Of a stretch of DNA of 64,000 bases, positions 1-64,000 are shown piece by piece; the stretch's first letter is position 1; each line of letters opens with the position of its first letter. Origin of the DNA: Microgenomates group bacterium (lineage in GTDB: Bacteria > Patescibacteriota > Microgenomatia > Daviesbacterales > UBA10151). Position numbers and translations under genes: made by a program. The stretch spans positions 512,589 through 576,588 of the forward strand of contig JBAZXP010000001.1 in the NCBI GenBank assembly GCA_041659805.1, given 5' to 3'. The notes beneath the pieces are model-generated. The model did no database searches and was not told the DNA's origin. It saw nothing but the letters and a program-made list of their open reading frames with translations.

Positions 1-1323
1 AATAATTTTTTTAAAAATAATAAGATTAGTGTTTTTAGTGCTTTATTTTTGGCTATTTCTCCCTGGCATATTTTTTATTCACGGATTGTTTCTGAGTCTC
101 AGGTTGCAATGGTTTTAGCAACACTGGGATTACTTGCGCTGATTAAATTCAAAAACGGAAACATACTTTGGGGATATATATCCGTATTCTCTATGGTTAG
201 TTCGATGTATGCTTATCATTCAGAGCGGTTATTTTTACCTTTGTTTTTTTTAATATGGGCATTCATAAATAAAAGTTGGTTAATAGTTAATAAAAAGAAA
301 GTGGCACTGATGCTTTTGATGGGAGCAATTTTAGCTTCACCACTTCTTATTGATCTTGTTTTTGGTAAAAGTACTATTCGGGCGGGTCAGCAAAGCATAT
401 ATAATGACATCAACTTTTTACGGCAGGTTTTTATTACCCCCGAACCTGTATATACTTATTTTGATCCTTTTTATATTTTATTTAATCAACAGTGGTTATA
501 TGTAATATTCTTTGTGATACGGAAATATCTTACTTTCTTTCAGCCTGATTTTTTATTTTTTAATGCTTTACCGATTCTTTCAACAGGATTATATGGTTTA
601 GGAGTTATGTATATTTTTCAGGCCCCGATTTTTTTGATAGGTTTAATTAAAGCTTTCAGTTTAAAATCGGATAATAAATATCTTCTTCCGATATGGTTTT
701 CCTTTGGTTTGTTACCTGCTGCTATAACACTGGCAGAATATCATACAGTACGCACCATGGTTGTAATTCCTGTTTTAGCTATTGTTTCTGGTGTTGGTTT
801 ATGGGTAGTTTTAAATTGGTTTATGCAAATCAGAAATAAATTTTTAAAGGTTGCAACCGGGTTGGTATTTTTTCTGGTAGTAAGTATTAATCTTTTTCAG
901 GCCTTTTTGATGTTTCATGTACATTTTCCGATTGAGCAATCTGATACTTTTATGGTTGGGAATAAAGAAGTGCTAGCTTGGATTGCAGAGAACAATAATA
1001 ATAAAGAAGAGGTAGTCTTCGATTCCAGGAGATTTTCAAACGGTCAAATTATAGTTAGTGTTCCGTATCTTTACTATTTATTTTATACAAAATATGATCC
1101 CAAGGCATTTCAAACTCTTTTCAATGATCACCCTGATAATCAGTTGAAAATAAATAATTTTACGTTCAGAGATATTGATTGGAGAACTGACCGGGGTCAG
1201 TCTGATATATTGTTTATCGGCAGCCCCTGGACTCTCCCCGAAGAAGATCTCACAGAAGCGACTATCTTAAAGAAAATATATCTACCGAACGGAAATGAGA
1301 CTTTAAGAGTGGTTGCTCCTTAA
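1..1323 (+). CDS. PMT/ArnT-like (GT39/PMT_2 family) polytopic GT-C glycosyltransferase, 5'-partial (runs off window start)
   Basis: Frame 1 is open from nt 1 with no stop before the annotated Met at 49. 'ALFLAISPWH' matches the mid-protein motif of the paralogues at 7137, 8773 and 10405 ('LLAISPWHLHFSRGAWEAN'), so about 130 aa of N-terminus including the loop-1 DE motif lie upstream. Shares the C-terminal 'YLPNGNETL' / 'FYTKYDP' motifs with the paralogues. Confidence 0.7.
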   Translation, partial: NNFFKNNKISVFSALFLAISPWHIFYSRIVSESQVAMVLATLGLLALIKFKNGNILWGYISVFSMVSSMYAYHSERLFLPLFFLIWAFINKSWLIVNKKKVALMLLMGAILASPLLIDLVFGKSTIRAGQQSIYNDINFLRQVFITPEPVYTYFDPFYILFNQQWLYVIFFVIRKYLTFFQPDFLFFNALPILSTGLYGLGVMYIFQAPIFLIGLIKAFSLKSDNKYLLPIWFSFGLLPAAITLAEYHTVRTMVVIPVLAIVSGVGLWVVLNWFMQIRNKFLKVATGLVFFLVVSINLFQAFLMFHVHFPIEQSDTFMVGNKEVLAWIAENNNNKEEVVFDSRRFSNGQIIVSVPYLYYLFYTKYDPKAFQTLFNDHPDNQLKINNFTFRDIDWRTDRGQSDILFIGSPWTLPEEDLTEATILKKIYLPNGNETLRVVAP

Positions 1324-1359
1324 TATTTTACTTACAAATACTCAACTGGTAAGATTAAT

Positions 1360-2259
1360 ATGATGAAAAATAAAATTTCAGTCGTTATAAATACCTTCAA
1401 TGAGGAAGAAAATATTGAAAGAGCCTTAAAGTCAGTTAAATGGGCAGATGAGACGGTTGTTTGCGATATGTTATCAGGTGATAAAACCGCAGAAATTGCC
1501 AAAAAAATGGGGGCCAAAGTAGTTTTGCACAAGCCTCAAAAGTATGTAGAATTAGTCCGTAACTTTAATATATCTCAAGCTTCAAATGATTGGGTGTTAA
1601 TTTTGGATCCTGATGAAGAAATTCCTGAAAGTTTAGCTAAAAAAATACAAGAAGTGACAGAGATGGATGGTGTGACATTCGCAGAGATCCCCCGGAAGAA
1701 TATTATTTTCGGCAAATGGATGGAAAATTCAATGTGGTGGCCTGATTATAATATCAGATTATTTAAAAAGGGTAGTGTGGTATGGAGTGAAGAGATCCAT
1801 AGACCGCCCCAAACAGAAGGTAAAGGCTTTCAGCTTGACTCAACAGAGGATTTGGCAATAATTCATCATCATTATGAGAGTATTTCACAATTTATTACCA
1901 GAATGGACCGTTATACTACCGCACAAGCTGGGGAATTGGCTAAAAGCGGTTATAAATTAAATTGGAAAGACCTAATTGAAAAACCTGTCAGTGAATTTCT
2001 AAACAGATATTTTGCAGGTCGTGGCTATGAGGATGGATTGCATGGATTGGCTTTAGGTTTGCTTCAGGCACTCTCTTTTTTGGTAATGTATCTGAAAGTA
2101 TGGGAAGAAGAAAAGTTTAAAGAGCAAAAACTACAATTTAAAGAAGTGTCTGATGAGGGTAAAAAGATTGGTAAAGAAATTAACTACTGGTTTAAATATG
2201 GTAACCTTTCTAAAAATCCTATTATACGTGCATTTCAAAAAGCTAAAAATAAATTTTAA
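1360..2259 (+). CDS. GT2 glycosyltransferase, WaaE/KdtX-like (LPS-core type)
   Basis: N-terminus 'ISVVINTFNEEENIERALKSVKWADETVVCD..SGDKTAEIAKKMGAKVV' matches the WaaE/KdtX signature (NEE..I..CL.S..WADE..V.DS.S.D.T..IA...GAKV). 'ILDPDEE' acidic DxD-like motif, 'WWPDYNIRLFKKG'. One of four paralogues in the window (1360, 3107, 11991, 60266). Confidence 0.75.
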   Translation: MMKNKISVVINTFNEEENIERALKSVKWADETVVCDMLSGDKTAEIAKKMGAKVVLHKPQKYVELVRNFNISQASNDWVLILDPDEEIPESLAKKIQEVTEMDGVTFAEIPRKNIIFGKWMENSMWWPDYNIRLFKKGSVVWSEEIHRPPQTEGKGFQLDSTEDLAIIHHHYESISQFITRMDRYTTAQAGELAKSGYKLNWKDLIEKPVSEFLNRYFAGRGYEDGLHGLALGLLQALSFLVMYLKVWEEEKFKEQKLQFKEVSDEGKKIGKEINYWFKYGNLSKNPIIRAFQKAKNKF

Positions 2260-3110
2260 TGGTAAAAGTTGCAGTTGTAATTTTAAATTTCAAAGTTAAA
2301 GAAGAAACACTGAAATGTGTGGCTTCTGTTGAAAAATCAGATTATCATGATATAGAAATTATTGTTGTAGATAATAATTCAGGAGATGATATCGAGGACA
2401 GTCTGCCTAAAAACAACAGAACAATTTTTATTCAGAGCGGAGACAATTTGGGATATACCGGCGGGAACAATTTAGGAATTAAAAGAGCGCTAGAAGATAA
2501 AGTAGATTATATTTTTGTATTGAATCCGGATACAGAGGTAACGATAACTGCTATAAGCAGTTTAGTGACTGAATCTGAAAAAGAAAAAATAGGAATAATG
2601 GGTCCTAAAATCCTTTTTGGGGATAGAAAGACGATTTGGTATGCGGGTGGGTTAATGGATTTGGCGAACGTTTTAGGCCAACATAGAGGGGTGGATGAGA
2701 TGGATGCAGGGCAATATGATAAAGTAGAGCAGACTGAATTTGTGACAGGAGGGGCAATGTTTGTAAGTAGTGAGGTTTTTGAGAAGATTGGTTTATTTGA
2801 TGAAAAATATTTTATGTATTTAGAAGATAGTGATTTTTGTTTTAGAGCCCAAAAAATGGGATATAAAATTTTATACAATCCTAAAGCGGTTGTTTATCAT
2901 GAAAATGCAAAATCAGCAGGATTAGGGTCACCTTTACAGGATTATTTTATAACCCGCAACAGAATGTATTTTGCCTCAAAGTTTTTGTCCTTCAGAACAA
3001 GATTTGCTCTCTTCAGGGAAGCTATAAGAAATATCGGAAGTCTAGTCAGAAGACTAGCTTTTTTTGATTTTTTAAGTGGTAATATGGGGAAGGGGAGTTA
3101 TATTCAATGA
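2259..3110 (+). CDS. GT2 glycosyltransferase, WbbL/rhamnosyltransferase-like
   Basis: 'VAVVILNFK..IEIIVVDNNSGDD', 'GYTGGNNLGI', 'DEKYFMYLEDSDFCFRAQKMGYKI' are typical of the non-processive GT2 rhamnosyltransferase-like family. Paralogues at 4984 (N-terminal domain), 17059 and 61231. Confidence 0.75.
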   Translation: MVKVAVVILNFKVKEETLKCVASVEKSDYHDIEIIVVDNNSGDDIEDSLPKNNRTIFIQSGDNLGYTGGNNLGIKRALEDKVDYIFVLNPDTEVTITAISSLVTESEKEKIGIMGPKILFGDRKTIWYAGGLMDLANVLGQHRGVDEMDAGQYDKVEQTEFVTGGAMFVSSEVFEKIGLFDEKYFMYLEDSDFCFRAQKMGYKILYNPKAVVYHENAKSAGLGSPLQDYFITRNRMYFASKFLSFRTRFALFREAIRNIGSLVRRLAFFDFLSGNMGKGSYIQ

Positions 3111-3910
3111 TCTCAATAATTATACTAACAAAAAATGAAGAGAGTATGATTCACGCCTGTTTGGAATCTGTTAAATGGGCTGACGAGGTAATTGTTATAG
3201 ATTCAAACAGTCAGGACAAAACAGCGGAAATTGCAAAAAATTTCGGAGCAAAGGTTTTTGCCCGTGAGTTTGATAATTATGTTAATCAAAAAGGATTTGC
3301 GATGACAAAAGCATCCGGGGATTGGATTTTATATGTTGATGCTGATGAGAGGGTTTTGGAACCTCTAAGACAGGAGGTTTTGGGTTTGATTGCCAAAGAT
3401 CAGATTTCTGCCTATGCTCTTTCCAGAAGGAATATTATTTTCGGAAAAGAGGAAAAGTATGGCCCGTTCTGGCCTGATTGGGTGATAAGGTTGGTAAAAA
3501 AAGATGACTTTGTTAAATGGGTGGGGGAAGTGCATGAGCATATGGAATTTGAAGGAAAATTAGGTTATACAAAAAATTCTTTACTTCATTTAACTCATAG
3601 AAATGTGGAGCAGGTAATTTTAAAAAATTTACAATGGTCAAAAATTGATGCTAAATTAAGAATGGACGCTCATCACCCCAAGATGTCCAGATGGAGATTT
3701 TTACGGATATTATGTTCAGAGCTATTTAATCAGGGAATTATAAGACGCGGATTTTTTAACGGGTCTGTCGGAACAATTGATGCCCTGTTGCAAACATTCA
3801 GTATGTTAACAACATATATCAGACTTTGGGAGATGCAGCAAAGAAAGCCTTTGGATGAAATATATAAAGATTTAGATACTCAGTTAATTAAGGAAAATTT
3901 TAATTTCTAA
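3107..3910 (+). CDS. GT2 glycosyltransferase, WaaE/KdtX-like
   Basis: 'ISIIILTKNEESMIHACLESVKWADEVIVIDSNSQDKTAEIAKNFGAKVF', 'YVDADERV', 'FWPDWVIRLVKK'. Paralogue of 1360. Confidence 0.75.
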   Translation: MISIIILTKNEESMIHACLESVKWADEVIVIDSNSQDKTAEIAKNFGAKVFAREFDNYVNQKGFAMTKASGDWILYVDADERVLEPLRQEVLGLIAKDQISAYALSRRNIIFGKEEKYGPFWPDWVIRLVKKDDFVKWVGEVHEHMEFEGKLGYTKNSLLHLTHRNVEQVILKNLQWSKIDAKLRMDAHHPKMSRWRFLRILCSELFNQGIIRRGFFNGSVGTIDALLQTFSMLTTYIRLWEMQQRKPLDEIYKDLDTQLIKENFNF

Positions 3911-4978
3911 ATGAGAGTCGGAATTTACACTCCATATCTGGACAGTTTTGGCGGTGGGGAGCGGTATATGTTAACTATCGCTGAAATTTTATCATCAAAT
4001 AACCGGGTTGATCTGTTGCTTGACCGGCATCTGCAAGTTTTGATTACCGAAGAAGTTAAAAAAAATCTTGGTGAAAGATTCAACTTAGATCTTTCTAAAG
4101 TAAATTTAATTGAAGCTCCTATAGGAGCTAATTCAGGATTTTGGAGAAAATTATTTTTTTTAAGAAAATACGATCTGCTGTTTTATTTAACAGATGGAAG
4201 TATTTTTTATTCAACCGCTAAAAAAAATATTTTACACTTTCAGGTTCCCTTTAAAAATACTGTAACCAATTCTTTTTGGGGAAGGATAAAACTTTTAAGC
4301 TGGAATCTGGCGATTTGTAATTCGAAGTTCACACAAAGCATTATCGAAAAAGAATGGCCGATTAAATCTCAGGTTCTTTATCCTCCGGTTGAAGTAGAAG
4401 TAATTGAACCGTTAGCTAAGAAAAAACAGATATTATCCGTTGGCAGGTTTGCCAGTTTTTCTAAATCAAAAAAGCACGAGGAGATGATAAAGGCTTTCGG
4501 AGATTTATTCCATTCCGGAAAAATTGATGGATGGGGTTTGCATTTGGCAGGATCGATCGAAGGAAGTGAAGACTATATCGCGGAACTAAAGAATTTGGCA
4601 GAAGGGTTGCCGGTAACCTTTTATCCCAACATTCCATTTAAAGATTTAAAGCGATTATTCGGTGAATCCAGTATTTATTGGCATGCAGCAGGGTATGGTG
4701 AAGAAGATCCTACCCAAATGGAACATTTTGGTATAGCGACAGTAGAAGCGATGGCCGGAGGATGCGTTCCGATAGTTATAAATCAAGGAGGACAAACAGA
4801 AATTGTTGAAAATGAAACTTCCGGATATCTCTGGAATCAAGTCAATGAATTAAAAGTTCTTACTGTTAAAGTAATTATGGACCATTCTTTATGGCAAAAA
4901 TTATCCGCTAATGCCATAAAAAGAAGTAAAAACTTTTCTAAAAAGACTTTTGAAGAAGACATTCTAAAAATCGTTTAA
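3911..4978 (+). CDS. GT4 (GT-B fold) glycosyltransferase
   Basis: C-terminal 'EHFGIATVEAMAGGCVPIVINQGGQTEIV' is the GT4 E-x7-E donor-binding motif; the N-terminal acceptor domain starts 'MRVGIYTPYLDSFGGGERY'. Confidence 0.8.
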   Translation: MRVGIYTPYLDSFGGGERYMLTIAEILSSNNRVDLLLDRHLQVLITEEVKKNLGERFNLDLSKVNLIEAPIGANSGFWRKLFFLRKYDLLFYLTDGSIFYSTAKKNILHFQVPFKNTVTNSFWGRIKLLSWNLAICNSKFTQSIIEKEWPIKSQVLYPPVEVEVIEPLAKKKQILSVGRFASFSKSKKHEEMIKAFGDLFHSGKIDGWGLHLAGSIEGSEDYIAELKNLAEGLPVTFYPNIPFKDLKRLFGESSIYWHAAGYGEEDPTQMEHFGIATVEAMAGGCVPIVINQGGQTEIVENETSGYLWNQVNELKVLTVKVIMDHSLWQKLSANAIKRSKNFSKKTFEEDILKIV

Positions 4979-4983
4979 ATCAT

Positions 4984-7140
4984 ATGAATAAGACGAGTAT
5001 TATTATTGTGACATTTAACAGTGCCAGAACAATCAAGGCTTGCTTGAATTCTGTTATTAGGTATTCTTCGGAAGCAGAAATTATTGTAGTTGATAACAAT
5101 TCAGAGGATCAGACTATAGATATAGTTAAAGCATTCGGAAATAAGGTAAAGTTAGCTAATTCTGGGGGGAATTTAGGGTTTGCTAAAGCAAACAATCTAG
5201 GGGTAAAGTCTGCCGGTGGAGATTATTTAATTTTTTTGAATCCTGATACAAAGATACTTGAAAAGGGTAGTTTGGAAAAATTAAAGATAAGTATGGAATT
5301 AAATCCTGAATATGGAATTATCGGACCAAAATTAATATATCCGGATGGGACGCCTCAAGACCGAGTACGTAATTTACCTACAATAGCTCGAGCATTTAAC
5401 GAGTATTTTTTAAACAAAAAGGGTGAGTATGACTTTTATTCCCCTGATTGTAAATCACTTTGTGAGGTAGAAAGCATTATCGGTGCCTGTATTATTATTA
5501 GGAAAGAATTATTTAAAAAAATCGGAGGATTTGATGAAAAATATTTTATGTATTATGAAGATTTGGAATTATGCAGAAGGGTAAGAGAACTGGGCTTTAA
5601 GGTAGGGTTTTTACCTGAAATTACCATTGAACATGCTGAAGGAAAATCAGGAATAAATCAAAAAACTTCTCAAATGTTGAATGAATCTGCCCAAAAATAT
5701 CATAGTTTAGTGGAATATTTTTTAATTCAATTGATATTGCGGTTAAGTAACGGAAAAAGAAAGTTGTTTTGGGCTTTGATTATTTTTCTCGGAGCAGCAT
5801 TTTTCAGAATATTTTTCTTTGATCTAATTGAATTTAAAGCAGATGAAGCAATAACGACTTTTCAAACGGTAGAGTTTTATTTAAATCCATATTTAATTCA
5901 AAGAGGTTTAATATCAGGAATCGGAGTTTATAATTTTCCACTTTTTAGTTATTTGATTATTATATTGGCAATTTTCTCTCGTGATCCACAATATATTAGT
6001 TTTCTCATTGCTTTAATTAATACGATGCTAGTTCCTGTTTTCTATATTGTTATAAGGAAATATTATGATCAGTTAACTGCAATTTTTGCCGGCTTTTTAT
6101 TGGCTTTTTCACCCTGGGCAATAATATTTTCCCGTAAAATTTGGGCTCAGGACCTAATTTTATTATTAGCCTTGCCTTTTTTTGCTTTAATTCACGGGCT
6201 GATTATTGATAAAAAGACAAAATTTACCTTGCCGATATTTACTCTTTTAGTTTTATTAAGTCAATTACACGCCTCAGGTTTTTTTCTATCAGCGGCCACT
6301 GTTTTGATTCTTATTATTCTAAGGGTAAAGATTAATTTTAAACAAGCTCTAATGGGAATCTGTATTGGAGCTATTACAACAATACCTTATATAGCTTTTC
6401 AATTATCAGCTATACCTATTTGTCCAGATTGTGATAACTTTTTTAGATATCAAAATTTGCCCCGGCCATTTGATTTATATAATTTAATCCGTCCGTTTCA
6501 GCTAATGAACGGTCAGGGGTATCATTTTGTCTTAGGGAATAGTTTTGATGGTTTCTTGTCTTCTTTCCCTCTTCTGAATATATTGAAATATTTCTTTTTA
6601 TCAAGTTTTGTTATTCCGTTTATCGGTGCATTTTTTATTATTTCCAAAAGACGTGAATATCTTTTCCTTGTTTTGTATTTAACTATCATTCCGATACTTT
6701 ATTTTATTACTAGAACAAATCCTTATATGCATTATTTCGTAATTTTAATTCCTATGGTTGCAACTTTGTATGCGTTCTCGTTTAGTAGTATATATAATTT
6801 TATGAAGAGTAATTTATTAAAAACACTTACATATATAGTTTTTATATTTTTTATTAGTGCCAATATTATTTTTGTTTTTTCTTTTAATCAATATTTGTCT
6901 TCTGCAAAAATAATCAACGGTGATTATGGACCTATTTTTTCTTTATCAAATCAAGTTATTAAAAACGAGCTGAAAGATTATAGGAGTGTTAGTTATTATA
7001 ACGAACTCGAAAGTTTCGCTTACATATTCTTAGGGAAAAAAGATTTTCATTTAAAATTAGCAGAATTTTTTAAATTAAAAGGTAATGAGGTATTTGCTGA
7101 TATAGAACTTAGGAAGAATCAACAGACTGTAAGCAAATGA
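4984..7140 (+). CDS. Fusion protein: N-terminal GT2 (WbbL-like) domain plus C-terminal PMT/ArnT-like GT-C polytopic membrane domain
   Basis: Residues ~1-240 ('SIIIVTFNSARTI..IIVVDNNSEDQT', 'DEKYFMYYEDLELCRRVRELGFKV') are GT2. Residues ~250-718 are polytopic, with 'FKADEAITTFQ' (loop-1 DE motif) and 'LLAFSPWAIIFSRKIWAQD' matching the paralogue motif 'LLAISPWHLHFSRGAWEAN'. Confidence 0.7.
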   Translation: MNKTSIIIVTFNSARTIKACLNSVIRYSSEAEIIVVDNNSEDQTIDIVKAFGNKVKLANSGGNLGFAKANNLGVKSAGGDYLIFLNPDTKILEKGSLEKLKISMELNPEYGIIGPKLIYPDGTPQDRVRNLPTIARAFNEYFLNKKGEYDFYSPDCKSLCEVESIIGACIIIRKELFKKIGGFDEKYFMYYEDLELCRRVRELGFKVGFLPEITIEHAEGKSGINQKTSQMLNESAQKYHSLVEYFLIQLILRLSNGKRKLFWALIIFLGAAFFRIFFFDLIEFKADEAITTFQTVEFYLNPYLIQRGLISGIGVYNFPLFSYLIIILAIFSRDPQYISFLIALINTMLVPVFYIVIRKYYDQLTAIFAGFLLAFSPWAIIFSRKIWAQDLILLLALPFFALIHGLIIDKKTKFTLPIFTLLVLLSQLHASGFFLSAATVLILIILRVKINFKQALMGICIGAITTIPYIAFQLSAIPICPDCDNFFRYQNLPRPFDLYNLIRPFQLMNGQGYHFVLGNSFDGFLSSFPLLNILKYFFLSSFVIPFIGAFFIISKRREYLFLVLYLTIIPILYFITRTNPYMHYFVILIPMVATLYAFSFSSIYNFMKSNLLKTLTYIVFIFFISANIIFVFSFNQYLSSAKIINGDYGPIFSLSNQVIKNELKDYRSVSYYNELESFAYIFLGKKDFHLKLAEFFKLKGNEVFADIELRKNQQTVSK

Positions 7141-8750
7141 AGACAAAAATATTTTTTTTAGGAATATTATTAATAGCCTTTTTTCTAAGGTTTATTAATC
7201 TTGACAATGTCCCCCCAAGCTTAAATTGGGATGAGGTGTCAATTGGCTATAATGCTTACTCAATTTTAAAAACAGGTACTGATGAATGGGGAAAATTTAT
7301 GCCATTAAATTTCCGGGCCTTCGGTGATTATAAATTACCATTATATATTTATGCAGACATTCCTTTTATCGCTTTATTTGGGTTGAATGCGGTTGGCGTG
7401 CGTTTATTATCAGTACTTTCCGGATTAGGAGTAGTCATTCTTAGCTATCTTATTCTAAAAAACTTAACTAAAAATAACACCATAGCACTTATCGGGATGT
7501 TTACGGCAGCAACATTGCCATGGTTAATAATTTTATCAAGAATAGGGCTAGAAGCAAATTTTGCATTATTTTTAGTAACCCTGTTTGTTTATCTTTTTTT
7601 AAGAGGAGTTGAGGAAAAACGATTTCTTGTGTGGTCCGGTATACCCCTTGGTCTGTCTCTTTTTACTTATAATAGCAGCCGCGTTACCACCCCTTTTCTT
7701 ATTTTTGCTGCTGTAATACTTTTTTGGAATAAGCTAAAGAGTCATAAGAGGGAAAGCATTCTAGCTGCAGTAGTTTTAATTTTTTTTGTTTCTGTAGTTA
7801 TTCCTTTGGCTTTATTTTCAGATTCCAGTGCGCGTTTTCAGTGGACGACCATACTTGATGAGGGAGCAATTTTATCTATTAATCAAGAAAGAGGTTTATC
7901 CTCTTTGCCTGCTGCATTTAAGCCTCTTGTTTATAACAAAGTGACTTATTTTATAGTCACATCTGCGCAAAATTATCTTTCGTATTATAATCCTGATTTT
8001 TTATTTATAAACGGAGGATCGAATTTTCAATTTTCAGTTCCGGGAACAGGGCTTTTGTTTTGGGCTTTAATTCCGTTTTTTCTTATCGGGATTTTTTATG
8101 TTCTTTCAAAAAGAAAAGACTGTCAATTGTTTATTCTGGCTTGGTTGTTTATTGCGCCAATCCCGGGTTCAATTACCAGAGATGCACCACATGCTTTACG
8201 TAGTTTATTTATTATTCCACCAATTATTATCATCAGCTCCTTAGGAATCGTTTTTTTAGGCAATAAACTTAAGCAAACATTATTTAAGATAGTTATTCTA
8301 ATTTTTCTTTTGTTGATGGTCTTTCAAACCTATCTTTTTTGGGTTAATTATAATGGCAGTTATAGACAGGAGTTTTCCTGGTCCTGGCAGTATGGTTATA
8401 AACAGGCGATGGAATATATTCAGGTCAATTATTCAAATTATTCCAAGATTGTAATTACAAAATCATACGGAGAACCGCATGAATTTCTGCTCTTTTACCT
8501 TAAATATGATTCTTATAAATATCAGCACGATCTGAGTTTGGTCCGTTATGAAAGGAGTCAGTGGTTTTGGGTTGATAGATTTGATAAGTTTGAATTCATA
8601 AATGATTGGGAAATAAAAGATAGAATGAAGAATGCTCATAATACACTTCTGGTAACAAGTCCCGGTAATTATCCTCCCGGAAGCGCGATTGTGCAGACAA
8701 TTGATTTTTTGGATGGGAAAAGGGCTTTTGATATAGTGGATATAGAGTAG
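7137..8750 (+). CDS. PMT/ArnT-like (GT39/PMT_2) GT-C glycosyltransferase
   Basis: About 11 predicted TM helices. Loop-1 'LNWDEVSIGYNAYSILKTGTDEWGKFMPL' (conserved DE). C-terminal soluble domain with 'ITKSYGEPHEFLLFYLKYDSYKYQ' and 'FLDGKRAF', shared by 8773 and 10405. ATGA overlap with the upstream gene. Confidence 0.75.
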   Translation: MKTKIFFLGILLIAFFLRFINLDNVPPSLNWDEVSIGYNAYSILKTGTDEWGKFMPLNFRAFGDYKLPLYIYADIPFIALFGLNAVGVRLLSVLSGLGVVILSYLILKNLTKNNTIALIGMFTAATLPWLIILSRIGLEANFALFLVTLFVYLFLRGVEEKRFLVWSGIPLGLSLFTYNSSRVTTPFLIFAAVILFWNKLKSHKRESILAAVVLIFFVSVVIPLALFSDSSARFQWTTILDEGAILSINQERGLSSLPAAFKPLVYNKVTYFIVTSAQNYLSYYNPDFLFINGGSNFQFSVPGTGLLFWALIPFFLIGIFYVLSKRKDCQLFILAWLFIAPIPGSITRDAPHALRSLFIIPPIIIISSLGIVFLGNKLKQTLFKIVILIFLLLMVFQTYLFWVNYNGSYRQEFSWSWQYGYKQAMEYIQVNYSNYSKIVITKSYGEPHEFLLFYLKYDSYKYQHDLSLVRYERSQWFWVDRFDKFEFINDWEIKDRMKNAHNTLLVTSPGNYPPGSAIVQTIDFLDGKRAFDIVDIE

Positions 8751-8760
8751 AAAATTTAGG

Positions 8761-8766
8761 TATAAT
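8761..8766 (+). promoter_or_regulatory. TATAAT -10-like box 6 nt upstream of ATG 8773 (near-leaderless start)
   Basis: 'aggTATAATattagtATG'. No Shine-Dalgarno between box and start. Confidence 0.3.
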
Positions 8767-8772
8767 ATTAGT

Positions 8773-10401
8773 ATGAGGATAAAAACTCCCTCCATTTATG
8801 TATTCATAATTTCAGTAATTTTTCTTCTGGGACTTTTGTTAAGGGTTGTTTCTCTTCAAAATTTTCCACCGGGCTTTAATGCAGATGAGGCAGCTTTAGG
8901 CTACAACGCTTATTCAATCATACAAACAGGTAAAGATGAATGGGGGCAAACTCTTCCTCTGGTATTTAAATCATTTTCAGACTACAAGCCTGGCTTATAC
9001 GTCTATTTGGATATACCTTTTGTTTATTTGTTCGGTTTAAATGAGCTAGCAGTTAGATTGCCCTCAATTATTTTAGGTTCGTTTTCAATTATACTTATTT
9101 ATCTTCTCTCGAAGCTTCTATTCAAAAAAGAGGTAGTTGCTTTGTCCACTGCATTTTTATTGGCGATTTCACCTTGGCATCTGCATTTTTCAAGAGGAGC
9201 TTGGGAAGCCAATGTGGCTACCTTTTTTATGCTCCTGGGAGTTTTTTCATTTTTAAAGTCTTTTACCAACCGCCGTTTCCTGTGGGTATCCGCGCTAGCT
9301 TTTATAGCCTCTATGTATGTATATCAAAGCACAAGGTTGGTGACGCCTGCATTACTGCTTTTGATAGGATTATTTCACTGGAAAAGATTGTTGATCAAAA
9401 AAAATATCTTAATAATTACTGCATCGTTTATTCTACTACTTCCTTTAATCCTCATTTTGCCTACTACAGCAGGTTTAGCCAGATTAAAAGGAGTTTCTAT
9501 TTTTTCCGATCCCGGTCCTATAAATCGGGCAAATGAAGAAAGAGGACAGCATCAAGATCCTGATTCGATTTCAGCTAAATTCTTTCACAATTATTTCTTT
9601 ACTTATTCAAAAAGCTATTTTAAACATTACACTGATCATATGAGTCCTGACTTTCTATTCATTTCAGGAGGTTCATTAAAGAGGAATGAAGAGCCTAATA
9701 TGGGACAGATGTATAGGTTTGAAATTATTACACTTCTTCTGGGTCTATATTTCCTTTTCCGGAATAAATTTAAAGATTCGGAAATAATAATTTTATGGTT
9801 TATTGTAGCTCCTATTGCTTCGTCGCTTACTTTCCAAACACCGGATGCTCACAGATCTCATAATATGGTTATTCCGTTAATCTTAGTTTCTGGTTCAGGC
9901 CTGGGGTTTTTAATTGAGAAAATTTGGCAAATAAAAAAGATTTTCAGGAGTATTTTCTTAATTTTACTTTTTTTTATAATAAGTTTTTTTGTTGTAGACT
10001 ATATGGATAATTATTATGTGCATCTTCCTAAAGAATATGCATTGGAATGGGAATATGGTTTTTCTCAAATGGTACCTTATGTTTTAGAAAATCAGAATAA
10101 ATATCAAAAAATAGTTATTACAGACCGGTATGATCAACCTTATATATTGTTATTATTTTATTCCAAATATGATCCGACAAAATATCAAAGAATGATTAAA
10201 AAAGAGGGTGATAATAAATTCGGATTTACAACTGTTACAAATTTTGATAAATACGAATTTAGGCCGGTTTCACAAGAAGAGGTATTAAATGATCGTAATA
10301 CACTTTTTGTCGGGACTGGAGAGGAGATTAAACAAGGCAATGTTTTGAAAACAATTAATTTCCCTAACGGTTCACCCGCCTTTAAAATAACCGGTATTTA
10401 A
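8773..10401 (+). CDS. PMT/ArnT-like (GT39/PMT_2) GT-C glycosyltransferase
   Basis: 'NFPPGFNADEAALGYNAYSIIQTGKDEWGQTLPL', 'LLAISPWHLHFSRGAWEAN', C-terminal 'ITDRYDQPYILLLFYSKYDPTKYQ ... FPNGSPAF'. Tandem paralogue. Confidence 0.75.
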   Translation: MRIKTPSIYVFIISVIFLLGLLLRVVSLQNFPPGFNADEAALGYNAYSIIQTGKDEWGQTLPLVFKSFSDYKPGLYVYLDIPFVYLFGLNELAVRLPSIILGSFSIILIYLLSKLLFKKEVVALSTAFLLAISPWHLHFSRGAWEANVATFFMLLGVFSFLKSFTNRRFLWVSALAFIASMYVYQSTRLVTPALLLLIGLFHWKRLLIKKNILIITASFILLLPLILILPTTAGLARLKGVSIFSDPGPINRANEERGQHQDPDSISAKFFHNYFFTYSKSYFKHYTDHMSPDFLFISGGSLKRNEEPNMGQMYRFEIITLLLGLYFLFRNKFKDSEIIILWFIVAPIASSLTFQTPDAHRSHNMVIPLILVSGSGLGFLIEKIWQIKKIFRSIFLILLFFIISFFVVDYMDNYYVHLPKEYALEWEYGFSQMVPYVLENQNKYQKIVITDRYDQPYILLLFYSKYDPTKYQRMIKKEGDNKFGFTTVTNFDKYEFRPVSQEEVLNDRNTLFVGTGEEIKQGNVLKTINFPNGSPAFKITGI

Positions 10402-10404
10402 AAG

Positions 10405-11994
10405 ATGACTAAGAAAATTAAAATAATTTTTTTTGTAATCATTGTCCTGGCAGCAGTTTTAAGAATATATAAACTTGATTCAATTCCACCTGCACTAAAT
10501 TGGGATGAAATTGATGCAGGATATAACGCATATACAATTGCAAATTGGGGACGTGACGAATGGGGGCAATCATTTCCTCTTGTTTTTACTTCGTTTAAGG
10601 ATGACAAACACCCTGTGCATATATACTTTGCTGCAATAAGTGTAAAACTATTGGGTTTGAATGATTTTTCAACAAGATTGCCGGCAGCTTTATTTGGAGT
10701 TTTTTGTGTTGCGGCGATGTTCTTTTTGGCAAGATTATGGTTTAAATCAGATTTAGTAGCTATTTTTGCAGCACTGTTTTTAGCAATTTCGCCTTATAAT
10801 ATACAATTTTCGAGAGGTCTTTGGGAGACAAATTTCGCACTATTTTTCTTTTTGATGGGTTTTATATTTTTTTATAAGTCAATAAACAGAAATGTCAAAT
10901 TTCTTATATTGTCTATAGTAAGTTTTTTTATAAGCATATTGTCATACCATTCTCCTGTTGTTGTAGTTCCCCCGATTATGTTGTTGCTAATCCTTCTTTA
11001 TTTCCGGGAAATAATTAAAATTAAACATCTGTTTGTTGGAATAATAGTGTTGGCATTACTCACATTAATATTAGTTTTAAATCCGCGAATATTAGGACTT
11101 GCCAGGATTAAACAAACAAAATTCGGAGATGATCTGTTGAGAAAAACACAGATGTACCAACTTACTAAAAATAATAATCTCGCTGCCCTTGAGATTGCTT
11201 TAAGTCAGTATCCGGTTCATTATACTTCTGAGTATCTGTTTGAAAAAGGTGATCAAAGTGCCAGAAACTCAGTTAAAGTTTTCGGGGAGTTTTATAAAAT
11301 AGACGCAATATTTATGTTGATTGGGTTTGCTGCCTTAGTTTTTTTAAGATCCAGAGTAACTCTTATTTTATTTGCCTGGATTTTACTGGCACCTTTGCCG
11401 TCTGCTTTAGTGATGAATCCGCCGAACGCAACAAGAGCTCTATTTATGATGGGGTCTTTGCATATGTTATCTGCTTTAGGTGCTGCAACAATTATAAAAC
11501 TAATACCTTTAAAGCCTTTAAAAATTATTTCAATAGTAGCTATTTTATTAATTTTAGGATCTTTCAGTAAAAATTACTTAGATTATTATTTCAATGTTTA
11601 CCCGAGTAAGGAATCTATTGATTGGCAATATGGAATGAAACAGATTGTTGAATATGTTAAGGACCACAATGGATATTCTCAAATTTATGTGACAGATATC
11701 AGATCCCAACCTTATATCTTTTTTCTTTATTATCTCAAAACACCTCTATCCGAATTTTTAGATACAGCATCTTATAATAACGGTAAAATGAAGGACACCA
11801 GTTTGGTATCATTTTATGATAAATATTACTTCGGGGAATGGGACCCGATTGAAAGTATGCCTAATCCGGGAGTTTTATATGCAGTTACAGCAAGTCAGTA
11901 TGACGGTTTAAGATATAAAAGTGTATTTGACGTTAAAAAACGTATAAAATATCTGGATGGAAGAGATGCGTTCTTTTTAGTAAGCTATCCATGA
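10405..11994 (+). CDS. PMT/ArnT-like (GT39/PMT_2) GT-C glycosyltransferase
   Basis: 'LNWDEIDAGYNAYTIANWGRDEWGQSFPL', 'LFLAISPYNIQFSRGLWETN', C-terminal 'VTDIRSQPYIFFLYYLK ... YLDGRDAF'. Third tandem paralogue. Confidence 0.75.
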   Translation: MTKKIKIIFFVIIVLAAVLRIYKLDSIPPALNWDEIDAGYNAYTIANWGRDEWGQSFPLVFTSFKDDKHPVHIYFAAISVKLLGLNDFSTRLPAALFGVFCVAAMFFLARLWFKSDLVAIFAALFLAISPYNIQFSRGLWETNFALFFFLMGFIFFYKSINRNVKFLILSIVSFFISILSYHSPVVVVPPIMLLLILLYFREIIKIKHLFVGIIVLALLTLILVLNPRILGLARIKQTKFGDDLLRKTQMYQLTKNNNLAALEIALSQYPVHYTSEYLFEKGDQSARNSVKVFGEFYKIDAIFMLIGFAALVFLRSRVTLILFAWILLAPLPSALVMNPPNATRALFMMGSLHMLSALGAATIIKLIPLKPLKIISIVAILLILGSFSKNYLDYYFNVYPSKESIDWQYGMKQIVEYVKDHNGYSQIYVTDIRSQPYIFFLYYLKTPLSEFLDTASYNNGKMKDTSLVSFYDKYYFGEWDPIESMPNPGVLYAVTASQYDGLRYKSVFDVKKRIKYLDGRDAFFLVSYP

Positions 11995-12857
11995 ATAATA
12001 AATTAACAGTTGTGCTGGCTACCTATAACGAAGAAAAAAATATTAAAGGATGTTTAGATTCAATAAAGTATATCACTGATGAAATTGTTATTGTTGACGG
12101 GTCTTCAACTGATAAAACAGTTGATATTGCAAAATCATATAATGCAAAAGTTGTTATAACTGATAATCCCAAAATTTTTCATATTAATAAACAAAAAGCA
12201 ATTGATATCGCGAGCAATGAATGGATTTTACAGCTTGATGCTGATGAAAGAGTGTCGCCGAAGCTTGCTGAAGAGATAAAGAAGATTATTTCTATGGATG
12301 AAAGTGGGATTGAAGCATATGAAAAAAAGTTACCAAATAGAAATCTTTTTTTACGGCACCAAAAGTTGGTTGAAGAAAGAGATGGGACAATAGGAGAAAA
12401 AAGTGGCGCATATAATGCTTTTTATTTTCCCAGACTTAATTATTTTTTAGGCAAATATTTGAGATACGGAGGTGTTTATCCGGACGGGGTAATCCGTTTA
12501 ATTAGAAAAGGAAAAGCATATCTACCCTGTAAAAGCGTTCATGAACAAATGGTTGTGAGCGGAAGGGTTGGCTGGCTCCAGCATGATTTATTGCATATGG
12601 CTGATACAACATTTGAAAGATATTTGCAAAGAAACAGCCGTTATATAGATCTTATCCGGGATGAGCTGAAAAGAGATAAAGTAGGTAAAAATATTATTCA
12701 AATGATTAATTATTTTATTTTAAAGCCTGTTTATTGGTATTTTTTAACTCAAATACGACACAAAGGTGTTTTAGATGGTTTTCAGGGAATAGTTTTTTCT
12801 TTTTTTTCTGCATTAAGATTTCCCAGGGCTTATTATAGATATATAACACAATTATGA
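11991..12857 (+). CDS. GT2 glycosyltransferase, WaaE/KdtX-like (divergent)
   Basis: 'LTVVLATYNEEKNIKGCLDSIKYITDEIVIVDGSSTDKTVDIAKSYNAKVV', 'LQLDADERV', 'VYPDGVIRLIRKG'. Has an insertion relative to the other three paralogues. Confidence 0.7.
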   Translation: MNNKLTVVLATYNEEKNIKGCLDSIKYITDEIVIVDGSSTDKTVDIAKSYNAKVVITDNPKIFHINKQKAIDIASNEWILQLDADERVSPKLAEEIKKIISMDESGIEAYEKKLPNRNLFLRHQKLVEERDGTIGEKSGAYNAFYFPRLNYFLGKYLRYGGVYPDGVIRLIRKGKAYLPCKSVHEQMVVSGRVGWLQHDLLHMADTTFERYLQRNSRYIDLIRDELKRDKVGKNIIQMINYFILKPVYWYFLTQIRHKGVLDGFQGIVFSFFSALRFPRAYYRYITQL

Positions 12858-13891
12858 AAATAGGTTTTTGCGTCTCAGCACTTTCAAGCGGACATAATAT
12901 AAGAGGAATAGGCGTTTATACGAAAAACCTTCTTGCAGCTCTAAAATCTAATGACGGGGTAGTCATTCAGGAATTTTCAGGTTCTGCGATTCCTAAAACT
13001 GACATAGTTCACTATCCTTTTTTTGATTTATTCAAAAAGTCGTTACCGATTCGAAAAGATGTTCCGACTGTTGTTACAATTCATGACGTTATACCTTTGG
13101 CATATTCTGAATTTTACCCTGCCGGGACTAGGGGTTTTGTAAATTTGTATTTACAGAAATTGTCTTTAAAAAACGTATCAGCGGTAATAACGGATTCTAA
13201 AGCTTCTAAGGAAGATATAATTAAATACCTGAAATTTCCTGCCTCAAAAATTTACACAATTCCGTTGGCCCCTGCAGATTATTTTCACAAGATAGATGAC
13301 AAGGATAAACTAAAAACGATAAGGCAAAAATTTAATCTGCCTGAAAAATTTGCTCTTTTTACAGGTAATGTTAATTGGAATAAAAATTTAGTTAATCTTA
13401 CTGCTGCTGCAATAAAAGCGGATATTGATGTTGTTTTAATCGGTAAGGGTTTTGAAGAAAAAGAGAATTTGGATCATCCGGAGCTTAGAAGCTTTAAGGA
13501 ATTTCTGAATAAATTTTCTACTAATTCGAAGGTTCATATTTTAGGGTTTGTTGAGGTTGGGGACTTAGTTGGTATAACTAATATGGCAACAATGGCATTA
13601 TTCCCGTCAAACGCAGAAGGGTTCGGTTTGCCTATCCTGGAGGCTCAAATTTGTGGTACGCCTGTTATTACATCAAATATTTCTTCTATGCCCGAAGTTG
13701 CCGGTAGAGGTGCTTTATTGGTTGATCCGAATTCGGTTGAAAGTATTTCACGGGCAATTTCAAGAATATTAACTAAGAAAGATCTTAGAGAAGAGTTGAT
13801 CAAAGAAGGGTTAAAGAACGTAAAAAGATTTTCCTGGAAAAAAACTGCCCAAGAAACTATTCAAGTATATGATAAAGTCCTACATTCCTAA
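12854..13891 (+). CDS. GT4 (GT-B fold) glycosyltransferase
   Basis: 'EGFGLPILEAQICGTPVITSNISSMPEV' is the E-x7-E motif. N-terminal 'MKIGFCVSALSSGH'. Confidence 0.75.
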   Translation: MKIGFCVSALSSGHNIRGIGVYTKNLLAALKSNDGVVIQEFSGSAIPKTDIVHYPFFDLFKKSLPIRKDVPTVVTIHDVIPLAYSEFYPAGTRGFVNLYLQKLSLKNVSAVITDSKASKEDIIKYLKFPASKIYTIPLAPADYFHKIDDKDKLKTIRQKFNLPEKFALFTGNVNWNKNLVNLTAAAIKADIDVVLIGKGFEEKENLDHPELRSFKEFLNKFSTNSKVHILGFVEVGDLVGITNMATMALFPSNAEGFGLPILEAQICGTPVITSNISSMPEVAGRGALLVDPNSVESISRAISRILTKKDLREELIKEGLKNVKRFSWKKTAQETIQVYDKVLHS

Positions 13892-15008
13892 AATTATTCT
13901 TATTTTTGCCTTTTGGAGAATTGCACTTTTTGTCGTTGCATTTTTGGCGCTTTTTGCATTTCCGGTTTTCGGTAACAGATTTCCTTATTGGGATATGTTA
14001 CTTTCAACAACCGGTCTTCCATCATGGATCTGGGGTTTTGGAAGTTTTGATGGTGTGCACTACCTTCGGATTGTAACAATGGGATATGAGTCATCACAAT
14101 ATTCACAAGCTTTTTTCCCGCTCTTTCCGTTATTTATAAAGATGGTGACTTTATATAGCGGAAATTTTTTAGTTGGGTTAATATTCACAAATTTGGTTTT
14201 TTTGATGGCTTTAATCGTTTTCTATAAATTGGTTGAGTTGGATTATAATCACAAGACTGCTTTACTTTCTATAATTTTGCTATTAGTTTTTCCAACTTCT
14301 TTTTATTTCGGATCTTTATATTCAGAATCTTTATTTTTATTTTTTACTGTCTCAACTGTTTATCTTTTACGCAAAAAGAACTATTTAGCTGCAGGAGTTT
14401 ATGGTTTGCTTGCTTGTAGCACCCGGATTATTGGACTATGGCTAATACCTTTATTTTTAACAGAAATCTTTTTTGAGTATAAGGGTACAAAGGTTGATAA
14501 GGGTACATCTACTAAAATAATCTTCGGATTATTTCTTATTCCCCTTGGTGTTTTTCTATACATGCTTTATTTAGGTTTTAATTTTAATGATCCGATTTTA
14601 TTTTTGAGTTCACAGCCTGCTTTCGGAGCCCAAAGAAGTAGCTTCATTGTAACGACTCCGCAGGTATTTTTTAGATATATAAAAATACTGCTTACAGTAC
14701 CCGTAAATTCCACTCTGTTTTTTAATGGTTTTCTGGAGTTTTGTTTTACCTTAATTTCTCTTATTTTTTTAATTATTGCATATGGAAAAACAAGGCTTAG
14801 CTATTGGGTATTTTCTTTCGGTTGTTGGCTAACACCTACTCTAACAGGTACTTTTTCTTCGATGCCCAGATATATTTTAATGATGTTTCTTTTATTACCC
14901 TTGATTGCAAAAATTAACAGTAAGTACTTTATTTTACTTGTAACATTGTTTATTATTCTAGGCATGTTACTAACAGCTTTATTTACCAGAGGATATTGGG
15001 TTGCATGA
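13869..15008 (+). CDS. PIG-V/Gpi18-like (GT76) polyprenyl-phosphate-mannose-dependent mannosyltransferase homologue
   Basis: 'FDGVHYLRIVTMGYESSQYSQAFFPLFPL' aligns with the PIG-V signature ('[28 protein letters not shown]'). Further 'SESLFLFFTVSTVYLL ... LLACSTRIIGLW' matches 'SEALFALLTFSAMGQL ... FATGVRSNGL'. Polytopic. Confidence 0.65.
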   Translation: MIKSYIPKIILIFAFWRIALFVVAFLALFAFPVFGNRFPYWDMLLSTTGLPSWIWGFGSFDGVHYLRIVTMGYESSQYSQAFFPLFPLFIKMVTLYSGNFLVGLIFTNLVFLMALIVFYKLVELDYNHKTALLSIILLLVFPTSFYFGSLYSESLFLFFTVSTVYLLRKKNYLAAGVYGLLACSTRIIGLWLIPLFLTEIFFEYKGTKVDKGTSTKIIFGLFLIPLGVFLYMLYLGFNFNDPILFLSSQPAFGAQRSSFIVTTPQVFFRYIKILLTVPVNSTLFFNGFLEFCFTLISLIFLIIAYGKTRLSYWVFSFGCWLTPTLTGTFSSMPRYILMMFLLLPLIAKINSKYFILLVTLFIILGMLLTALFTRGYWVA

Positions 15009-15664
15009 AGCTCGCCATCGTAGTTCCCGCATATAATGAGGAAAGCAGGATTGGCTCTGTGCTGCAGGATCTTATAAAAACGAAAATCCCCATTATTGTA
15101 ATTGACGACGGTTCGAGTGATAACACTTATAAAATTGTTCAAAGCAACAAGGTCATTCCTTTAAAACATAAAATTAATTTGGGCAAAGGCGCAGCTTTAA
15201 AAACCGGTTGTGAGGCAGCTTTTTCCTTGGGGGTGGAGGGCGTTATTATTATGGATTCGGATGGTCAGCATAGAGTAGGCGATCTCGATAAATTCGTCGC
15301 TGCACTTGAAACAGGAAATTATGATGTAGTATTCGGATCAAGAAATCTAAGTTTTGGAGTTCCGTTTATGCGGTTTGTAGGTAATAAATTTGCGTCTGTG
15401 CTAGTATCTTTTCTTTTTGGAATTTATGTGTCAGACTTGATCTGTGGCTACCGGGCTTTTACCAAAAAGGGCTATGATAACCTTAAGTGGCAATCGTCCG
15501 GATATGGAGTGGAGACAGAAATGGTTGTAAGGACCGGAAAACTAAAATTAAGATTTTGCGAAGTACCTGTGGAGACAATATATTTTGATAAATTTAAAGG
15601 GGTCACAATACTTGATGCGGTAGGTATTTTATTTAGTGTTTTGAAATGGAGAATTTATAAATGA
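14996..15664 (+). CDS. GT2 polyprenyl-phosphate sugar synthase (DPM1/GtrB-like), short soluble form
   Basis: 'KLAIVVPAYNEESRIGSVL', 'IIVIDDGSSDNT', 'IIMDSDGQH' (the DADLQH motif of DPM1/GtrB). No C-terminal TM helices. The start may be the internal Met at 15005. Confidence 0.7.
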   Translation: MGCMKLAIVVPAYNEESRIGSVLQDLIKTKIPIIVIDDGSSDNTYKIVQSNKVIPLKHKINLGKGAALKTGCEAAFSLGVEGVIIMDSDGQHRVGDLDKFVAALETGNYDVVFGSRNLSFGVPFMRFVGNKFASVLVSFLFGIYVSDLICGYRAFTKKGYDNLKWQSSGYGVETEMVVRTGKLKLRFCEVPVETIYFDKFKGVTILDAVGILFSVLKWRIYK

Positions 15665-16005
15665 TAATTGCACTACAACTAACAGCAATAGTCTTTGCGT
15701 TAATAATGATTTATTTTGCTTATTTGCATTTTTCCCGCGGAGAATTAAACGGCATTGAGATTTTGTCTTGGGTGGTTATATGGATGGTGACAATAGTAAT
15801 AGTTGTCTTCCCGGAATTACTGGCTGCTTTTGCAAAAACTTTTGCAATTTCAAGGGTGTTTGATTTGATGGTTATAGGAGGGTTTATTATGGTTATCTCT
15901 GTTGTTTATATTGCGTATGTTAGGACTAAGAGATTAGAAAAAAAGATTGAAGATTACGTGAGAGAGGAAAGCTTAAATAAAATAAGGAAAAATAGAAAAA
16001 AATAG
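15661..16005 (+). CDS. Small 3-TM membrane protein, DUF2304-like (GT2-associated)
   Basis: 114 aa with three predicted TM helices and a basic tail. Resembles what I recall of DUF2304 proteins that pair with DPM1-like GT2 genes. ATGA overlap with the upstream GT2. Confidence 0.45.
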   Translation: MIIALQLTAIVFALIMIYFAYLHFSRGELNGIEILSWVVIWMVTIVIVVFPELLAAFAKTFAISRVFDLMVIGGFIMVISVVYIAYVRTKRLEKKIEDYVREESLNKIRKNRKK

Positions 16006-16060
16006 TATAAGCGTCTGTTCTTTTTTGCCAAATTACTATTCTCACAATTTAAATGAACAT

Positions 16061-17062
16061 ATGAAAATATTGATAACAGGAGCGGCAGGATTTATAGGTA
16101 GCCACTTAGTTGATTTATTACTAGCTGAGGGGGTTGGTGCCAAAGATTTAAGATTGATTATTCCTAAGGGTGAGTCCCTAAATAATTTAGCAAAAGTTCC
16201 GTTTGAAATTATTCGAGGAGACATTCGTGATAAAAAATCTGTGGCGAAGGCAATGAAAGGCGTTGATGTTGTTTACCATTTAGCGGCAAAAATAGACTTT
16301 GATGGTAAAACATATCATGAGTACGGGGAAATAAACGTCGACGGTACACAGAATTTACTCGATGCCTGTAAAGGGAAAAAGATCCGGAAATTTATTTTCT
16401 TTTCCAGTATTGGGGTATTTGGTCTTCCTGCAGGGATCGGAGATATTATTAATTGGGATGAAAATCACCCTAAGACATACACTAATTTCTATGGCAAATC
16501 TAAGTGGGAGGGTGAGAAGAGGGTTATGAAAGCACATGATAAATGGGGTTTGCCTTATGCAATTATAAGACCTGCAAGTGTCTATGGACCCAGAGAAAAG
16601 GGTCCGACATATGGTATGTATCAGGCAATAAAAAAACATCAATTTTTGATGATAGGGAATGGAAAAAATAAAATGCATTATGTTTTTGTTGGAGATTTAG
16701 TGAAAGCCGCCCGCTTGGCAGAGTTAAGCCGTAAGATAAAAGGTGATTACATAATTGGAGGTCCGAGTGCCGATAAATTTATTGATATCGCCGATTCAAT
16801 TGCTGCAAGTATAGATATGAAAATCCCGAGGTTTTACTTACCGAAAAAATTAGCATTAGTACTTAGTTACTTAATGGAACTTGCAGGGAAAATGGTCGGC
16901 ATTAAGCCGCCGCTTTTTCCGTCACGTGTCAGAACCATGACAACTACTTACTTTTATAATATCAATAAAGCTAAAAAAGAATTGGGTTATAATCCTCAGA
17001 TAGATTTTAAAAAAGGATCTACCGTAACAGGCCGGTGGTATATGCAAAATAACTTATTATGA
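16061..17062 (+). CDS. NAD-dependent epimerase/dehydratase (extended SDR)
   Basis: 'MKILITGAAGFIGSHLVDLL' Rossmann motif, catalytic 'YGKSK'. The track ORF starts at 16025 but the Rossmann motif argues for Met at 16061. Confidence 0.75.
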   Translation: MKILITGAAGFIGSHLVDLLLAEGVGAKDLRLIIPKGESLNNLAKVPFEIIRGDIRDKKSVAKAMKGVDVVYHLAAKIDFDGKTYHEYGEINVDGTQNLLDACKGKKIRKFIFFSSIGVFGLPAGIGDIINWDENHPKTYTNFYGKSKWEGEKRVMKAHDKWGLPYAIIRPASVYGPREKGPTYGMYQAIKKHQFLMIGNGKNKMHYVFVGDLVKAARLAELSRKIKGDYIIGGPSADKFIDIADSIAASIDMKIPRFYLPKKLALVLSYLMELAGKMVGIKPPLFPSRVRTMTTTYFYNINKAKKELGYNPQIDFKKGSTVTGRWYMQNNLL

Positions 17063-18099
17063 AGCTTCCTTTAATTTCAGTAATAATTGTGACTTTTAAC
17101 TCAACTGATTATCTTGCAAAATGTTTAAGTTCACTTATGAAAGCTAAATATCCTAATTTAGAAATTATTGTTGTAGATAATAATTCCACTGATAATACAA
17201 TTAAATTTATAAAATCATTAAAACAAAACATAATTCCTATATTTTCTGATAAAAATTTAGGTTATGCAGGTGGTAATAATTTAGGGATAAATCAAGCCAA
17301 AGGGGAATTTGTTTTTTTGCTAAATCCTGATACTTTAGTTGATAAGAATATTTTTTCTTTCTTGATAGAGCCTTTTTTGTCTGATTCTAAAGTTGCCGTA
17401 AGTCAGCCGGCAATATACTTAATGAAAGATTCTGATCGTTTGAACTTAACCGGTAAAGTCACTCATTATTTAGGGTTCGATTGGGTGAGAGATTACGGGA
17501 AGAAGAATTCACCTGAAATGGGTGAGATAATGTCGTTTAGCGGCTGTGGAGTAATGATCAGGAAAAGTATCTTGGAAAGAACAAAAGCATTCGATTCAAA
17601 CTATTTTATGTACTATGAAGACAGTGATCTTTCATGGAGGCTGCGTCTATTTGGATACAAGTTAATATTTGTGCCATATGCAGTTATGTTCCATGATTAC
17701 AAATATATTCCCGTTGAAAGTTACCAGCCTTTAAAAAATAAGCTTTTTTATAATGAAAGGAATAGGCTTATTACCGTGTATAAAAATTATAGTATGGCGA
17801 CTCTTCTTTTAATTTTTCCTGCCGTATTAATCATTGAAATTTGTATGTTATTTTTTTCTTTAATAGGTGGATGGTTTGAAGAAAAGATAAAAGGTTATGC
17901 CTCTATTGTTAAACTTAGCAGCTCATTACATCAAAACAGAGTTTTTGTCCAAAAAAATAGAATATTATCCGATAAACAGGTAACTGCTATTTTTGCGAGT
18001 ACTTTAAACAGCAAAATATATGATAATTTGGGAGTAAAATATATTATTAATCCTTTTTTGTTTTGTTACTGGAGAATTATTAAAAATTTAATTAATTAA
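17059..18099 (+). CDS. GT2 glycosyltransferase, WbbL/rhamnosyltransferase-like
   Basis: 'ISVIIVTFNSTDYL', 'IIVVDNNSTDNT', 'GYAGGNNLGI', 'DSNYFMYYEDSDLSWRLRLFGYKL'. Confidence 0.75.
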   Translation: MKLPLISVIIVTFNSTDYLAKCLSSLMKAKYPNLEIIVVDNNSTDNTIKFIKSLKQNIIPIFSDKNLGYAGGNNLGINQAKGEFVFLLNPDTLVDKNIFSFLIEPFLSDSKVAVSQPAIYLMKDSDRLNLTGKVTHYLGFDWVRDYGKKNSPEMGEIMSFSGCGVMIRKSILERTKAFDSNYFMYYEDSDLSWRLRLFGYKLIFVPYAVMFHDYKYIPVESYQPLKNKLFYNERNRLITVYKNYSMATLLLIFPAVLIIEICMLFFSLIGGWFEEKIKGYASIVKLSSSLHQNRVFVQKNRILSDKQVTAIFASTLNSKIYDNLGVKYIINPFLFCYWRIIKNLIN

Positions 18100-18101
18100 A
18101 A

Positions 18102-18998
18102 ATGAAAAAAATAGCTATAACAGGTTTGAGCGGAGCAATAGGAACCAGATTTATGAAAAATCTTCCTGTGGGTTTTGAATTTTATGACCTTTATCACACC
18201 CATAAGGCATCTTCTGAACAAGTAATAAATAAGCACATAGAGTTGTTGGATCCGAAAAATATTCTTAAATGTTTAGAAGAAGTAAGTCCAGATATGATCA
18301 TACATATGGCAGCTATAACTCATATAGATAGATGTGAGGAGGACAGGAAATACGGAAAAGAAGGTAGTGTTTGGAAAGTTAATGTAGGCGCATCAGATGC
18401 AATATCCAAATATTGTAAAAAAAATCATACGAAACTGATATTCTTATCGACTGAATGTGTTTTTGACGGAGAGGAACCATTATATGAAGAAAAATCTTCA
18501 AAAAATCCTAAAAACTGGTATGGTAGAACTAAAAGTGAAGCCGAGGATATTATTAGAACTAATTTCCCGGAGGCATCAATTATTAGAGCAGTGATAGCTT
18601 ATCATGAAAATGACCTTGAAAAAACCTTATTCGGGAAATTATTGCAATCACTTAAAGATAAAAAGAGTTTTGGTGCAGTAACAGATCAAATAATTACCCC
18701 AACATATACAGATGATATTATCAAATCCATATCCTTATTAATTCAAAAGCCTCAATCAGGAATATTTCATATTTCTCCGGACTCTAAAACAACAATCTAT
18801 GATCTTGCATTTAAGTTGGCGAATAAATTTGGTTTTGATGATTCTTTAATTGTAGGGCAGACTTTGGAAGAGTATTTCGGAGAAGACAGAGCTAAATTAA
18901 GACTTAAAAATTCCTGCTTAAGGGGAGAGCAGACAAAATCTAAGTTAGGATTTGCTCCGTTAACGATAGATGATGTTTTGGATAAAATTAAGCTATGA
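18102..18998 (+). CDS. RmlD-like (dTDP-4-dehydrorhamnose reductase family) NAD(P)H sugar-nucleotide reductase
   Basis: 'IAITGLSGAIGTRF', 'IIHMAAITHIDRCEED', 'LIFLSTECVFDGEEPLYEE', 'YGRTKSEAE' (YxxxK) follow the RmlD substrate-binding-domain family pattern. Confidence 0.55.
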   Translation: MKKIAITGLSGAIGTRFMKNLPVGFEFYDLYHTHKASSEQVINKHIELLDPKNILKCLEEVSPDMIIHMAAITHIDRCEEDRKYGKEGSVWKVNVGASDAISKYCKKNHTKLIFLSTECVFDGEEPLYEEKSSKNPKNWYGRTKSEAEDIIRTNFPEASIIRAVIAYHENDLEKTLFGKLLQSLKDKKSFGAVTDQIITPTYTDDIIKSISLLIQKPQSGIFHISPDSKTTIYDLAFKLANKFGFDDSLIVGQTLEEYFGEDRAKLRLKNSCLRGEQTKSKLGFAPLTIDDVLDKIKL

Positions 18999-20179
18999 AA
19001 ATTTTGCAGATGGTTCCCTATTTCTATCCTGCCTGGGCTTATGGTGGCCCCGCTAAGCTGGTTTATGATACCAGTAAATATTTTGCCGAGTCAGGGCATG
19101 AAGTGACTGTTTATACTTCAGATTCTTACGACGAAAAGAAAAGAATGCCGAAGGAGAAGTATGTAACTGATGTAAAAGGTTTAAACGTGCGTTATTTCAG
19201 GAATATTAATAATAACTTAGCTTATGTTTATAATATATTTTTTACACCAGGTATATTTATTCAATCGCTTAAGGAGTTTAATAAGTTCGATGTAATACAT
19301 TTACATGATTTTTATACCCCTCAAAATGTTTGGATAAGCTTTTTGTCCGAAATATACAAAAAGCCTTATATTTTGAGTGTTCACGGATGTTTAGAGAAAC
19401 AACGGTTGGAGCAGAGAAGTTTATTTAAGCAGATTTTCTTAAAGCTTTTCGGAAAAATGCTATTAAATAATGCCTCCTTTTTAGTGGCAACATCCCTGAA
19501 TGAAATTGTTGCCTACCAGGAGTATGGTATACCGAAAGAAAAAATTGTATTTTTTGGTCATGGAGTAAACCCTGAAGAGTTTCAAACTGAAGTTAGCAAG
19601 TTGGTTGCGAGAAAAAATTTTGGATTAAACCGAAATGATTGCGTTGTTACATTTTTAGGTCGGATTCACCGTATTAAAGGATTAGATAATCTTGTTAAAG
19701 CTATAAGAAGAATAAAAAATCCTAAAATTCATTTTGTAATTGCAGGTTCAAATGATGGTTATTTGCCTCAGCTAAAAAAAGATATCCAAAAGTATAAATT
19801 ACAAAAGAAAATTACACTATGGGGAACATGTTTCGGAGAAGAAAAATCACAACTTTTTAAAGCCAGTGATATTTTTGTATACCCTTCATATTCAGAAGGA
19901 TTTTCATTAGGGATTTTAGAGGCAGCAGCATCAGGTTTGCCACTTGTTATTACATCCGGCTGCCATTTTGATGAGGTTGGTAAACAAAAAGCAGGTATTG
20001 TGGTTGATCCAGATGATGAACAAATAGCAAATGCAATTGAAAAGATAGCAGAGGATTATAAATTAAGGATTCAATTTGGAAAAAATGCTGAAAGATTAAT
20101 ATTTAATGACTTTTCTATGAAAGTAATCGGAGATAGGATTATAACTATCTATCAAAAGGCTGTTAAAATGAGTAGATAA
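18995..20179 (+). CDS. GT4 (GT-B fold) glycosyltransferase
   Basis: 'EGFSLGILEAAASGLPLVITSGCHFDEV' is the E-x7-E motif. Confidence 0.75.
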   Translation: MKILQMVPYFYPAWAYGGPAKLVYDTSKYFAESGHEVTVYTSDSYDEKKRMPKEKYVTDVKGLNVRYFRNINNNLAYVYNIFFTPGIFIQSLKEFNKFDVIHLHDFYTPQNVWISFLSEIYKKPYILSVHGCLEKQRLEQRSLFKQIFLKLFGKMLLNNASFLVATSLNEIVAYQEYGIPKEKIVFFGHGVNPEEFQTEVSKLVARKNFGLNRNDCVVTFLGRIHRIKGLDNLVKAIRRIKNPKIHFVIAGSNDGYLPQLKKDIQKYKLQKKITLWGTCFGEEKSQLFKASDIFVYPSYSEGFSLGILEAAASGLPLVITSGCHFDEVGKQKAGIVVDPDDEQIANAIEKIAEDYKLRIQFGKNAERLIFNDFSMKVIGDRIITIYQKAVKMSR

Positions 20180-20586
20180 TGTTAAACAAATTATCGAATA
20201 TTGGCTTAACAATATTAGTTTTATCGATATTTGTTTTGGTAATCCAAAATTTTTATGTTTCTTACTCAAAAATATTAGATCAATCATTATCAAGTTTATT
20301 TAAACCCGTTTATAAACCTGAAATAATCCTGGCTAAGTCATTAGGCCCTCAATTTCAGATACTCGAGTATATTTCCAAGAGTATTCCTGATTCATCAATC
20401 GTATGTTTTCCTGAAAATTATTATAAAATCGTTTTTAACCAAGACGAAGCTTACTTTCATTATTTTTGGCTTAATAGATCAGCCCTACCGGGAGAAGATA
20501 CCAGTTGTCAGTATAAAATAGAATTATTAGCTAATGAGGATAGACAACAAATTAATATAAATATTATAAATTTAAAAAAATCATGA
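20179..20586 (+). CDS. Hypothetical protein with N-terminal signal-anchor
   Basis: 135 aa, one N-terminal TM ('IGLTILVLSIFVLVI'), no recognisable motif. TAATG overlap upstream and ATGA overlap downstream. Confidence 0.4.
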   Translation: MLNKLSNIGLTILVLSIFVLVIQNFYVSYSKILDQSLSSLFKPVYKPEIILAKSLGPQFQILEYISKSIPDSSIVCFPENYYKIVFNQDEAYFHYFWLNRSALPGEDTSCQYKIELLANEDRQQININIINLKKS

Positions 20587-21944
20587 ACTACGATATATTC
20601 GGATACTTCTTTATATATATTTTCTATACATTATTTTGTTTAATCTGGTTTAAATCAACATTTATTATCAAATTATCACCGGTATTCCTTAGTAGTTTAA
20701 TTGCAAACCTTTCTTTCTTGGGGTTACTTAGCATTATATATCTTATATCCTTGATTTTTTCTGATAATATTTTGATTAATTATTTTTTTAGTTTCTCCTT
20801 TATTCTAATTTTCAGTATTTTTATCAGACAAAAAGTACTGACGAATAGTTCGATAATTACACTTAGAAAAGAAGAAAAATTATCTACAGGCGCAAAATGG
20901 TCATATTCTATTGCACAATCCCTAACATTAATATTTGGTTTGTTTATTCTGGCTAAGCAGTATTCTATTCCTAAATTTGGTTGGGATTCAGTAATCTATT
21001 GGGTGCCAAGAATGAAAGAAGTGGCATCAGGAGGCTTTATGCCATCTCTAAGCATTGGTTTCCCTTCATATCCGCCTTTATGGATTATCATCGGTTCACA
21101 TGCGCTGCACATTAATAGTAATTTTCTCTATCTATTACCCATTGTTCTTATAATTCATTTGGTATTGGCAACAGGAGACTATTTAAAAACAATTTCGGGG
21201 AAAAAGCTCATTCTCTATATTTATCCATTTTTTATACCAACCTTTATCAATTTAATTTTTAGTATGTATGCTTTAGAGCTTTATGCTAATTTTATAGTTG
21301 CTACCTTTTTATCTCTCGCTTTCTTTTTAAATGATCGGTTAGAGGAAAAAAGGATATGGATTTTATTAACCATAGTATTGATTGCTGCTGTGCTTAGCCG
21401 TCCTGAGGCCATTGTTTTTGTCGGACTTTGGTTTATCGTAAAGTTTATTCAATCATATAAAGAGAAACGAATGAAGCCGTTAATTAGATGTGCTATTTTA
21501 ATATTCTTATCATATATTTCATGGACTATTTTTTACATTAGTAATGGCATTTCAAATCCAATTACCGGTTATCTAATTCAGGGAGCTGGACAGATAAATG
21601 AGAATAAATCTTTAGTCGTATCAAAAGCAATTGAGATTTTACAATATAACTTACAAATTATGGCTTTAGATCAAATTTATTGGTTTATTTTGTTTTATGT
21701 TTTGCTAGCTTTTTTGATAAAAGGTTCAAAATTTTGGTTTTTTGTTAATATTCTTTGTTTCAGCTATTTGATTTTTGAGTATTTAACAGTGCCTGTTGCG
21801 GGAAAATCAACTATGAAGTGGTGGTTGCAAACTGGTTATTTAAGAATGTTCGGGGTATTTAGCTTGTGGATTTTCTTTGATTTCTTAATTAAACTAAATT
21901 CGGCTATGGAAATAACTTCGAAAACTCTAAAACGAGGTAAATAA
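20583..21944 (+). CDS. Polytopic membrane protein (about 12 TM), unassigned; candidate Wzy-like polymerase or GT-C
   Basis: Very hydrophobic 453 aa. External loop 'IPKFGWDSVIYWVPRMKEVASGGFMP'. No family signature recognised. Confidence 0.4.
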   Translation: MNYDIFGYFFIYIFYTLFCLIWFKSTFIIKLSPVFLSSLIANLSFLGLLSIIYLISLIFSDNILINYFFSFSFILIFSIFIRQKVLTNSSIITLRKEEKLSTGAKWSYSIAQSLTLIFGLFILAKQYSIPKFGWDSVIYWVPRMKEVASGGFMPSLSIGFPSYPPLWIIIGSHALHINSNFLYLLPIVLIIHLVLATGDYLKTISGKKLILYIYPFFIPTFINLIFSMYALELYANFIVATFLSLAFFLNDRLEEKRIWILLTIVLIAAVLSRPEAIVFVGLWFIVKFIQSYKEKRMKPLIRCAILIFLSYISWTIFYISNGISNPITGYLIQGAGQINENKSLVVSKAIEILQYNLQIMALDQIYWFILFYVLLAFLIKGSKFWFFVNILCFSYLIFEYLTVPVAGKSTMKWWLQTGYLRMFGVFSLWIFFDFLIKLNSAMEITSKTLKRGK

Positions 21945-21945
21945 T

Positions 21946-22632
21946 ATGATAATAAGCAAGATAATCAGGTATAAGAATATAATTTTTGGCATAGACCCAT
22001 ATTTTTTTGAACAAATTAAATGTTTGAGAAAACATTTTGGATCACAAAATGGCGGATGGACAATAGCAGTAGATGGTATTAACAAAAAAAGTATAATCTA
22101 TTCTTTTGGAATTGGAACTGACATATCATTCGATTTGGATTTAATTAATAACTATTCATTAAACGTATATGCTTTTGACCCGACTCCAAGATCTCTTGAG
22201 TGGCTTAAAAAGCAAAAAATTACTAAAAAATTTAGAATTTACCCTTGGGGGATAGCAGATTATGACGGAAAAGAAAAATTTACTCTTCCGCCTCAGGATC
22301 ACTTTGTTTCATTCAGAAAAACAAAAACAGGTTTAACAAAAAACATGATTTCTCTTCCTGTTTACCGGCTATCAACCATTATGAAAAAATTAGGTCATAA
22401 GAAGATTGATATTTTAAAAATGGATATAGAGGGATTTGAATATGGTGTTTTGGAGGATATTCTAAAAAGCCAATTAGATATAAAACAAATTCTGGTGGAG
22501 TTTCATCACCGTTTTTCCGGTTTTAATAAAAATGATACAGAAAAAGCTATTAAAAAACTAAATAAGGCGGGTTATAAGATATTTAATATTTCAGATATAG
22601 GGTTAGAGTATTCTCTAATCAGAAAGGTATAG
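21946..22632 (+). CDS. FkbM-family SAM-dependent methyltransferase
   Basis: 'YSFGIGTDISFDLDL' (SAM-binding glycine-rich motif) and 'DILKMDIEGFEYGVLEDIL' (FkbM KIDVEG-type motif). Confidence 0.65.
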   Translation: MIISKIIRYKNIIFGIDPYFFEQIKCLRKHFGSQNGGWTIAVDGINKKSIIYSFGIGTDISFDLDLINNYSLNVYAFDPTPRSLEWLKKQKITKKFRIYPWGIADYDGKEKFTLPPQDHFVSFRKTKTGLTKNMISLPVYRLSTIMKKLGHKKIDILKMDIEGFEYGVLEDILKSQLDIKQILVEFHHRFSGFNKNDTEKAIKKLNKAGYKIFNISDIGLEYSLIRKV

Positions 22633-22635
22633 GAT

Positions 22636-23490
22636 TTAGGCCTTCTTATTTTGAGATTTAGAACTTTTTAACTTTTCAGAAGCTTCCTTAGAATATTTTT
22701 TATTTTCATCTAAAATAAATTTAGTGAAATTAGTTTTATGAAATTTATCAAACATAATTACATCCGGGATTGTACAATGTCCACCGATAGGGCCCTTAAT
22801 AGGGGTTAATATCGGTCGAACGACATTAGGAAGTAGCTTCTTGTAACCTTCATTATAAATTTTGTTGTGCTTTGTATAAATTTGTTCGAAATTCAAATTT
22901 AAATCTTCAGCAATTTTAGACATCCATTTACAGAAAATTATATTCCAGGCAAAATATGTTAAGTCTAAAAGTTTTGCCGTTTCTGAATTTTCCGCACTGT
23001 CGTATATTTCAACCTTTAACCCTAAAGTTTTAAAATGTTTTTTAGCAAGCGATAAAGAAATATCATCTATGGCCCCAATTATTTTTGGGAAAGTTGATTT
23101 GATGGATTCGTAAAGGTGAGGATGAACGCCTATGACAGGAGAATGTACCATTGGTATGTTTGTATTTTTAAATATTTTTCTTGTGGTTCCTGTTGTGGTG
23201 GTACTATTAATAATTACTAATTTTGGTTTTAGTTCCTTTATATTCTGGGATATTATTTTAATGAAGATCTTAGGATTAATTTCAGGAATGTTGACGTGTA
23301 AGTAATCTATTTTATTGTTTCCGATTTGGTCGTAATCTAATTCTCGGATCAAAACATTATACCCTGCCCTTTCGCAGATTTTAGCCATGGCTTTACCAAT
23401 TTCGCCATATCCTAATATTCCGACTGTTTGTTTTTTGGGAGTTGAGTTGTTCATTAAATTTCTATTATAATGCTTTGACTGTGTTAACAA
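22636..23490 (-). CDS. Nucleotide-sugar dehydrogenase-like protein (UDP-Glc/ManNAc DH N-terminal and central domains only), C-terminally short
   Basis: 'VGILGYGEIGKAMAKI' Rossmann motif, 'LHVNIP' (cf. ICVPTP), 'INSTTTTGTT' (cf. STVPPGTT), 'GPIGGHCTIPDV' (cf. catalytic GFGGSCFPKD). Only ~45 aa follow the catalytic Cys, so the UDP-binding domain is absent. The real start is probably the internal Met (nt 23454). Confidence 0.5.
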   Translation of the reverse strand: MLTQSKHYNRNLMNNSTPKKQTVGILGYGEIGKAMAKICERAGYNVLIRELDYDQIGNNKIDYLHVNIPEINPKIFIKIISQNIKELKPKLVIINSTTTTGTTRKIFKNTNIPMVHSPVIGVHPHLYESIKSTFPKIIGAIDDISLSLAKKHFKTLGLKVEIYDSAENSETAKLLDLTYFAWNIIFCKWMSKIAEDLNLNFEQIYTKHNKIYNEGYKKLLPNVVRPILTPIKGPIGGHCTIPDVIMFDKFHKTNFTKFILDENKKYSKEASEKLKSSKSQNKKA

Positions 23491-23511
23491 TTATAGTGTG
23501 ATGTTAATCAT

Positions 23512-24603
23512 TTGTCTATGAAAAAAATCATTTTAGTTGTGGGTGCAAGACCCAATTTTATGAAGGCTGCACCTCTTTATCGTTACCTAAAGACGCAAAA
23601 TTTATTTAAAGTAATCTTATTGCATACAGGTCAGCATTATGATTACGAAATGTCACAAATATTTTTTGAAGATTTGGATTTACCAAAACCGGATTACTTT
23701 TTAAATGTTCAGTCAGGGTCACATGCTGCCCAGACTGCCAAAATAATGGTTAAGTTTGAAAAAGTTTTATTGAAAGAAAAACCTGAGTTAGTAGTTGTTT
23801 TTGGTGATGTTAATTCAACTGTTGCCTGTAGTCTAGTAGCTAAAAAAATACAAATACCTGTGGCTCACGTCGAAGCCGGTTTGAGAAGCTATGATGATAC
23901 GATGCCGGAAGAAATAAATCGGAGAATAACTGATTCTATTTCTGAAATTTTGCTTACTCCTTCAAAAGATGCGAATTTAAATTTATTAAAAGAGGGTATA
24001 AGCATGGAAAAAATATATTTGGTGGGAAATATTATGATTGATTCTTTAATGACTTCTGTAAGTAAAATGACACAGGGAGCAAAGTTTTTCAACAAATTTA
24101 AAATAGAGGACAAAAAATATTGTTTAGTAACGCTGCATAGACCTTCGAACGTTGATGAAAGAAATAAGTTAACAGAAATTATAGAAAAAGTTAACGAGAT
24201 TAGTCAAAAGATATCAGTTGTTTTTCCTGTTCATCCAAGGACAAATAAAAATTTACATGATTGGGGAATTACTGTAAGCAAAAAGCTCAAATTTATTCCT
24301 CCGTTAGGTTATAAAGATTTTACTTTTTTAGAAAAAAATGCCGGTTTAGTAATCACAGATTCAGGTGGTATTCAGGAAGAAACAACTTTTTTGGGAGTAC
24401 CTTGTTTAACACTTCGTCCAAATACAGAAAGACCAATTACTATTAAATTGGGGACTAATAAATTAGTAACAGAACAGAGCTTGCTGAAAGAAGTTGATTT
24501 TATTTTAAATGAAAAGAATAAAAAAGGGAAAATACCCCCTTTTTGGGACGGGCAAACAGCTTCAAGGATTACGAAAATTTTAACTCAAAAGCTCGGGAAT
24601 TAA
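23512..24603 (+). CDS. wecB: UDP-N-acetylglucosamine 2-epimerase, non-hydrolysing (WecB/MnaA family)
   Basis: 'KKIILVVGARPNFMKAAPLYRYL', 'HVEAGLRS', 'EEINRRITD' are classic Epimerase_2 signatures. Confidence 0.85.
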   Translation: MSMKKIILVVGARPNFMKAAPLYRYLKTQNLFKVILLHTGQHYDYEMSQIFFEDLDLPKPDYFLNVQSGSHAAQTAKIMVKFEKVLLKEKPELVVVFGDVNSTVACSLVAKKIQIPVAHVEAGLRSYDDTMPEEINRRITDSISEILLTPSKDANLNLLKEGISMEKIYLVGNIMIDSLMTSVSKMTQGAKFFNKFKIEDKKYCLVTLHRPSNVDERNKLTEIIEKVNEISQKISVVFPVHPRTNKNLHDWGITVSKKLKFIPPLGYKDFTFLEKNAGLVITDSGGIQEETTFLGVPCLTLRPNTERPITIKLGTNKLVTEQSLLKEVDFILNEKNKKGKIPPFWDGQTASRITKILTQKLGN

Positions 24604-24609
24604 TTTTAA

Positions 24610-25776
24610 ATGAAGATACTAATAGTAATTGATTATTACCAACCAAAGCTGGGGTATAGCGACAGCTTCTTAGCTAAAAATTTTAAAAAATTTGGTCATG
24701 AGGTTAAAATTTTGACCTCTAATTTTTACTTCCCATTTCCCGATTATGATAGTACTGTTAAAAAAGTACTTGGCAAACGAGAATTACCTATAGGTAAGGA
24801 AGTTTATGATGGATTAGAAATATTCCGCCAAAAAATGATTAGGGAAATTTTTACCAGGGCAATTTTTTCCGGACACGAGAGTTTGTTAAATACATTTAAA
24901 CCTGATTTGGTTCTTGTGAATAAGGCAGCAAGCTATAATGCTGTTAGAATGTGTCAGCTTAAAGATCAATTTAAATACAAACTATATTCTTATGATAGCC
25001 ATCTTCCCTCCGAACTCGAACGAGAAAACCTATTTGTAAAAAAGATTGTTTATTTTATCTTTAGACTTTTTTTTGCAAATATAATAAATTCGAGGATCGA
25101 TAAATTCATTGCTGTTCAGGAAAAAACCAAAATTATTTTAAAAGATTTTTATGGTGTTAAGAAAAATATTACAGTAATACCTCTAGGTACTGATACAGAT
25201 AGATTTAAGTTTAATGCAAAAGTGAGATCCGAGATAAGAAAAAAAAATGAGATTGGAAATCAAGATTTTGTTATTATTTATGCCGGAAAATTAATTGAAT
25301 CTAAGGGTGTGGATATTTTATTTAAAGCTTTCAATGAACTTTGTAAGAAAAATTTGCATATAAAGTTGATGATTGTAGGTGAAGGGAGTAAAGAATATAC
25401 AGATTTTTGCCTGTCAAAATTAGATAAGAAATATCATTCCAAAGTAATTTGGATAGAATTTCAGCGTCCTGAAAATTTGTATAAGTATTATTCAGCTTCA
25501 GAATCTGGTGTTTGGCCGCTTCAGGAGTCAACCAGTATGAATGATGCAGCTTCGAATTCTTTGCCGTTTATTGCAAACGATACGGTCGGAGATAAAACCA
25601 GAATAAGTAACAATAATGGTTTACTTTACAAAAAGGGTGACTACAAAGAATTAGCAAAAAAAATAGAATATCTCTATAATAATCCGATGGAAAGAAAACA
25701 AATGGGTAAAAAGGGAAGGGAGCTGGCAGTGGGGAAATTATCATGGGAAATCACCGCTGCTAAATTTTTACAATAA
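24610..25776 (+). CDS. GT4-like (GT-B fold) glycosyltransferase
   Basis: 'MKILIVIDYYQPKLGYSDSF' N-terminal domain, 'VIIYAGKLIESKGVDIL', C-terminal Rossmann-like half. Weaker than the other GT4 calls. Confidence 0.55.
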   Translation: MKILIVIDYYQPKLGYSDSFLAKNFKKFGHEVKILTSNFYFPFPDYDSTVKKVLGKRELPIGKEVYDGLEIFRQKMIREIFTRAIFSGHESLLNTFKPDLVLVNKAASYNAVRMCQLKDQFKYKLYSYDSHLPSELERENLFVKKIVYFIFRLFFANIINSRIDKFIAVQEKTKIILKDFYGVKKNITVIPLGTDTDRFKFNAKVRSEIRKKNEIGNQDFVIIYAGKLIESKGVDILFKAFNELCKKNLHIKLMIVGEGSKEYTDFCLSKLDKKYHSKVIWIEFQRPENLYKYYSASESGVWPLQESTSMNDAASNSLPFIANDTVGDKTRISNNNGLLYKKGDYKELAKKIEYLYNNPMERKQMGKKGRELAVGKLSWEITAAKFLQ

Positions 25777-25777
25777 T

Positions 25778-26947
25778 ATGCTCCGATTTTTGTCTCCAAC
25801 GACAGCTCTCATATGTATTCGTGACTTTCTAGGCGTATTATATCCTGAGCAAAAAAACGAAGCACATATTAAGGCAGGGTTAGATTGGTTGAAATGCGCT
25901 CAAGATAAAAGTGGTGATGGTGGAGTTGCTGCCTGGTATTCATTAGTCACGGGTTGGATGCCATCCTATATTGAAACAACAGGTTATATTGTCAGTACGT
26001 TTCTTCAGTGCTCTAAATATTTTAAAGATATTGATCTTAAAAAAAGAGCTATCAAAATGGGAGATTTTTTGATAAGTATGCAAAATTCAGACGGAAGTTT
26101 CAGACGTCAGGTGCCTCGTGTTACAAGTGATTCTAAACCGATAATTTTTGATACAGGACAAGATATAATCGGATTGGTAGATCTATATAAAGAAACGAAG
26201 GTTTCTAAATATTTGGCTTCTGCAAAAAAAGCCGCAGATTTTCTTTGTTCTGTTCAAGAAAAAAATGGCAGTTGGGTAAGGTTTGAATATGGAGGCTCTG
26301 CTCGAAGTTATGAAACCAGAACCGCCTGGGCTTTATTAAAAGTATATGCAGCAACTAATAACAAAAAGTATAGAGATTGCGGAATAAAGAATTTAGAATG
26401 GGTAGCTAAAAATCAATTGAAGAATGGTTGGTTCAAATACAACAATTTACCATATCCTGATCCTAAAGAGCCTTTGATTCATACTATTTCGTACGCTATC
26501 GAAGGATTTTTATGGTCAGGTGTTTTATTAAAAGAAAAAAAATATATTGATATTGCTAAAAAAGCTGCAGATCAAATATTGGAATACTTCAATAAATTTA
26601 ATTTTTTGCCCGGGACATTTGATAAGGATTGGAAAACAAAAGATCACTATTCATGCTTAACTGGGGATGCTCAAATATCGCTTGTTTGGTTGGAACTATA
26701 TAAAATTACTAAGGAAATTAAATACTTGAGGGAGGCAAAAAGACTAAATGCTTATCTCAAAAAGACTCAGGATATTTCAACATCAAATAAAAATATAAAA
26801 GGTGGGATTAAAGGCAGTTTTCCTATATATGGAGACTTGGTAGGATTTAAGGGTTATTGTAGAATGGCTTATCTAAATTGGGCGGTAAAATTTTTTATAG
26901 ATTCATTATTAACAGAAGAATTAATCACAAGACATCATAAAATATGA
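25778..26947 (+). CDS. Prenyltransferase/squalene-oxidase-repeat (alpha/alpha-toroid) protein
   Basis: Repeated motifs 'LKCAQDKSGDGG', 'LISMQNSDGSFRRQ', 'LCSVQEKNGSWVRFE', 'AKNQLKNGWF' resemble the Q-x-x-DG-[SG]-[WF] repeats of the prenyltransferase beta-subunit / terpene-cyclase fold. Confidence 0.45.
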   Translation: MLRFLSPTTALICIRDFLGVLYPEQKNEAHIKAGLDWLKCAQDKSGDGGVAAWYSLVTGWMPSYIETTGYIVSTFLQCSKYFKDIDLKKRAIKMGDFLISMQNSDGSFRRQVPRVTSDSKPIIFDTGQDIIGLVDLYKETKVSKYLASAKKAADFLCSVQEKNGSWVRFEYGGSARSYETRTAWALLKVYAATNNKKYRDCGIKNLEWVAKNQLKNGWFKYNNLPYPDPKEPLIHTISYAIEGFLWSGVLLKEKKYIDIAKKAADQILEYFNKFNFLPGTFDKDWKTKDHYSCLTGDAQISLVWLELYKITKEIKYLREAKRLNAYLKKTQDISTSNKNIKGGIKGSFPIYGDLVGFKGYCRMAYLNWAVKFFIDSLLTEELITRHHKI

Positions 26948-27843
26948 ATTACTTATTTTCATTTCAAAAAGTGTTGAATCATCCTAATAATAGAAACACT
27001 AAAATTAATACTTTAGGACGTTTATTGCTGTGGAAATTTAACCAGTTATTTTTGAAAAAGACTGTAATTGTTAATTTGACCCCTGAAATGAAATGCCTGT
27101 GTTATCCGGACAGTTCTTTCGGTAGCCTTATTATCTATACAAGGTTTCCCGAATACGAGGAGATGAATTTTATATATGATTATTTGCGTAGAGATGACGT
27201 CTTTTTAGATGTTGGAGCAAATATAGGTGCTCATACCTTAATGGCAGCATCAAAGATTAAAAACGGTAAGATAGTTTCATTTGAACCTTCTCTCAAAGCT
27301 TTGAAATATTTAAAAGAGAATATTCGAATCAACCACTTGGAGGCTTTAGTGACAATTATAGATAAAGTTGTTTCGAACAAGGATGGATATGAAAAATTCA
27401 TTTCAGGTAAGCATTCTGAAATCGATAGAATCGGGCAAAAAGATGATTCATCACAAGTAATTAAGCTGATTTCTTCGATTACTCTTGATAAATTTTTGAC
27501 TTTACATAGAATATCTTTTGTAGATTTTATAAAAATTGATGTTGAAGGTGCGGAGTTTAAAGTTATGGAAGGACTGAAAGGTTATCTAGAAAAAGGAAAA
27601 ATCGGGTTGATTTTATTCGAGGTTAATTCTAATAGTAAATCGTATGGTTATTCTGTTGGAGACATTATTAGTTTCTTGGAAGAAAATAATTATCTTCTTT
27701 ACTCATTGAGGGATAGCAATAAAATAAGTAGATTAACAGACAAAGATCTCAGATCTCACCATACTTTTAATATATTAGCTGTGAATAGATCTAAAAAGAT
27801 ACAAGATAGAATTAATAAATATGTTGTAAAGGCAAATAATTGA
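26944..27843 (+). CDS. FkbM-family SAM-dependent methyltransferase
   Basis: 'FLDVGANIGAHTLMAA' and 'FIKIDVEGAEFKVMEGL' are textbook FkbM motifs. Confidence 0.8.
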   Translation: MNYLFSFQKVLNHPNNRNTKINTLGRLLLWKFNQLFLKKTVIVNLTPEMKCLCYPDSSFGSLIIYTRFPEYEEMNFIYDYLRRDDVFLDVGANIGAHTLMAASKIKNGKIVSFEPSLKALKYLKENIRINHLEALVTIIDKVVSNKDGYEKFISGKHSEIDRIGQKDDSSQVIKLISSITLDKFLTLHRISFVDFIKIDVEGAEFKVMEGLKGYLEKGKIGLILFEVNSNSKSYGYSVGDIISFLEENNYLLYSLRDSNKISRLTDKDLRSHHTFNILAVNRSKKIQDRINKYVVKANN

Positions 27844-28547
27844 TGCATCCTACATACAATTATATTTTTCATCTCATTAACGAGTTTTTATCAAATGATA
27901 GAAAAGTCAGCCTGGTTGATTATGGATGCGGAAACGGACTGTTTTTAGAATATTTTCCAAAGGGAAGAATATTGAAATATCTTGGTTTGGATATCAATCT
28001 TAGCAGCATCGATTTTGCTAATAAAAACTACAGATCAAAAAAGATAAGTTTCGGATTAATTCGCCAAGGATATCCTGCTAAATTAGGTAAGCCAAATTCG
28101 ATTGATTTGATTGTATTAATCGGTGTTTTGCAATACATGTCACAAAAGGAAATCGATCTTTTTTTAAAAGAGGCAAGAAAAGTGCTGAGAAAAGACGGTA
28201 GGGTTATTATTAGTTGTGCTGTAGATCATGTTCCGTACCGAATATTCAATATATACAGACTGCTTTTGCCAAATTATTTTATAAATGAGGAAATTTTTTT
28301 GAGTACTGTAAAGAAATCAGATATGAAAATTATATATAAAAGCGAGAAAGGAATTTTTTTTGCGCCGTTGTTTTCTAATGTAATAAGTTTGTTTTTTGAT
28401 ATTTCGGACAAAATTATATTTCAAACTAAAGGTTCACTTGGACCTATTGGTAGGTTTGGTAGAGCCATGGTTAACCCTATATTAAGATTAGAGTATTCTT
28501 TGCCGATTAATTATGGCTACACCCTTTTCTTTGTTTTAAAAAAATAA
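27840..28547 (+). CDS. Class I SAM-dependent methyltransferase
   Basis: 'LVDYGCGNGLFLEYF' (motif I), 'LRKDGRVIIS' (motif III-like). Confidence 0.65.
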   Translation: MMHPTYNYIFHLINEFLSNDRKVSLVDYGCGNGLFLEYFPKGRILKYLGLDINLSSIDFANKNYRSKKISFGLIRQGYPAKLGKPNSIDLIVLIGVLQYMSQKEIDLFLKEARKVLRKDGRVIISCAVDHVPYRIFNIYRLLLPNYFINEEIFLSTVKKSDMKIIYKSEKGIFFAPLFSNVISLFFDISDKIIFQTKGSLGPIGRFGRAMVNPILRLEYSLPINYGYTLFFVLKK

Positions 28548-28558
28548 ATTGGGTTTAC

Positions 28559-30142
28559 TCAAGCTTTTCTGTGTCTTATGCCTAGTTTCCAAAGATAATA
28601 ACCCCAGGGGCCGGTAATTGTAGAAAAATCAAGCCTTTCTAAATGGGCTATTGCCCTTGAGATTAAGTATAAAGTTTTAATCGCCCAATATAAAGTAGGA
28701 TAGTTTTTTTGTTTTTCTTCGTAGCCTTTTACATATTTAAGAAGAAAAAAGAATATAAACTTCGGTGGTTTAAAAATGGCAAGGCTGTACAATAAGATAT
28801 TATCTAATGTTTTTCCAGTTTCTAAATATGAGGATTGTAAAGCCTGGATATCAATCTCTGGATGCTTCTTGAAATAATCAAAGAGTTTTGTTTTTGGAAA
28901 AATCCTTAAAGAAAAAATAGTCAAAGTATATGGTCTTTCCAACTCGTAAATAAACTTTAATGACTTGAGAATATCATCCAAAGTAGCAATAGGGTTGTCG
29001 GAAATAATATCATAGGCTGGAGGAATCATATTGTACTTTTTGGTTACTTTTGCCAGGATTTTAACTGATTGTTTGATATTTTTTAGAGATGTGGGGCGTT
29101 CGTAAAAGGCAAGTATTTTTTCACTTCCACTTTGAATTCCCATCCTTCCGCGGTTCATTCCTGCTTTTCCTAAAATTTCCATTTTTTGAGTGGTTACAAG
29201 ATTTGGATGAAGACCACTTACAGCGAAAGGCAAATTGATTCTTTTCTTATATTCTTTGGCAAATTTTTTAATGACGTCTAAAGGTAGCGCAATAAAATTA
29301 TCATCATTAAACATAATTGTTGTTATAAAAGGGTTTTTCTTTATATTTTCCTCAATTTCATCAAGAATATAATCGACAGAAGAGTAACGGATATTTCTGT
29401 AATTATTGTCAATTTTTATGAAGGCATCATTCGCACAATAAGTACACGAATAAGGGCACCCGAGTGTCCAAATTGTCCAATAGCACAAACCATTATACCT
29501 AAAAAAATCGCTCGTATTTAGATTTCGAAACGTTTTTATCTTTTGGTCATAGATGAAGCAATCATAATTGTGATAAAGATGGGGGAATAAACTTAATTCT
29601 TCTTTGGTATTTAGTGGACGGATAGGGTTTCGTATAATTCTTTTCCCTTGTCTAAACCACATATTAAGAGTTTGAGTATATTTTTTATTAATTAAATAAT
29701 TGGAATAAAACATTTCAAAAGGGACTTCACCTTCTCCGATGCAAATGGCATCAGCATGTTTTATTGCTTCTTCCGGATTAATTATGCAATGAACACCTCC
29801 CCAAACGATATAGGTCTTAGGATTGTATTTTTTTACAGCTGTTATTATTCGAGCAACGTATGATGAGCTAGGCGTCATAGAGGAGAAACAAAGTAGATCA
29901 GCCTTAGCAAGTTCCTTAGCTATTAAATTAATATCTTTATTGGTAAGCATGCTTTTATGAGAAGGTAACAGGTGATTTAAAAATGAATAGAGATTGCCAG
30001 GTGTAATAAAATAAATATCTATATTTGGATTAAGTTTACGTGCAACAGCTGCTACACGCCGGAATCCCAGGGCGTTTATACCTTCCTCCACAGAGACAAA
30101 TTTTACTTTTAAGTTCTTTTTATTGACTGTTTGTTTTGCCAT
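28559..30142 (-). CDS. B12-binding-domain radical SAM enzyme (class B)
   Basis: N-terminal ~200 aa Rossmann-like B12-binding-type domain, then 'LGCPYSCTYCAND' (CxxxCxxC). Confidence 0.8.
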   Translation of the reverse strand: MAKQTVNKKNLKVKFVSVEEGINALGFRRVAAVARKLNPNIDIYFITPGNLYSFLNHLLPSHKSMLTNKDINLIAKELAKADLLCFSSMTPSSSYVARIITAVKKYNPKTYIVWGGVHCIINPEEAIKHADAICIGEGEVPFEMFYSNYLINKKYTQTLNMWFRQGKRIIRNPIRPLNTKEELSLFPHLYHNYDCFIYDQKIKTFRNLNTSDFFRYNGLCYWTIWTLGCPYSCTYCANDAFIKIDNNYRNIRYSSVDYILDEIEENIKKNPFITTIMFNDDNFIALPLDVIKKFAKEYKKRINLPFAVSGLHPNLVTTQKMEILGKAGMNRGRMGIQSGSEKILAFYERPTSLKNIKQSVKILAKVTKKYNMIPPAYDIISDNPIATLDDILKSLKFIYELERPYTLTIFSLRIFPKTKLFDYFKKHPEIDIQALQSSYLETGKTLDNILLYSLAIFKPPKFIFFFLLKYVKGYEEKQKNYPTLYWAIKTLYLISRAIAHLERLDFSTITGPWGYYLWKLGIRHRKA

Positions 30143-30162
30143 GGTAACTTATACAATTATTG

Positions 30163-30798
30163 TTATTTCTTATGACAGACGAAAATTAGTGTTGAATCTG
30201 GAAAAATTGGGGAGCCGGTTAGAACCGTACAACCCAAACCCAGTTTACTAAAAACCTTGAGCCATTCTTTTCGAGTCCTAACGTTTATTTGTTCATTGGG
30301 ATATAGAACTTTTTCCCAAAAGTGACCAAACAAAAAGGGTAGTCTGTTAGAAGCATCAACTTCTTTAATAATTAGCAATGAACTCTTGTTTAATTTTTTA
30401 CTAAGAATGGTTAAAAGTTTTTGTTGTTCTTGAAATGGAATATGATGCAGCACATCTACCATTAGGTAATTTTCATATTTTTTGATGGTCATTTTTGTTA
30501 TATTGCCTAATTTAAACTTAATATTTTTTCTTCCACTAATCGACTGTTTTGCACTGATGATTCTGTTTTTTGAAAGATCGACCCCCAAAACCTTGCGTGC
30601 AGGAGAACATATTGCCAAGTAATTGCTCATGATTCCTGCACCGCATCCGACGTCCATAATAGTTCCTGAAAGAGGTAATGCTTTATCTATTTTCCAAAAA
30701 GGTAGTATTAATAGACGGATCATGCTTATGATGGACTTTTTAACACCCTGACTTTTATATATAAAAAAGAATGAAATTATATTAAAGATTGCATGCAT
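30163..30798 (-). CDS. Class I SAM-dependent methyltransferase
   Basis: 'IMDVGCGAGIMSNYLA', 'VLGVDLS', 'MVDVLHH'. Confidence 0.7.
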   Translation of the reverse strand: MHAIFNIISFFFIYKSQGVKKSIISMIRLLILPFWKIDKALPLSGTIMDVGCGAGIMSNYLAICSPARKVLGVDLSKNRIISAKQSISGRKNIKFKLGNITKMTIKKYENYLMVDVLHHIPFQEQQKLLTILSKKLNKSSLLIIKEVDASNRLPFLFGHFWEKVLYPNEQINVRTRKEWLKVFSKLGLGCTVLTGSPIFPDSTLIFVCHKK

Positions 30799-30802
30799 TG
30801 GA

Positions 30803-31765
30803 CTATTTTCTCTTAGGATGTATTGGTTTATTAAAAATACTTTTTACAATATATTTTGGTCGGTTTTTAACTTCTTCAAATATCTTACCAATATACTCCC
30901 CAAGGATACTTATTCCTAGAAGCTGTATTCCTCCTAAAAACAGAGTTAGTACTACGATTAGTGAAATGCCCCGTGGTGATTGAGGGTATAAAAGACGAAG
31001 AATAACTTGTATAACAATACCCACAAAAGAAAAGAAAACAACGAACATGGAAATATAAGTAATCATTTCTAAAGGTACATAGGAGAAAGAAAAAATTCCT
31101 TTTCTTGCCCAACCAAAGTTTTTATGCCAATTGTTTGTAGTTTTACCAAACATCCTCTCTGGTCTGGTGTATGGAATGCCAGTTTGATTAAAGCCTACCC
31201 AAGCCCGTAGACCTCTTAAAAAACGGTCTTTTTCAGGCATATTATTTAATACTTCAACGACATTTCTATCAATTAAAGAGAAATCACCGGCATCTACAGG
31301 AATCTTTATGTAAGATAGTTTTTGGAATATACGATAAAATAACTTGTAGCAAATTTGTAAGGTTGTGGTTGCTTCTCTTTTTACTCTTATGCCATAAATA
31401 ACATCATAGCCTTCTAACCACTTTCCGTAAAATTTTTCTATTAATTCTGGAGGATCCTGAAGATCTCCGTCTAAAAGTACAACAGCATCACCTGTTGCAA
31501 TCTCCATTCCACTGCTAAAAGCCATTTGTGATCCAAAATTGCGGGAATGGTTTATTGCAACTACTTTTTTATCCTTTTTTGCTAGTTTTTCCAGTATATT
31601 TTCTGTATCGTCGGGGCTTCCATCATTAACAAAAATAATTTCATAATCGATTTTTATTTTAGAAAAAACTTTAACTAATCTACTATACATAAATGGAACT
31701 GCCTGACCATCTTTGTAGCATGCAATAATTGCGGAAATTTTTCTTTTAGTTAAGATTTTAGCCAT
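30803..31765 (-). CDS. GtrB/ArnC/DPM1-like GT2 polyprenyl-phosphate glycosyltransferase with two C-terminal TM helices
   Basis: 'ISAIIACYKDGQAV', 'IIFVNDGSPDDT', 'VVLLDGDLQDPPELIEKF' (hallmark DxDLQDPP), then two C-terminal TM helices as in GtrB/ArnC. Confidence 0.8.
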   Translation of the reverse strand: MAKILTKRKISAIIACYKDGQAVPFMYSRLVKVFSKIKIDYEIIFVNDGSPDDTENILEKLAKKDKKVVAINHSRNFGSQMAFSSGMEIATGDAVVLLDGDLQDPPELIEKFYGKWLEGYDVIYGIRVKREATTTLQICYKLFYRIFQKLSYIKIPVDAGDFSLIDRNVVEVLNNMPEKDRFLRGLRAWVGFNQTGIPYTRPERMFGKTTNNWHKNFGWARKGIFSFSYVPLEMITYISMFVVFFSFVGIVIQVILRLLYPQSPRGISLIVVLTLFLGGIQLLGISILGEYIGKIFEEVKNRPKYIVKSIFNKPIHPKRK

Positions 31766-32676
31766 GTTAATGTCCTTTGTATTATAGAGTTGACGTCTAG
31801 ACCATCTAAGCTTCTCAGGTATTTTTGTGATCCTCCGACATTATGGTATTTGTCATCAATGCCAATTATTAATTGGTGACGCAAACAATCATTGCTTGCA
31901 ACATTTATCTCAGCAATAGCACTGCCCAATCCGCCAGTTATATTGTGTTCCTCGATTGTTATCAATTTAGAATGTTCTCCAATGATCTTTCTGATATGAT
32001 CCTTATCTAAAGGCTTAATAGTATGCACATGAATTAATGATGCATCTATCCCAACTTCCTGTAATTTCTCTTCAACAATGATAGATGATTCTAGCATGTT
32101 GCCGGTTGTAAAAATTACAAGATCTTTTCCTTTTTTTATTTCTACAGTTTTGCCTATACAGAAAGCACCTATATATTCATATGACAAAATTGGCTCACCT
32201 TTCTTACCCAAACGTAAATATACAGGCCCTTTTATACTAAACATATCATACGCTGCCCGGTAAGCTTCTAGCGGGTCTCCAGGGCAAATGACTGTCATGT
32301 TGGGAAGCGACCTCATTAAGGATATGTCTTCGATTGCACAATGAGATTGACCATTTAAGGAATAACCGTATCCTCCGCCGACACCAACTATTTTGACATT
32401 TAGATTTGGATAACAAACATCATTTCTAATTTGTTCGAATGCTCTGAAGGTTAAAAAAGGTACAATGCTATAGCAAACGGGTATGAGCCCGGAATGAGCC
32501 ATACCGGCTGCCATTCCGACCATATTTGCTTCTGAAATACCGGCATTAGTAAATCGTTCAGGAAATTTTTCGATAAATTCTTCAAAAACCTCGAAGCCCA
32601 AATCTGCAGTTGACAAGTGAATATTGCTATACTTTTTATTAGCGTTAATTAAGGCCTTAGAAAATGAAAGTCTCAT
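31750..32676 (-). CDS. Transketolase, C-terminal section (pyrimidine-binding and C-terminal domains), split form
   Basis: 'ADLGFEVFEEFIEKFPERFTNAGISEANMVGMAAGMA', 'VGGGYGYSLNGQSHCAIEDISLMRSLPNMTV' are transketolase central-domain signatures. 308 aa is the split TktB size. Confidence 0.8.
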   Translation of the reverse strand: MRLSFSKALINANKKYSNIHLSTADLGFEVFEEFIEKFPERFTNAGISEANMVGMAAGMAHSGLIPVCYSIVPFLTFRAFEQIRNDVCYPNLNVKIVGVGGGYGYSLNGQSHCAIEDISLMRSLPNMTVICPGDPLEAYRAAYDMFSIKGPVYLRLGKKGEPILSYEYIGAFCIGKTVEIKKGKDLVIFTTGNMLESSIIVEEKLQEVGIDASLIHVHTIKPLDKDHIRKIIGEHSKLITIEEHNITGGLGSAIAEINVASNDCLRHQLIIGIDDKYHNVGGSQKYLRSLDGLDVNSIIQRTLTWLKS

Positions 32677-33539
32677 AAATTTGTTTTACTTACAGTCTTC
32701 TTTACTTTTGTCCTTTTAAAATTTAGTGTTTCATCTATTTCCTTTAATGCTATCTGCATGTGTTGAGGTTTGGGGTCGTAATAATGCCACCTGAAATCTC
32801 CCTCCATAAAAGAAACTCCTTTACCAATTATCGTATTAGCGATAATAATATTAGGTTTGCTATCGGAGATGTTTGTTAAGGCTTTTGTGATTTGATCTAT
32901 GTTATGGCCATCGATTACAGACGTACTAAAATTGAATGTTTTCCACTTTGCTTCTAAAGGTTCCATATTAATAATATCCTTTGTATTTCCTAAACCTTGG
33001 GTTCCATCTCGGTCTAAAATTACAACTAAATTGTTTAGATGATGATGTCCTGCGAATAAAGCTGCTTCCCAAATTGTACCTTCGTTAATTTCTCCATCAG
33101 AAATTAGGACATAAATTTTATATTGTTTATTCATTAATTTAGCTGCATAGGCCATGCCAACACCAACCGATAAACCATGCCCTAATGAGCCGGTCCCCCA
33201 ATCAATCCCAGGTAAACCATTTGATTCCGGATGAACCATTAATTTACCACCGTCTTGGCAGAAAGTATCTAAAGTTTCCTTATTAAAAAAACCACGATGA
33301 TGTAATACAGTAAAAAGCCCTGCTCCTGCATGACCCTTACTTAAAATAAACCGATCGCGTTCCTCCCAAAAAGGATCATTTGTACGAATATTTAAAATTT
33401 TAAAATAAAGTGTTGTTAATAGATCTATTACTGATAAAGAGGAGCCGACATGACCGATTTGGACATTATGGGAGATTGTTAACATGTCGCGTTTTATTAT
33501 TTGACACATTTTTATTAAGGAGATATTTGATTTTGACAT
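32673..33539 (-). CDS. Transketolase, N-terminal section (ThDP-binding), split form
   Basis: 'GHVGSSLSVIDLLTTLY', 'DRFILSKGHAGAGLF', 'GSLGHGLSVGVGMA', 'ISDGEINEGTIWEA'. ATGA overlap with the C-terminal section gene. Confidence 0.8.
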   Translation of the reverse strand: MSKSNISLIKMCQIIKRDMLTISHNVQIGHVGSSLSVIDLLTTLYFKILNIRTNDPFWEERDRFILSKGHAGAGLFTVLHHRGFFNKETLDTFCQDGGKLMVHPESNGLPGIDWGTGSLGHGLSVGVGMAYAAKLMNKQYKIYVLISDGEINEGTIWEAALFAGHHHLNNLVVILDRDGTQGLGNTKDIINMEPLEAKWKTFNFSTSVIDGHNIDQITKALTNISDSKPNIIIANTIIGKGVSFMEGDFRWHYYDPKPQHMQIALKEIDETLNFKRTKVKKTVSKTNL

Positions 33540-33548
33540 GTTTTGAAT

Positions 33549-34523
33549 CTAATTTTTGTTATACAAGTCCTTATTGATTTTAAACCAATTAATTGCTTCC
33601 ATCAAACCTTCAGTGAGTGTATTTTTAGGTTGCCATTTGAGAACGTTTTTTGTAAGTTGATTATTTCCTAGCCAAAAACTAGTATCCCAAGGACGGCCTG
33701 GATAACTGCCTATAGCAATCTCAGATTTAGAATGTGCTAATTTCACAATCAGTCTGGTAATTTTTTCAATAGAGGTTTGTTTACCAGAGCAGATATTAAA
33801 AGTTCTTTGATCAAATTTTTTTAATTTAGTACATTGAAGATAAGCATCAATTAAGTCTTCGATGTATACAAAGTCTCTTTTTTGTGAGTTGCCTACAATA
33901 TTAATTTTTTGACTATTCAATGCTTGCATTATTACAGTCGGGATTAATCTTCCCGGCTCTTCATATGGACCAAATATAGAGAAAAGACGAATAGTTATTA
34001 TTGGCTTTTTCATCATAAGTCCGTAGGTATTACAGATTAAGGTGGAAGCTGCTTTAGTTGCTGAGTAGTAACTATTTGGTTCCAAAAGATCTGTTTCTTT
34101 CATGGGATGACTCTTATAACCATATTCAGATGAAGAACCGGTATTTACAAAAATTTGATAGTCGGTGTTTTCTAAGGCGAGTAATAAATTTTTTGTTCCA
34201 TTTATATTAATTTGTACCGCAGATTCCAAAGAGTTTTGTTTCGCGTAAGCACCATATGCTGCCAGATGAAAAATTATATCTGGTTTTATTTTTGATAAAT
34301 TTCTCTTGAGATTTTCTTGATCAGCTAAATCAACTTGTAAAATTTTAACTTTTTTAAGAATGTCCTTAATCCTCCAAGTATCAGAACTTTTTCTTAGGGT
34401 AATATATATTTTTGCTTGTGGGTAATTTGAAATTAAACGCCGTAATAAATTTGATCCGACAAAACCCGCTGCTCCTGTAATCAATATCTTCTTGCCATTT
34501 AAATTTGGTGCTTTTATAGCCAT
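33549..34523 (-). CDS. NAD-dependent epimerase/dehydratase (extended SDR)
   Basis: 'KKILITGAAGFVGSNLLRRL', 'YSATK' catalytic dyad. Confidence 0.75.
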   Translation of the reverse strand: MAIKAPNLNGKKILITGAAGFVGSNLLRRLISNYPQAKIYITLRKSSDTWRIKDILKKVKILQVDLADQENLKRNLSKIKPDIIFHLAAYGAYAKQNSLESAVQININGTKNLLLALENTDYQIFVNTGSSSEYGYKSHPMKETDLLEPNSYYSATKAASTLICNTYGLMMKKPIITIRLFSIFGPYEEPGRLIPTVIMQALNSQKINIVGNSQKRDFVYIEDLIDAYLQCTKLKKFDQRTFNICSGKQTSIEKITRLIVKLAHSKSEIAIGSYPGRPWDTSFWLGNNQLTKNVLKWQPKNTLTEGLMEAINWFKINKDLYNKN

Positions 34524-34581
34524 TTTTTAGAAATAATAGATCTAATGGCAGATTTTAAGTAGAGCTTATAACAACCTACTT

Positions 34582-34595
34582 TGTAGATTTCTACA
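34582..34595. promoter_or_regulatory. Perfect 6-2-6 inverted repeat TGTAGA-TT-TCTACA in the largest intergenic region
   Basis: Seen directly at 34582-34595, about 60 bp upstream of the minus-strand epimerase gene start (34523). Candidate operator or small structural element. Confidence 0.25.
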
Positions 34596-34665
34596 TTACA
34601 TTAAACAAGTAAAAATATCAATGACTCTTAGTTTAAATGATATAGAATGATTTAATAAATAATAG

Positions 34666-35439
34666 TTAAAAGGGGACACAAAGGGGAGAAACGGTCGACA
34701 AGCCCCCATCAACTCTTATTTCTGCTCCAACAATATAACTAGCAAGGTCAGAAGCTAAAAAGGATACTACCTGCGCAATTTCCAATGGAGTCCCCCACCT
34801 ACCCAAAGGAATTTTACTGGAGATCTCATTTACTTTTTCAGGTAAAGTCTTTTCGGTAATACCAGTAGGATAAATTGCACCAGGTGCAACTGCATTAACT
34901 CGGATCCCTTTTGACGCCCATTCAACAGCGGCAGTCCTCATAAAAGTCAACAAACCGCCTTTTGATGCATCATAGGCTCCGTTATCCAAAAAAGCTTGTC
35001 CAGTATGTACTGATGTAACAAAAGTAATAGAACCTTTATCCCCTCTTTTAAGAATTTTTCTCCCAATGATTTGGGTCATATTAAAAGAACCAGTTAAATT
35101 AACATCCAAGGTTTCTTGCCAAACTTGACTATCCATTTTTTCAACTGATCCTTCAGGATTAATACCCGCATTACTAACAAGTGTGTTAATATTTCCCAGC
35201 TCACTTTCCACTTCACTTAAAGACTTGCTAATATTTTCTCTATCTCTGACATCAACGACGTAACCTCTAAGTGAAGAAGATGATAGTTCCTCTATAGTTT
35301 TTTCTATCTGAAGCCTATTAACATCAAAAAGGGCTACAATAGCTCCTTCTTTCAGGAAGTTTTTGACTACCGCTTTACCAATGCCATAAGCTCCGCCAGT
35401 TACAACAGCAATTTTTCCGTCTAAAAGCAATCTTTCCAT
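34666..35439 (-). CDS. Classical short-chain dehydrogenase/reductase (SDR)
   Basis: 'GKIAVVTGGAYGIGKAV' (TGxxxGxG), 'NAGI', 'YDASKGG' (YxxxK). Confidence 0.8.
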   Translation of the reverse strand: MERLLLDGKIAVVTGGAYGIGKAVVKNFLKEGAIVALFDVNRLQIEKTIEELSSSSLRGYVVDVRDRENISKSLSEVESELGNINTLVSNAGINPEGSVEKMDSQVWQETLDVNLTGSFNMTQIIGRKILKRGDKGSITFVTSVHTGQAFLDNGAYDASKGGLLTFMRTAAVEWASKGIRVNAVAPGAIYPTGITEKTLPEKVNEISSKIPLGRWGTPLEIAQVVSFLASDLASYIVGAEIRVDGGLSTVSPLCVPF

Positions 35440-35442
35440 ACT

Positions 35443-36453
35443 TTAATAATGGCTAACTTGGTATTTTATATAACCACTATACCTTTGTCCAGGAGCTACT
35501 GATAATAGGTGGGATTCTTGTTTAAATCCTTGTTTATCAAGATTCAAAGCATCAGTGGAGCAAGTTTGATTTTCCATGCAGAAGAAAGGCTCTGTAACAG
35601 AGGGAGTATAAATAGTAAGATGGCTGAAGTCGCCCGAAGTTTCTAAGTTAATTTTTAGCTTTTCAGAAGTATAATCAATACTTCCATATTTTCCTGGTTC
35701 AAGTCCCGTAAATACATGATCAAGATTTAAACGATTAAGCCGTTGAGGTTGTCTTAAATCAAAAGCAGTTCCTTCAACGTTATCTAATCTTCCTGATGGC
35801 AGCAACTCGCTATCTGCTTTCATCACATAATTAGCCGGTGCCGAAATTAATATTGTTGATTTTTCTGATAAAGCTTTAAAATAAGGATGTAAACCAAATC
35901 CAAAAGGTAAATCTTGTTTTGATTGATTATCAATAGTATATACAACTTTCATACCATCAGTAGAAAGAATATAGTCTAAGGATATACGACTTTTAAAAGG
36001 AAACCCGGCAAAAAAGGGATGATTTTCATTAATTTCAGTATAAGTCCGTACTCGAGTAAAATTCTTACTAGCAATTGGTAAGTCAAAATTCCAAGGTTTA
36101 TCAAAGACTAAACCATGCACTAAAACATTATTACCCTGAGGTCTTTTTAAACCAGCTAAAGAATATTCCTCACCTTGCCAAGAATATTTTTTATCTTTCA
36201 GTCTATTTGGAATAGGCCACATTACAAAAGTTCCTGTAAAATCCCGTGCTCTTAATAAGTCAGAATCACAATGGATTAAATCTAAATCTCCCAACCGAAA
36301 CTTAAAAAGGTTACTGCCGAATTCAGGTGCAATGGAAGCAGTAAGATCTTTGGAAGGATCTATGTCTTTATAAGAAAGTTCAACAACTGGGCTCTTTTCT
36401 AAAGAGACATCAGTTTTAATATTAGCATCAAAAATTCCTAATTCCTTTGTCAT
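35443..36453 (-). CDS. Aldose 1-epimerase (galactose mutarotase-like) family protein
   Basis: 'HGLVFDKPWNF' and 'FGFGLHPYF' (the G-x-HPYF motif of Aldose_epim) with a catalytic-type Glu in 'FFCMENQ'. Confidence 0.55.
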   Translation of the reverse strand: MTKELGIFDANIKTDVSLEKSPVVELSYKDIDPSKDLTASIAPEFGSNLFKFRLGDLDLIHCDSDLLRARDFTGTFVMWPIPNRLKDKKYSWQGEEYSLAGLKRPQGNNVLVHGLVFDKPWNFDLPIASKNFTRVRTYTEINENHPFFAGFPFKSRISLDYILSTDGMKVVYTIDNQSKQDLPFGFGLHPYFKALSEKSTILISAPANYVMKADSELLPSGRLDNVEGTAFDLRQPQRLNRLNLDHVFTGLEPGKYGSIDYTSEKLKINLETSGDFSHLTIYTPSVTEPFFCMENQTCSTDALNLDKQGFKQESHLLSVAPGQRYSGYIKYQVSHY

Positions 36454-36454
36454 T

Positions 36455-37381
36455 TTACGCAGGATTAACTATTAAGTCCTCAGGTAAGTATTTTTGAAAA
36501 ATTTCAAGCATTTTAGGTTGCACCATAGGATTCCCTGCAATAACACCCCAATAATTTGGTCTCCATTTTTTCTCAACAGTTCCTGGGGCAGCTTCTTCTA
36601 TCATTGGGTGCCAATCTAAACCTTGCATATTTGTAACTGTTGCTCCAGCACGTCTGGCTATTAATGCTCCGGGTGCCAAATCATATGGGCTGGTCCAGGA
36701 AGATGCATAGCCATCTAATATACCTGACGCAACAAAAGATAATTCTAAGCCACCGGATTGAAGTTCACGATGGAATCTACCTGATCTATTAGTAATATCT
36801 TTCATCCCGGACCATAATGCTTCAACAAGTTCTTTTTCATAATATCCCCGTCCTTTTCTGACATTTCTTAAAGGTGCAAACGAGAGTAGACATTCCTCAA
36901 AAGGATGGTTGCTTACGTTGAGTGGTTGACCATTACGATATGCTTTTTCTCCTTCTGCAGAATAATAACAGTTATGATTGATGGGGTCATAAACTACTGC
37001 TGATCTAGTCTTACCGTCTACAACTTCCCCGATTGTGAAATTAAATATTGGGATACCGGTCGCAAAATTTGTGGTGCCGTCTACTCCGTCAACTGTCCAG
37101 AATTTTTTTCCGGAGACGTCTTCATCTTTTGAATATTCTTCTCCCAATATCTTGCTGTCAGGTTGTAGATTTCGTATGGCTTTTTTGGCCATCATTTCAA
37201 CCATTCCATCAAACTTGGTATAATTGCTTTTGTCATCATAAAGGTGAGTCTTAACACCTTTATAAAAAGCTGTTCTTAAAATTTTCCCAGCTTTAAGAGA
37301 GATCTCAATTGCTGTTTTTAAAGACTGATCTTCTGACACCAGTGGCCAGTTTTTATAATTTTTCTCAATAGCTCTTTCCAT
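36455..37381 (-). CDS. Inositol-monophosphatase-family (IMPase/FBPase/CysQ fold) sugar-phosphate phosphatase
   Basis: 'ILGEE' metal-ligand motif, 'WTVDGVDGTTNF' (DPIDGT motif), 'YDLAPGALIARRAG' (WDxAAG-like). Confidence 0.6.
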   Translation of the reverse strand: MERAIEKNYKNWPLVSEDQSLKTAIEISLKAGKILRTAFYKGVKTHLYDDKSNYTKFDGMVEMMAKKAIRNLQPDSKILGEEYSKDEDVSGKKFWTVDGVDGTTNFATGIPIFNFTIGEVVDGKTRSAVVYDPINHNCYYSAEGEKAYRNGQPLNVSNHPFEECLLSFAPLRNVRKGRGYYEKELVEALWSGMKDITNRSGRFHRELQSGGLELSFVASGILDGYASSWTSPYDLAPGALIARRAGATVTNMQGLDWHPMIEEAAPGTVEKKWRPNYWGVIAGNPMVQPKMLEIFQKYLPEDLIVNPA

Positions 37382-37419
37382 AGGATGCTCTTATTGGAAG
37401 GTATTATAACAAATTGGCT

Positions 37420-39216
37420 TTATTTTTGGGTGATAGACGAGGTTGATAGTTTTATAATATTGTTTACAGCTTTGGTAAAGGATTCTTTATCAAAATGCTT
37501 AAAATAGATAAGATAAAATAAATTTAAATCAGATAATTCATAGGATCCAACATTAATTTCAATAATAAATTCCGGATTTTTTACAATATATTCCTGCATG
37601 TTGTTAAGTTTATTGAATGTATTTAGGAATCCATTATTTTTAGGAAAAGAAAGTTGTTTTTCTCGAGATTCATTAATTGTTTGGTTATATGTTTTAAATT
37701 CATCAATGCTCGACCCAAATCTTTTTTCATCACCGAATGCTTTCTTCATAAAACCTGTGTATTCATAGAAAGCATAAGGCTTATGTTTTGCATTTAGATG
37801 TATGGTGTTATCAATAAAAAGAAAAGTAGTATTATTTTTTAGTTCCTGATTTCTTTTCATTTGTTCGATAACTGACATTTGTTTATATTGATCTTTGAGG
37901 AATTCTACATTTATTTTAAGATGGTAGCTTACAAACATGGCAATCAATATTGAGTAGATAGCGATTATTATATTTATTCTCACGCGTAAAAAATTACCAA
38001 TGATTTGAATTCCGTAAACGATCATGAAACTGGCCCCCAAAGGGGTCAGCAATAGGTGCCGGTCTGAGAATCCTTCAAGTATTGTGGGGATCTTATTTAC
38101 TACATAATAAGGAAAAACAGCTACATAAAAGGATATACATCCGAGAATAAATAAGATTGTATCTTTTGAATAATGTTTTTTCTTTATATCTTTAGTTTGA
38201 AGGGTGTGTCGCAAGGAAATAAAGATCGCTGTAATTCCTGAAGCAATAATTAATAGATTAGAAATAAGATTTTTTTGAAATAATGTTGCTGAAGTAATGA
38301 AAATAGTTTCTTTGAGAAGATCAAAAATATTTTTAAAGGTTAGAGGTGAGACATAAGGATGGAGCTCTAATTTTATTCCTGCTTGCCAGACTGTTGTAAT
38401 CAATGACATATTAAATAAAGAATAAAAGGAAGAGAGTAAAACAATTAGAAAAGAAAATCCATAGCCCTCAACGCTTCTATAAAAAGCAGTCAGTAGATTA
38501 AACGCAGTTATTTCATTATAGCCCTTGTTGATCTCTGGCAACGGGAAAAAATATTGCTTGTATAGAAAGAAAAATACTGGCAACAGAATAAAGTCAATAT
38601 GGTTAATGATTAAACGGCACACATCTTTTCGGGACTTTAACTGATTTTTTTGCTTGAAGGCTATATATGCAAGAATAAGGATATAAAAGAAAAGCATTGA
38701 ATTGATAGAAAATGAAAGTATTAGGGTAACCAGCGCAAGTAACCGGAAAATAACCTTTTTGTTAATTAAATAAAGAGTTGTTAACCACCAACCAAAATAG
38801 AAGAAAAAATAGCATACGCTATACCAAAGAATTACTAATACTACTCTGGCATCATTCGCCGGAAATAGCAAAAAAAAGATAGTTAATAGTAACCTTTTCT
38901 TAGAATCAATTTCTTTAATTGTGCTCAAAATTGAGTAGAAAAAATATCCAGAAAAGAGATACACGAGAAATGTCACAATGCGGTATGCAGTGAATGAATG
39001 AAAAATATTTATTGAATTAAATATATATGGAGCCAGAATCTGCCCAAATGAGTCGCATGTTGATTTTATTAGTTCCGGATCTTTGTTCACAATCACAGCC
39101 CAATCGTCCCAATAAGCACCTGAATTTAACAAAGATAGGCCGAAAGAAACAATATAAAGAATAACTATTAATATCACGTAAGATAGATGGTAATTTTTAT
39201 TGCTCTCTTTTGTCAA
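37420..39216 (-). CDS. Polytopic membrane protein (about 11 TM) with ~170 aa C-terminal soluble domain; GT-C-like, unassigned
   Basis: N-terminal 'LLNSGAYWDDWAVIVNKDPE' acidic loop after TM1, then a long hydrophobic core. No family motif recognised. Confidence 0.4.
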   Translation of the reverse strand: MTKESNKNYHLSYVILIVILYIVSFGLSLLNSGAYWDDWAVIVNKDPELIKSTCDSFGQILAPYIFNSINIFHSFTAYRIVTFLVYLFSGYFFYSILSTIKEIDSKKRLLLTIFFLLFPANDARVVLVILWYSVCYFFFYFGWWLTTLYLINKKVIFRLLALVTLILSFSINSMLFFYILILAYIAFKQKNQLKSRKDVCRLIINHIDFILLPVFFFLYKQYFFPLPEINKGYNEITAFNLLTAFYRSVEGYGFSFLIVLLSSFYSLFNMSLITTVWQAGIKLELHPYVSPLTFKNIFDLLKETIFITSATLFQKNLISNLLIIASGITAIFISLRHTLQTKDIKKKHYSKDTILFILGCISFYVAVFPYYVVNKIPTILEGFSDRHLLLTPLGASFMIVYGIQIIGNFLRVRINIIIAIYSILIAMFVSYHLKINVEFLKDQYKQMSVIEQMKRNQELKNNTTFLFIDNTIHLNAKHKPYAFYEYTGFMKKAFGDEKRFGSSIDEFKTYNQTINESREKQLSFPKNNGFLNTFNKLNNMQEYIVKNPEFIIEINVGSYELSDLNLFYLIYFKHFDKESFTKAVNNIIKLSTSSITQK

Positions 39217-39261
39217 TGTTAACGTATTCTGAAGGCACAGGATGTACTTTAAATATGGAAT

Positions 39262-40587
39262 ATGTTAAAAGAAATGATGGATAAATGTGACATACTGATC
39301 GTTATGTTCTTTTTTAAAGGAAGAGATGCCGAAATTATTATTCCACTTAAATATTATTTAGAAAATATATTCCATCTTAATGTAAAAGTTTGTTCAGTTT
39401 TTGATCCGTATATGATTGATATATATAATCCAGGAATTGTATTAATGGAAAATACTATTGGGTCTGAATTTCATGTCGCTTTCGGAAAATATGCTTTTAA
39501 AAAAGGATATCCTATAGTGAGTCTGGTTTCAGAAGGATATTTAACCGAACAAAATGTACAGACTGATTTATGGGGGTGTAACCTAAAGCATGAGATATAT
39601 TTCAATAAATGGTTTCTTTGGACGCCGGGTTTAAAAAGAATGGCATTAAAATATTTTCCTGACCTAAAGAAAAAAGTTGATCTTGATATCTCAGGAGCAA
39701 TTGGGTTTGATAGATATCAGATATATGATTTCGCTGATCAAAGAAAATTTTTAAAAAAATACCATAAAGAAAAATATAAAAAAGTTATCGGTTACGCAGG
39801 ATGGGTATTTTGTTCGTATTTTAATCCTAAAGAATACGAAAAACTTATTAGTGAATTCGGGCAAAAATACTTTTCCTATTTTAAAAATGATAAAGAGACA
39901 GTTAGTAATATTTTGCGTCAAATCATTAAATCAAATAAAGACACACTTTTTATTTTCAAATTGCATCCAAGCGAGATGGAAGATAATATGGATATTTCAA
40001 GAAGTTGGGCGCAAGAATTTGATAATGTTTTAGTTTTTCAAGCAGAGGAGCCTGTAGCAGATATTATCAACGTCTGTGATATTTGGATGGTTTATGATTC
40101 CACAACATGCACGGAAGCTTGGTTGTTGGGTAAGCCAACAATAGTGATTATGCCTTCACCTAACATAAAATTTCGCAGTGACTGTTATAAAGGTAGTGCG
40201 ATTGCTCGTAATTTACACCAACTTTCAGATCTTATTGATAATTATAAAGAAAAAGAGAGGGTGGAAGGTTTTTATGAGAAGAAAAAATATAGAAAAAAGA
40301 TTATAAGAGCGCTTGTTTACAGAGAAGATGGCCTTAATTTTAAAAGAACTGCAGAGAAGATTCATCAATTTCTTATGATATCTTCAAAACGCCGTGATAC
40401 TTCCCTTTTGTCTTTTAAAATTTGTTATTTAATACAACATTTATCATTGGTTTTGCTTTCTAGACTTATTTGGTTACCTTTTTTGAATAAGTCAACAATT
40501 TTAAAATGGTATAACGAACAACCAGATTTTATTAATTTAGAAAAAAAGTATACTCCTTATATTAGGAAATTCTTAAAAACATCTTAA
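39262..40587 (+). CDS. GT-B-fold transferase resembling TagB/TagF (CDP-glycerol glycerophosphotransferase) or KpsC/KpsS capsule families
   Basis: 'TLFIFKLHPSEMEDN', 'IINVCDIWMVYDSTTCTEAWLLGKPTIVI' resemble the HP catalytic motif and C-terminal Rossmann region of Glyphos_transf / Capsule_synth proteins. Assignment between the two is not possible by eye. Confidence 0.35.
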   Translation: MLKEMMDKCDILIVMFFFKGRDAEIIIPLKYYLENIFHLNVKVCSVFDPYMIDIYNPGIVLMENTIGSEFHVAFGKYAFKKGYPIVSLVSEGYLTEQNVQTDLWGCNLKHEIYFNKWFLWTPGLKRMALKYFPDLKKKVDLDISGAIGFDRYQIYDFADQRKFLKKYHKEKYKKVIGYAGWVFCSYFNPKEYEKLISEFGQKYFSYFKNDKETVSNILRQIIKSNKDTLFIFKLHPSEMEDNMDISRSWAQEFDNVLVFQAEEPVADIINVCDIWMVYDSTTCTEAWLLGKPTIVIMPSPNIKFRSDCYKGSAIARNLHQLSDLIDNYKEKERVEGFYEKKKYRKKIIRALVYREDGLNFKRTAEKIHQFLMISSKRRDTSLLSFKICYLIQHLSLVLLSRLIWLPFLNKSTILKWYNEQPDFINLEKKYTPYIRKFLKTS

Positions 40588-40591
40588 AGTT

Positions 40592-42001
40592 TTAGACAGC
40601 TCTGAAGCCGCGAAAACTAGAATCTTTATCAATGTAGAGTTTTCGTGCAGTTTTTATAGCATTTTTGCATGACTGTTTATAATATGCTTCTAGAAGGGTT
40701 TTATTTGCTTTAAATAATGCTTCATGGAATTTGTCGTCTGTCATATTTGTGAAATTAACCGCTAATAGGTCCGAATTGATGTGTTTATTTTCATAAAAAT
40801 CCTTCGGACCTTTTAATAAGCCTTTTTCTATCGCATAATAGTATAGAGGGGAACCTGGGTATGGAGTTACTGGCCGTATGGTACGGAGTTGAGCATGATC
40901 GTCGTATTTTAAAAGAAAATCGACACCTTTTTGCAACGAGGTTCTTGTTTCTCCTATGTTTCCGAAAATAATATTTAATCCGGGGCTAATTCCTACATCC
41001 AAAGTATTTTTTATTCCTTCATGGATCATTTTAATAGTTAAGCCTTTTTTCATAGTAATTAAGGCTTTTTGGTCTAAGGATTCAATGCCATAGTTTATAA
41101 AGATGCAGCCGGCTTTTTTCATGAGTTGTAAAACTTCTTTATTTGCGAAATTTAATCTGCCGTTACAATCCCATTTAAACTTCATTCCCGATTTTAATAT
41201 TCCTTCGCATAGCTCAACAGTTCTTTGTTGAGAAGACATTAACAAATCATCAGAAAAGGTAATTGCTGTAATATTGTAATCAGTTTGAAGTTTTTTAACT
41301 TCTTCTAAAATATTTCCTATTGATCTTGGTCTGAACCCTTTATCCATTCTGTAGCAGAAATTACACTGAAAAATACATCCTCTCCCTGAAAGAACGGGCA
41401 TTAGACGATCGCTTCTTAGTATATTGGGGGTTCGGTATAAAGAATAATGATTTATCGGAAATAATTCCCAAGAGGGAAAATCGATTTTATCTATATCTGT
41501 AATTAACGGTCTGGGCGGATTTATTACATATTTCTTGCCGTCTCTGTAGGCAATTCCATTAATGGGAGAAAGCGAGTGTTTCCCTGCAAGCGCCTTCATT
41601 ACTTCGAGAATAGTAATCTCTCCTTCTCCTCTGACGATAATGTCAGCACCGGTCTTTTTCAGAAAATATTCCGGTTCAGGTGCAGGCCCATGGCCACCTA
41701 ATATATAAATAGGACGTCTTTTTGATTTATTGATAGCATCAGAAAGTTTAAGAAGCTTTTGGTATTGATAATAACCTGCAATTACACTAACTCCGATTAC
41801 ATCAAAATGTTCTCTATCTAATAGGTCTGTGAGATGTTGTTCAGGCCAATGATAAATATCTTGATTATATACAGTAACATCGTAGCCAGCCTTTATTAGC
41901 GGTGTTGCAATGTATGCGAGTCCCTGAGGGAACCAGGAGACTAAAGAATCATTATCATAAACGACAAGAAGAACGCGACCTATATTTTTTTTGGCTTTCA
42001 T
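40592..42001 (-). CDS. B12-binding-domain radical SAM enzyme (class B)
   Basis: N-terminal 'RVLLVVYDNDS ... DVIGVSVIAGY' B12-binding-like domain, 'LSGRGCIFQCNFCY' (CxxxCxxC). Confidence 0.8.
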   Translation of the reverse strand: MKAKKNIGRVLLVVYDNDSLVSWFPQGLAYIATPLIKAGYDVTVYNQDIYHWPEQHLTDLLDREHFDVIGVSVIAGYYQYQKLLKLSDAINKSKRRPIYILGGHGPAPEPEYFLKKTGADIIVRGEGEITILEVMKALAGKHSLSPINGIAYRDGKKYVINPPRPLITDIDKIDFPSWELFPINHYSLYRTPNILRSDRLMPVLSGRGCIFQCNFCYRMDKGFRPRSIGNILEEVKKLQTDYNITAITFSDDLLMSSQQRTVELCEGILKSGMKFKWDCNGRLNFANKEVLQLMKKAGCIFINYGIESLDQKALITMKKGLTIKMIHEGIKNTLDVGISPGLNIIFGNIGETRTSLQKGVDFLLKYDDHAQLRTIRPVTPYPGSPLYYYAIEKGLLKGPKDFYENKHINSDLLAVNFTNMTDDKFHEALFKANKTLLEAYYKQSCKNAIKTARKLYIDKDSSFRGFRAV

Positions 42002-42088
42002 ATTTATAAGGATAAGAGGTGATAAGGTTATATATTAATAAGAATTTTTTGTCAAGTTAACTTTTCTTGCGTTTTATGATAAAAAGAT

Positions 42089-42883
42089 ATGAATAATATG
42101 GATAAAAGAATTAAATATTGGGAAAAAAACTATGTTGAATATTGGAAAGATAGGGTTAGCGATAATTCTAAAAACAATTTAGCTAAAAAAGATGTTTTAC
42201 CGCCTGATTTAAAAATATTTAAAAAATATTATAAAAAAGCTCTTAGCTATATAAATAAAAATTCTCCCACAATTCTTGATATAGGAATTGGCTTCGGAAG
42301 GTTTGCTCCTCTTTATAAAGAAAATTTTGAATCTAATATATGGGGTAGTGATATTTCCCAAGGAATGGTGGATGAATGTAAAAAGAATTATCCTGAAATA
42401 TCCAAACAGATTAAAACAGCACCTGCTGAAACTCAGCCATTTAAAGACGCAAGCATGGATTTAATTATTTGTTGGGCAACTTTTGATGCTACCTTTCAGG
42501 ACAAAACATTATGGGAATTTCAAAGACTTTTAAAAATAGGAGGTTTGGCTTTAATTACAGGAAAAAATGACAAGTATCTTGCAACTGATAAGAAAGCACT
42601 AACAGCTGAAATTAATGCACGTAAAAAGGGTCATCCGAATTATTTTACTGACATTAATTTTCTCGAACAACACATTAAAGATTTCGGTTTTGAGATTGTA
42701 AAACTATTTAAATTTAAAAGAAGAGGGGATTTTGCAAACGATTTAAGTACGAATGAATCCTCTCGAAAATTTTATGAATATATTTTGATTTTGAGAAAAA
42801 CTGCACAGGGTAAAAATAAGCACAAGATTGCCTCAAAATTTAGTAAAGTCTATAAACAAATAGATAAAACAATAGGTGAATAG
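42089..42883 (+). CDS. Class I SAM-dependent methyltransferase
   Basis: 'ILDIGIGFGRFAPLY', 'IWGSDIS', 'MDLIICWATFD'. Confidence 0.65.
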   Translation: MNNMDKRIKYWEKNYVEYWKDRVSDNSKNNLAKKDVLPPDLKIFKKYYKKALSYINKNSPTILDIGIGFGRFAPLYKENFESNIWGSDISQGMVDECKKNYPEISKQIKTAPAETQPFKDASMDLIICWATFDATFQDKTLWEFQRLLKIGGLALITGKNDKYLATDKKALTAEINARKKGHPNYFTDINFLEQHIKDFGFEIVKLFKFKRRGDFANDLSTNESSRKFYEYILILRKTAQGKNKHKIASKFSKVYKQIDKTIGE

Positions 42884-42885
42884 AT

Positions 42886-43749
42886 ATGGCATATTTTGCA
42901 ATAATTTTGAGTTTAACCTTTTGGTCTATTACTCAAATTATTCTCAAATCCATTGTTGATAAATTACCCAAGTCGAAGGCTCTCATCGCTCAATATATAA
43001 TTTCATTTTTATTCATCGTATTTTATGCGATCTTCACAGAACAAATCCAAATGGAAATAGGATTTTTTTTAATCACATTCGCAGGTTTTCTGAGCTCTAT
43101 CGGAGCTTATTTTCAATGGAGAGCATATAAAATTAGTCTAAGCAAGACAGGGTTATTTATGCCATTTATGAATATTATTGCTGCAATATTAACAGCAATA
43201 TTTTTGAAAGAAAAATTCCTTTATTCGAATATCGAATTTGTTTTAGGAGTTATTTTTTCTTTTATTGCTTCTTTTTTACTCGTTAGAAAGAAATCAAATG
43301 ATAAAAGTAAACTTGATTTGGAATGGTTATTTTCAGTTTTTGGGATGATAATTTTTACAGGAATCACATTATTTCTAATGAAAGTTTTTTCTTTTTCTAT
43401 ATCCAGGACTCAATTTTTAATTTACTGGTATTTGGGAGCAATTTTAGGTTCTGCAATATTTTTATGGGCAGGAAGGCACGATCAAAATAAATTATTTCAA
43501 AAAGGTTTTTGGAAAATTCCGTTAGCCAGCATAGGAACCTTAGGAACTTTGGCGGCTTTATATTGGGCTTTCCAAATTGCTCCTGCAGCTATAGTATTGC
43601 CTATACAGGCATTCGGGACTGCTTTTATTCCATTAATTTTAGGATTAGCAATTTTTAAAGAAAGAAAAATTTTGACAAAATATGAGATAATCGGTTTCTT
43701 ATTTGGAGCAATTGGAGTTGCACTAATTATAGTAAGCGGAAGAACATAA
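42886..43749 (+). CDS. 10-TM EamA/DMT-superfamily-like transporter
   Basis: Two internally repeated 5-TM halves, each ending with short charged loops. No ATP-binding motif. Confidence 0.45.
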   Translation: MAYFAIILSLTFWSITQIILKSIVDKLPKSKALIAQYIISFLFIVFYAIFTEQIQMEIGFFLITFAGFLSSIGAYFQWRAYKISLSKTGLFMPFMNIIAAILTAIFLKEKFLYSNIEFVLGVIFSFIASFLLVRKKSNDKSKLDLEWLFSVFGMIIFTGITLFLMKVFSFSISRTQFLIYWYLGAILGSAIFLWAGRHDQNKLFQKGFWKIPLASIGTLGTLAALYWAFQIAPAAIVLPIQAFGTAFIPLILGLAIFKERKILTKYEIIGFLFGAIGVALIIVSGRT

Positions 43750-43751
43750 AT

Positions 43752-44477
43752 ATGTATAAAAAGAAGAAAATAATTTTGACAATTTGTGCTAGAGGTGGCT
43801 CTAAAGGTTTACCTGGGAAAAATACGAAAAATCTTTTAGGAAAACCGCTAATAGCTTATTCTATAGAACAAGCTAAGACTCTTAGTTGGATAGACCGGAT
43901 AGTAATTTCAACTGATGATAAAGAAATAAAAAAGGTAGCAGAAAAAATGGGAGTAGAGGTACCATTTATGAGACCTGCAGCATTAGCTACAGATGTAGCT
44001 CCTAAAATCCCCGTATTTTTGCACGCTATTCAAGAAGCCGAAAAATATTGGAATGAGAAATATGATATTTGGGTGGATTTAGATGCTACCAGTCCTTTAC
44101 GCTTTACAGACGATATTAAAAAAACCATTGATCTTTTGTTTGCTCGTGATACATTGTCAGTCATCACAGCAATGGAGTCTCATCATAATCCTTATTATAA
44201 TATGGTAGAAATGGATGACCAAAAATATGTTTCTGTATCAAAGAAGCTTTCACAATCTGTTACAAGGAGACAGGATGCTCCGAAGGTATATGCCATGAAC
44301 GGGAGCATTTATGTTATGTGGAGGGACGAACTTCTTAAACGAGGAACCTTTTTTACCAATAAGACAAAATTGTATATTATGCCTCCTGAAAGATCTTTTG
44401 ATATAGATAATTTGGTAGATTTTGAAATAGTTAAGCTTTATTTAAAGCAGCGGGTAAAAAAGGAAAAAACTAATTAA
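43752..44477 (+). CDS. CMP-nonulosonic acid synthetase (acylneuraminate cytidylyltransferase family, NeuA/LegF-like)
   Basis: 'IILTICARGGSKGLPGKNTKNLLGKPLIAYSIEQA', 'IVISTDDKEIKKVAEKMG' are classic CTP_transf_3 signatures. 241 aa with no C-terminal esterase domain. Confidence 0.85.
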   Translation: MYKKKKIILTICARGGSKGLPGKNTKNLLGKPLIAYSIEQAKTLSWIDRIVISTDDKEIKKVAEKMGVEVPFMRPAALATDVAPKIPVFLHAIQEAEKYWNEKYDIWVDLDATSPLRFTDDIKKTIDLLFARDTLSVITAMESHHNPYYNMVEMDDQKYVSVSKKLSQSVTRRQDAPKVYAMNGSIYVMWRDELLKRGTFFTNKTKLYIMPPERSFDIDNLVDFEIVKLYLKQRVKKEKTN

Positions 44478-46086
44478 TTGTTTTCCTGGAATGTTTGGCA
44501 TAATAATCATTTACCATTTTTTCAACTATTTTAATTTTTTGTCCTAAAGTTTCTCCCCGTTCGCGATCCTTTTTTGTAACCAGTTTTCCCAGTCTATGCT
44601 TACCACGACAGGCATAAAGAATTTCTTTAGGTGTGTAATCGGCTTTTTTGCCATTAATATCGCTGGCAAATAACCCTGCGGCGTCCCATAAGGTCATGGT
44701 TGTCCAGGCATCCAGATCTCCTGTCCATTTCAACTTTCCTTCTTCTATCATCACTGCAAGTTGTGTACTTGGCAGAGGGGTACAGATTGAAATCATGGCA
44801 TATACAGCGCCTTTCTTTTCCAATTTCTGGATATATTTTAATGTTTCAAGAGTTTGTTGGGGGGTTTCTCCGGGGAGACCAACCATGTTTAATAATTTCA
44901 CTTCGATGCCCGCTTTAGCCATCGCCTCAGTCGCATCCTCTATAGTTTTATTAGAAATCATTTTTCCTATTGCTTGATACCTTAATATTTCGCTGCCTGT
45001 TTCAGGTGCGATGTGTAATTGACGACAGCCTGCTTTATATATTAGTTGCAAAAGATTCATTTTACGTCCTTTGTAAGTAACTTTATACTCAGCGGCTCTT
45101 GTAACTAAATTTGCTCTGGTAATAGCTGTCCAAATACAGCCTTTAAGTTTAGGATTTTCTAAAATCATTCGTGCGGTTTTTTCTACTACATCCAGTTGCA
45201 CTAAATAAAGATCATCAGTAAGATAAAAATCCACGACACCTAATTTTTTTAAATATTCCATATGTTTAATAATATTTTTAGGTGTTAGCCCTCTCCATTT
45301 ATGACCCGATACTTCCTGGTCACAAAAAAAGCATGCGTTAGGGCATCCCCGGGAAGTAAGCATGGCAAGTTGAAATTCTCCTTTTTGAGGAGTGAATTCA
45401 GAGAGATGATATTTGGTTAAATCACCCAGCAGCTCATATTCAGGAATCGGAATTTTATTAATATCTTCTATCCTTTCAGCATGTTTAGGCCAGTCAATTT
45501 TTTTACCCAAATCTTTAATGTTTTGGGTTAATCTGGTATACCCACGAACCTTATCCTTTACATAATGCAGTTTACCTTTTTTATCTTTGAATACAATTCC
45601 CGGCACTTTTTTCAATAATTTTTGATTACCCCAATTTTTAATTAAAATAGGAGTAACTAATTCGCCTTCACCGACAACCTCATAGGAAAAGATGTCACCA
45701 TATTTTTCCATTGTTCTTACCGGAACTGCACTTGGGTGAGGGCCTCCCAAAAACTGCCGGTATTTTGATGATTTTTCTTTAAGTTTTTTGGCAATCCGCG
45801 CAGTTTTATCAATTGTAGTTATCCATCCAGCCCATCCCACATACCCTCCATCCGGCATTATTTCCAGTATTCTATCTACTGTTTCATCTTCAGTTAACAA
45901 TTCCTTATCTGCATCAAGAACAGCAACTTTGAACCCCTGTTTTTTTAAGCATGTCGCTACGCATAAGATTCCGACAGAAGGTATACTGTGTGCACCACCC
46001 CTTGCTTTAAGTTCGGGAATATCTCTTTCGGCAAATGAATTAGGAGCCACAAGTACGATATCAGGAGTAATAATTTTTTTAGCCAT
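44470..46086 (-). CDS. B12-binding-domain radical SAM enzyme (class B)
   Basis: 'SRGCPNACFFCDQ' (CxxxCxxC) preceded by a ~240 aa B12-binding-type domain. 3' end overlaps the NeuA-like gene by 8 bp, convergently. Confidence 0.8.
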   Translation of the reverse strand: MAKKIITPDIVLVAPNSFAERDIPELKARGGAHSIPSVGILCVATCLKKQGFKVAVLDADKELLTEDETVDRILEIMPDGGYVGWAGWITTIDKTARIAKKLKEKSSKYRQFLGGPHPSAVPVRTMEKYGDIFSYEVVGEGELVTPILIKNWGNQKLLKKVPGIVFKDKKGKLHYVKDKVRGYTRLTQNIKDLGKKIDWPKHAERIEDINKIPIPEYELLGDLTKYHLSEFTPQKGEFQLAMLTSRGCPNACFFCDQEVSGHKWRGLTPKNIIKHMEYLKKLGVVDFYLTDDLYLVQLDVVEKTARMILENPKLKGCIWTAITRANLVTRAAEYKVTYKGRKMNLLQLIYKAGCRQLHIAPETGSEILRYQAIGKMISNKTIEDATEAMAKAGIEVKLLNMVGLPGETPQQTLETLKYIQKLEKKGAVYAMISICTPLPSTQLAVMIEEGKLKWTGDLDAWTTMTLWDAAGLFASDINGKKADYTPKEILYACRGKHRLGKLVTKKDRERGETLGQKIKIVEKMVNDYYAKHSRKTIN

Positions 46087-46124
46087 GATTGCGAAATTAT
46101 AGCATAAGGAAAGTCATCATAAAA

Positions 46125-47291
46125 TTATATTTCAAAGACTTTCGTAAAAGTATTTCCTTCTAAATCATGAGCTGCTATGCCAGCAGTTTTACCCCTATCT
46201 TCCGGAATTAAATTATATTCCCATGTATCCTTGTCTTTTTTAAACATTGGCTTCCAAATATAGATATTTTTACTATATTTAATTGCTAAAAAAGGCTGGT
46301 GGTTATATAAGCTTTTGTTGGTTTTAATTTGTATTTTTTCCGATTCTTTTTTAATCCTAAGTTTTAAAATTTTTCCTGATCGGATTTTCTGAAACATTTT
46401 TATGGCATCTTTGCCTGAGGTATATGAAAATTTAATCCCAGTTTTTTTTGAGGATTCTGAAATCCATTGCATGATTTGTTCAAATTCATGAGCTCGGTCA
46501 CGAAAATCATGATCAAAAACAGATAAAATAATATCAGAATTTTTTGCATCTTTAAAAGCTTTCAAAATTTCTTCTTTTATAACGGTATGTGCACCAGATT
46601 TAACATCCAAGGAGCGGATGATCAACCTTTTCATTTTTCCAGAGACTGTAAAATCAACTTCTGACGGATGATATGGAATCCAATTGTTTGGAGCTTTGTG
46701 CCAGCTAAGCAAGTCTCTCAATTTATTACCATCCGCTTCAATTTTCTCCCAGTTTATATTACTGCCATTTCTATTTGAATAGTCATAAGGAATCCACTGT
46801 TCTAACCAATTAGATTGATTAGTATCTTCGATTGTTCCGCCCGAACGATAAACTATCGGAAAGAACTTTCGATCAATGATAAATCTGCATAATTGATTTT
46901 CATATTCACGGTTTGTAAACCAGTTTAAACCCCATTCATTTCCAATCCCGGTTATTGAAGCATGGTGATAGTGCCAGCCAATTTCATCTTGATACTTTTT
47001 GATCTGTTTACCCCATTTTTTTAAATAATGGTCATAAACTTTATGATAACCGAGTTCATGTTGAATGGGGTTTGTAAGAAATCCTGTCCAATTTAACATA
47101 AACCAGGTGAAAACTGCAGGCTTTCCGGTACTATCGGGAAATGAATAACGGAAATTATCAGAAAAGACTTTTGATAAAAATATTTTATCAATATCTTTCC
47201 AACTACCTAAAAGTTGGGAAGGTTGATGATAGTTTGGGTCTGTGAAAGGTCCTTCAGTATCAATACAAAAAACAACAAAAACTCTATTCAT
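46125..47291 (-). CDS. Hypothetical protein; possible divergent polysaccharide-deacetylase/(beta/alpha)-barrel hydrolase-like
   Basis: 'VFVVFCIDTEGP' and His-rich 'WHYHHASITG' recall metal-dependent CE4-type deacetylases, but no firm motif match. Confidence 0.3.
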   Translation of the reverse strand: MNRVFVVFCIDTEGPFTDPNYHQPSQLLGSWKDIDKIFLSKVFSDNFRYSFPDSTGKPAVFTWFMLNWTGFLTNPIQHELGYHKVYDHYLKKWGKQIKKYQDEIGWHYHHASITGIGNEWGLNWFTNREYENQLCRFIIDRKFFPIVYRSGGTIEDTNQSNWLEQWIPYDYSNRNGSNINWEKIEADGNKLRDLLSWHKAPNNWIPYHPSEVDFTVSGKMKRLIIRSLDVKSGAHTVIKEEILKAFKDAKNSDIILSVFDHDFRDRAHEFEQIMQWISESSKKTGIKFSYTSGKDAIKMFQKIRSGKILKLRIKKESEKIQIKTNKSLYNHQPFLAIKYSKNIYIWKPMFKKDKDTWEYNLIPEDRGKTAGIAAHDLEGNTFTKVFEI

Positions 47292-47323
47292 TTATTTTTA
47301 TTTGTGATATTCTACCACATATT

Positions 47324-48373
47324 ATGATGGAAATTGGCGAAAAAAAGATTGGTGGAAATAATCCTGTATTCATTATTGCCGAAGCTGGTGTAAATCACAA
47401 TGGTAAGTTAGATTTAGCTCTGCAGCTGGTTGACGTTGCTGCAGCATCCGGAGCTGATGTTATAAAATTTCAAACCTTCAAAGCAGAACAAGTAGCAACT
47501 GAAAAAGGGGAAATGGCTGATTATCAAAAAGCTAACTTGGGTAAAGTGGAATCTCAACAGGATATGCTCAGGAAGCTTGAGCTAAAAGAACAATTTTATG
47601 AACCTATTATTAAAAGATGCAAGGAAAAGAATATCATGTTTCTTTCTACACCTCATGGGGGAGTAGAAAGTGTAGATTTTTTAGAAAATTTGGGAGTGGA
47701 GGCATTTAAGGTAGGATCAGGTGACTTAACCAATTACTTACTTTTAAACAGACTGGCAAAAACCAAAAAACCTGTAATTCTAAGTTCAGGAATGGCAACT
47801 TTAAAAGAAGTTATTGATGCAGTTGAATTCATAAAAAGCAAAGGTTGTAAAAAGTTAGCAATGCTTCACTGCACCACCGATTATCCGTGTTCTTCCGAGA
47901 AAGTGAATATGGCCTCAATGGTTACCATGATGAAAAGATTAGATGTTCCTGTAGGATATTCTGATCATACTCAAGGTGTTGTTGCAGCTATTATGGCAAC
48001 AACACTGGGTGCAACAATTTATGAATGCCATTTCACTGTAGATAAAAAATTACCTGGTCCTGATCATGTCGCTTCAGTTAGTCCTGAAGAACTAAAAATG
48101 AGAATAGATGCCATAAGGGACGTAGGAGTAATGATGGGGAGCGCCAAAAAGGTTCCTAATAAAAGTGAATTGAAATTAATTTCAATTGTAAGAAGAAGTA
48201 TTGTAGCTGCATCAGATTTATCCTCAGGGCATTTGTTAACGCTTAAAGATTTAGAAGCAAAAAGACCGGGTGATGGTATTTCTCCGAAAGAATACGAAAA
48301 GCTTTTAGGGAAAACTCTCAAGAATGATTTATCAAAAGATCAACAGATCCAAAAAACTGATATTAGACACTAG
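47324..48373 (+). CDS. Nonulosonic acid synthase (NeuB/LegI/PseI family)
   Basis: 'NPVFIIAEAGVNHNGKLDLALQLVDVAAASGADVIKFQTF' is the classic NeuB N-terminus. C-terminal SAF domain 'IVAASDLSSGHLLTLKDLEAKRPGDGI'. Confidence 0.9.
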   Translation: MMEIGEKKIGGNNPVFIIAEAGVNHNGKLDLALQLVDVAAASGADVIKFQTFKAEQVATEKGEMADYQKANLGKVESQQDMLRKLELKEQFYEPIIKRCKEKNIMFLSTPHGGVESVDFLENLGVEAFKVGSGDLTNYLLLNRLAKTKKPVILSSGMATLKEVIDAVEFIKSKGCKKLAMLHCTTDYPCSSEKVNMASMVTMMKRLDVPVGYSDHTQGVVAAIMATTLGATIYECHFTVDKKLPGPDHVASVSPEELKMRIDAIRDVGVMMGSAKKVPNKSELKLISIVRRSIVAASDLSSGHLLTLKDLEAKRPGDGISPKEYEKLLGKTLKNDLSKDQQIQKTDIRH

Positions 48374-48420
48374 CATTCATAAATTGACGTATATATAATC
48401 TGTCTCATAAAGGGAATTTT

Positions 48421-49569
48421 GTGAGAAAAAGAAAAATTGCATATATAACTGGTACAAGAGCAGATTATGGTTTAATGACCCCTGTTTTGCGAAGTATTGA
48501 AGAAAGCAAAAAATTAGAACTCCAACTTTATACAACTGGTATCCATTTAATGCCGCAATTTGGTGAAACAGCTAAATTAGTTAAAAAAGAATTTCCACAA
48601 ACAAGAAGAATCAAAGCAATTTTTAAAACAGATGAAAAATCCAGCGTGGTTGATTTTTCCGGACTTTATATTAATTTATTGAACAAGGTTTTTAAAAAGG
48701 ATAAACCGGATATTGTCTTAATTTTGGGTGATAGGGTAGAGATGCTATGTACGGCAATGGTTTGTTTATATTTAGGAATTCCTACTGCACATATTCACGG
48801 AGGAGAGAAAACTTTTACAGTTGATGAGGTTTCCCGTCATGCAATTTCTAAAATTTCTAGTTTGCATTTTCCTGCAACAAAAGAATCTGCCGAAAGAATT
48901 CTAAAAATGGGGGAAGAAAAATGGCGGATACATGTAGTTGGAGCCCCGACATTGGATAGTATCTTAAATAAAAAACTACCAACAAGAATAGAAGTTCTTG
49001 AAAAATTAAGTATGGATCCAAAGCAAAAATTTATTTTGGTAGTTCAACATCCAGTGAGCAGTGAAATGAAAGATTCGGGTTATCAAATGCAAGAAACAAT
49101 TACTGCAGTAAAAGAAATTAATTTGCCCGTTGTGATAATTTATCCCCATCCTGATCCGGGTGGGAGAAAGATTATTAAAATTATAGAAAAAGAAAAGAAT
49201 AACCCATTATTTCATATTTTCCCGAACATAGATTTTGAATCGTTTTTAGCACTGGAGCGCGAAGCAATAGTTTGGGTAGGTAATAGCAGTGCAGCGATGA
49301 TAGAGTCGTCATCTTTTAAAACTCCAGTGGTAAATATCGGTACGAGACAGATCGGTAGACAGCGGGGAGAAAATGTAATTGATGTAGGATATAACAGAAA
49401 AAATATCTTAATAGCCATAAAAAAATCCTTGACTGATAAGTCATATCTTGCTAAGCTGCAAACTATCAAGAATCCTTGGGGAGATGGTAAAACAGGATCA
49501 AGGATTGTCCGAATTTTGGAAGAAATTGAAATTAACTCCAAAATATTAATCAAACAAATAACATATTAA
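48421..49569 (+). CDS. Hydrolysing UDP-sugar 2-epimerase (NeuC/LegG family)
   Basis: 'KIAYITGTRADYGLMTPVL', 'ILGDRVEMLCTAMV', 'HIHGGE' are the NeuC-type Epimerase_2 signature. GTG start with an 'AAAGGGA' motif 6 nt upstream. Confidence 0.8.
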   Translation: MRKRKIAYITGTRADYGLMTPVLRSIEESKKLELQLYTTGIHLMPQFGETAKLVKKEFPQTRRIKAIFKTDEKSSVVDFSGLYINLLNKVFKKDKPDIVLILGDRVEMLCTAMVCLYLGIPTAHIHGGEKTFTVDEVSRHAISKISSLHFPATKESAERILKMGEEKWRIHVVGAPTLDSILNKKLPTRIEVLEKLSMDPKQKFILVVQHPVSSEMKDSGYQMQETITAVKEINLPVVIIYPHPDPGGRKIIKIIEKEKNNPLFHIFPNIDFESFLALEREAIVWVGNSSAAMIESSSFKTPVVNIGTRQIGRQRGENVIDVGYNRKNILIAIKKSLTDKSYLAKLQTIKNPWGDGKTGSRIVRILEEIEINSKILIKQITY

Positions 49570-51095
49570 TGCACGATAATTTTAAAAATTGGAAACTGCC
49601 TAAATTTAATAAAACTGGCATGACCAAATGGAATTGGATGTGTCAATATCACGAAAATCTTAAATTAGGCAAATACACAGATATAGGCGCTTTTACTTAT
49701 ATTAATGCTAATTTTGGAGTCGAGATAGAAGATTATGTAGAGATCGGTTCGGGGTGTAGTATTTATTCTAACAATACTATCGACGGAATAACCGGAAAAA
49801 TTGTTATCAAAAAAAATGCTAAAATCGGAGCTCATTGTACCATTATGCCAGGAGTAACAATCGGAGAGAACTCTTTGATTGGAGCATATAGTTTTGTAAA
49901 GAACGATATCCCCGCAAATTGTACGGCATTCGGAATTCCGGCTAAAGTTATTAAAAAAACCAACCGGCATAACGATAAGATTCAGATTGCCAAGCCGTTC
50001 ATTGATGAAACTGATAAAAGAGCTGTAATGGACGTTTTGGAATCAGGTTGGCTTTCATTGGGTCCAAAATATAAGGAATTTGAAACCAATATAGCTTCGT
50101 ATACCAGTGCAACTTATGCTTGTGCGGTATCCAGTGGTACTTCAGGACTTCATTTGGCAGTCATTGCACTGGGATTAAAAGCAGGAGATGAGGTAATTAC
50201 TACACCATTTTCTTTTGTAGCCTCATCGAATTGTCTAATATACGAAGGGGTAAAACCGGTATTTGTTGATATAGAAGAAGAGACTTTTAATTTAGATCCT
50301 GATAAAATCGAAGCGGCAATAACAAAAAGAACAAAAGCAATTTTAGTTGTACATATCTTCGGTCAATCCGCGCGGATGGATAAGATTTTGAAAATTGCTA
50401 AAAAATATAAACTGAAAGTTATTGAGGATTCATGTGAGAGTTTGGGCGCCAGGTTCCAAGATAAGATGACAGGAACATTCGGAGATATCGGTGTTTATTC
50501 TTTTTACCCCAATAAACAAATGACTACAGGAGAAGGAGCGGTAATTGTTACAAATTCAAAAAAGTTATATGAATTATGTGATAGTTTGAGAAATCAGGGT
50601 AGAGGTTTAAGAGAGTCTAAAAAAGGGAAAGATTGGGATTGGCTCATGAGTGAAAGGGTAGGATATAACTACCGGATGGATGAAATGAGCGCTGCGCTTG
50701 GAGTGACACAACTCCAAAAAATTGATTGGATGATTGGTGAAAGAAGGAAAATTGTAGATCTATATAAAAAATATTTAGGAGAAATGGAAAGTATTATGGT
50801 TCCCATAATAGGTAAAAACAGAACCCATACATGGTTTGTATATGTCATTAGAGTGTTGAATAACAAACGAGATAAATTAATGAGCGATCTATCTGCTTCG
50901 GGTATTCAAGTAAGACCCTATTTACCGGCAATTCACTTACAATCGTTTATGAAAAAAATGTTCGGTTTTAAAAAGGGAGATTTTCCTGTAACCGAAAATA
51001 TTTCCTCCCAGACACTTGCGCTACCTTTTTATATTGGATTAGCAGAAGATGATATTAAATATATAGCAAATAAAATAAGGGAATCGCTTAAATGA
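49569..51095 (+). CDS. Fused left-handed-beta-helix N-acetyltransferase (PglD/LegH-like) plus DegT/DnrJ/EryC1 PLP-dependent sugar aminotransferase (PglE/LegC-like)
   Basis: Residues ~40-150 are hexapeptide repeats ('IGSGCSIYSNNTIDG', 'IGAHCTIMPGVTIGENSLIGAYSFV'). Residues ~160-508 are 'DVLESGWLSLGPKYKEFE', 'SFYPNKQMTTGEGA' (PLP-Lys region), 'YYRMDEMSAALG'. Confidence 0.8.
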   Translation: MHDNFKNWKLPKFNKTGMTKWNWMCQYHENLKLGKYTDIGAFTYINANFGVEIEDYVEIGSGCSIYSNNTIDGITGKIVIKKNAKIGAHCTIMPGVTIGENSLIGAYSFVKNDIPANCTAFGIPAKVIKKTNRHNDKIQIAKPFIDETDKRAVMDVLESGWLSLGPKYKEFETNIASYTSATYACAVSSGTSGLHLAVIALGLKAGDEVITTPFSFVASSNCLIYEGVKPVFVDIEEETFNLDPDKIEAAITKRTKAILVVHIFGQSARMDKILKIAKKYKLKVIEDSCESLGARFQDKMTGTFGDIGVYSFYPNKQMTTGEGAVIVTNSKKLYELCDSLRNQGRGLRESKKGKDWDWLMSERVGYNYRMDEMSAALGVTQLQKIDWMIGERRKIVDLYKKYLGEMESIMVPIIGKNRTHTWFVYVIRVLNNKRDKLMSDLSASGIQVRPYLPAIHLQSFMKKMFGFKKGDFPVTENISSQTLALPFYIGLAEDDIKYIANKIRESLK

Positions 51096-52087
51096 ATGAT
51101 TTCCGTACTACTTTTAAAAACAAAAGAATTTTGGTTACAGGAGGTACTGGTTCGATTGGTAGTGAAATTGTCAGACAACTAATTCCTTTAAAACCTAAAC
51201 AAATCAGGATTTATTCGAGAGATGAATCAAAACAATACCAACTACAGCATGAACTAAGTTACTTTACTAACAATAAAGATATTTTACGTTTTTTGATCGG
51301 AGATATTCGGGATAAAGAAAGATTGAAAAGAGCCTTTAATGATATAGATATTGTTTTTCATGCAGCTGCGCTAAAACATGTGCCCTTTTGCGAAGATAAC
51401 CCCTTTGAAGCCACAAAAACTAATGTTCAAGGTACCCAAAACGTCCTAGATTTAGCGATTGACCATAGGGTAGAAAAAGTAATAGCTATTTCATCTGATA
51501 AAGCTGTAAATCCAAACACGTTTATGGGAATAACTAAATTAATGATGGAAAGAATGGTGATTTCTGCTGCTAACTACTCAGGGCAACTGGAAACTAAATT
51601 CGCTGCGGTAAGATTTGGTAATGTTATCAATTCAAGGGGTTCTGTGATTCCTTTGTGGATAGATCAAATAAAAAAGGGTGGGCCGGTTACTGTAACAGAT
51701 AAAAAGATGGAAAGATATTTTATGACTATTAGAGATGCTGTAAATCTTATATTTATGTCCACAAAAATTATGTTGGGAAAGGAGATCTTTGTTCTTAAAA
51801 TGTCTAAGTGTAATATCTATGAATTAGCTCAAGAAGTAATTGATCGTTATAGTAGTGGTAAGTTAATTAAAATAAAGATTACTGGTTCTAGAATAAGAGA
51901 AAAATTAGACGAACGTTTATATACAGATGAAGAAGAACAATTGATGATTGATGCGGGATTGTTTAATATTATTCAACCAACTATGGAGGACCTCAAAAAA
52001 CGATTATCTAAATATAATATTAGCAAAAAAAATAGAAATATTAAAATTGCCGATATATTTGATTCACTTCCAAAATTAAACAACTAG
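51092..52087 (+). CDS. UDP-GlcNAc 4,6-dehydratase (Polysacc_synt_2; PseB/PglF/CapD type)
   Basis: 'KRILVTGGTGSIGSEIVRQL', 'FLIGDIRDKERL', 'VFHAAALKHVPFCEDNPFEATKTNVQGT', 'ISSDKAVNPNTFMGITK', 'VRFGNVINSRGSVIPLW'. Confidence 0.85.
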   Translation: MNDFRTTFKNKRILVTGGTGSIGSEIVRQLIPLKPKQIRIYSRDESKQYQLQHELSYFTNNKDILRFLIGDIRDKERLKRAFNDIDIVFHAAALKHVPFCEDNPFEATKTNVQGTQNVLDLAIDHRVEKVIAISSDKAVNPNTFMGITKLMMERMVISAANYSGQLETKFAAVRFGNVINSRGSVIPLWIDQIKKGGPVTVTDKKMERYFMTIRDAVNLIFMSTKIMLGKEIFVLKMSKCNIYELAQEVIDRYSSGKLIKIKITGSRIREKLDERLYTDEEEQLMIDAGLFNIIQPTMEDLKKRLSKYNISKKNRNIKIADIFDSLPKLNN

Positions 52088-52110
52088 ATTGTCTAATGTT
52101 ACTATGACTT

Positions 52111-53682
52111 TTATTTTTTTAATGAGAATTGTTTTAAGAAACTATTGATTCGAACAAGGGTATTTAATATTTTTGGATATTGATTACCAATTGCAATAAA
52201 ATTATTAGTTTCTGTAATTATAGTAATAAAATAATCAAATATACCAAGAGCAAGTCCAAAAACAAATACTATGAAGCTGTAAATTATTCCAGTAATGATG
52301 AATTGAATGAAATTATGTGGAGCAAAACCTGTAAATTCAATAAAAATATATAAAAATAAGGAAAAAATAATAATGATGCCGTAAAGTTTGAATGGAAAAT
52401 TAAAAATTAATTCTTTTTTGACTGTTTTTGCGAACAAAATTATTGACAATAAATATACTGCCGTGCTAGCAACTGCAGCACCTGTGATTCCATAAAGTCT
52501 AATTAAAATTATACTCAAGATTACATTGAATATGGCGATTATTACTGATATTTGCATTCTTTCCCGGACTTTTCCCATTCCGCTGGCTATAGTTGTTAAA
52601 AAACTTGAAAGTAAGGCAAGAATAGAGCCGAAAGCCATAATTCTTAATGGAGTTTCTACTAAACCAACCCATTTTGCACCGAAGATTATTTGAACTGTAA
52701 ACGAAGGGAAGAGAATAATGAATAAAGAAAAATAAGATCCAACAAAGGGGATAAGCTGAAGGCTGGCATTTAATATATAACGTGTTTTTGTCTGCTCTCC
52801 TTCCATAAGATGAGAAACTAACGGAAATAATAAATTATTTATTGGAGAAAGAAAAATACTTGGAATTGATATTAAAGGTAGTATTATATTGTAGATACCA
52901 ACTTCTCTAACATTTTTAAATAAAGTTAAGAAAAAATTATCAGTGAAGGTTATAAAAGTATAAATAGATGTAGTAATTAATGTAGGAATTGCGTATTGAA
53001 GCATTGTTGTAAATAATTTTCTATCCCATGACAAAGTTTTTTTCTTGAAATCCATATTTTGGCTTAATGAGTATGTATAAACAACAGTGCATATTATGTG
53101 TGATAGTGCCCAGGCAAGAGTGAAATAAAGTATGTTAGCATAATCAAAAACTAAGAATAATAAGGAAAATATCAATGCTAAAAATAGTCTGGAAAATTGT
53201 ATCGAGGAATAGATTTTTTCTTGCTGCAGTCCTGTAAACATTTTATACAATGCTTCTAAAAAGCTATTGGCAATAAAATAGATACAAAAAATATAAATTA
53301 GATTTTGTGCCTCGGGGACCTTAAAATAATTGATGCTCAACCAAGGTGCGGAAGCGATTAAGATTAATGAGAGTAAAATTGATGTCCCGACTTCAATAAA
53401 CTGGTTATATTTAAAAACCAGCCAACTTTTTTGAAAATCTTTTTGTTTGATAAATTTAGGAATTAGATAAGTGACACTATAACCGAATCCGAGATCCTTA
53501 TATGTTGTTAAGATCCCAAAAAAAGCAAGTAATGAATAGAATAGTCCATACATCTCAATCGATAAAGAATTAGAATAAAGAATTCGTAAGACATATCCTA
53601 ATGGGGATGTTAAAAGCGAGAAGAAAATGATAATGGATGTTCCTTTAAATATTCTTTTTGACAAAATTTCTTGGTTATGCAT
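52111..53682 (-). CDS. wzx: Wzx-type oligosaccharide flippase (MOP superfamily; Polysacc_synt family)
   Basis: 523 aa, about 14 TM helices, typical Wzx N-terminus ('KGTSIIIFFSLLTSPLGYVLRILYSNSL'). Confidence 0.55.
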   Translation of the reverse strand: MHNQEILSKRIFKGTSIIIFFSLLTSPLGYVLRILYSNSLSIEMYGLFYSLLAFFGILTTYKDLGFGYSVTYLIPKFIKQKDFQKSWLVFKYNQFIEVGTSILLSLILIASAPWLSINYFKVPEAQNLIYIFCIYFIANSFLEALYKMFTGLQQEKIYSSIQFSRLFLALIFSLLFLVFDYANILYFTLAWALSHIICTVVYTYSLSQNMDFKKKTLSWDRKLFTTMLQYAIPTLITTSIYTFITFTDNFFLTLFKNVREVGIYNIILPLISIPSIFLSPINNLLFPLVSHLMEGEQTKTRYILNASLQLIPFVGSYFSLFIILFPSFTVQIIFGAKWVGLVETPLRIMAFGSILALLSSFLTTIASGMGKVRERMQISVIIAIFNVILSIILIRLYGITGAAVASTAVYLLSIILFAKTVKKELIFNFPFKLYGIIIIFSLFLYIFIEFTGFAPHNFIQFIITGIIYSFIVFVFGLALGIFDYFITIITETNNFIAIGNQYPKILNTLVRINSFLKQFSLKK

Positions 53683-53742
53683 TTAGGAGAAGACTCAGGT
53701 AATTATAGTATCATACAAATTAGCGTGATGCTATTTTCTTTG

Positions 53743-53751
53743 TGATATAAT
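53743..53751 (+). promoter_or_regulatory. Extended -10 element (TGATATAAT) upstream of radical SAM gene 53784
   Basis: 'TGATATAAT' matches TGnTATAAT. It lies 32 nt upstream of the ATG in a 101 bp divergent intergenic region. A second TATAAT on the opposite strand (complement of 53702-53707) sits 19 nt before the wzx start. Confidence 0.35.
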
Positions 53752-53783
53752 CATCGGATTGAATAGCCCTTCACTTTAGGAAG

Positions 53784-55466
53784 ATGTTGTTATTATTAAA
53801 AAGCATTGTTACGAATATTCCGTTTTCCATAAGGTTATACATTTTATGGCGAAAGTCTAATATTTTATGGAATACAAAAATTTCCCCGTTTGTGATTCCG
53901 GATAAGAAAAAAGAATACTTAAGTAAAACTTTTTTTGATAGGAAATCAGTCAGTAAAAAGAAAGGTCCGGTGGTTCTTGTTTCCAGGGATATTGCTTTTA
54001 CATTTCCTTTATCATATGCATATTTGGCAGGTTATTTAAAAGAAAAAGGAGTTGATGTAGTTATCCTTTTTAAAAACATAGGCCAGGACGAATTGGTTAA
54101 AAAAATAAAAAAACTCCATCCCATTTTAGTCGGTTTTGGAAATTTATATCCGGAACTTGAGGAGATCTCAAGTATTATATATAAACTAAATCAATCAGGA
54201 CGTGATTTTCCAATTGTTATTGGCGGGCAGATGTTTTCCCCTATTCCGGAATTTGCTATGAAATTAACTGGTGCAGATTACGGAGTGATCGGTGAAGGAG
54301 AAATCATACTCTATAAATTAGTAAAAGCTTTACAGAAAAATTCTGATCTTTCTAAAATCAAAGGCTTAGTCATCAGAGATAAGGATAAAATTACTATTAA
54401 TGACGGAGGAGAGTATATTGATGACCTGTCAAAACTTCCCAAAATTCCATATGAATTATTTGATGTCGATAAATGGTTGTTGATTGGAAGATGGTTTACC
54501 CAATTCAGGCCTGAACAACCACATTGGAGATTTGATGACAGGGTTATTAATGTACATGGTGGACGAGGATGTCCGTTTAAATGTAATTTTTGTTATCACC
54601 ATAATAAACCAAGGTACCGTGATATTAACGATATGATGGACGAAGCGGAAAAAGCATTAGAAAGGTTTGACGCAAACATGCTTTACTTTTCAGACGATTT
54701 AGTAATCGCCAATCCTCAAAGAGTTAGAGAATTGATAGCCAGGGTTAAAAGACTCAAGCGCCCGATAAGTTATAAAATTTCAACTAGGTTTGATATTTTA
54801 GAAAGGCTTAGTGATGAACTGCTTAAGGAGCTACATGAAACAGGATGCAGGATTATTGGTTTAGGGGTAGAATCCGGATCTAATAGGATACTAAAATTAG
54901 TTGGTAAAAATACAACTTCTGAAAAGATCTTAAAAGGACTTAAAAGGATCAAACAGTCCGGAATATTACCGACTGTTTCTGTAATGGTAGGTCAATATAC
55001 GGAAACAAGAGAGGATGTAGAGAAATCTTTTGAACTGATGAAAAAAGCTGTTAAAACTAATCCCTTAATTTCGTTCGCTTTTACTATCACAACTCCTTTT
55101 CCCGGCTCAATTTTATACGATATCTTATTTGCCAAAAAATTGTTGAAAAGTGATGAGGACTTTTATTACCGCTATATCGCTGGAAAAGTTGGACCATGGA
55201 ATCAGGTGGTTAATATGTCATCAATGTCTGATTACGAAGTAATAAAATTAAGAAATGAACTTGAGAAAAGCTATAACGAAGAAAGGCTTAAAGCGTTAGG
55301 GGAAGAGCGTTTCGAAAAGATAACAAGAATATGTAATAAACAAAGAAGAGCTGCAGAAGTTTTTGAAAGTAAGACTAAAAGAGAAAAGAAAAGGGATGAG
55401 GCTGCTTATTCTGAGGAACAACTAGAACTTGAAAATGAAAAATTATCTCTAATGGGAGTAGCTTGA
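53784..55466 (+). CDS. B12-binding-domain radical SAM enzyme (class B) with charged C-terminal tail
   Basis: 'GPVVLVSRDIAFTFPLSYAYLAGYLKEKGVDVVIL' B12-binding-like domain, 'HGGRGCPFKCNFCYH' (CxxxCxxC). Confidence 0.8.
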   Translation: MLLLLKSIVTNIPFSIRLYILWRKSNILWNTKISPFVIPDKKKEYLSKTFFDRKSVSKKKGPVVLVSRDIAFTFPLSYAYLAGYLKEKGVDVVILFKNIGQDELVKKIKKLHPILVGFGNLYPELEEISSIIYKLNQSGRDFPIVIGGQMFSPIPEFAMKLTGADYGVIGEGEIILYKLVKALQKNSDLSKIKGLVIRDKDKITINDGGEYIDDLSKLPKIPYELFDVDKWLLIGRWFTQFRPEQPHWRFDDRVINVHGGRGCPFKCNFCYHHNKPRYRDINDMMDEAEKALERFDANMLYFSDDLVIANPQRVRELIARVKRLKRPISYKISTRFDILERLSDELLKELHETGCRIIGLGVESGSNRILKLVGKNTTSEKILKGLKRIKQSGILPTVSVMVGQYTETREDVEKSFELMKKAVKTNPLISFAFTITTPFPGSILYDILFAKKLLKSDEDFYYRYIAGKVGPWNQVVNMSSMSDYEVIKLRNELEKSYNEERLKALGEERFEKITRICNKQRRAAEVFESKTKREKKRDEAAYSEEQLELENEKLSLMGVA

Positions 55467-55473
55467 TTGTATA

Positions 55474-56232
55474 TTACAGTTTTGAATTTTCTTCATCCTG
55501 TTTGAGAATATGATGATATCTTTCAAATACTTCAGAGGGCTTTCCTTCTGCAATCATTTTTCCCTGATCAAGCAAAATTACTTTTTCACAGAAGTCCTTA
55601 ACTAGCTGCTCGCTGTGACTAACAAAAATAATTGTTTTCTCTCCAGATTTTTTTACCTCCTGTAAATAATTTATACATTTTTTTTGGAAACCTTCATCCC
55701 CGACTGCTAAAACTTCATCAATCAGCAAAAGAGGGGCGTTGGTGTTAATAGCAATAGAAAATGCCAGTCTCATATACATTCCGGAGGAATATTTTTTTAC
55801 AGGTGCATAGATAAAATCTTTTAATTCAGAGAAGTTAATAATATCGTCGAGTTTTAATTCGATTTCTTTTTTATGCATACCTAAAATTGCAGCGTTGAGA
55901 AAAATGTTTTCATATCCTGTAAGTTCATGATGAAACCCTGCTCCAAGTTCGATCAGAGGTGCTACCTTGCCCGTAATTATGACTTTTCCTGTTGTAGGTG
56001 TCGTTACTCCGGCAATTAATTTTAAAGCTGTTGATTTACCTGCACCGTTTTTGCCGATTATCCCCACAGTTTCACCCTGAAATATTTTAAATGAAACATC
56101 GTCAAGCGCAGCCACTTTTTTAGCCCAAGGTTTACCCAAAAATAAATTTGGTAAGAATTCTTTAAATGTTTTTTCTTCCTGAATATAAAAATTTTTATTA
56201 ACTTTTTCAAAAATTATTACCGGATTATCCAT
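55474..56232 (-). CDS. wzt: ABC transporter ATP-binding protein, Wzt/TagH/KpsT type (polysaccharide export), no C-terminal carbohydrate-binding domain
   Basis: Walker A 'GIIGKNGAGKSTALKLIAG', signature 'YSSGMYMRLAFSIA', Walker B 'LLLIDEVLAVGDEGFQKKC' (the Wzt/TagH-typical VGD..F..K). Confidence 0.85.
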   Translation of the reverse strand: MDNPVIIFEKVNKNFYIQEEKTFKEFLPNLFLGKPWAKKVAALDDVSFKIFQGETVGIIGKNGAGKSTALKLIAGVTTPTTGKVIITGKVAPLIELGAGFHHELTGYENIFLNAAILGMHKKEIELKLDDIINFSELKDFIYAPVKKYSSGMYMRLAFSIAINTNAPLLLIDEVLAVGDEGFQKKCINYLQEVKKSGEKTIIFVSHSEQLVKDFCEKVILLDQGKMIAEGKPSEVFERYHHILKQDEENSKL

Positions 56233-56234
56233 AG

Positions 56235-57020
56235 TTATACAATATCAGCAAACACTTTTTCGCTTTTCTTGAAAAAAATAAACCCGCTTAGAAAAACAAA
56301 GACTGAAAATATAAATGACCAATATATAGTACCTGTATCAAAAGGTAAATTGAATAATGCAGACCTATATCCTTCAATAATTCCGACCATAGGGTTTAAT
56401 TTATAAATAGCTACATATGTTTTTGGAACAAGTGAAAGAGCGTAAACAACCGGTGTAATGTATGTCCATAATAAAAGCAGTAAAGGAACAAGATACTGAA
56501 TATCCCGGTAAAATAAATTAAATGTACTGAAAATCAGAGACAACCCACTCATAAGTATTATTTGAATGAGAAAAAGAGGGAATATATATAAAATAGTGAT
56601 CCCAATAGGGATTTGATAAGCCAGCATGAAGATAAGCAATAATGAAAGAGCAAAAAAGAAATCAATTGTTTTAGATAGGACAACTGAATATGGTAGTATT
56701 TCGCGCGGAAAATAAACTTTCCTAATAAGATCTGAATTATCAATTAAAGAGCTTGTAGCAGTAATTAAGACATTTTGCAGATAAATCCATGGCAACAGCC
56801 CTGCAAACAGAAAGACCGGGTAGGGTATGTTGTTAGTCGGAAATTTAAAGATCACCGAAAAGACAAAAGTGTACACCAGGAGTTGGGCAAGAGGATTAAT
56901 CAATACCCATGCGTAACCGATGATAGATTGTTTGTAACGGGCTTTGATTGATCTTTGGGTAAGTTGAAATAAAAGATATTTATGGGTAAGAAAAGGTTGA
57001 ATTAATAATTTCAGCATCAT
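56235..57020 (-). CDS. wzm: ABC-2-type permease, Wzm/TagG/KpsM type
   Basis: 'LTQRSIKARYKQSIIGYAWVLINPLAQLLVYTFVFSVIF' is the canonical ABC-2 N-terminal motif. 6 TM. Sits directly upstream of, and on the same strand as, the ATPase gene. Confidence 0.8.
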   Translation of the reverse strand: MMLKLLIQPFLTHKYLLFQLTQRSIKARYKQSIIGYAWVLINPLAQLLVYTFVFSVIFKFPTNNIPYPVFLFAGLLPWIYLQNVLITATSSLIDNSDLIRKVYFPREILPYSVVLSKTIDFFFALSLLLIFMLAYQIPIGITILYIFPLFLIQIILMSGLSLIFSTFNLFYRDIQYLVPLLLLLWTYITPVVYALSLVPKTYVAIYKLNPMVGIIEGYRSALFNLPFDTGTIYWSFIFSVFVFLSGFIFFKKSEKVFADIV

Positions 57021-57089
57021 CTAAAATTATAATCTATCATGGTTAATTATTCTATATAAATAAGGGTTGTTAGCCTGAGAAAAAATACC

Positions 57090-57095
57090 TATAAT
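57090..57095 (+). promoter_or_regulatory. TATAAT -10-like box 11 nt upstream of ATG 57107 (near-leaderless start)
   Basis: 'acctTATAATatgggcaccatATG'. Divergent 86 bp region also has 'attataat' next to the wzm start on the other strand. Confidence 0.3.
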
Positions 57096-57106
57096 ATGGG
57101 CACCAT

Positions 57107-58090
57107 ATGCTTAAAAAACCTATAGTAAAGATTTTTAAAAAAATACTAAATTATCCTCCTTTTGCTGAAAAGAGCAGAGGAATAATAGCCAAAGCAATTG
57201 TTATATTAGTAGGCTCATTGAAAATTAAAAATGCTGATTTTACACATTATGATTTTTTTGAATATTGGCAGAAAAACGGATTTTCAATTATTCCTAATAA
57301 TTTTTATCAACCGATTCCTGATTTCTCTTCAATGAATCAAAGATCTTTAAGCAATGTAAGTTCGCTTGAGGGAATTGATATGCATGAAAAAGGTCAAATG
57401 AATTTATTAGGCAAGTTTGCAAAGTTCAAAAAAGAGTACGAGAGGATTCCTTTGAAAGGGGATTCACAGGGACATGTGTTTTATTTTAAAAATCTGGCTT
57501 TTGATGGAGTGGATGCTCTGGTCTACTATTGTATGATTCGTTATTTTAAACCTAAAAATATTATTGAAGTTGGGTCGGGTTGGTCAACAAAAATTGCTGC
57601 TCAGGCTGTGCTTAAGAATGGTCAAGGCGAATTAATCAGCATTGAACCTTATCCACAGCCTTTTATGCAGAGAACATTTCCGGGATTATTCAAGGTTATT
57701 GCAAAAAAAGTAGAGGAACTACCCTTAAGTACGTTCGGTCAATTGACAGACGGAGATATTTTATTTATTGATTCTTCACATACTGTAAAAACACAAGGCG
57801 ATGTAAATTATCTATTTTTAGAGGTATTACCCAGACTTAATAAAGGGGTTATTATCCATATTCATGATATTTTTTTTCCTTTTGATTATCCCAAGGACTG
57901 GATTATAAAAGAGCATAGATCATGGGGAGAGCAATATCTATTGCAAGCTTTTTTAATGTTTAACGATAGCTTTAAAATTATTTATTCTAACAGTTTTATG
58001 GGGTACAAGTATTTGAAAAATGTTAAAAAAGTATTTTCTAAATCGCCTTTTTATAAAGGCGGATCGATTTGGATACAAAGAGTTAAATAA
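57107..58090 (+). CDS. TylF/MycF/CmcI-like (Methyltransf_24) metal-dependent SAM O-methyltransferase
   Basis: 'IIEVGSGWSTKIAAQAV', 'ILFIDSSHTVKTQGDVNYLFLEVLPRLNKGVIIHIHDIF' match the 'DGDLYEST...L..GG.I..DDY' architecture of macrocin-O-methyltransferase-like sugar O-MTases. Confidence 0.6.
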   Translation: MLKKPIVKIFKKILNYPPFAEKSRGIIAKAIVILVGSLKIKNADFTHYDFFEYWQKNGFSIIPNNFYQPIPDFSSMNQRSLSNVSSLEGIDMHEKGQMNLLGKFAKFKKEYERIPLKGDSQGHVFYFKNLAFDGVDALVYYCMIRYFKPKNIIEVGSGWSTKIAAQAVLKNGQGELISIEPYPQPFMQRTFPGLFKVIAKKVEELPLSTFGQLTDGDILFIDSSHTVKTQGDVNYLFLEVLPRLNKGVIIHIHDIFFPFDYPKDWIIKEHRSWGEQYLLQAFLMFNDSFKIIYSNSFMGYKYLKNVKKVFSKSPFYKGGSIWIQRVK

Positions 58091-60187
58091 TTATTTAAGT
58101 TTTTTTTGCATTGAATATATTTTTTGTGCGGTGAATAAAACCAGGCTGAGATTTAATAGAAATGCAGCCAAAAATATCTGTTTAGGAAAATCCCAATAAT
58201 ATATAGCTTTAACCCACCAGAAATCCGGTACTCGTTCAAAGATTTGAGTATGAATTTGCCATGTTTTCCAAGGGTCTTGATTTGTTCCTCCATAATTTTG
58301 ATATGTTGTACCAGTCATTTTGGGTCCCAGGGGTGATATATAGGGGATATCAATGCTTTCCATATTTATAGGAATATTGTTAATGCTTGAATTAATTAAT
58401 CCGATTATTTGGGTGTGGTTTATAACTACATTGGGATCATCAAATTGAATCTTAATTATCAATTGGTTATTTGTGGATTTAAGATATTCTTTTTTAATTG
58501 GTATTTTAATCAATTTTCTTTCCCTTAGGGACAAAACTTCCTTTTCCAATGATATTGGGTGATTATTCAGCATAAATTGAAGATTAGCTGACGAACTCGA
58601 ATTGCCTATTGGATGATTAATTATTCCAAAGATTATTTCTTTGATAGGTTGTTTATCATTATTGTCAAAAGAAATGTGTCCTGTTTCATCTATGACTCGC
58701 CATCTCTCCGGGCCAACATTAAAAGGAAAATCTACGCCATCATAGAATTTTACGTTATAAATTCCATGCTCCAATGTTTTTGGGAATAATTGAATTGTTT
58801 TAATAAAGCTTTTCGACATTGTATAGATTGGACTGAAACGAGGTAAAAAATTACTATATATAGAAACTGGATATTCTATTCCATTAATGAAGAAACGGCT
58901 TTCTAGGTTGTGGTATTTAATTTGATAGGGCATAAAAATACCTAGTAACTCAATGTAAAGACCGAGAATCGCAAGAGGCAGGAAGATAAATATTTTTTGC
59001 ATTTTTGATAAAGCAACAAAAATATTTCCAACAACCAGCATTCCGAAAGGAATAAGTGGTGTTAAATAACGCGGTCCCCAGCTTGATTCTCCATGCCATA
59101 ATTCAGCAACAACCTGGTCGGATTCTCTAAAGGCATATTGGGTAGAGAAAAAAAATATATATATAATAGATATCATTAGAAATACTATTAATTCAGATAC
59201 TATTTTATTGCGGATTTTGTGCCAGAAGAATAAGATAATGAGTATCAAAGGAGAATATAAGAAGAAGCTTCTTCCTGGGCTAAGCAATTGTCCGTATAAC
59301 CCTTCAATAATAACTGGTATTTGAATATGAGATAAGGTGTTAGCAGCAACACTGGAAAAATATTGAGGAGAAGATGAGCTAATACTACCTTGAGCACGAA
59401 TATTTTCAAACCAAACGTAAATTATCATTAGAGGTATAAGTCCGAGTAAAAAGACATAAGCGTCTTTAAGGATTGATATAAATGAATTTCGGTTTAATTG
59501 AGGTTTTGTAAGGAGCAAATAATAAAGTATGAGTACAGGGAAAGGTAATAAGAAAGTTGGATTATAGGCAATCAGTACTATACCGTAAGAAATGGCTGAA
59601 AAAAATAATAGAAATTTTTTATGTGATAAAGAATATTTTTTAACAAGAAAAAATGCTAACACTAGAAAGCTGGTAAACACCATATGTGCAACACTGTGTT
59701 TGCTGTAAACTAAAAGATTGGTTGCAAATAATGAAACCATACTCATTAACAAAGCTTGTTTTAGTCTAATTTTTAGAGCTAGAAAATAAAGGAACAGTAT
59801 AAGACCCAAACTTGCAGCAAAAAAAGAATTCGTAAAACTAGCTAGTAAAAAAATAAGCCAATCTGATTCTAATGGAAAATGGACTGGTGGAGAAACGTTA
59901 TAATATTTGTATACCATATCTGTAATTGCAACAGCTGGTAAGTATGCTAGTGAAAATCCTAAACCAGTTGGACTGTATGTCTTGCCATCCTTGCCAATGT
60001 ATGTGCTCATATGTATATTTTTATTCTCATTAAATTCATATAAGGGTCCTGTGGGCTCACCTTTGTAATAGATATTACGAGCTACGGCAAGATACTGTAA
60101 CCCATCTTGTGAATCTATCACGCCTGATGATAGAAAAATGAATGTGGAATAAAGAAATAAGAAATAATAAATTATCAGTCTTTTCAT
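58091..60187 (-). CDS. ArnT/PMT_2-like GT-C polytopic glycosyltransferase with large C-terminal extracytoplasmic domain and terminal TM anchor
   Basis: Loop-1 'DSQDGLQYLAVARNIYYKGEPTGP' resembles the ArnT 'DETRYAEISREM..G' motif. About 12 TM, then a ~300 aa soluble region, then a final TM ('IFLAAFLLNLSLVLF'). Confidence 0.5.
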   Translation of the reverse strand: MKRLIIYYFLFLYSTFIFLSSGVIDSQDGLQYLAVARNIYYKGEPTGPLYEFNENKNIHMSTYIGKDGKTYSPTGLGFSLAYLPAVAITDMVYKYYNVSPPVHFPLESDWLIFLLASFTNSFFAASLGLILFLYFLALKIRLKQALLMSMVSLFATNLLVYSKHSVAHMVFTSFLVLAFFLVKKYSLSHKKFLLFFSAISYGIVLIAYNPTFLLPFPVLILYYLLLTKPQLNRNSFISILKDAYVFLLGLIPLMIIYVWFENIRAQGSISSSSPQYFSSVAANTLSHIQIPVIIEGLYGQLLSPGRSFFLYSPLILIILFFWHKIRNKIVSELIVFLMISIIYIFFFSTQYAFRESDQVVAELWHGESSWGPRYLTPLIPFGMLVVGNIFVALSKMQKIFIFLPLAILGLYIELLGIFMPYQIKYHNLESRFFINGIEYPVSIYSNFLPRFSPIYTMSKSFIKTIQLFPKTLEHGIYNVKFYDGVDFPFNVGPERWRVIDETGHISFDNNDKQPIKEIIFGIINHPIGNSSSSANLQFMLNNHPISLEKEVLSLRERKLIKIPIKKEYLKSTNNQLIIKIQFDDPNVVINHTQIIGLINSSINNIPINMESIDIPYISPLGPKMTGTTYQNYGGTNQDPWKTWQIHTQIFERVPDFWWVKAIYYWDFPKQIFLAAFLLNLSLVLFTAQKIYSMQKKLK

Positions 60188-60265
60188 AAGCTTGATGATA
60201 ACATACTATTAATCCAGGGAAAATTATTGTAGGATCATAGGTATTCATAAAGTCAGTAAAAAAGA

Positions 60266-61234
60266 ATGAATATAAAAATCGGTTTAAGTTTAATAATCCA
60301 TACCAAAAACGAAGAGGCTAATATCGCGGAATGTATAAGGTCTGCTCAAAGTATTGCTTCTGAGATTATTATTGCCGATATGCAAAGTTCGGATGAAACT
60401 ATTGCAATAGCAAAAAAAATGGGAGCAAAAGTTTTTTCAGTGCCTGATTATAATTTTGCTGATCCTGCAAGAAATTTTGCCATAAGTAAGGCTACCAACA
60501 AATGGATCTTTATATTAGATGCTGACGAGCGAATATCTGAGATATTATGCAAAAAAATTAATGAAATTATTGTCGCTGATAATTTTGACGTAGTGGCTTT
60601 TCCGAGAAAGAATATTCATTTTGAAAAATGGATTAAACACACTGCCTGGTGGCCTGATTATCAGCATAGATTATTCAAAAAGGGATTTGTTAATTGCCCG
60701 GATATAATTCATAAACGATATAAAATTAAAGGTAGGATACTTACACTACCTCCCAAAGAAGAAAACTCGATCCTCCATTTTCAAACCAAAACAAGCAAGG
60801 AGTTGATATTTAAAATAGATCGATATACTTCACTTGAGAAATATTTTGAGAAAGAAAAAAAACTTTCTTTTAATGATGTCATAAACTACATAGATCAAGA
60901 GTTCCAGTGGAGGTTCTTTGAAGAAAAAGGATATCTGGATGGAATGAGAGGTTATATTTTAAGTAAATTCATGGAATATTATCGCTTTTTAGTTTTTGTG
61001 AAGTATTGGGAAACTCACAAATATCCTGAATTGTGTAGCCCTATTCAATTAAAAAAATATGTTGAACAGAATAAGCATTTGTCTTTAGGAATAACCAAAT
61101 TGAATGTTTCTGAGAAGCAACATTTTGATAAAATTATCAATTCTAAATTTTACAAAGCATGGCGTGTATATAGTGATATGAAAGATAAGTTTTTTGAAAT
61201 TATAAAGTTAGGAAAAGGAGCGATTGCTTCATGA
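60266..61234 (+). CDS. GT2 glycosyltransferase, WaaE/KdtX-like
   Basis: 'LSLIIHTKNEEANIAECIRSAQSIASEIIIADMQSSDETIAIAKKMGAKVF', 'ILDADERI', 'WWPDYQHRLFKKG'. Closest paralogue of 1360. Confidence 0.75.
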   Translation: MNIKIGLSLIIHTKNEEANIAECIRSAQSIASEIIIADMQSSDETIAIAKKMGAKVFSVPDYNFADPARNFAISKATNKWIFILDADERISEILCKKINEIIVADNFDVVAFPRKNIHFEKWIKHTAWWPDYQHRLFKKGFVNCPDIIHKRYKIKGRILTLPPKEENSILHFQTKTSKELIFKIDRYTSLEKYFEKEKKLSFNDVINYIDQEFQWRFFEEKGYLDGMRGYILSKFMEYYRFLVFVKYWETHKYPELCSPIQLKKYVEQNKHLSLGITKLNVSEKQHFDKIINSKFYKAWRVYSDMKDKFFEIIKLGKGAIAS

Positions 61235-62682
61235 GAGAAACATATCCTAATTGTTCGGTTGTTGTTCTCAATTATTTTGGAGAGAGAGTAATCAAAAATA
61301 CGATTAACTCGCTTTTGAATCTGGATTATCCGAAAGAAAAACTTGAGATCCTTATTGTTGATAATAACTCCCAAGATAAAAGTCGCGAAATAATTATGAA
61401 TTATGCGGAACAAGAAAAAAATATCAAATACATATTCCTTAACAAGAATAAAGGTTTTGCGGGCGGCAACAATGAGGGGATAAAAGTAGCGAAAGGTGAG
61501 TACGTAACATTATTGAATAATGATTGTATCGTAGAAAAGGATTGGTTAACGGAGTTAGTAAAAACAGCACGGAAGGATCCAAAAATTTTCGCAGTTTCTT
61601 CTAAGATTAAGCTTTATCCAAAATATTACAATCTAAAATTTAATTATACTAGTGGTTTATTTTTAGTGAATGCTTTTTTAAAGGACGGGTATCTTGCTAA
61701 GCTGGAAAAACCCAGAAACGTAAACCTCGAAGTAATACTTGAAGATGGGTATTCTGTACTGGAAATTCCATATGTTGCCAAGGACGGATTATTTTCAGTA
61801 GAAATGGTCTTTGAACTCGATAAACAGGATTCTATAAAATCATACGAACAATTAGTTACGATACTAAACGATGAAGGGGTTGAAGGACATCCTAAGATAA
61901 CTGTTCATAAACAACGACTTGTTTTTACGGTTAAGTTTGATGCTGAAAAATTTGATAAAAATAGTGTTTTTGACAAAATACAGAATGCAGGAATTGTAGT
62001 TTTTCAGAATGGTGCGGGACGTGATATCGGAGCACAAATCATAGTCCAGAGACAATTTTACGAATGTGATTATGGGCAATATGCGGAAGAACAGGAAGTA
62101 TATGCTGCATGTGGGGCGGCAGTGATGTATAACAAAAAGATTTTAGGTAAAATAGGTTTTTTGGAGGATTTATTTTTTATGTATTATGAAGATGTAGAAA
62201 TTTCTGAAAGAGCACGTCTTAGAGGATATAAAATATTCTATTGTCCAAACGCTGAAGTTCGTCATCTCCATGCTTTTTCTAGCAAAGAATGGTCTAATTT
62301 TTTCATTTACCAGGCTGAAAAAGGTAGGTTGCTACACATCTTTTTTAGCTTTCCGTTGCGTGTATTTATTAAGGAATTTTTTATATTGATAATAAAAATT
62401 GCAGAGGTTGGAGTTAGGATTATGAAAAACCTTTCTGATCGAAAAAGGGTTATAAAATTTATTCGGGGGGTTGTTGGATATGTTTTTAGAGAAGCTGAGA
62501 AAGAGGGTGCCGGCAAGACTGATTTTGGAAAAGTAATGCAATATATAAAGATAATATTGTATTTCTCGGGAAATATGCCCATGCTTATTCTAAAAAGATA
62601 CATAAAGCATAGACATATATCTAGTAATGCTATTATTAATAATTATCAAGATATCCTAAAAGGAAAATGGTATTTTAACTAA
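61231..62682 (+). CDS. GT2 glycosyltransferase, WbbL/rhamnosyltransferase-like with ~120 aa internal insertion
   Basis: 'CSVVVLNYFGERVI', 'ILIVDNNSQDKS', 'GFAGGNNEGI', 'EDLFFMYYEDVEISERARLRGYKI'. The insertion lies between the DxD region and the C-terminal half (residues ~120-250). Confidence 0.7.
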   Translation: MRETYPNCSVVVLNYFGERVIKNTINSLLNLDYPKEKLEILIVDNNSQDKSREIIMNYAEQEKNIKYIFLNKNKGFAGGNNEGIKVAKGEYVTLLNNDCIVEKDWLTELVKTARKDPKIFAVSSKIKLYPKYYNLKFNYTSGLFLVNAFLKDGYLAKLEKPRNVNLEVILEDGYSVLEIPYVAKDGLFSVEMVFELDKQDSIKSYEQLVTILNDEGVEGHPKITVHKQRLVFTVKFDAEKFDKNSVFDKIQNAGIVVFQNGAGRDIGAQIIVQRQFYECDYGQYAEEQEVYAACGAAVMYNKKILGKIGFLEDLFFMYYEDVEISERARLRGYKIFYCPNAEVRHLHAFSSKEWSNFFIYQAEKGRLLHIFFSFPLRVFIKEFFILIIKIAEVGVRIMKNLSDRKRVIKFIRGVVGYVFREAEKEGAGKTDFGKVMQYIKIILYFSGNMPMLILKRYIKHRHISSNAIINNYQDILKGKWYFN

Positions 62683-64000
62683 TGAAAAAAAATGCTGTAG
62701 TTTATGATAAATGGTTAAGGTCTTTGGGAGGGGGGGAAGTTGTTGCATGCAATATTGCAAAAATATTAGCTGATAACGGTTACGAGGTAACTTTTATTGC
62801 CGGGAAAAAGGTAGATAAAGAGATCATAAAGAATAAACTCAGTATAGATCTATCAAAAGTTTCTATGGTAGAGGTTTGGACAGATGAAGCAAAGGTGAAG
62901 CAACTTTCTAAAGATAAAGACCTATTCATTAATACTTCCTTTCTTGATTATACATATGGGATTGCTAAAAAGAATATTTACTACACTCATTTTCCGAAAG
63001 AGCCTTATAACACAATCGGAGAAATGTTGTTTACTAAATTTTTATTTCCCCTCGTAGTAAATTTTATAAATCCCTTTGAAATGTTTAGTGATTTGGAGAT
63101 GACAACAGTTATTAAAACAGTAGAGGATAGTGAGCCGGCATACCTACTTAAAGAAAACAATAAGGTTGCTATTTCATATTTACAAAAAAATAAGATTCAT
63201 GTTATCGAATTTTCATTATTTCTTAGTTCATTTTCACAATCCTTAATGAGAGATATAAAGATATATTTTGAAGAAGCAAATATTCGTTCGCGGGAGGTGT
63301 TTATTGATCATAATCATAATCAAATTAACTTTCGGTTTAAGATAAAAGCGTTAAGTTCAACTGCGTATTTAGGAATCGAAATATTAAAGTCTCAGCTTGC
63401 GGTAAAAGATGATCAAGTTTATTTACTTTATCCAAAAATAAAAATTAGAAATGTTTATGAATCTGTTTTTAAAGTAATTTATAATAAAATAAATAACAAG
63501 CTAAGGTCAGGGGTTTTTTCTAACCCGTTAGAAAGGTTAGGCAGTTATCAACTAATTTTGGCAAACTCATCTTTTACACAAAAATGGATAAAAAATTATT
63601 GGAAGCGAGAATCCACCATACTTTATCCTCCCGTGGAATTATTATTTCATAAATATAATTTAGACAATCAAAAAAAGAAAAAATGGATTTGTTCGGTCGG
63701 AAGATTTTTTATGTTAGGCCACGGGAAGAAACAAGAAATTTTGATTAAAGCATTTAAAAAATTCTATGATTTGGGTAACAATGATTGGGAGTTACATTTA
63801 TGTGGAGGAATAAGTACAGAAGAGAGTAGTCTTGATTTCTTAGAAAGGTTAAAGTCTGAAGTAAACGGTTATCCAGTCTATTTCCACTTGAATGTTTCTA
63901 GAAGCGAAATAGAGAGAATATTATTAAATTCGAAAATTTATTGGCACGCAACAGGATTTGGAGAGAATGAGGACACGAGTCCCATAAAATTTGAACATTT
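62682..64000 (+). CDS. GT4 (GT-B fold) glycosyltransferase, 3'-partial (runs off window end)
   Basis: ATG at 62682 overlaps the upstream TAA (TAATG). 'AVVYDKWLRSLGGGEVVACNIAKILADNGYEV' is a GT4 N-terminal domain. 'RFFMLGHGKKQEILIKAF' and 'YWHATGFGENED' approach the E-x7-E region. No stop before nt 64000. Confidence 0.65.
   Translation, partial: MKKNAVVYDKWLRSLGGGEVVACNIAKILADNGYEVTFIAGKKVDKEIIKNKLSIDLSKVSMVEVWTDEAKVKQLSKDKDLFINTSFLDYTYGIAKKNIYYTHFPKEPYNTIGEMLFTKFLFPLVVNFINPFEMFSDLEMTTVIKTVEDSEPAYLLKENNKVAISYLQKNKIHVIEFSLFLSSFSQSLMRDIKIYFEEANIRSREVFIDHNHNQINFRFKIKALSSTAYLGIEILKSQLAVKDDQVYLLYPKIKIRNVYESVFKVIYNKINNKLRSGVFSNPLERLGSYQLILANSSFTQKWIKNYWKRESTILYPPVELLFHKYNLDNQKKKKWICSVGRFFMLGHGKKQEILIKAFKKFYDLGNNDWELHLCGGISTEESSLDFLERLKSEVNGYPVYFHLNVSRSEIERILLNSKIYWHATGFGENEDTSPIKFEH

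Follow-up and report, generated by a model that had tools for sequence, protein, structure and literature searches.

Which nonulosonate (NulO) is made by a gene cluster in a Daviesbacteria genome of the Microgenomates (CPR), and does the fused acetyltransferase-aminotransferase encoded there mark a new kind of pathway? The window analysed is a stretch of 64,000 nucleotides, and the cluster occupies positions 43752-52087. An earlier note had read this interval as a complete legionaminic acid-type pathway of six enzyme activities. All six are present at the coordinates given there with strong family matches, the open reading frame limits are identical, and each enzyme family of the pathway was matched. 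The plus strand encodes a 241 aa CMP-nonulosonate synthetase of the NeuA/LegF type (43752-44477; CTP_transf_3, E 4e-22), a 349 aa nonulosonate synthase of the NeuB/LegI type (47324-48373; NeuB and SAF domains, TIGR03569), a 382 aa hydrolysing UDP-sugar 2-epimerase of the NeuC/LegG type (48421-49569; Epimerase_2, TIGR03568), the 508 aa acetyltransferase-aminotransferase fusion (49569-51095; Hexapep/LbH, then DegT) and a 331 aa short, soluble UDP-GlcNAc 4,6-dehydratase of the CapD/PseB fold (51092-52087; Polysacc_synt_2, E 1e-103). Where neuC stops and the fusion gene starts the two share 1 nt, and the dehydratase gene begins within the last 4 nt of the fusion gene. neuA is separated from neuB by two minus-strand genes absent from the earlier note, one for a B12-binding radical SAM enzyme and one for a NodB-like protein. 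The product of the region is probably a CMP-activated 5,7-diacetamido-3,5,7,9-tetradeoxy-nonulosonate of the legionaminic type, made by a UDP-linked route. Enzyme families were taken from the data; the substrates and stereochemistry of the steps are our inference.

The late enzymes are of the NeuC/NeuB kind. The epimerase scored 397 bits on TIGR03568 (cutoff 236). Its best PDB match is 5zlr, named 'GDP/UDP-N,N'-diacetylbacillosamine 2-epimerase (hydrolyzing)' (212 bits), with human GNE at 193 bits and N. meningitidis SiaA at 55 bits. The synthase passed TIGR03569 (421.7 bits, cutoff 399.65) and fell below the cutoff of the PseI model (274 bits, cutoff 340), and its PDB scores against SpsE (184 bits), NmNeuB (179 bits) and PseI (176 bits) do not separate the Leg, Neu and Pse references. 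The NeuA-type enzyme was matched best in the PDB by the CMP-NeuNAc synthetase 6ifd (135 bits) and scored 155 bits on the PseF model (cutoff 205.7).

Pseudaminic acid as the product is extremely improbable. For three of the proteins the highest-ranked NCBIfam match is a Pse model (PseB, PseC or PseF), but the dehydratase on PseB (299 bits, cutoff 408) and the DegT domain on PseC (330 bits, cutoff 423), like the synthase on PseI and the NeuA-type enzyme on PseF, stay below cutoff, whereas NeuB passes. Pfam and NCBIfam searches of the window ORFs of at least 120 aa found no PseG hydrolase, Glyco_tran_28 protein or GNAT (PseH) protein; a NeuC-type epimerase is present instead, and the dehydratase has methionine at the site where PseB and Pen have tyrosine. 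The earlier call of a legionaminic rather than pseudaminic type thus holds for the kind of pathway, with the NeuC and NeuB cutoffs passed and the Pse models below theirs. As an exact stereochemical label, 'legionaminic' said more than sequence can show, and it is kept here as a putative configuration.

The dehydratase bears on the configuration at C5. Its catalytic triad is Ser-x9-Met-x3-Lys; the motif SSDKAVNPNTFMGITK is common to the in-operon dehydratases of neuC-containing clusters, nearly all of which have a Met-type triad. This triad matches those of SpsM and PglF and likewise those of CapE and FnlA. B. subtilis SpsM, which has the short fold and a T/S-x9-M-x3-K triad, catalyses the first step of a UDP-linked Leg pathway, and complementation shows that the retaining PglF can stand in for it (PMC7439481). 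By PDB score the window enzyme is closer to the C5-inverting Pen (237 bits), FnlA (222 bits), CapE (222 bits) and PseB (217 bits) than to PglF (165 bits). Since CapE and FnlA also have the Met triad, the window enzyme may itself invert C5, and the pathway, still through NeuC and NeuB, could then lead to an 8-epi-legionaminic-type epimer or another L-series 5,7-diamino nonulosonate. The aminotransferase, which falls in a clade of its own and stays under the LegC and PseC cutoffs alike, fits such a product as well. We nevertheless consider inversion unlikely. SpsM, whose short fold and Met triad are like those of the window enzyme, works in a Leg pathway where a retaining enzyme can substitute for it, and the nearest epimerase structure is a diNAcBac epimerase. 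Anti-elimination by NeuC-type enzymes is established for alpha-D-gluco-configured UDP-sugars, which also counts against C5 inversion.

The aminotransferase makes up the C-terminal part of the fusion (aa 138-508; 49980-51095, plus strand), a DegT-family PLP domain (DegT_DnrJ_EryC1, aa 138-506, E 2e-120) in which Lys316 of the 'YPNKQ' motif is invariant in the alignment. It is 64-66% identical to the unfused aminotransferases of Bacteroidota locus L004 and Roizmanbacteria locus L005. On the LegC model, TIGR04181, it scored 286 bits (cutoff 420), and the dehydratase scored 78 bits on the LegB-type TIGR04180 (cutoff 475); on these scores a GDP-linked Leg pathway of the C. jejuni type was rejected. 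The window follows the C. jejuni pathway (LegB/C/H/G/I/F) in the logic of its reactions and in having late steps of the NeuC/NeuB/NeuA type. It differs in that its dehydratase is not LegB-type, its aminotransferase is below the LegC cutoff and its acetyltransferase is not of the PglD/LegH type. The PtmE-type nucleotidyltransferase of the C. jejuni Leg route is not present.

The N-terminal part of the fusion (aa 1-137; 49569-49979, plus strand) is a mini-LbH domain (Hexapep aa 78-111; LbH approximately aa 20-137). The earlier description of this domain as PglD/LegH-type is contradicted by several observations. PglD_N (PF17836), the N-terminal Rossmann-like domain, was not found before the LbH of the fusion by Pfam search, whereas the corresponding operon neighbours in L004 and L005 do have it. 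On the NeuD/PglB model TIGR03570 the domain covers only positions 117-202 of 202, the last 86, with 58 bits against a cutoff of 160.8. When aligned to the PglD-type protein of L004, the window sequence 'SIYSNN' falls opposite 'IEHDNN', and the general-base histidine of the LbH 'EH' motif is absent from the window domain. PglD is not among the top 60 PDB matches of the mini-LbH family profile. The family has an N-terminal segment of its own, 'RFKxWxxPxIxxGxxTKWxW', and a motif 'CSIYSxSTID', and homologues of 125-175 aa exist as stand-alone proteins. By these features mini-LbH, with proteins of 130-165 aa, is a separate uncharacterised family, distinct from PglD and without its N-terminal domain and general-base histidine.

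What the domain acetylates is suggested by its position. Stand-alone mini-LbH genes with 55-66% identity lie between neuC and the aminotransferase gene in eight loci (L008, L009, L011, L014, L016, L027, L030 and L034), and mini-LbH stands in the position that PglD-type enzymes take in sister operons. Among the window ORFs of at least 120 aa no other domain of an acyltransferase family, LbH or GNAT, was hit, and no second acyltransferase was detected in operons such as L008, L009 and L016. The profile is like the small LbH-only nucleotide-sugar N-acetyltransferases (7s3u, the FdtD-like 4mzu, QdtC and WlbB; 52-68 bits), but this likeness is confined to generic LbH coils, and the O-acetyltransferases LacA and Maa score equally high. 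Because LacA and Maa are among the top profile matches, another acylation might be proposed, either O-acetylation or acylation at the level of the CMP-sugar, with the C7 amine of the NulO free or acylated by another enzyme. Mini-LbH is also joined to a PglD-type acetyltransferase in P0243, and fusions with a CMP-transferase and with NeuC occur as well (P0251 and P0346); these would agree with such a role. It is made quite doubtful by the exact coincidence of mini-LbH with the slot of PglD-type genes, by its standing as sole detected acyltransferase in several operons, by its two independent fusions to the aminotransferase and by profile and PDB comparison, in which the histidine loop used by LacA/Maa-type O-acetyltransferases is not present. 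We infer that mini-LbH is a 4-N-acetyltransferase.

With these assignments the short CapD-fold dehydratase would convert UDP-GlcNAc to a UDP-4-keto-6-deoxy-HexNAc, which would be transaminated at C4 by the DegT domain of the fusion. The mini-LbH domain would acetylate the new amine to give a UDP-2,4-diacetamido-2,4,6-trideoxyhexose, UDP-diNAcBac if C5 is retained. The NeuC/LegG-type enzyme would then remove UDP and epimerise C2, the NeuB/LegI-type synthase would join the product with PEP, and the NeuA-type enzyme would form the CMP-sugar. Legionella pneumophila NeuC and NeuB act on UDP-diNAcBac in a UDP-linked Leg pathway, and UDP-linked precursors are proposed for the window as they are for L. 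pneumophila and for the SpsM/C/D/G/E/F set of B. subtilis. As in B. subtilis, the first step would fall to a short dehydratase of the CapD fold, and its triad follows the T/S-x9-M-x3-K pattern reported for SpsM. Further likenesses to the Sps set are a DegT aminotransferase, a synthase of the NeuB type, for which SpsE is the top PDB match, and an activating enzyme with a CTP_transf_3 domain. Unlike in either organism, the mini-LbH is fused to the aminotransferase, the host is a CPR bacterium and there are additional radical SAM, NodB-like and methyltransferase genes; the window pathway is a predicted one.

The same genes could in principle serve two pathways. NeuC, NeuB and NeuA would then make CMP-Neu5Ac from UDP-GlcNAc, and a UDP-2,4-diacetamido sugar, such as bacillosamine, would be produced separately by the dehydratase and the fusion for the glycan. 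NeuB and NeuC pass NCBIfam models named for Neu5Ac enzymes, GNE scores nearly as high as the diNAcBac epimerase (193 versus 212 bits) and the NeuB scores are non-discriminating. Gene organization argues the other way. The neuC, fusion and dehydratase genes are translationally coupled. The order neuB-neuC-acetyltransferase-aminotransferase-dehydratase is widespread, occurring in other CPR, Bacteroidota, Gammaproteobacteria and several archaea. It is contiguous with a PglD-type gene in the acetyltransferase slot in L004, L005 and L007, and with a stand-alone mini-LbH in L008, L009, L016, L027, L030 and L034. Among the 80 loci of species-representative genomes that hold the nearest NeuB relatives, NeuC lies within 10 kb in 69/80, an aminotransferase in 60/80 and a dehydratase in 49/80, so that aminotransferase and dehydratase share the locus in most of the nearest NeuB relatives. 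Another role for a diNAcBac-type sugar is not evident within the window. By overlaps and cross-phylum order the dehydratase, C4 aminotransferase and N-acetyltransferase are genetically coupled to NeuC and NeuB. These results favour a single pathway, and make two pathways very unlikely.

The legionaminic-type sugar would then have to be transferred. No recognisable Maf, GT42, GT52 or GT80 match was seen among window ORFs of at least 120 aa, as the earlier note had said, and its suggestion that the GT-B protein at 39262-40587 (plus strand, 441 aa) might use a CMP-NulO is supported. With 356.7 bits this protein clears the cutoff of 200 on NF046086, a family named after T. forsythia BFO_1060, and it covers positions 8-364 of the 365 in the model. 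It also matches TIGR04396, and its translation has an 'LHP' motif. Two distant homologues, P0402 and P0404, adjoin CTP_transf_3/NeuB genes. The BFO_1060 orthologues Tanf_01245 and TFUB4_00887 are transferases of Pse/Leg derivatives by genetic evidence. The window protein resembles them in size (441 versus 442-445 aa), in its location beside a NulO cluster and in having a methyltransferase nearby; unlike their assigned role, its own is placed by family profile and genomic association. The gene was not found in the closest sister locus, Daviesbacteria L086. As a candidate CMP-nonulosonate transferase of GT-B-like type, it would likely add the sugar to a glycan. Between it and neuA are a class I SAM methyltransferase (42089-42883, plus strand; Methyltransf_11/25) and an EamA/DMT-family membrane transporter (42886-43749, plus strand; EamA in two stretches), the latter with a 2-nt gap on each side. 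A Wzx/MurJ-type polysaccharide flippase (52111-53682, minus strand; Polysacc_synt and Polysacc_synt_3) adjoins the operon and is kept in the same place in L086.

The two minus-strand genes within the cluster may tailor the sugar. The class B radical SAM enzyme (44470-46086), with B12-binding and Radical_SAM domains and a CPNACFFC motif at aa 248, is kept in place in L086 with 84% identity and is a candidate C-methylase or tailoring enzyme. The 388 aa NodB/CE4-like protein (46125-47291) has no Pfam (including Polysacc_deac_1) or NCBIfam match. Its AlphaFold2 model (mean pLDDT 94.3) is a (beta/alpha)-barrel with a C-terminal beta-sandwich, and Foldseek returned weak matches to chitin/polysaccharide deacetylases (E 8e-5 to 5e-3, TM 0.38-0.54). 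'IDTEGP' and 'WHYHH' are conserved, and one homologue has the UniRef name 'NodB homology domain'. The gene lies within the NulO clusters of L086, L087 and L088, and homologues inside NulO clusters frequently carry a fused methyltransferase or follow a methyltransferase gene. The methyltransferase at 42089-42883 is a probable partner of the NodB-like protein in accessory tailoring. Tailoring of the sugar by the B12-radical SAM, NodB-like and methyltransferase products is probable, though it is the weakest part of the scheme.

The 508 aa protein is, as first described, a genuine fusion of an LbH acetyltransferase with a DegT aminotransferase. The same architecture, 505-511 aa long, occurs on five independent Daviesbacteria-type contigs with 82-87% identity and on DPANN/Nanoarchaeota contigs with 48-58% identity. 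This recurrence on independent contigs rules out misassembly as the source of the fusion. Unfused aminotransferase orthologues begin opposite window residue ~135, which fixes the domain boundary. In the tree the Daviesbacteria fusions group with the unfused L004 and L005 proteins (100% bootstrap), and the DPANN-type fusions group with L063 (97% bootstrap). By this tree the fusion had two or more independent origins, one of them in Daviesbacteria and another in the DPANN-type clade.

Since the acetyltransferase gene is elsewhere separate and immediately upstream of the aminotransferase gene, the fusion is a merger of neighbouring genes. The unfused operons, with neuA, neuB, neuC, a mini-LbH or PglD-type gene, aminotransferase and dehydratase (L004, L005, L007-L009, L016, L027, L030 and L034), have the same genes, order and tight spacing as the window, with 48-66% identity for aminotransferase, dehydratase and mini-LbH, and like it are known from gene content. 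They differ in having acetyltransferase and aminotransferase as separate genes, and in lacking the two inserted minus-strand genes that part neuA from neuB in the window. The earlier note was right about the fused state and overstated how special it is, since many genomes have these two genes side by side in this order, and fusion happened more than once. The fusion would couple two consecutive steps of the pathway. The fused gene is a minor variant of a widespread operon rather than a new system.

The locus is an ordinary, complete, UDP-linked legionaminic-type nonulosonate (NulO) operon in a candidate phyla radiation (CPR) genome, whose exact stereochemistry we infer. It has three modest twists: a recurrent fusion of neighboring genes, an acetyltransferase that is a non-PglD, mini-LbH protein, and an inserted, putative tailoring module. 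All ORF positions in the earlier note were correct, and the enzyme families it claimed were matched at very low E-values in Pfam and NCBIfam. These are CTP_transf_3 (43752-44477), NeuB with SAF (47324-48373), Epimerase_2/NeuC (48421-49569), LbH followed by DegT in a single 508-aa ORF (49569-51095), and a short Polysacc_synt_2 dehydratase (51092-52087). The neuC gene overlaps the fusion gene by 1 nt and the fusion gene overlaps the dehydratase gene by 4 nt.

The pathway was assigned using curated HMM cutoffs, gene-context tallies and inspection of catalytic motifs. NCBIfam cutoffs separate the pathway types cleanly. NeuC passed TIGR03568 (397 bits, cutoff 236) and NeuB passed TIGR03569 (421.7 bits, cutoff 399.65). 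The Pse models all fell below their cutoffs (PseB, 299 bits against 408; PseC, 330 against 423; PseI, 274 against 340; PseF, 155 against 206), as did LegC (286 against 420) and the GDP-type LegB (78 against 475). Domain scans of the window revealed no PseG-like or GNAT protein. NeuC and NeuB scores above cutoff, and Pse scores below it, support the legionaminic-type pathway proposed from the sequence alone.

The nearest solved structure to the epimerase is a 'GDP/UDP-N,N'-diacetylbacillosamine 2-epimerase (hydrolyzing)' (212 bits); human GNE scored 193 bits and the Neu5Ac-pathway epimerase of N. meningitidis just 55 bits. PDB entries 7S3U, 5ZLR and 5XVS are identified here by their PDB molecule names. 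Because PDB scores place the synthase about equally close to Leg, Neu and Pse enzymes (SpsE 184, NmNeuB 179, PseI 176 bits), that comparison was given no weight. The dehydratase matched Pen, FnlA, CapE and PseB structures at 217-237 bits and PglF at 165 bits. Its catalytic motif, SSDKAVNPNTFMGITK, reads S-x9-M-x3-K, with methionine at the position of tyrosine in PseB and Pen; methionine is also found in CapE, FnlA and PglF. SpsM of B. subtilis, a short CapD-fold enzyme with a T-x9-M-x3-K triad, catalyzes the initial reaction of a UDP-linked Leg pathway, and the retaining PglF complements its loss (PMC7439481). The window dehydratase shares this Met triad. Among the loci recovered with a NeuB profile, almost all CapD-type dehydratases in an operon with neuC have the Met motif.

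The acetyltransferase-aminotransferase fusion in the earlier note is real, since the same architecture was seen again in independent assemblies, which rules out an assembly or frameshift artefact. The nearest relatives, on Candidatus Daviesbacteria-type contigs, are 82-87% identical. The boundary between the two domains falls near residue 135-138. In Pfam, Hexapep covers aa 78-111 and DegT begins at aa 145; the LegC match begins at aa 138, and the unfused orthologues P0078 and P0093 start at the alignment column of fusion residue ~135. Daviesbacteria-type aminotransferase domains also carry a 7-residue insertion, 'LRESKKG' (aa ~347-353 of the fusion), which no other aligned homologue has.

Comparative genomics provided the deciding evidence. 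A NeuB profile scan of species-representative genomes, mostly MAGs, yielded 80 loci. Within 10 kb of NeuB were found NeuC (69/80), a DegT aminotransferase (60/80), a dehydratase (49/80), a PglD-type acetyltransferase (46/80) and a relative of the window LbH domain (16/80). A stand-alone mini-LbH gene immediately follows NeuC in 8/80 loci, encoding 132-164 aa with 55-66% identity to the N-domain of the fusion. These are L008, L009 and L016 (both Yanofskybacteria), L034 (Falkowbacteria), L030 (Gammaproteobacteria), L011 (an archaeon), L014 (Thermoplasmata) and L027 (Thorarchaeota). The aminotransferase is the next gene wherever the locus reaches that far; six of the eight continue straight to it, typically in the order NeuA-NeuB-NeuC-miniLbH-aminotransferase-dehydratase. 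None of the 80 loci contains the fusion. Because these unfused neighbors are conserved in a widespread operon, the 508-aa gene represents a merger of two adjacent genes. Derivation from a truncated, adjacent PglD-type gene is ruled out by full-length stand-alone homologues of the entire N-domain, including its distinctive first 30 residues.

Two unfused, orthologous clusters, L004 (a Bacteroidota MAG) and L005 (a Roizmanbacteria contig), have the order NeuB-NeuC-[PglD_N+LbH, 205-213 aa]-DegT (368-372 aa)-short dehydratase, and the window DegT domain shares 64-66% identity with the aminotransferases they encode. Neighbor-joining trees with bootstrapping were computed in numpy for the aminotransferase and mini-LbH domains. 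In the aminotransferase tree the Daviesbacteria fusions group with unfused L004 and L005 (bootstrap 100%), and those of DPANN type pair with an unfused enzyme from Methanosarcinales (97%), which indicates at least two origins of the fusion. Such repeated fusion of neighbors argues that both domains catalyze consecutive steps. The mini-LbH tree is poorly supported, with most bootstraps <60%, and does not show where the Daviesbacteria LbH domain came from. Fusing consecutive NulO enzymes is seemingly common, as L063 (Methanosarcinales) encodes a 772-aa NeuB~NeuC fusion and L090 a 486-aa PseG~PseH-like protein with Glyco_tran_28_C and GNAT domains.

The DPANN-type fusion loci (L001, L002, L003 and the JGI contig of P0020) are laid out differently and may represent a distinct NulO pathway. 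NeuC is not beside NeuB, and an AP_endonuc_2-like protein of 338-365 aa occupies the NeuC position; on one contig it is fused with NeuB (704 aa). These loci also hold a CTP_transf_3-SDR fusion, a second DegT protein of 403-410 aa and a GNAT. On the Nanoarchaeota contig L001, a DegT aminotransferase gene at 15327-17060(-) contains an intein with Intein_splicing and LAGLIDADG matches.

The N-domain had been classed as a PglD/LegH-type acetyltransferase, an assignment that did not hold. It lacks PglD_N, 'SIYSNN' aligns with 'IEHDNN' of the PglD-type protein in L004, and its match to the NeuD/PglB model was below cutoff and confined to the C-terminal 86 model positions. When residues 1-137 were searched exhaustively, 634 cluster representatives matched at E <1e-10. 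The best matches are mostly stand-alone proteins of 125-175 aa that span the whole domain, and the stand-alone proteins share a distinctive N-terminal 'RFKxWxxPxIxxGxxTKWxW' segment. Some representatives are fused to other enzymes (P0243, P0251, P0253, P0256 and P0346), the occasional partners being a PglD-type acetyltransferase, CTP_transf_3 (CMP-transferase), Epimerase_2 (NeuC-type), a formyltransferase and APS kinase.

Against PDB sequences, the family profile gave comparable scores for LacA/Maa O-acetyltransferases (65-71 bits) and nucleotide-sugar N-acetyltransferases (4mzu 68, 7s3u 67, QdtC 56, WlbB 52 and PerB 51 bits). PglD was not among its top 60 PDB matches. Whereas the LacA/Maa class has a nine-residue histidine loop, the mini-LbH family lacks it, and some amine-acetylating LbH enzymes are likewise histidine-less. 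Because of this likeness, its location in the PglD slot, its being the sole acyltransferase-family (LbH/GNAT) domain among scanned window ORFs of at least 120 aa, and the detection of no other acyltransferase in several sister operons, we infer that mini-LbH is probably the 4-N-acetyltransferase.

Two minus-strand genes within the interval were absent from the earlier account: a B12-radical-SAM gene (44470-46086) and a gene for a 388-aa protein (46125-47291). The latter protein has no Pfam or NCBIfam match. Its model (mean pLDDT 94) is a (beta/alpha)-barrel with a C-terminal beta-sandwich, and Foldseek returned weak matches only, to chitin and polysaccharide deacetylases; we tentatively label it 'NodB-like'. 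Many homologues carry a fused class I methyltransferase. Inside NulO clusters the two are fused in L087, and the methyltransferase is a separate upstream gene in L088; the window has a class I methyltransferase at 42089-42883. L086, the closest Daviesbacteria sister locus, keeps the radical-SAM and NodB-like genes between neuA and neuB and adds an SDR gene. We read the radical-SAM, NodB-like and methyltransferase genes as a putative tailoring module. The NodB-like gene and neuB are divergent and separated by 32 bp (47292-47323), and the neuA and radical SAM genes overlap tail-to-tail by 8 nt. The neuA-to-neuB arrangement is very compact, with little promoter space.

The candidate NulO transferase at 39262-40587 passed NF046086, the 'BFO_1060 family glycosyltransferase' model (356.7 bits, cutoff 200). 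The namesake BFO_1060, from strain 92A2, is orthologous to Tanf_01245 and TFUB4_00887; when those two genes are deleted, T. forsythia O-glycans lose the Pse or Leg derivative (PMC5420450). With 30 homologues in a word-indexed search, the family is small; two distant homologues adjoin CTP_transf_3/NeuB genes, one in a Pse-type cluster, and L086 has no counterpart. The NulO transferases of T. forsythia use ManNAcA as their acceptor sugar. A second, WecB-like Epimerase_2 (23512-24603, 369 bits) lies beside a short UDP-sugar dehydrogenase-like ORF with a weak match (22636-23490(-)), a hint that the glycan contains ManNAc or ManNAcA.

Domain scans of its ORFs indicate that nearly all of the AT-rich window (GC ~29-37%) is a glycan-biosynthesis island. 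It encodes many GT2 and GT4 glycosyltransferases, a Wzx-type flippase, an ABC-2 exporter and several methyltransferases. Three tandem paralogous PMT/PMT_2-type GT-C membrane glycosyltransferases of 529-542 aa (7137-11994(+)) and a PIG-V-like GT-C glycosyltransferase (13869-15008) suggest extracytoplasmic glycosylation of a protein or polymer. Four B12-binding radical SAM enzymes (28559-30142(-), 40592-42001(-), 44470-46086(-) and 53784-55466(+)), all with CxxxCxxC and 22-30% identical pairwise, are unusual for one island in a reduced CPR genome. B12-radical SAM genes also occur within 10 kb of NeuB in L016, L028, L034, L037, L040 and L073. A run at 31750-37381(-), unrelated to the NulO genes, has the appearance of an unusual or branched-sugar pathway, with a transketolase split into N and C halves, an NDP-sugar 4,6-dehydratase-like SDR, a FabG-like SDR, and aldose-1-epimerase-like and inositol-monophosphatase-like proteins. 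Island ORFs of 424-698 aa at 37420-39216(-), 58091-60187(-), 20583-21944(+) and 49-1323(+) had no Pfam or NCBIfam match.

A joint reading, which we consider rather unlikely, is that the cluster makes an undescribed tailored legionaminic-type nonulosonate. The B12-radical-SAM, NodB-like and SAM methyltransferase proteins would remodel N-acyl groups or the carbon skeleton, for example by de-N-acetylation then methylation or C-methylation, and mini-LbH would be a new, widespread, histidine-less 4-N-acetyltransferase family replacing PglD/LegH in CPR, DPANN, Asgard and other lineages.

None of these findings overturns the present understanding of NulO biosynthesis. The natural acetyltransferase-aminotransferase fusion could serve as a handy two-step biocatalyst for UDP-diNAcBac-type sugars. 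In a widespread Leg-like operon, the acetyltransferase is likely to come from an uncharacterized small LbH family, an assignment that would correct annotation pipelines that seek PglD/LegH. In the literature library searched, no paper connected NulOs with CPR/Patescibacteria. Such operons are present in several CPR lineages, and the results place NulO (sialic-acid-like) surface decoration in CPR episymbionts.
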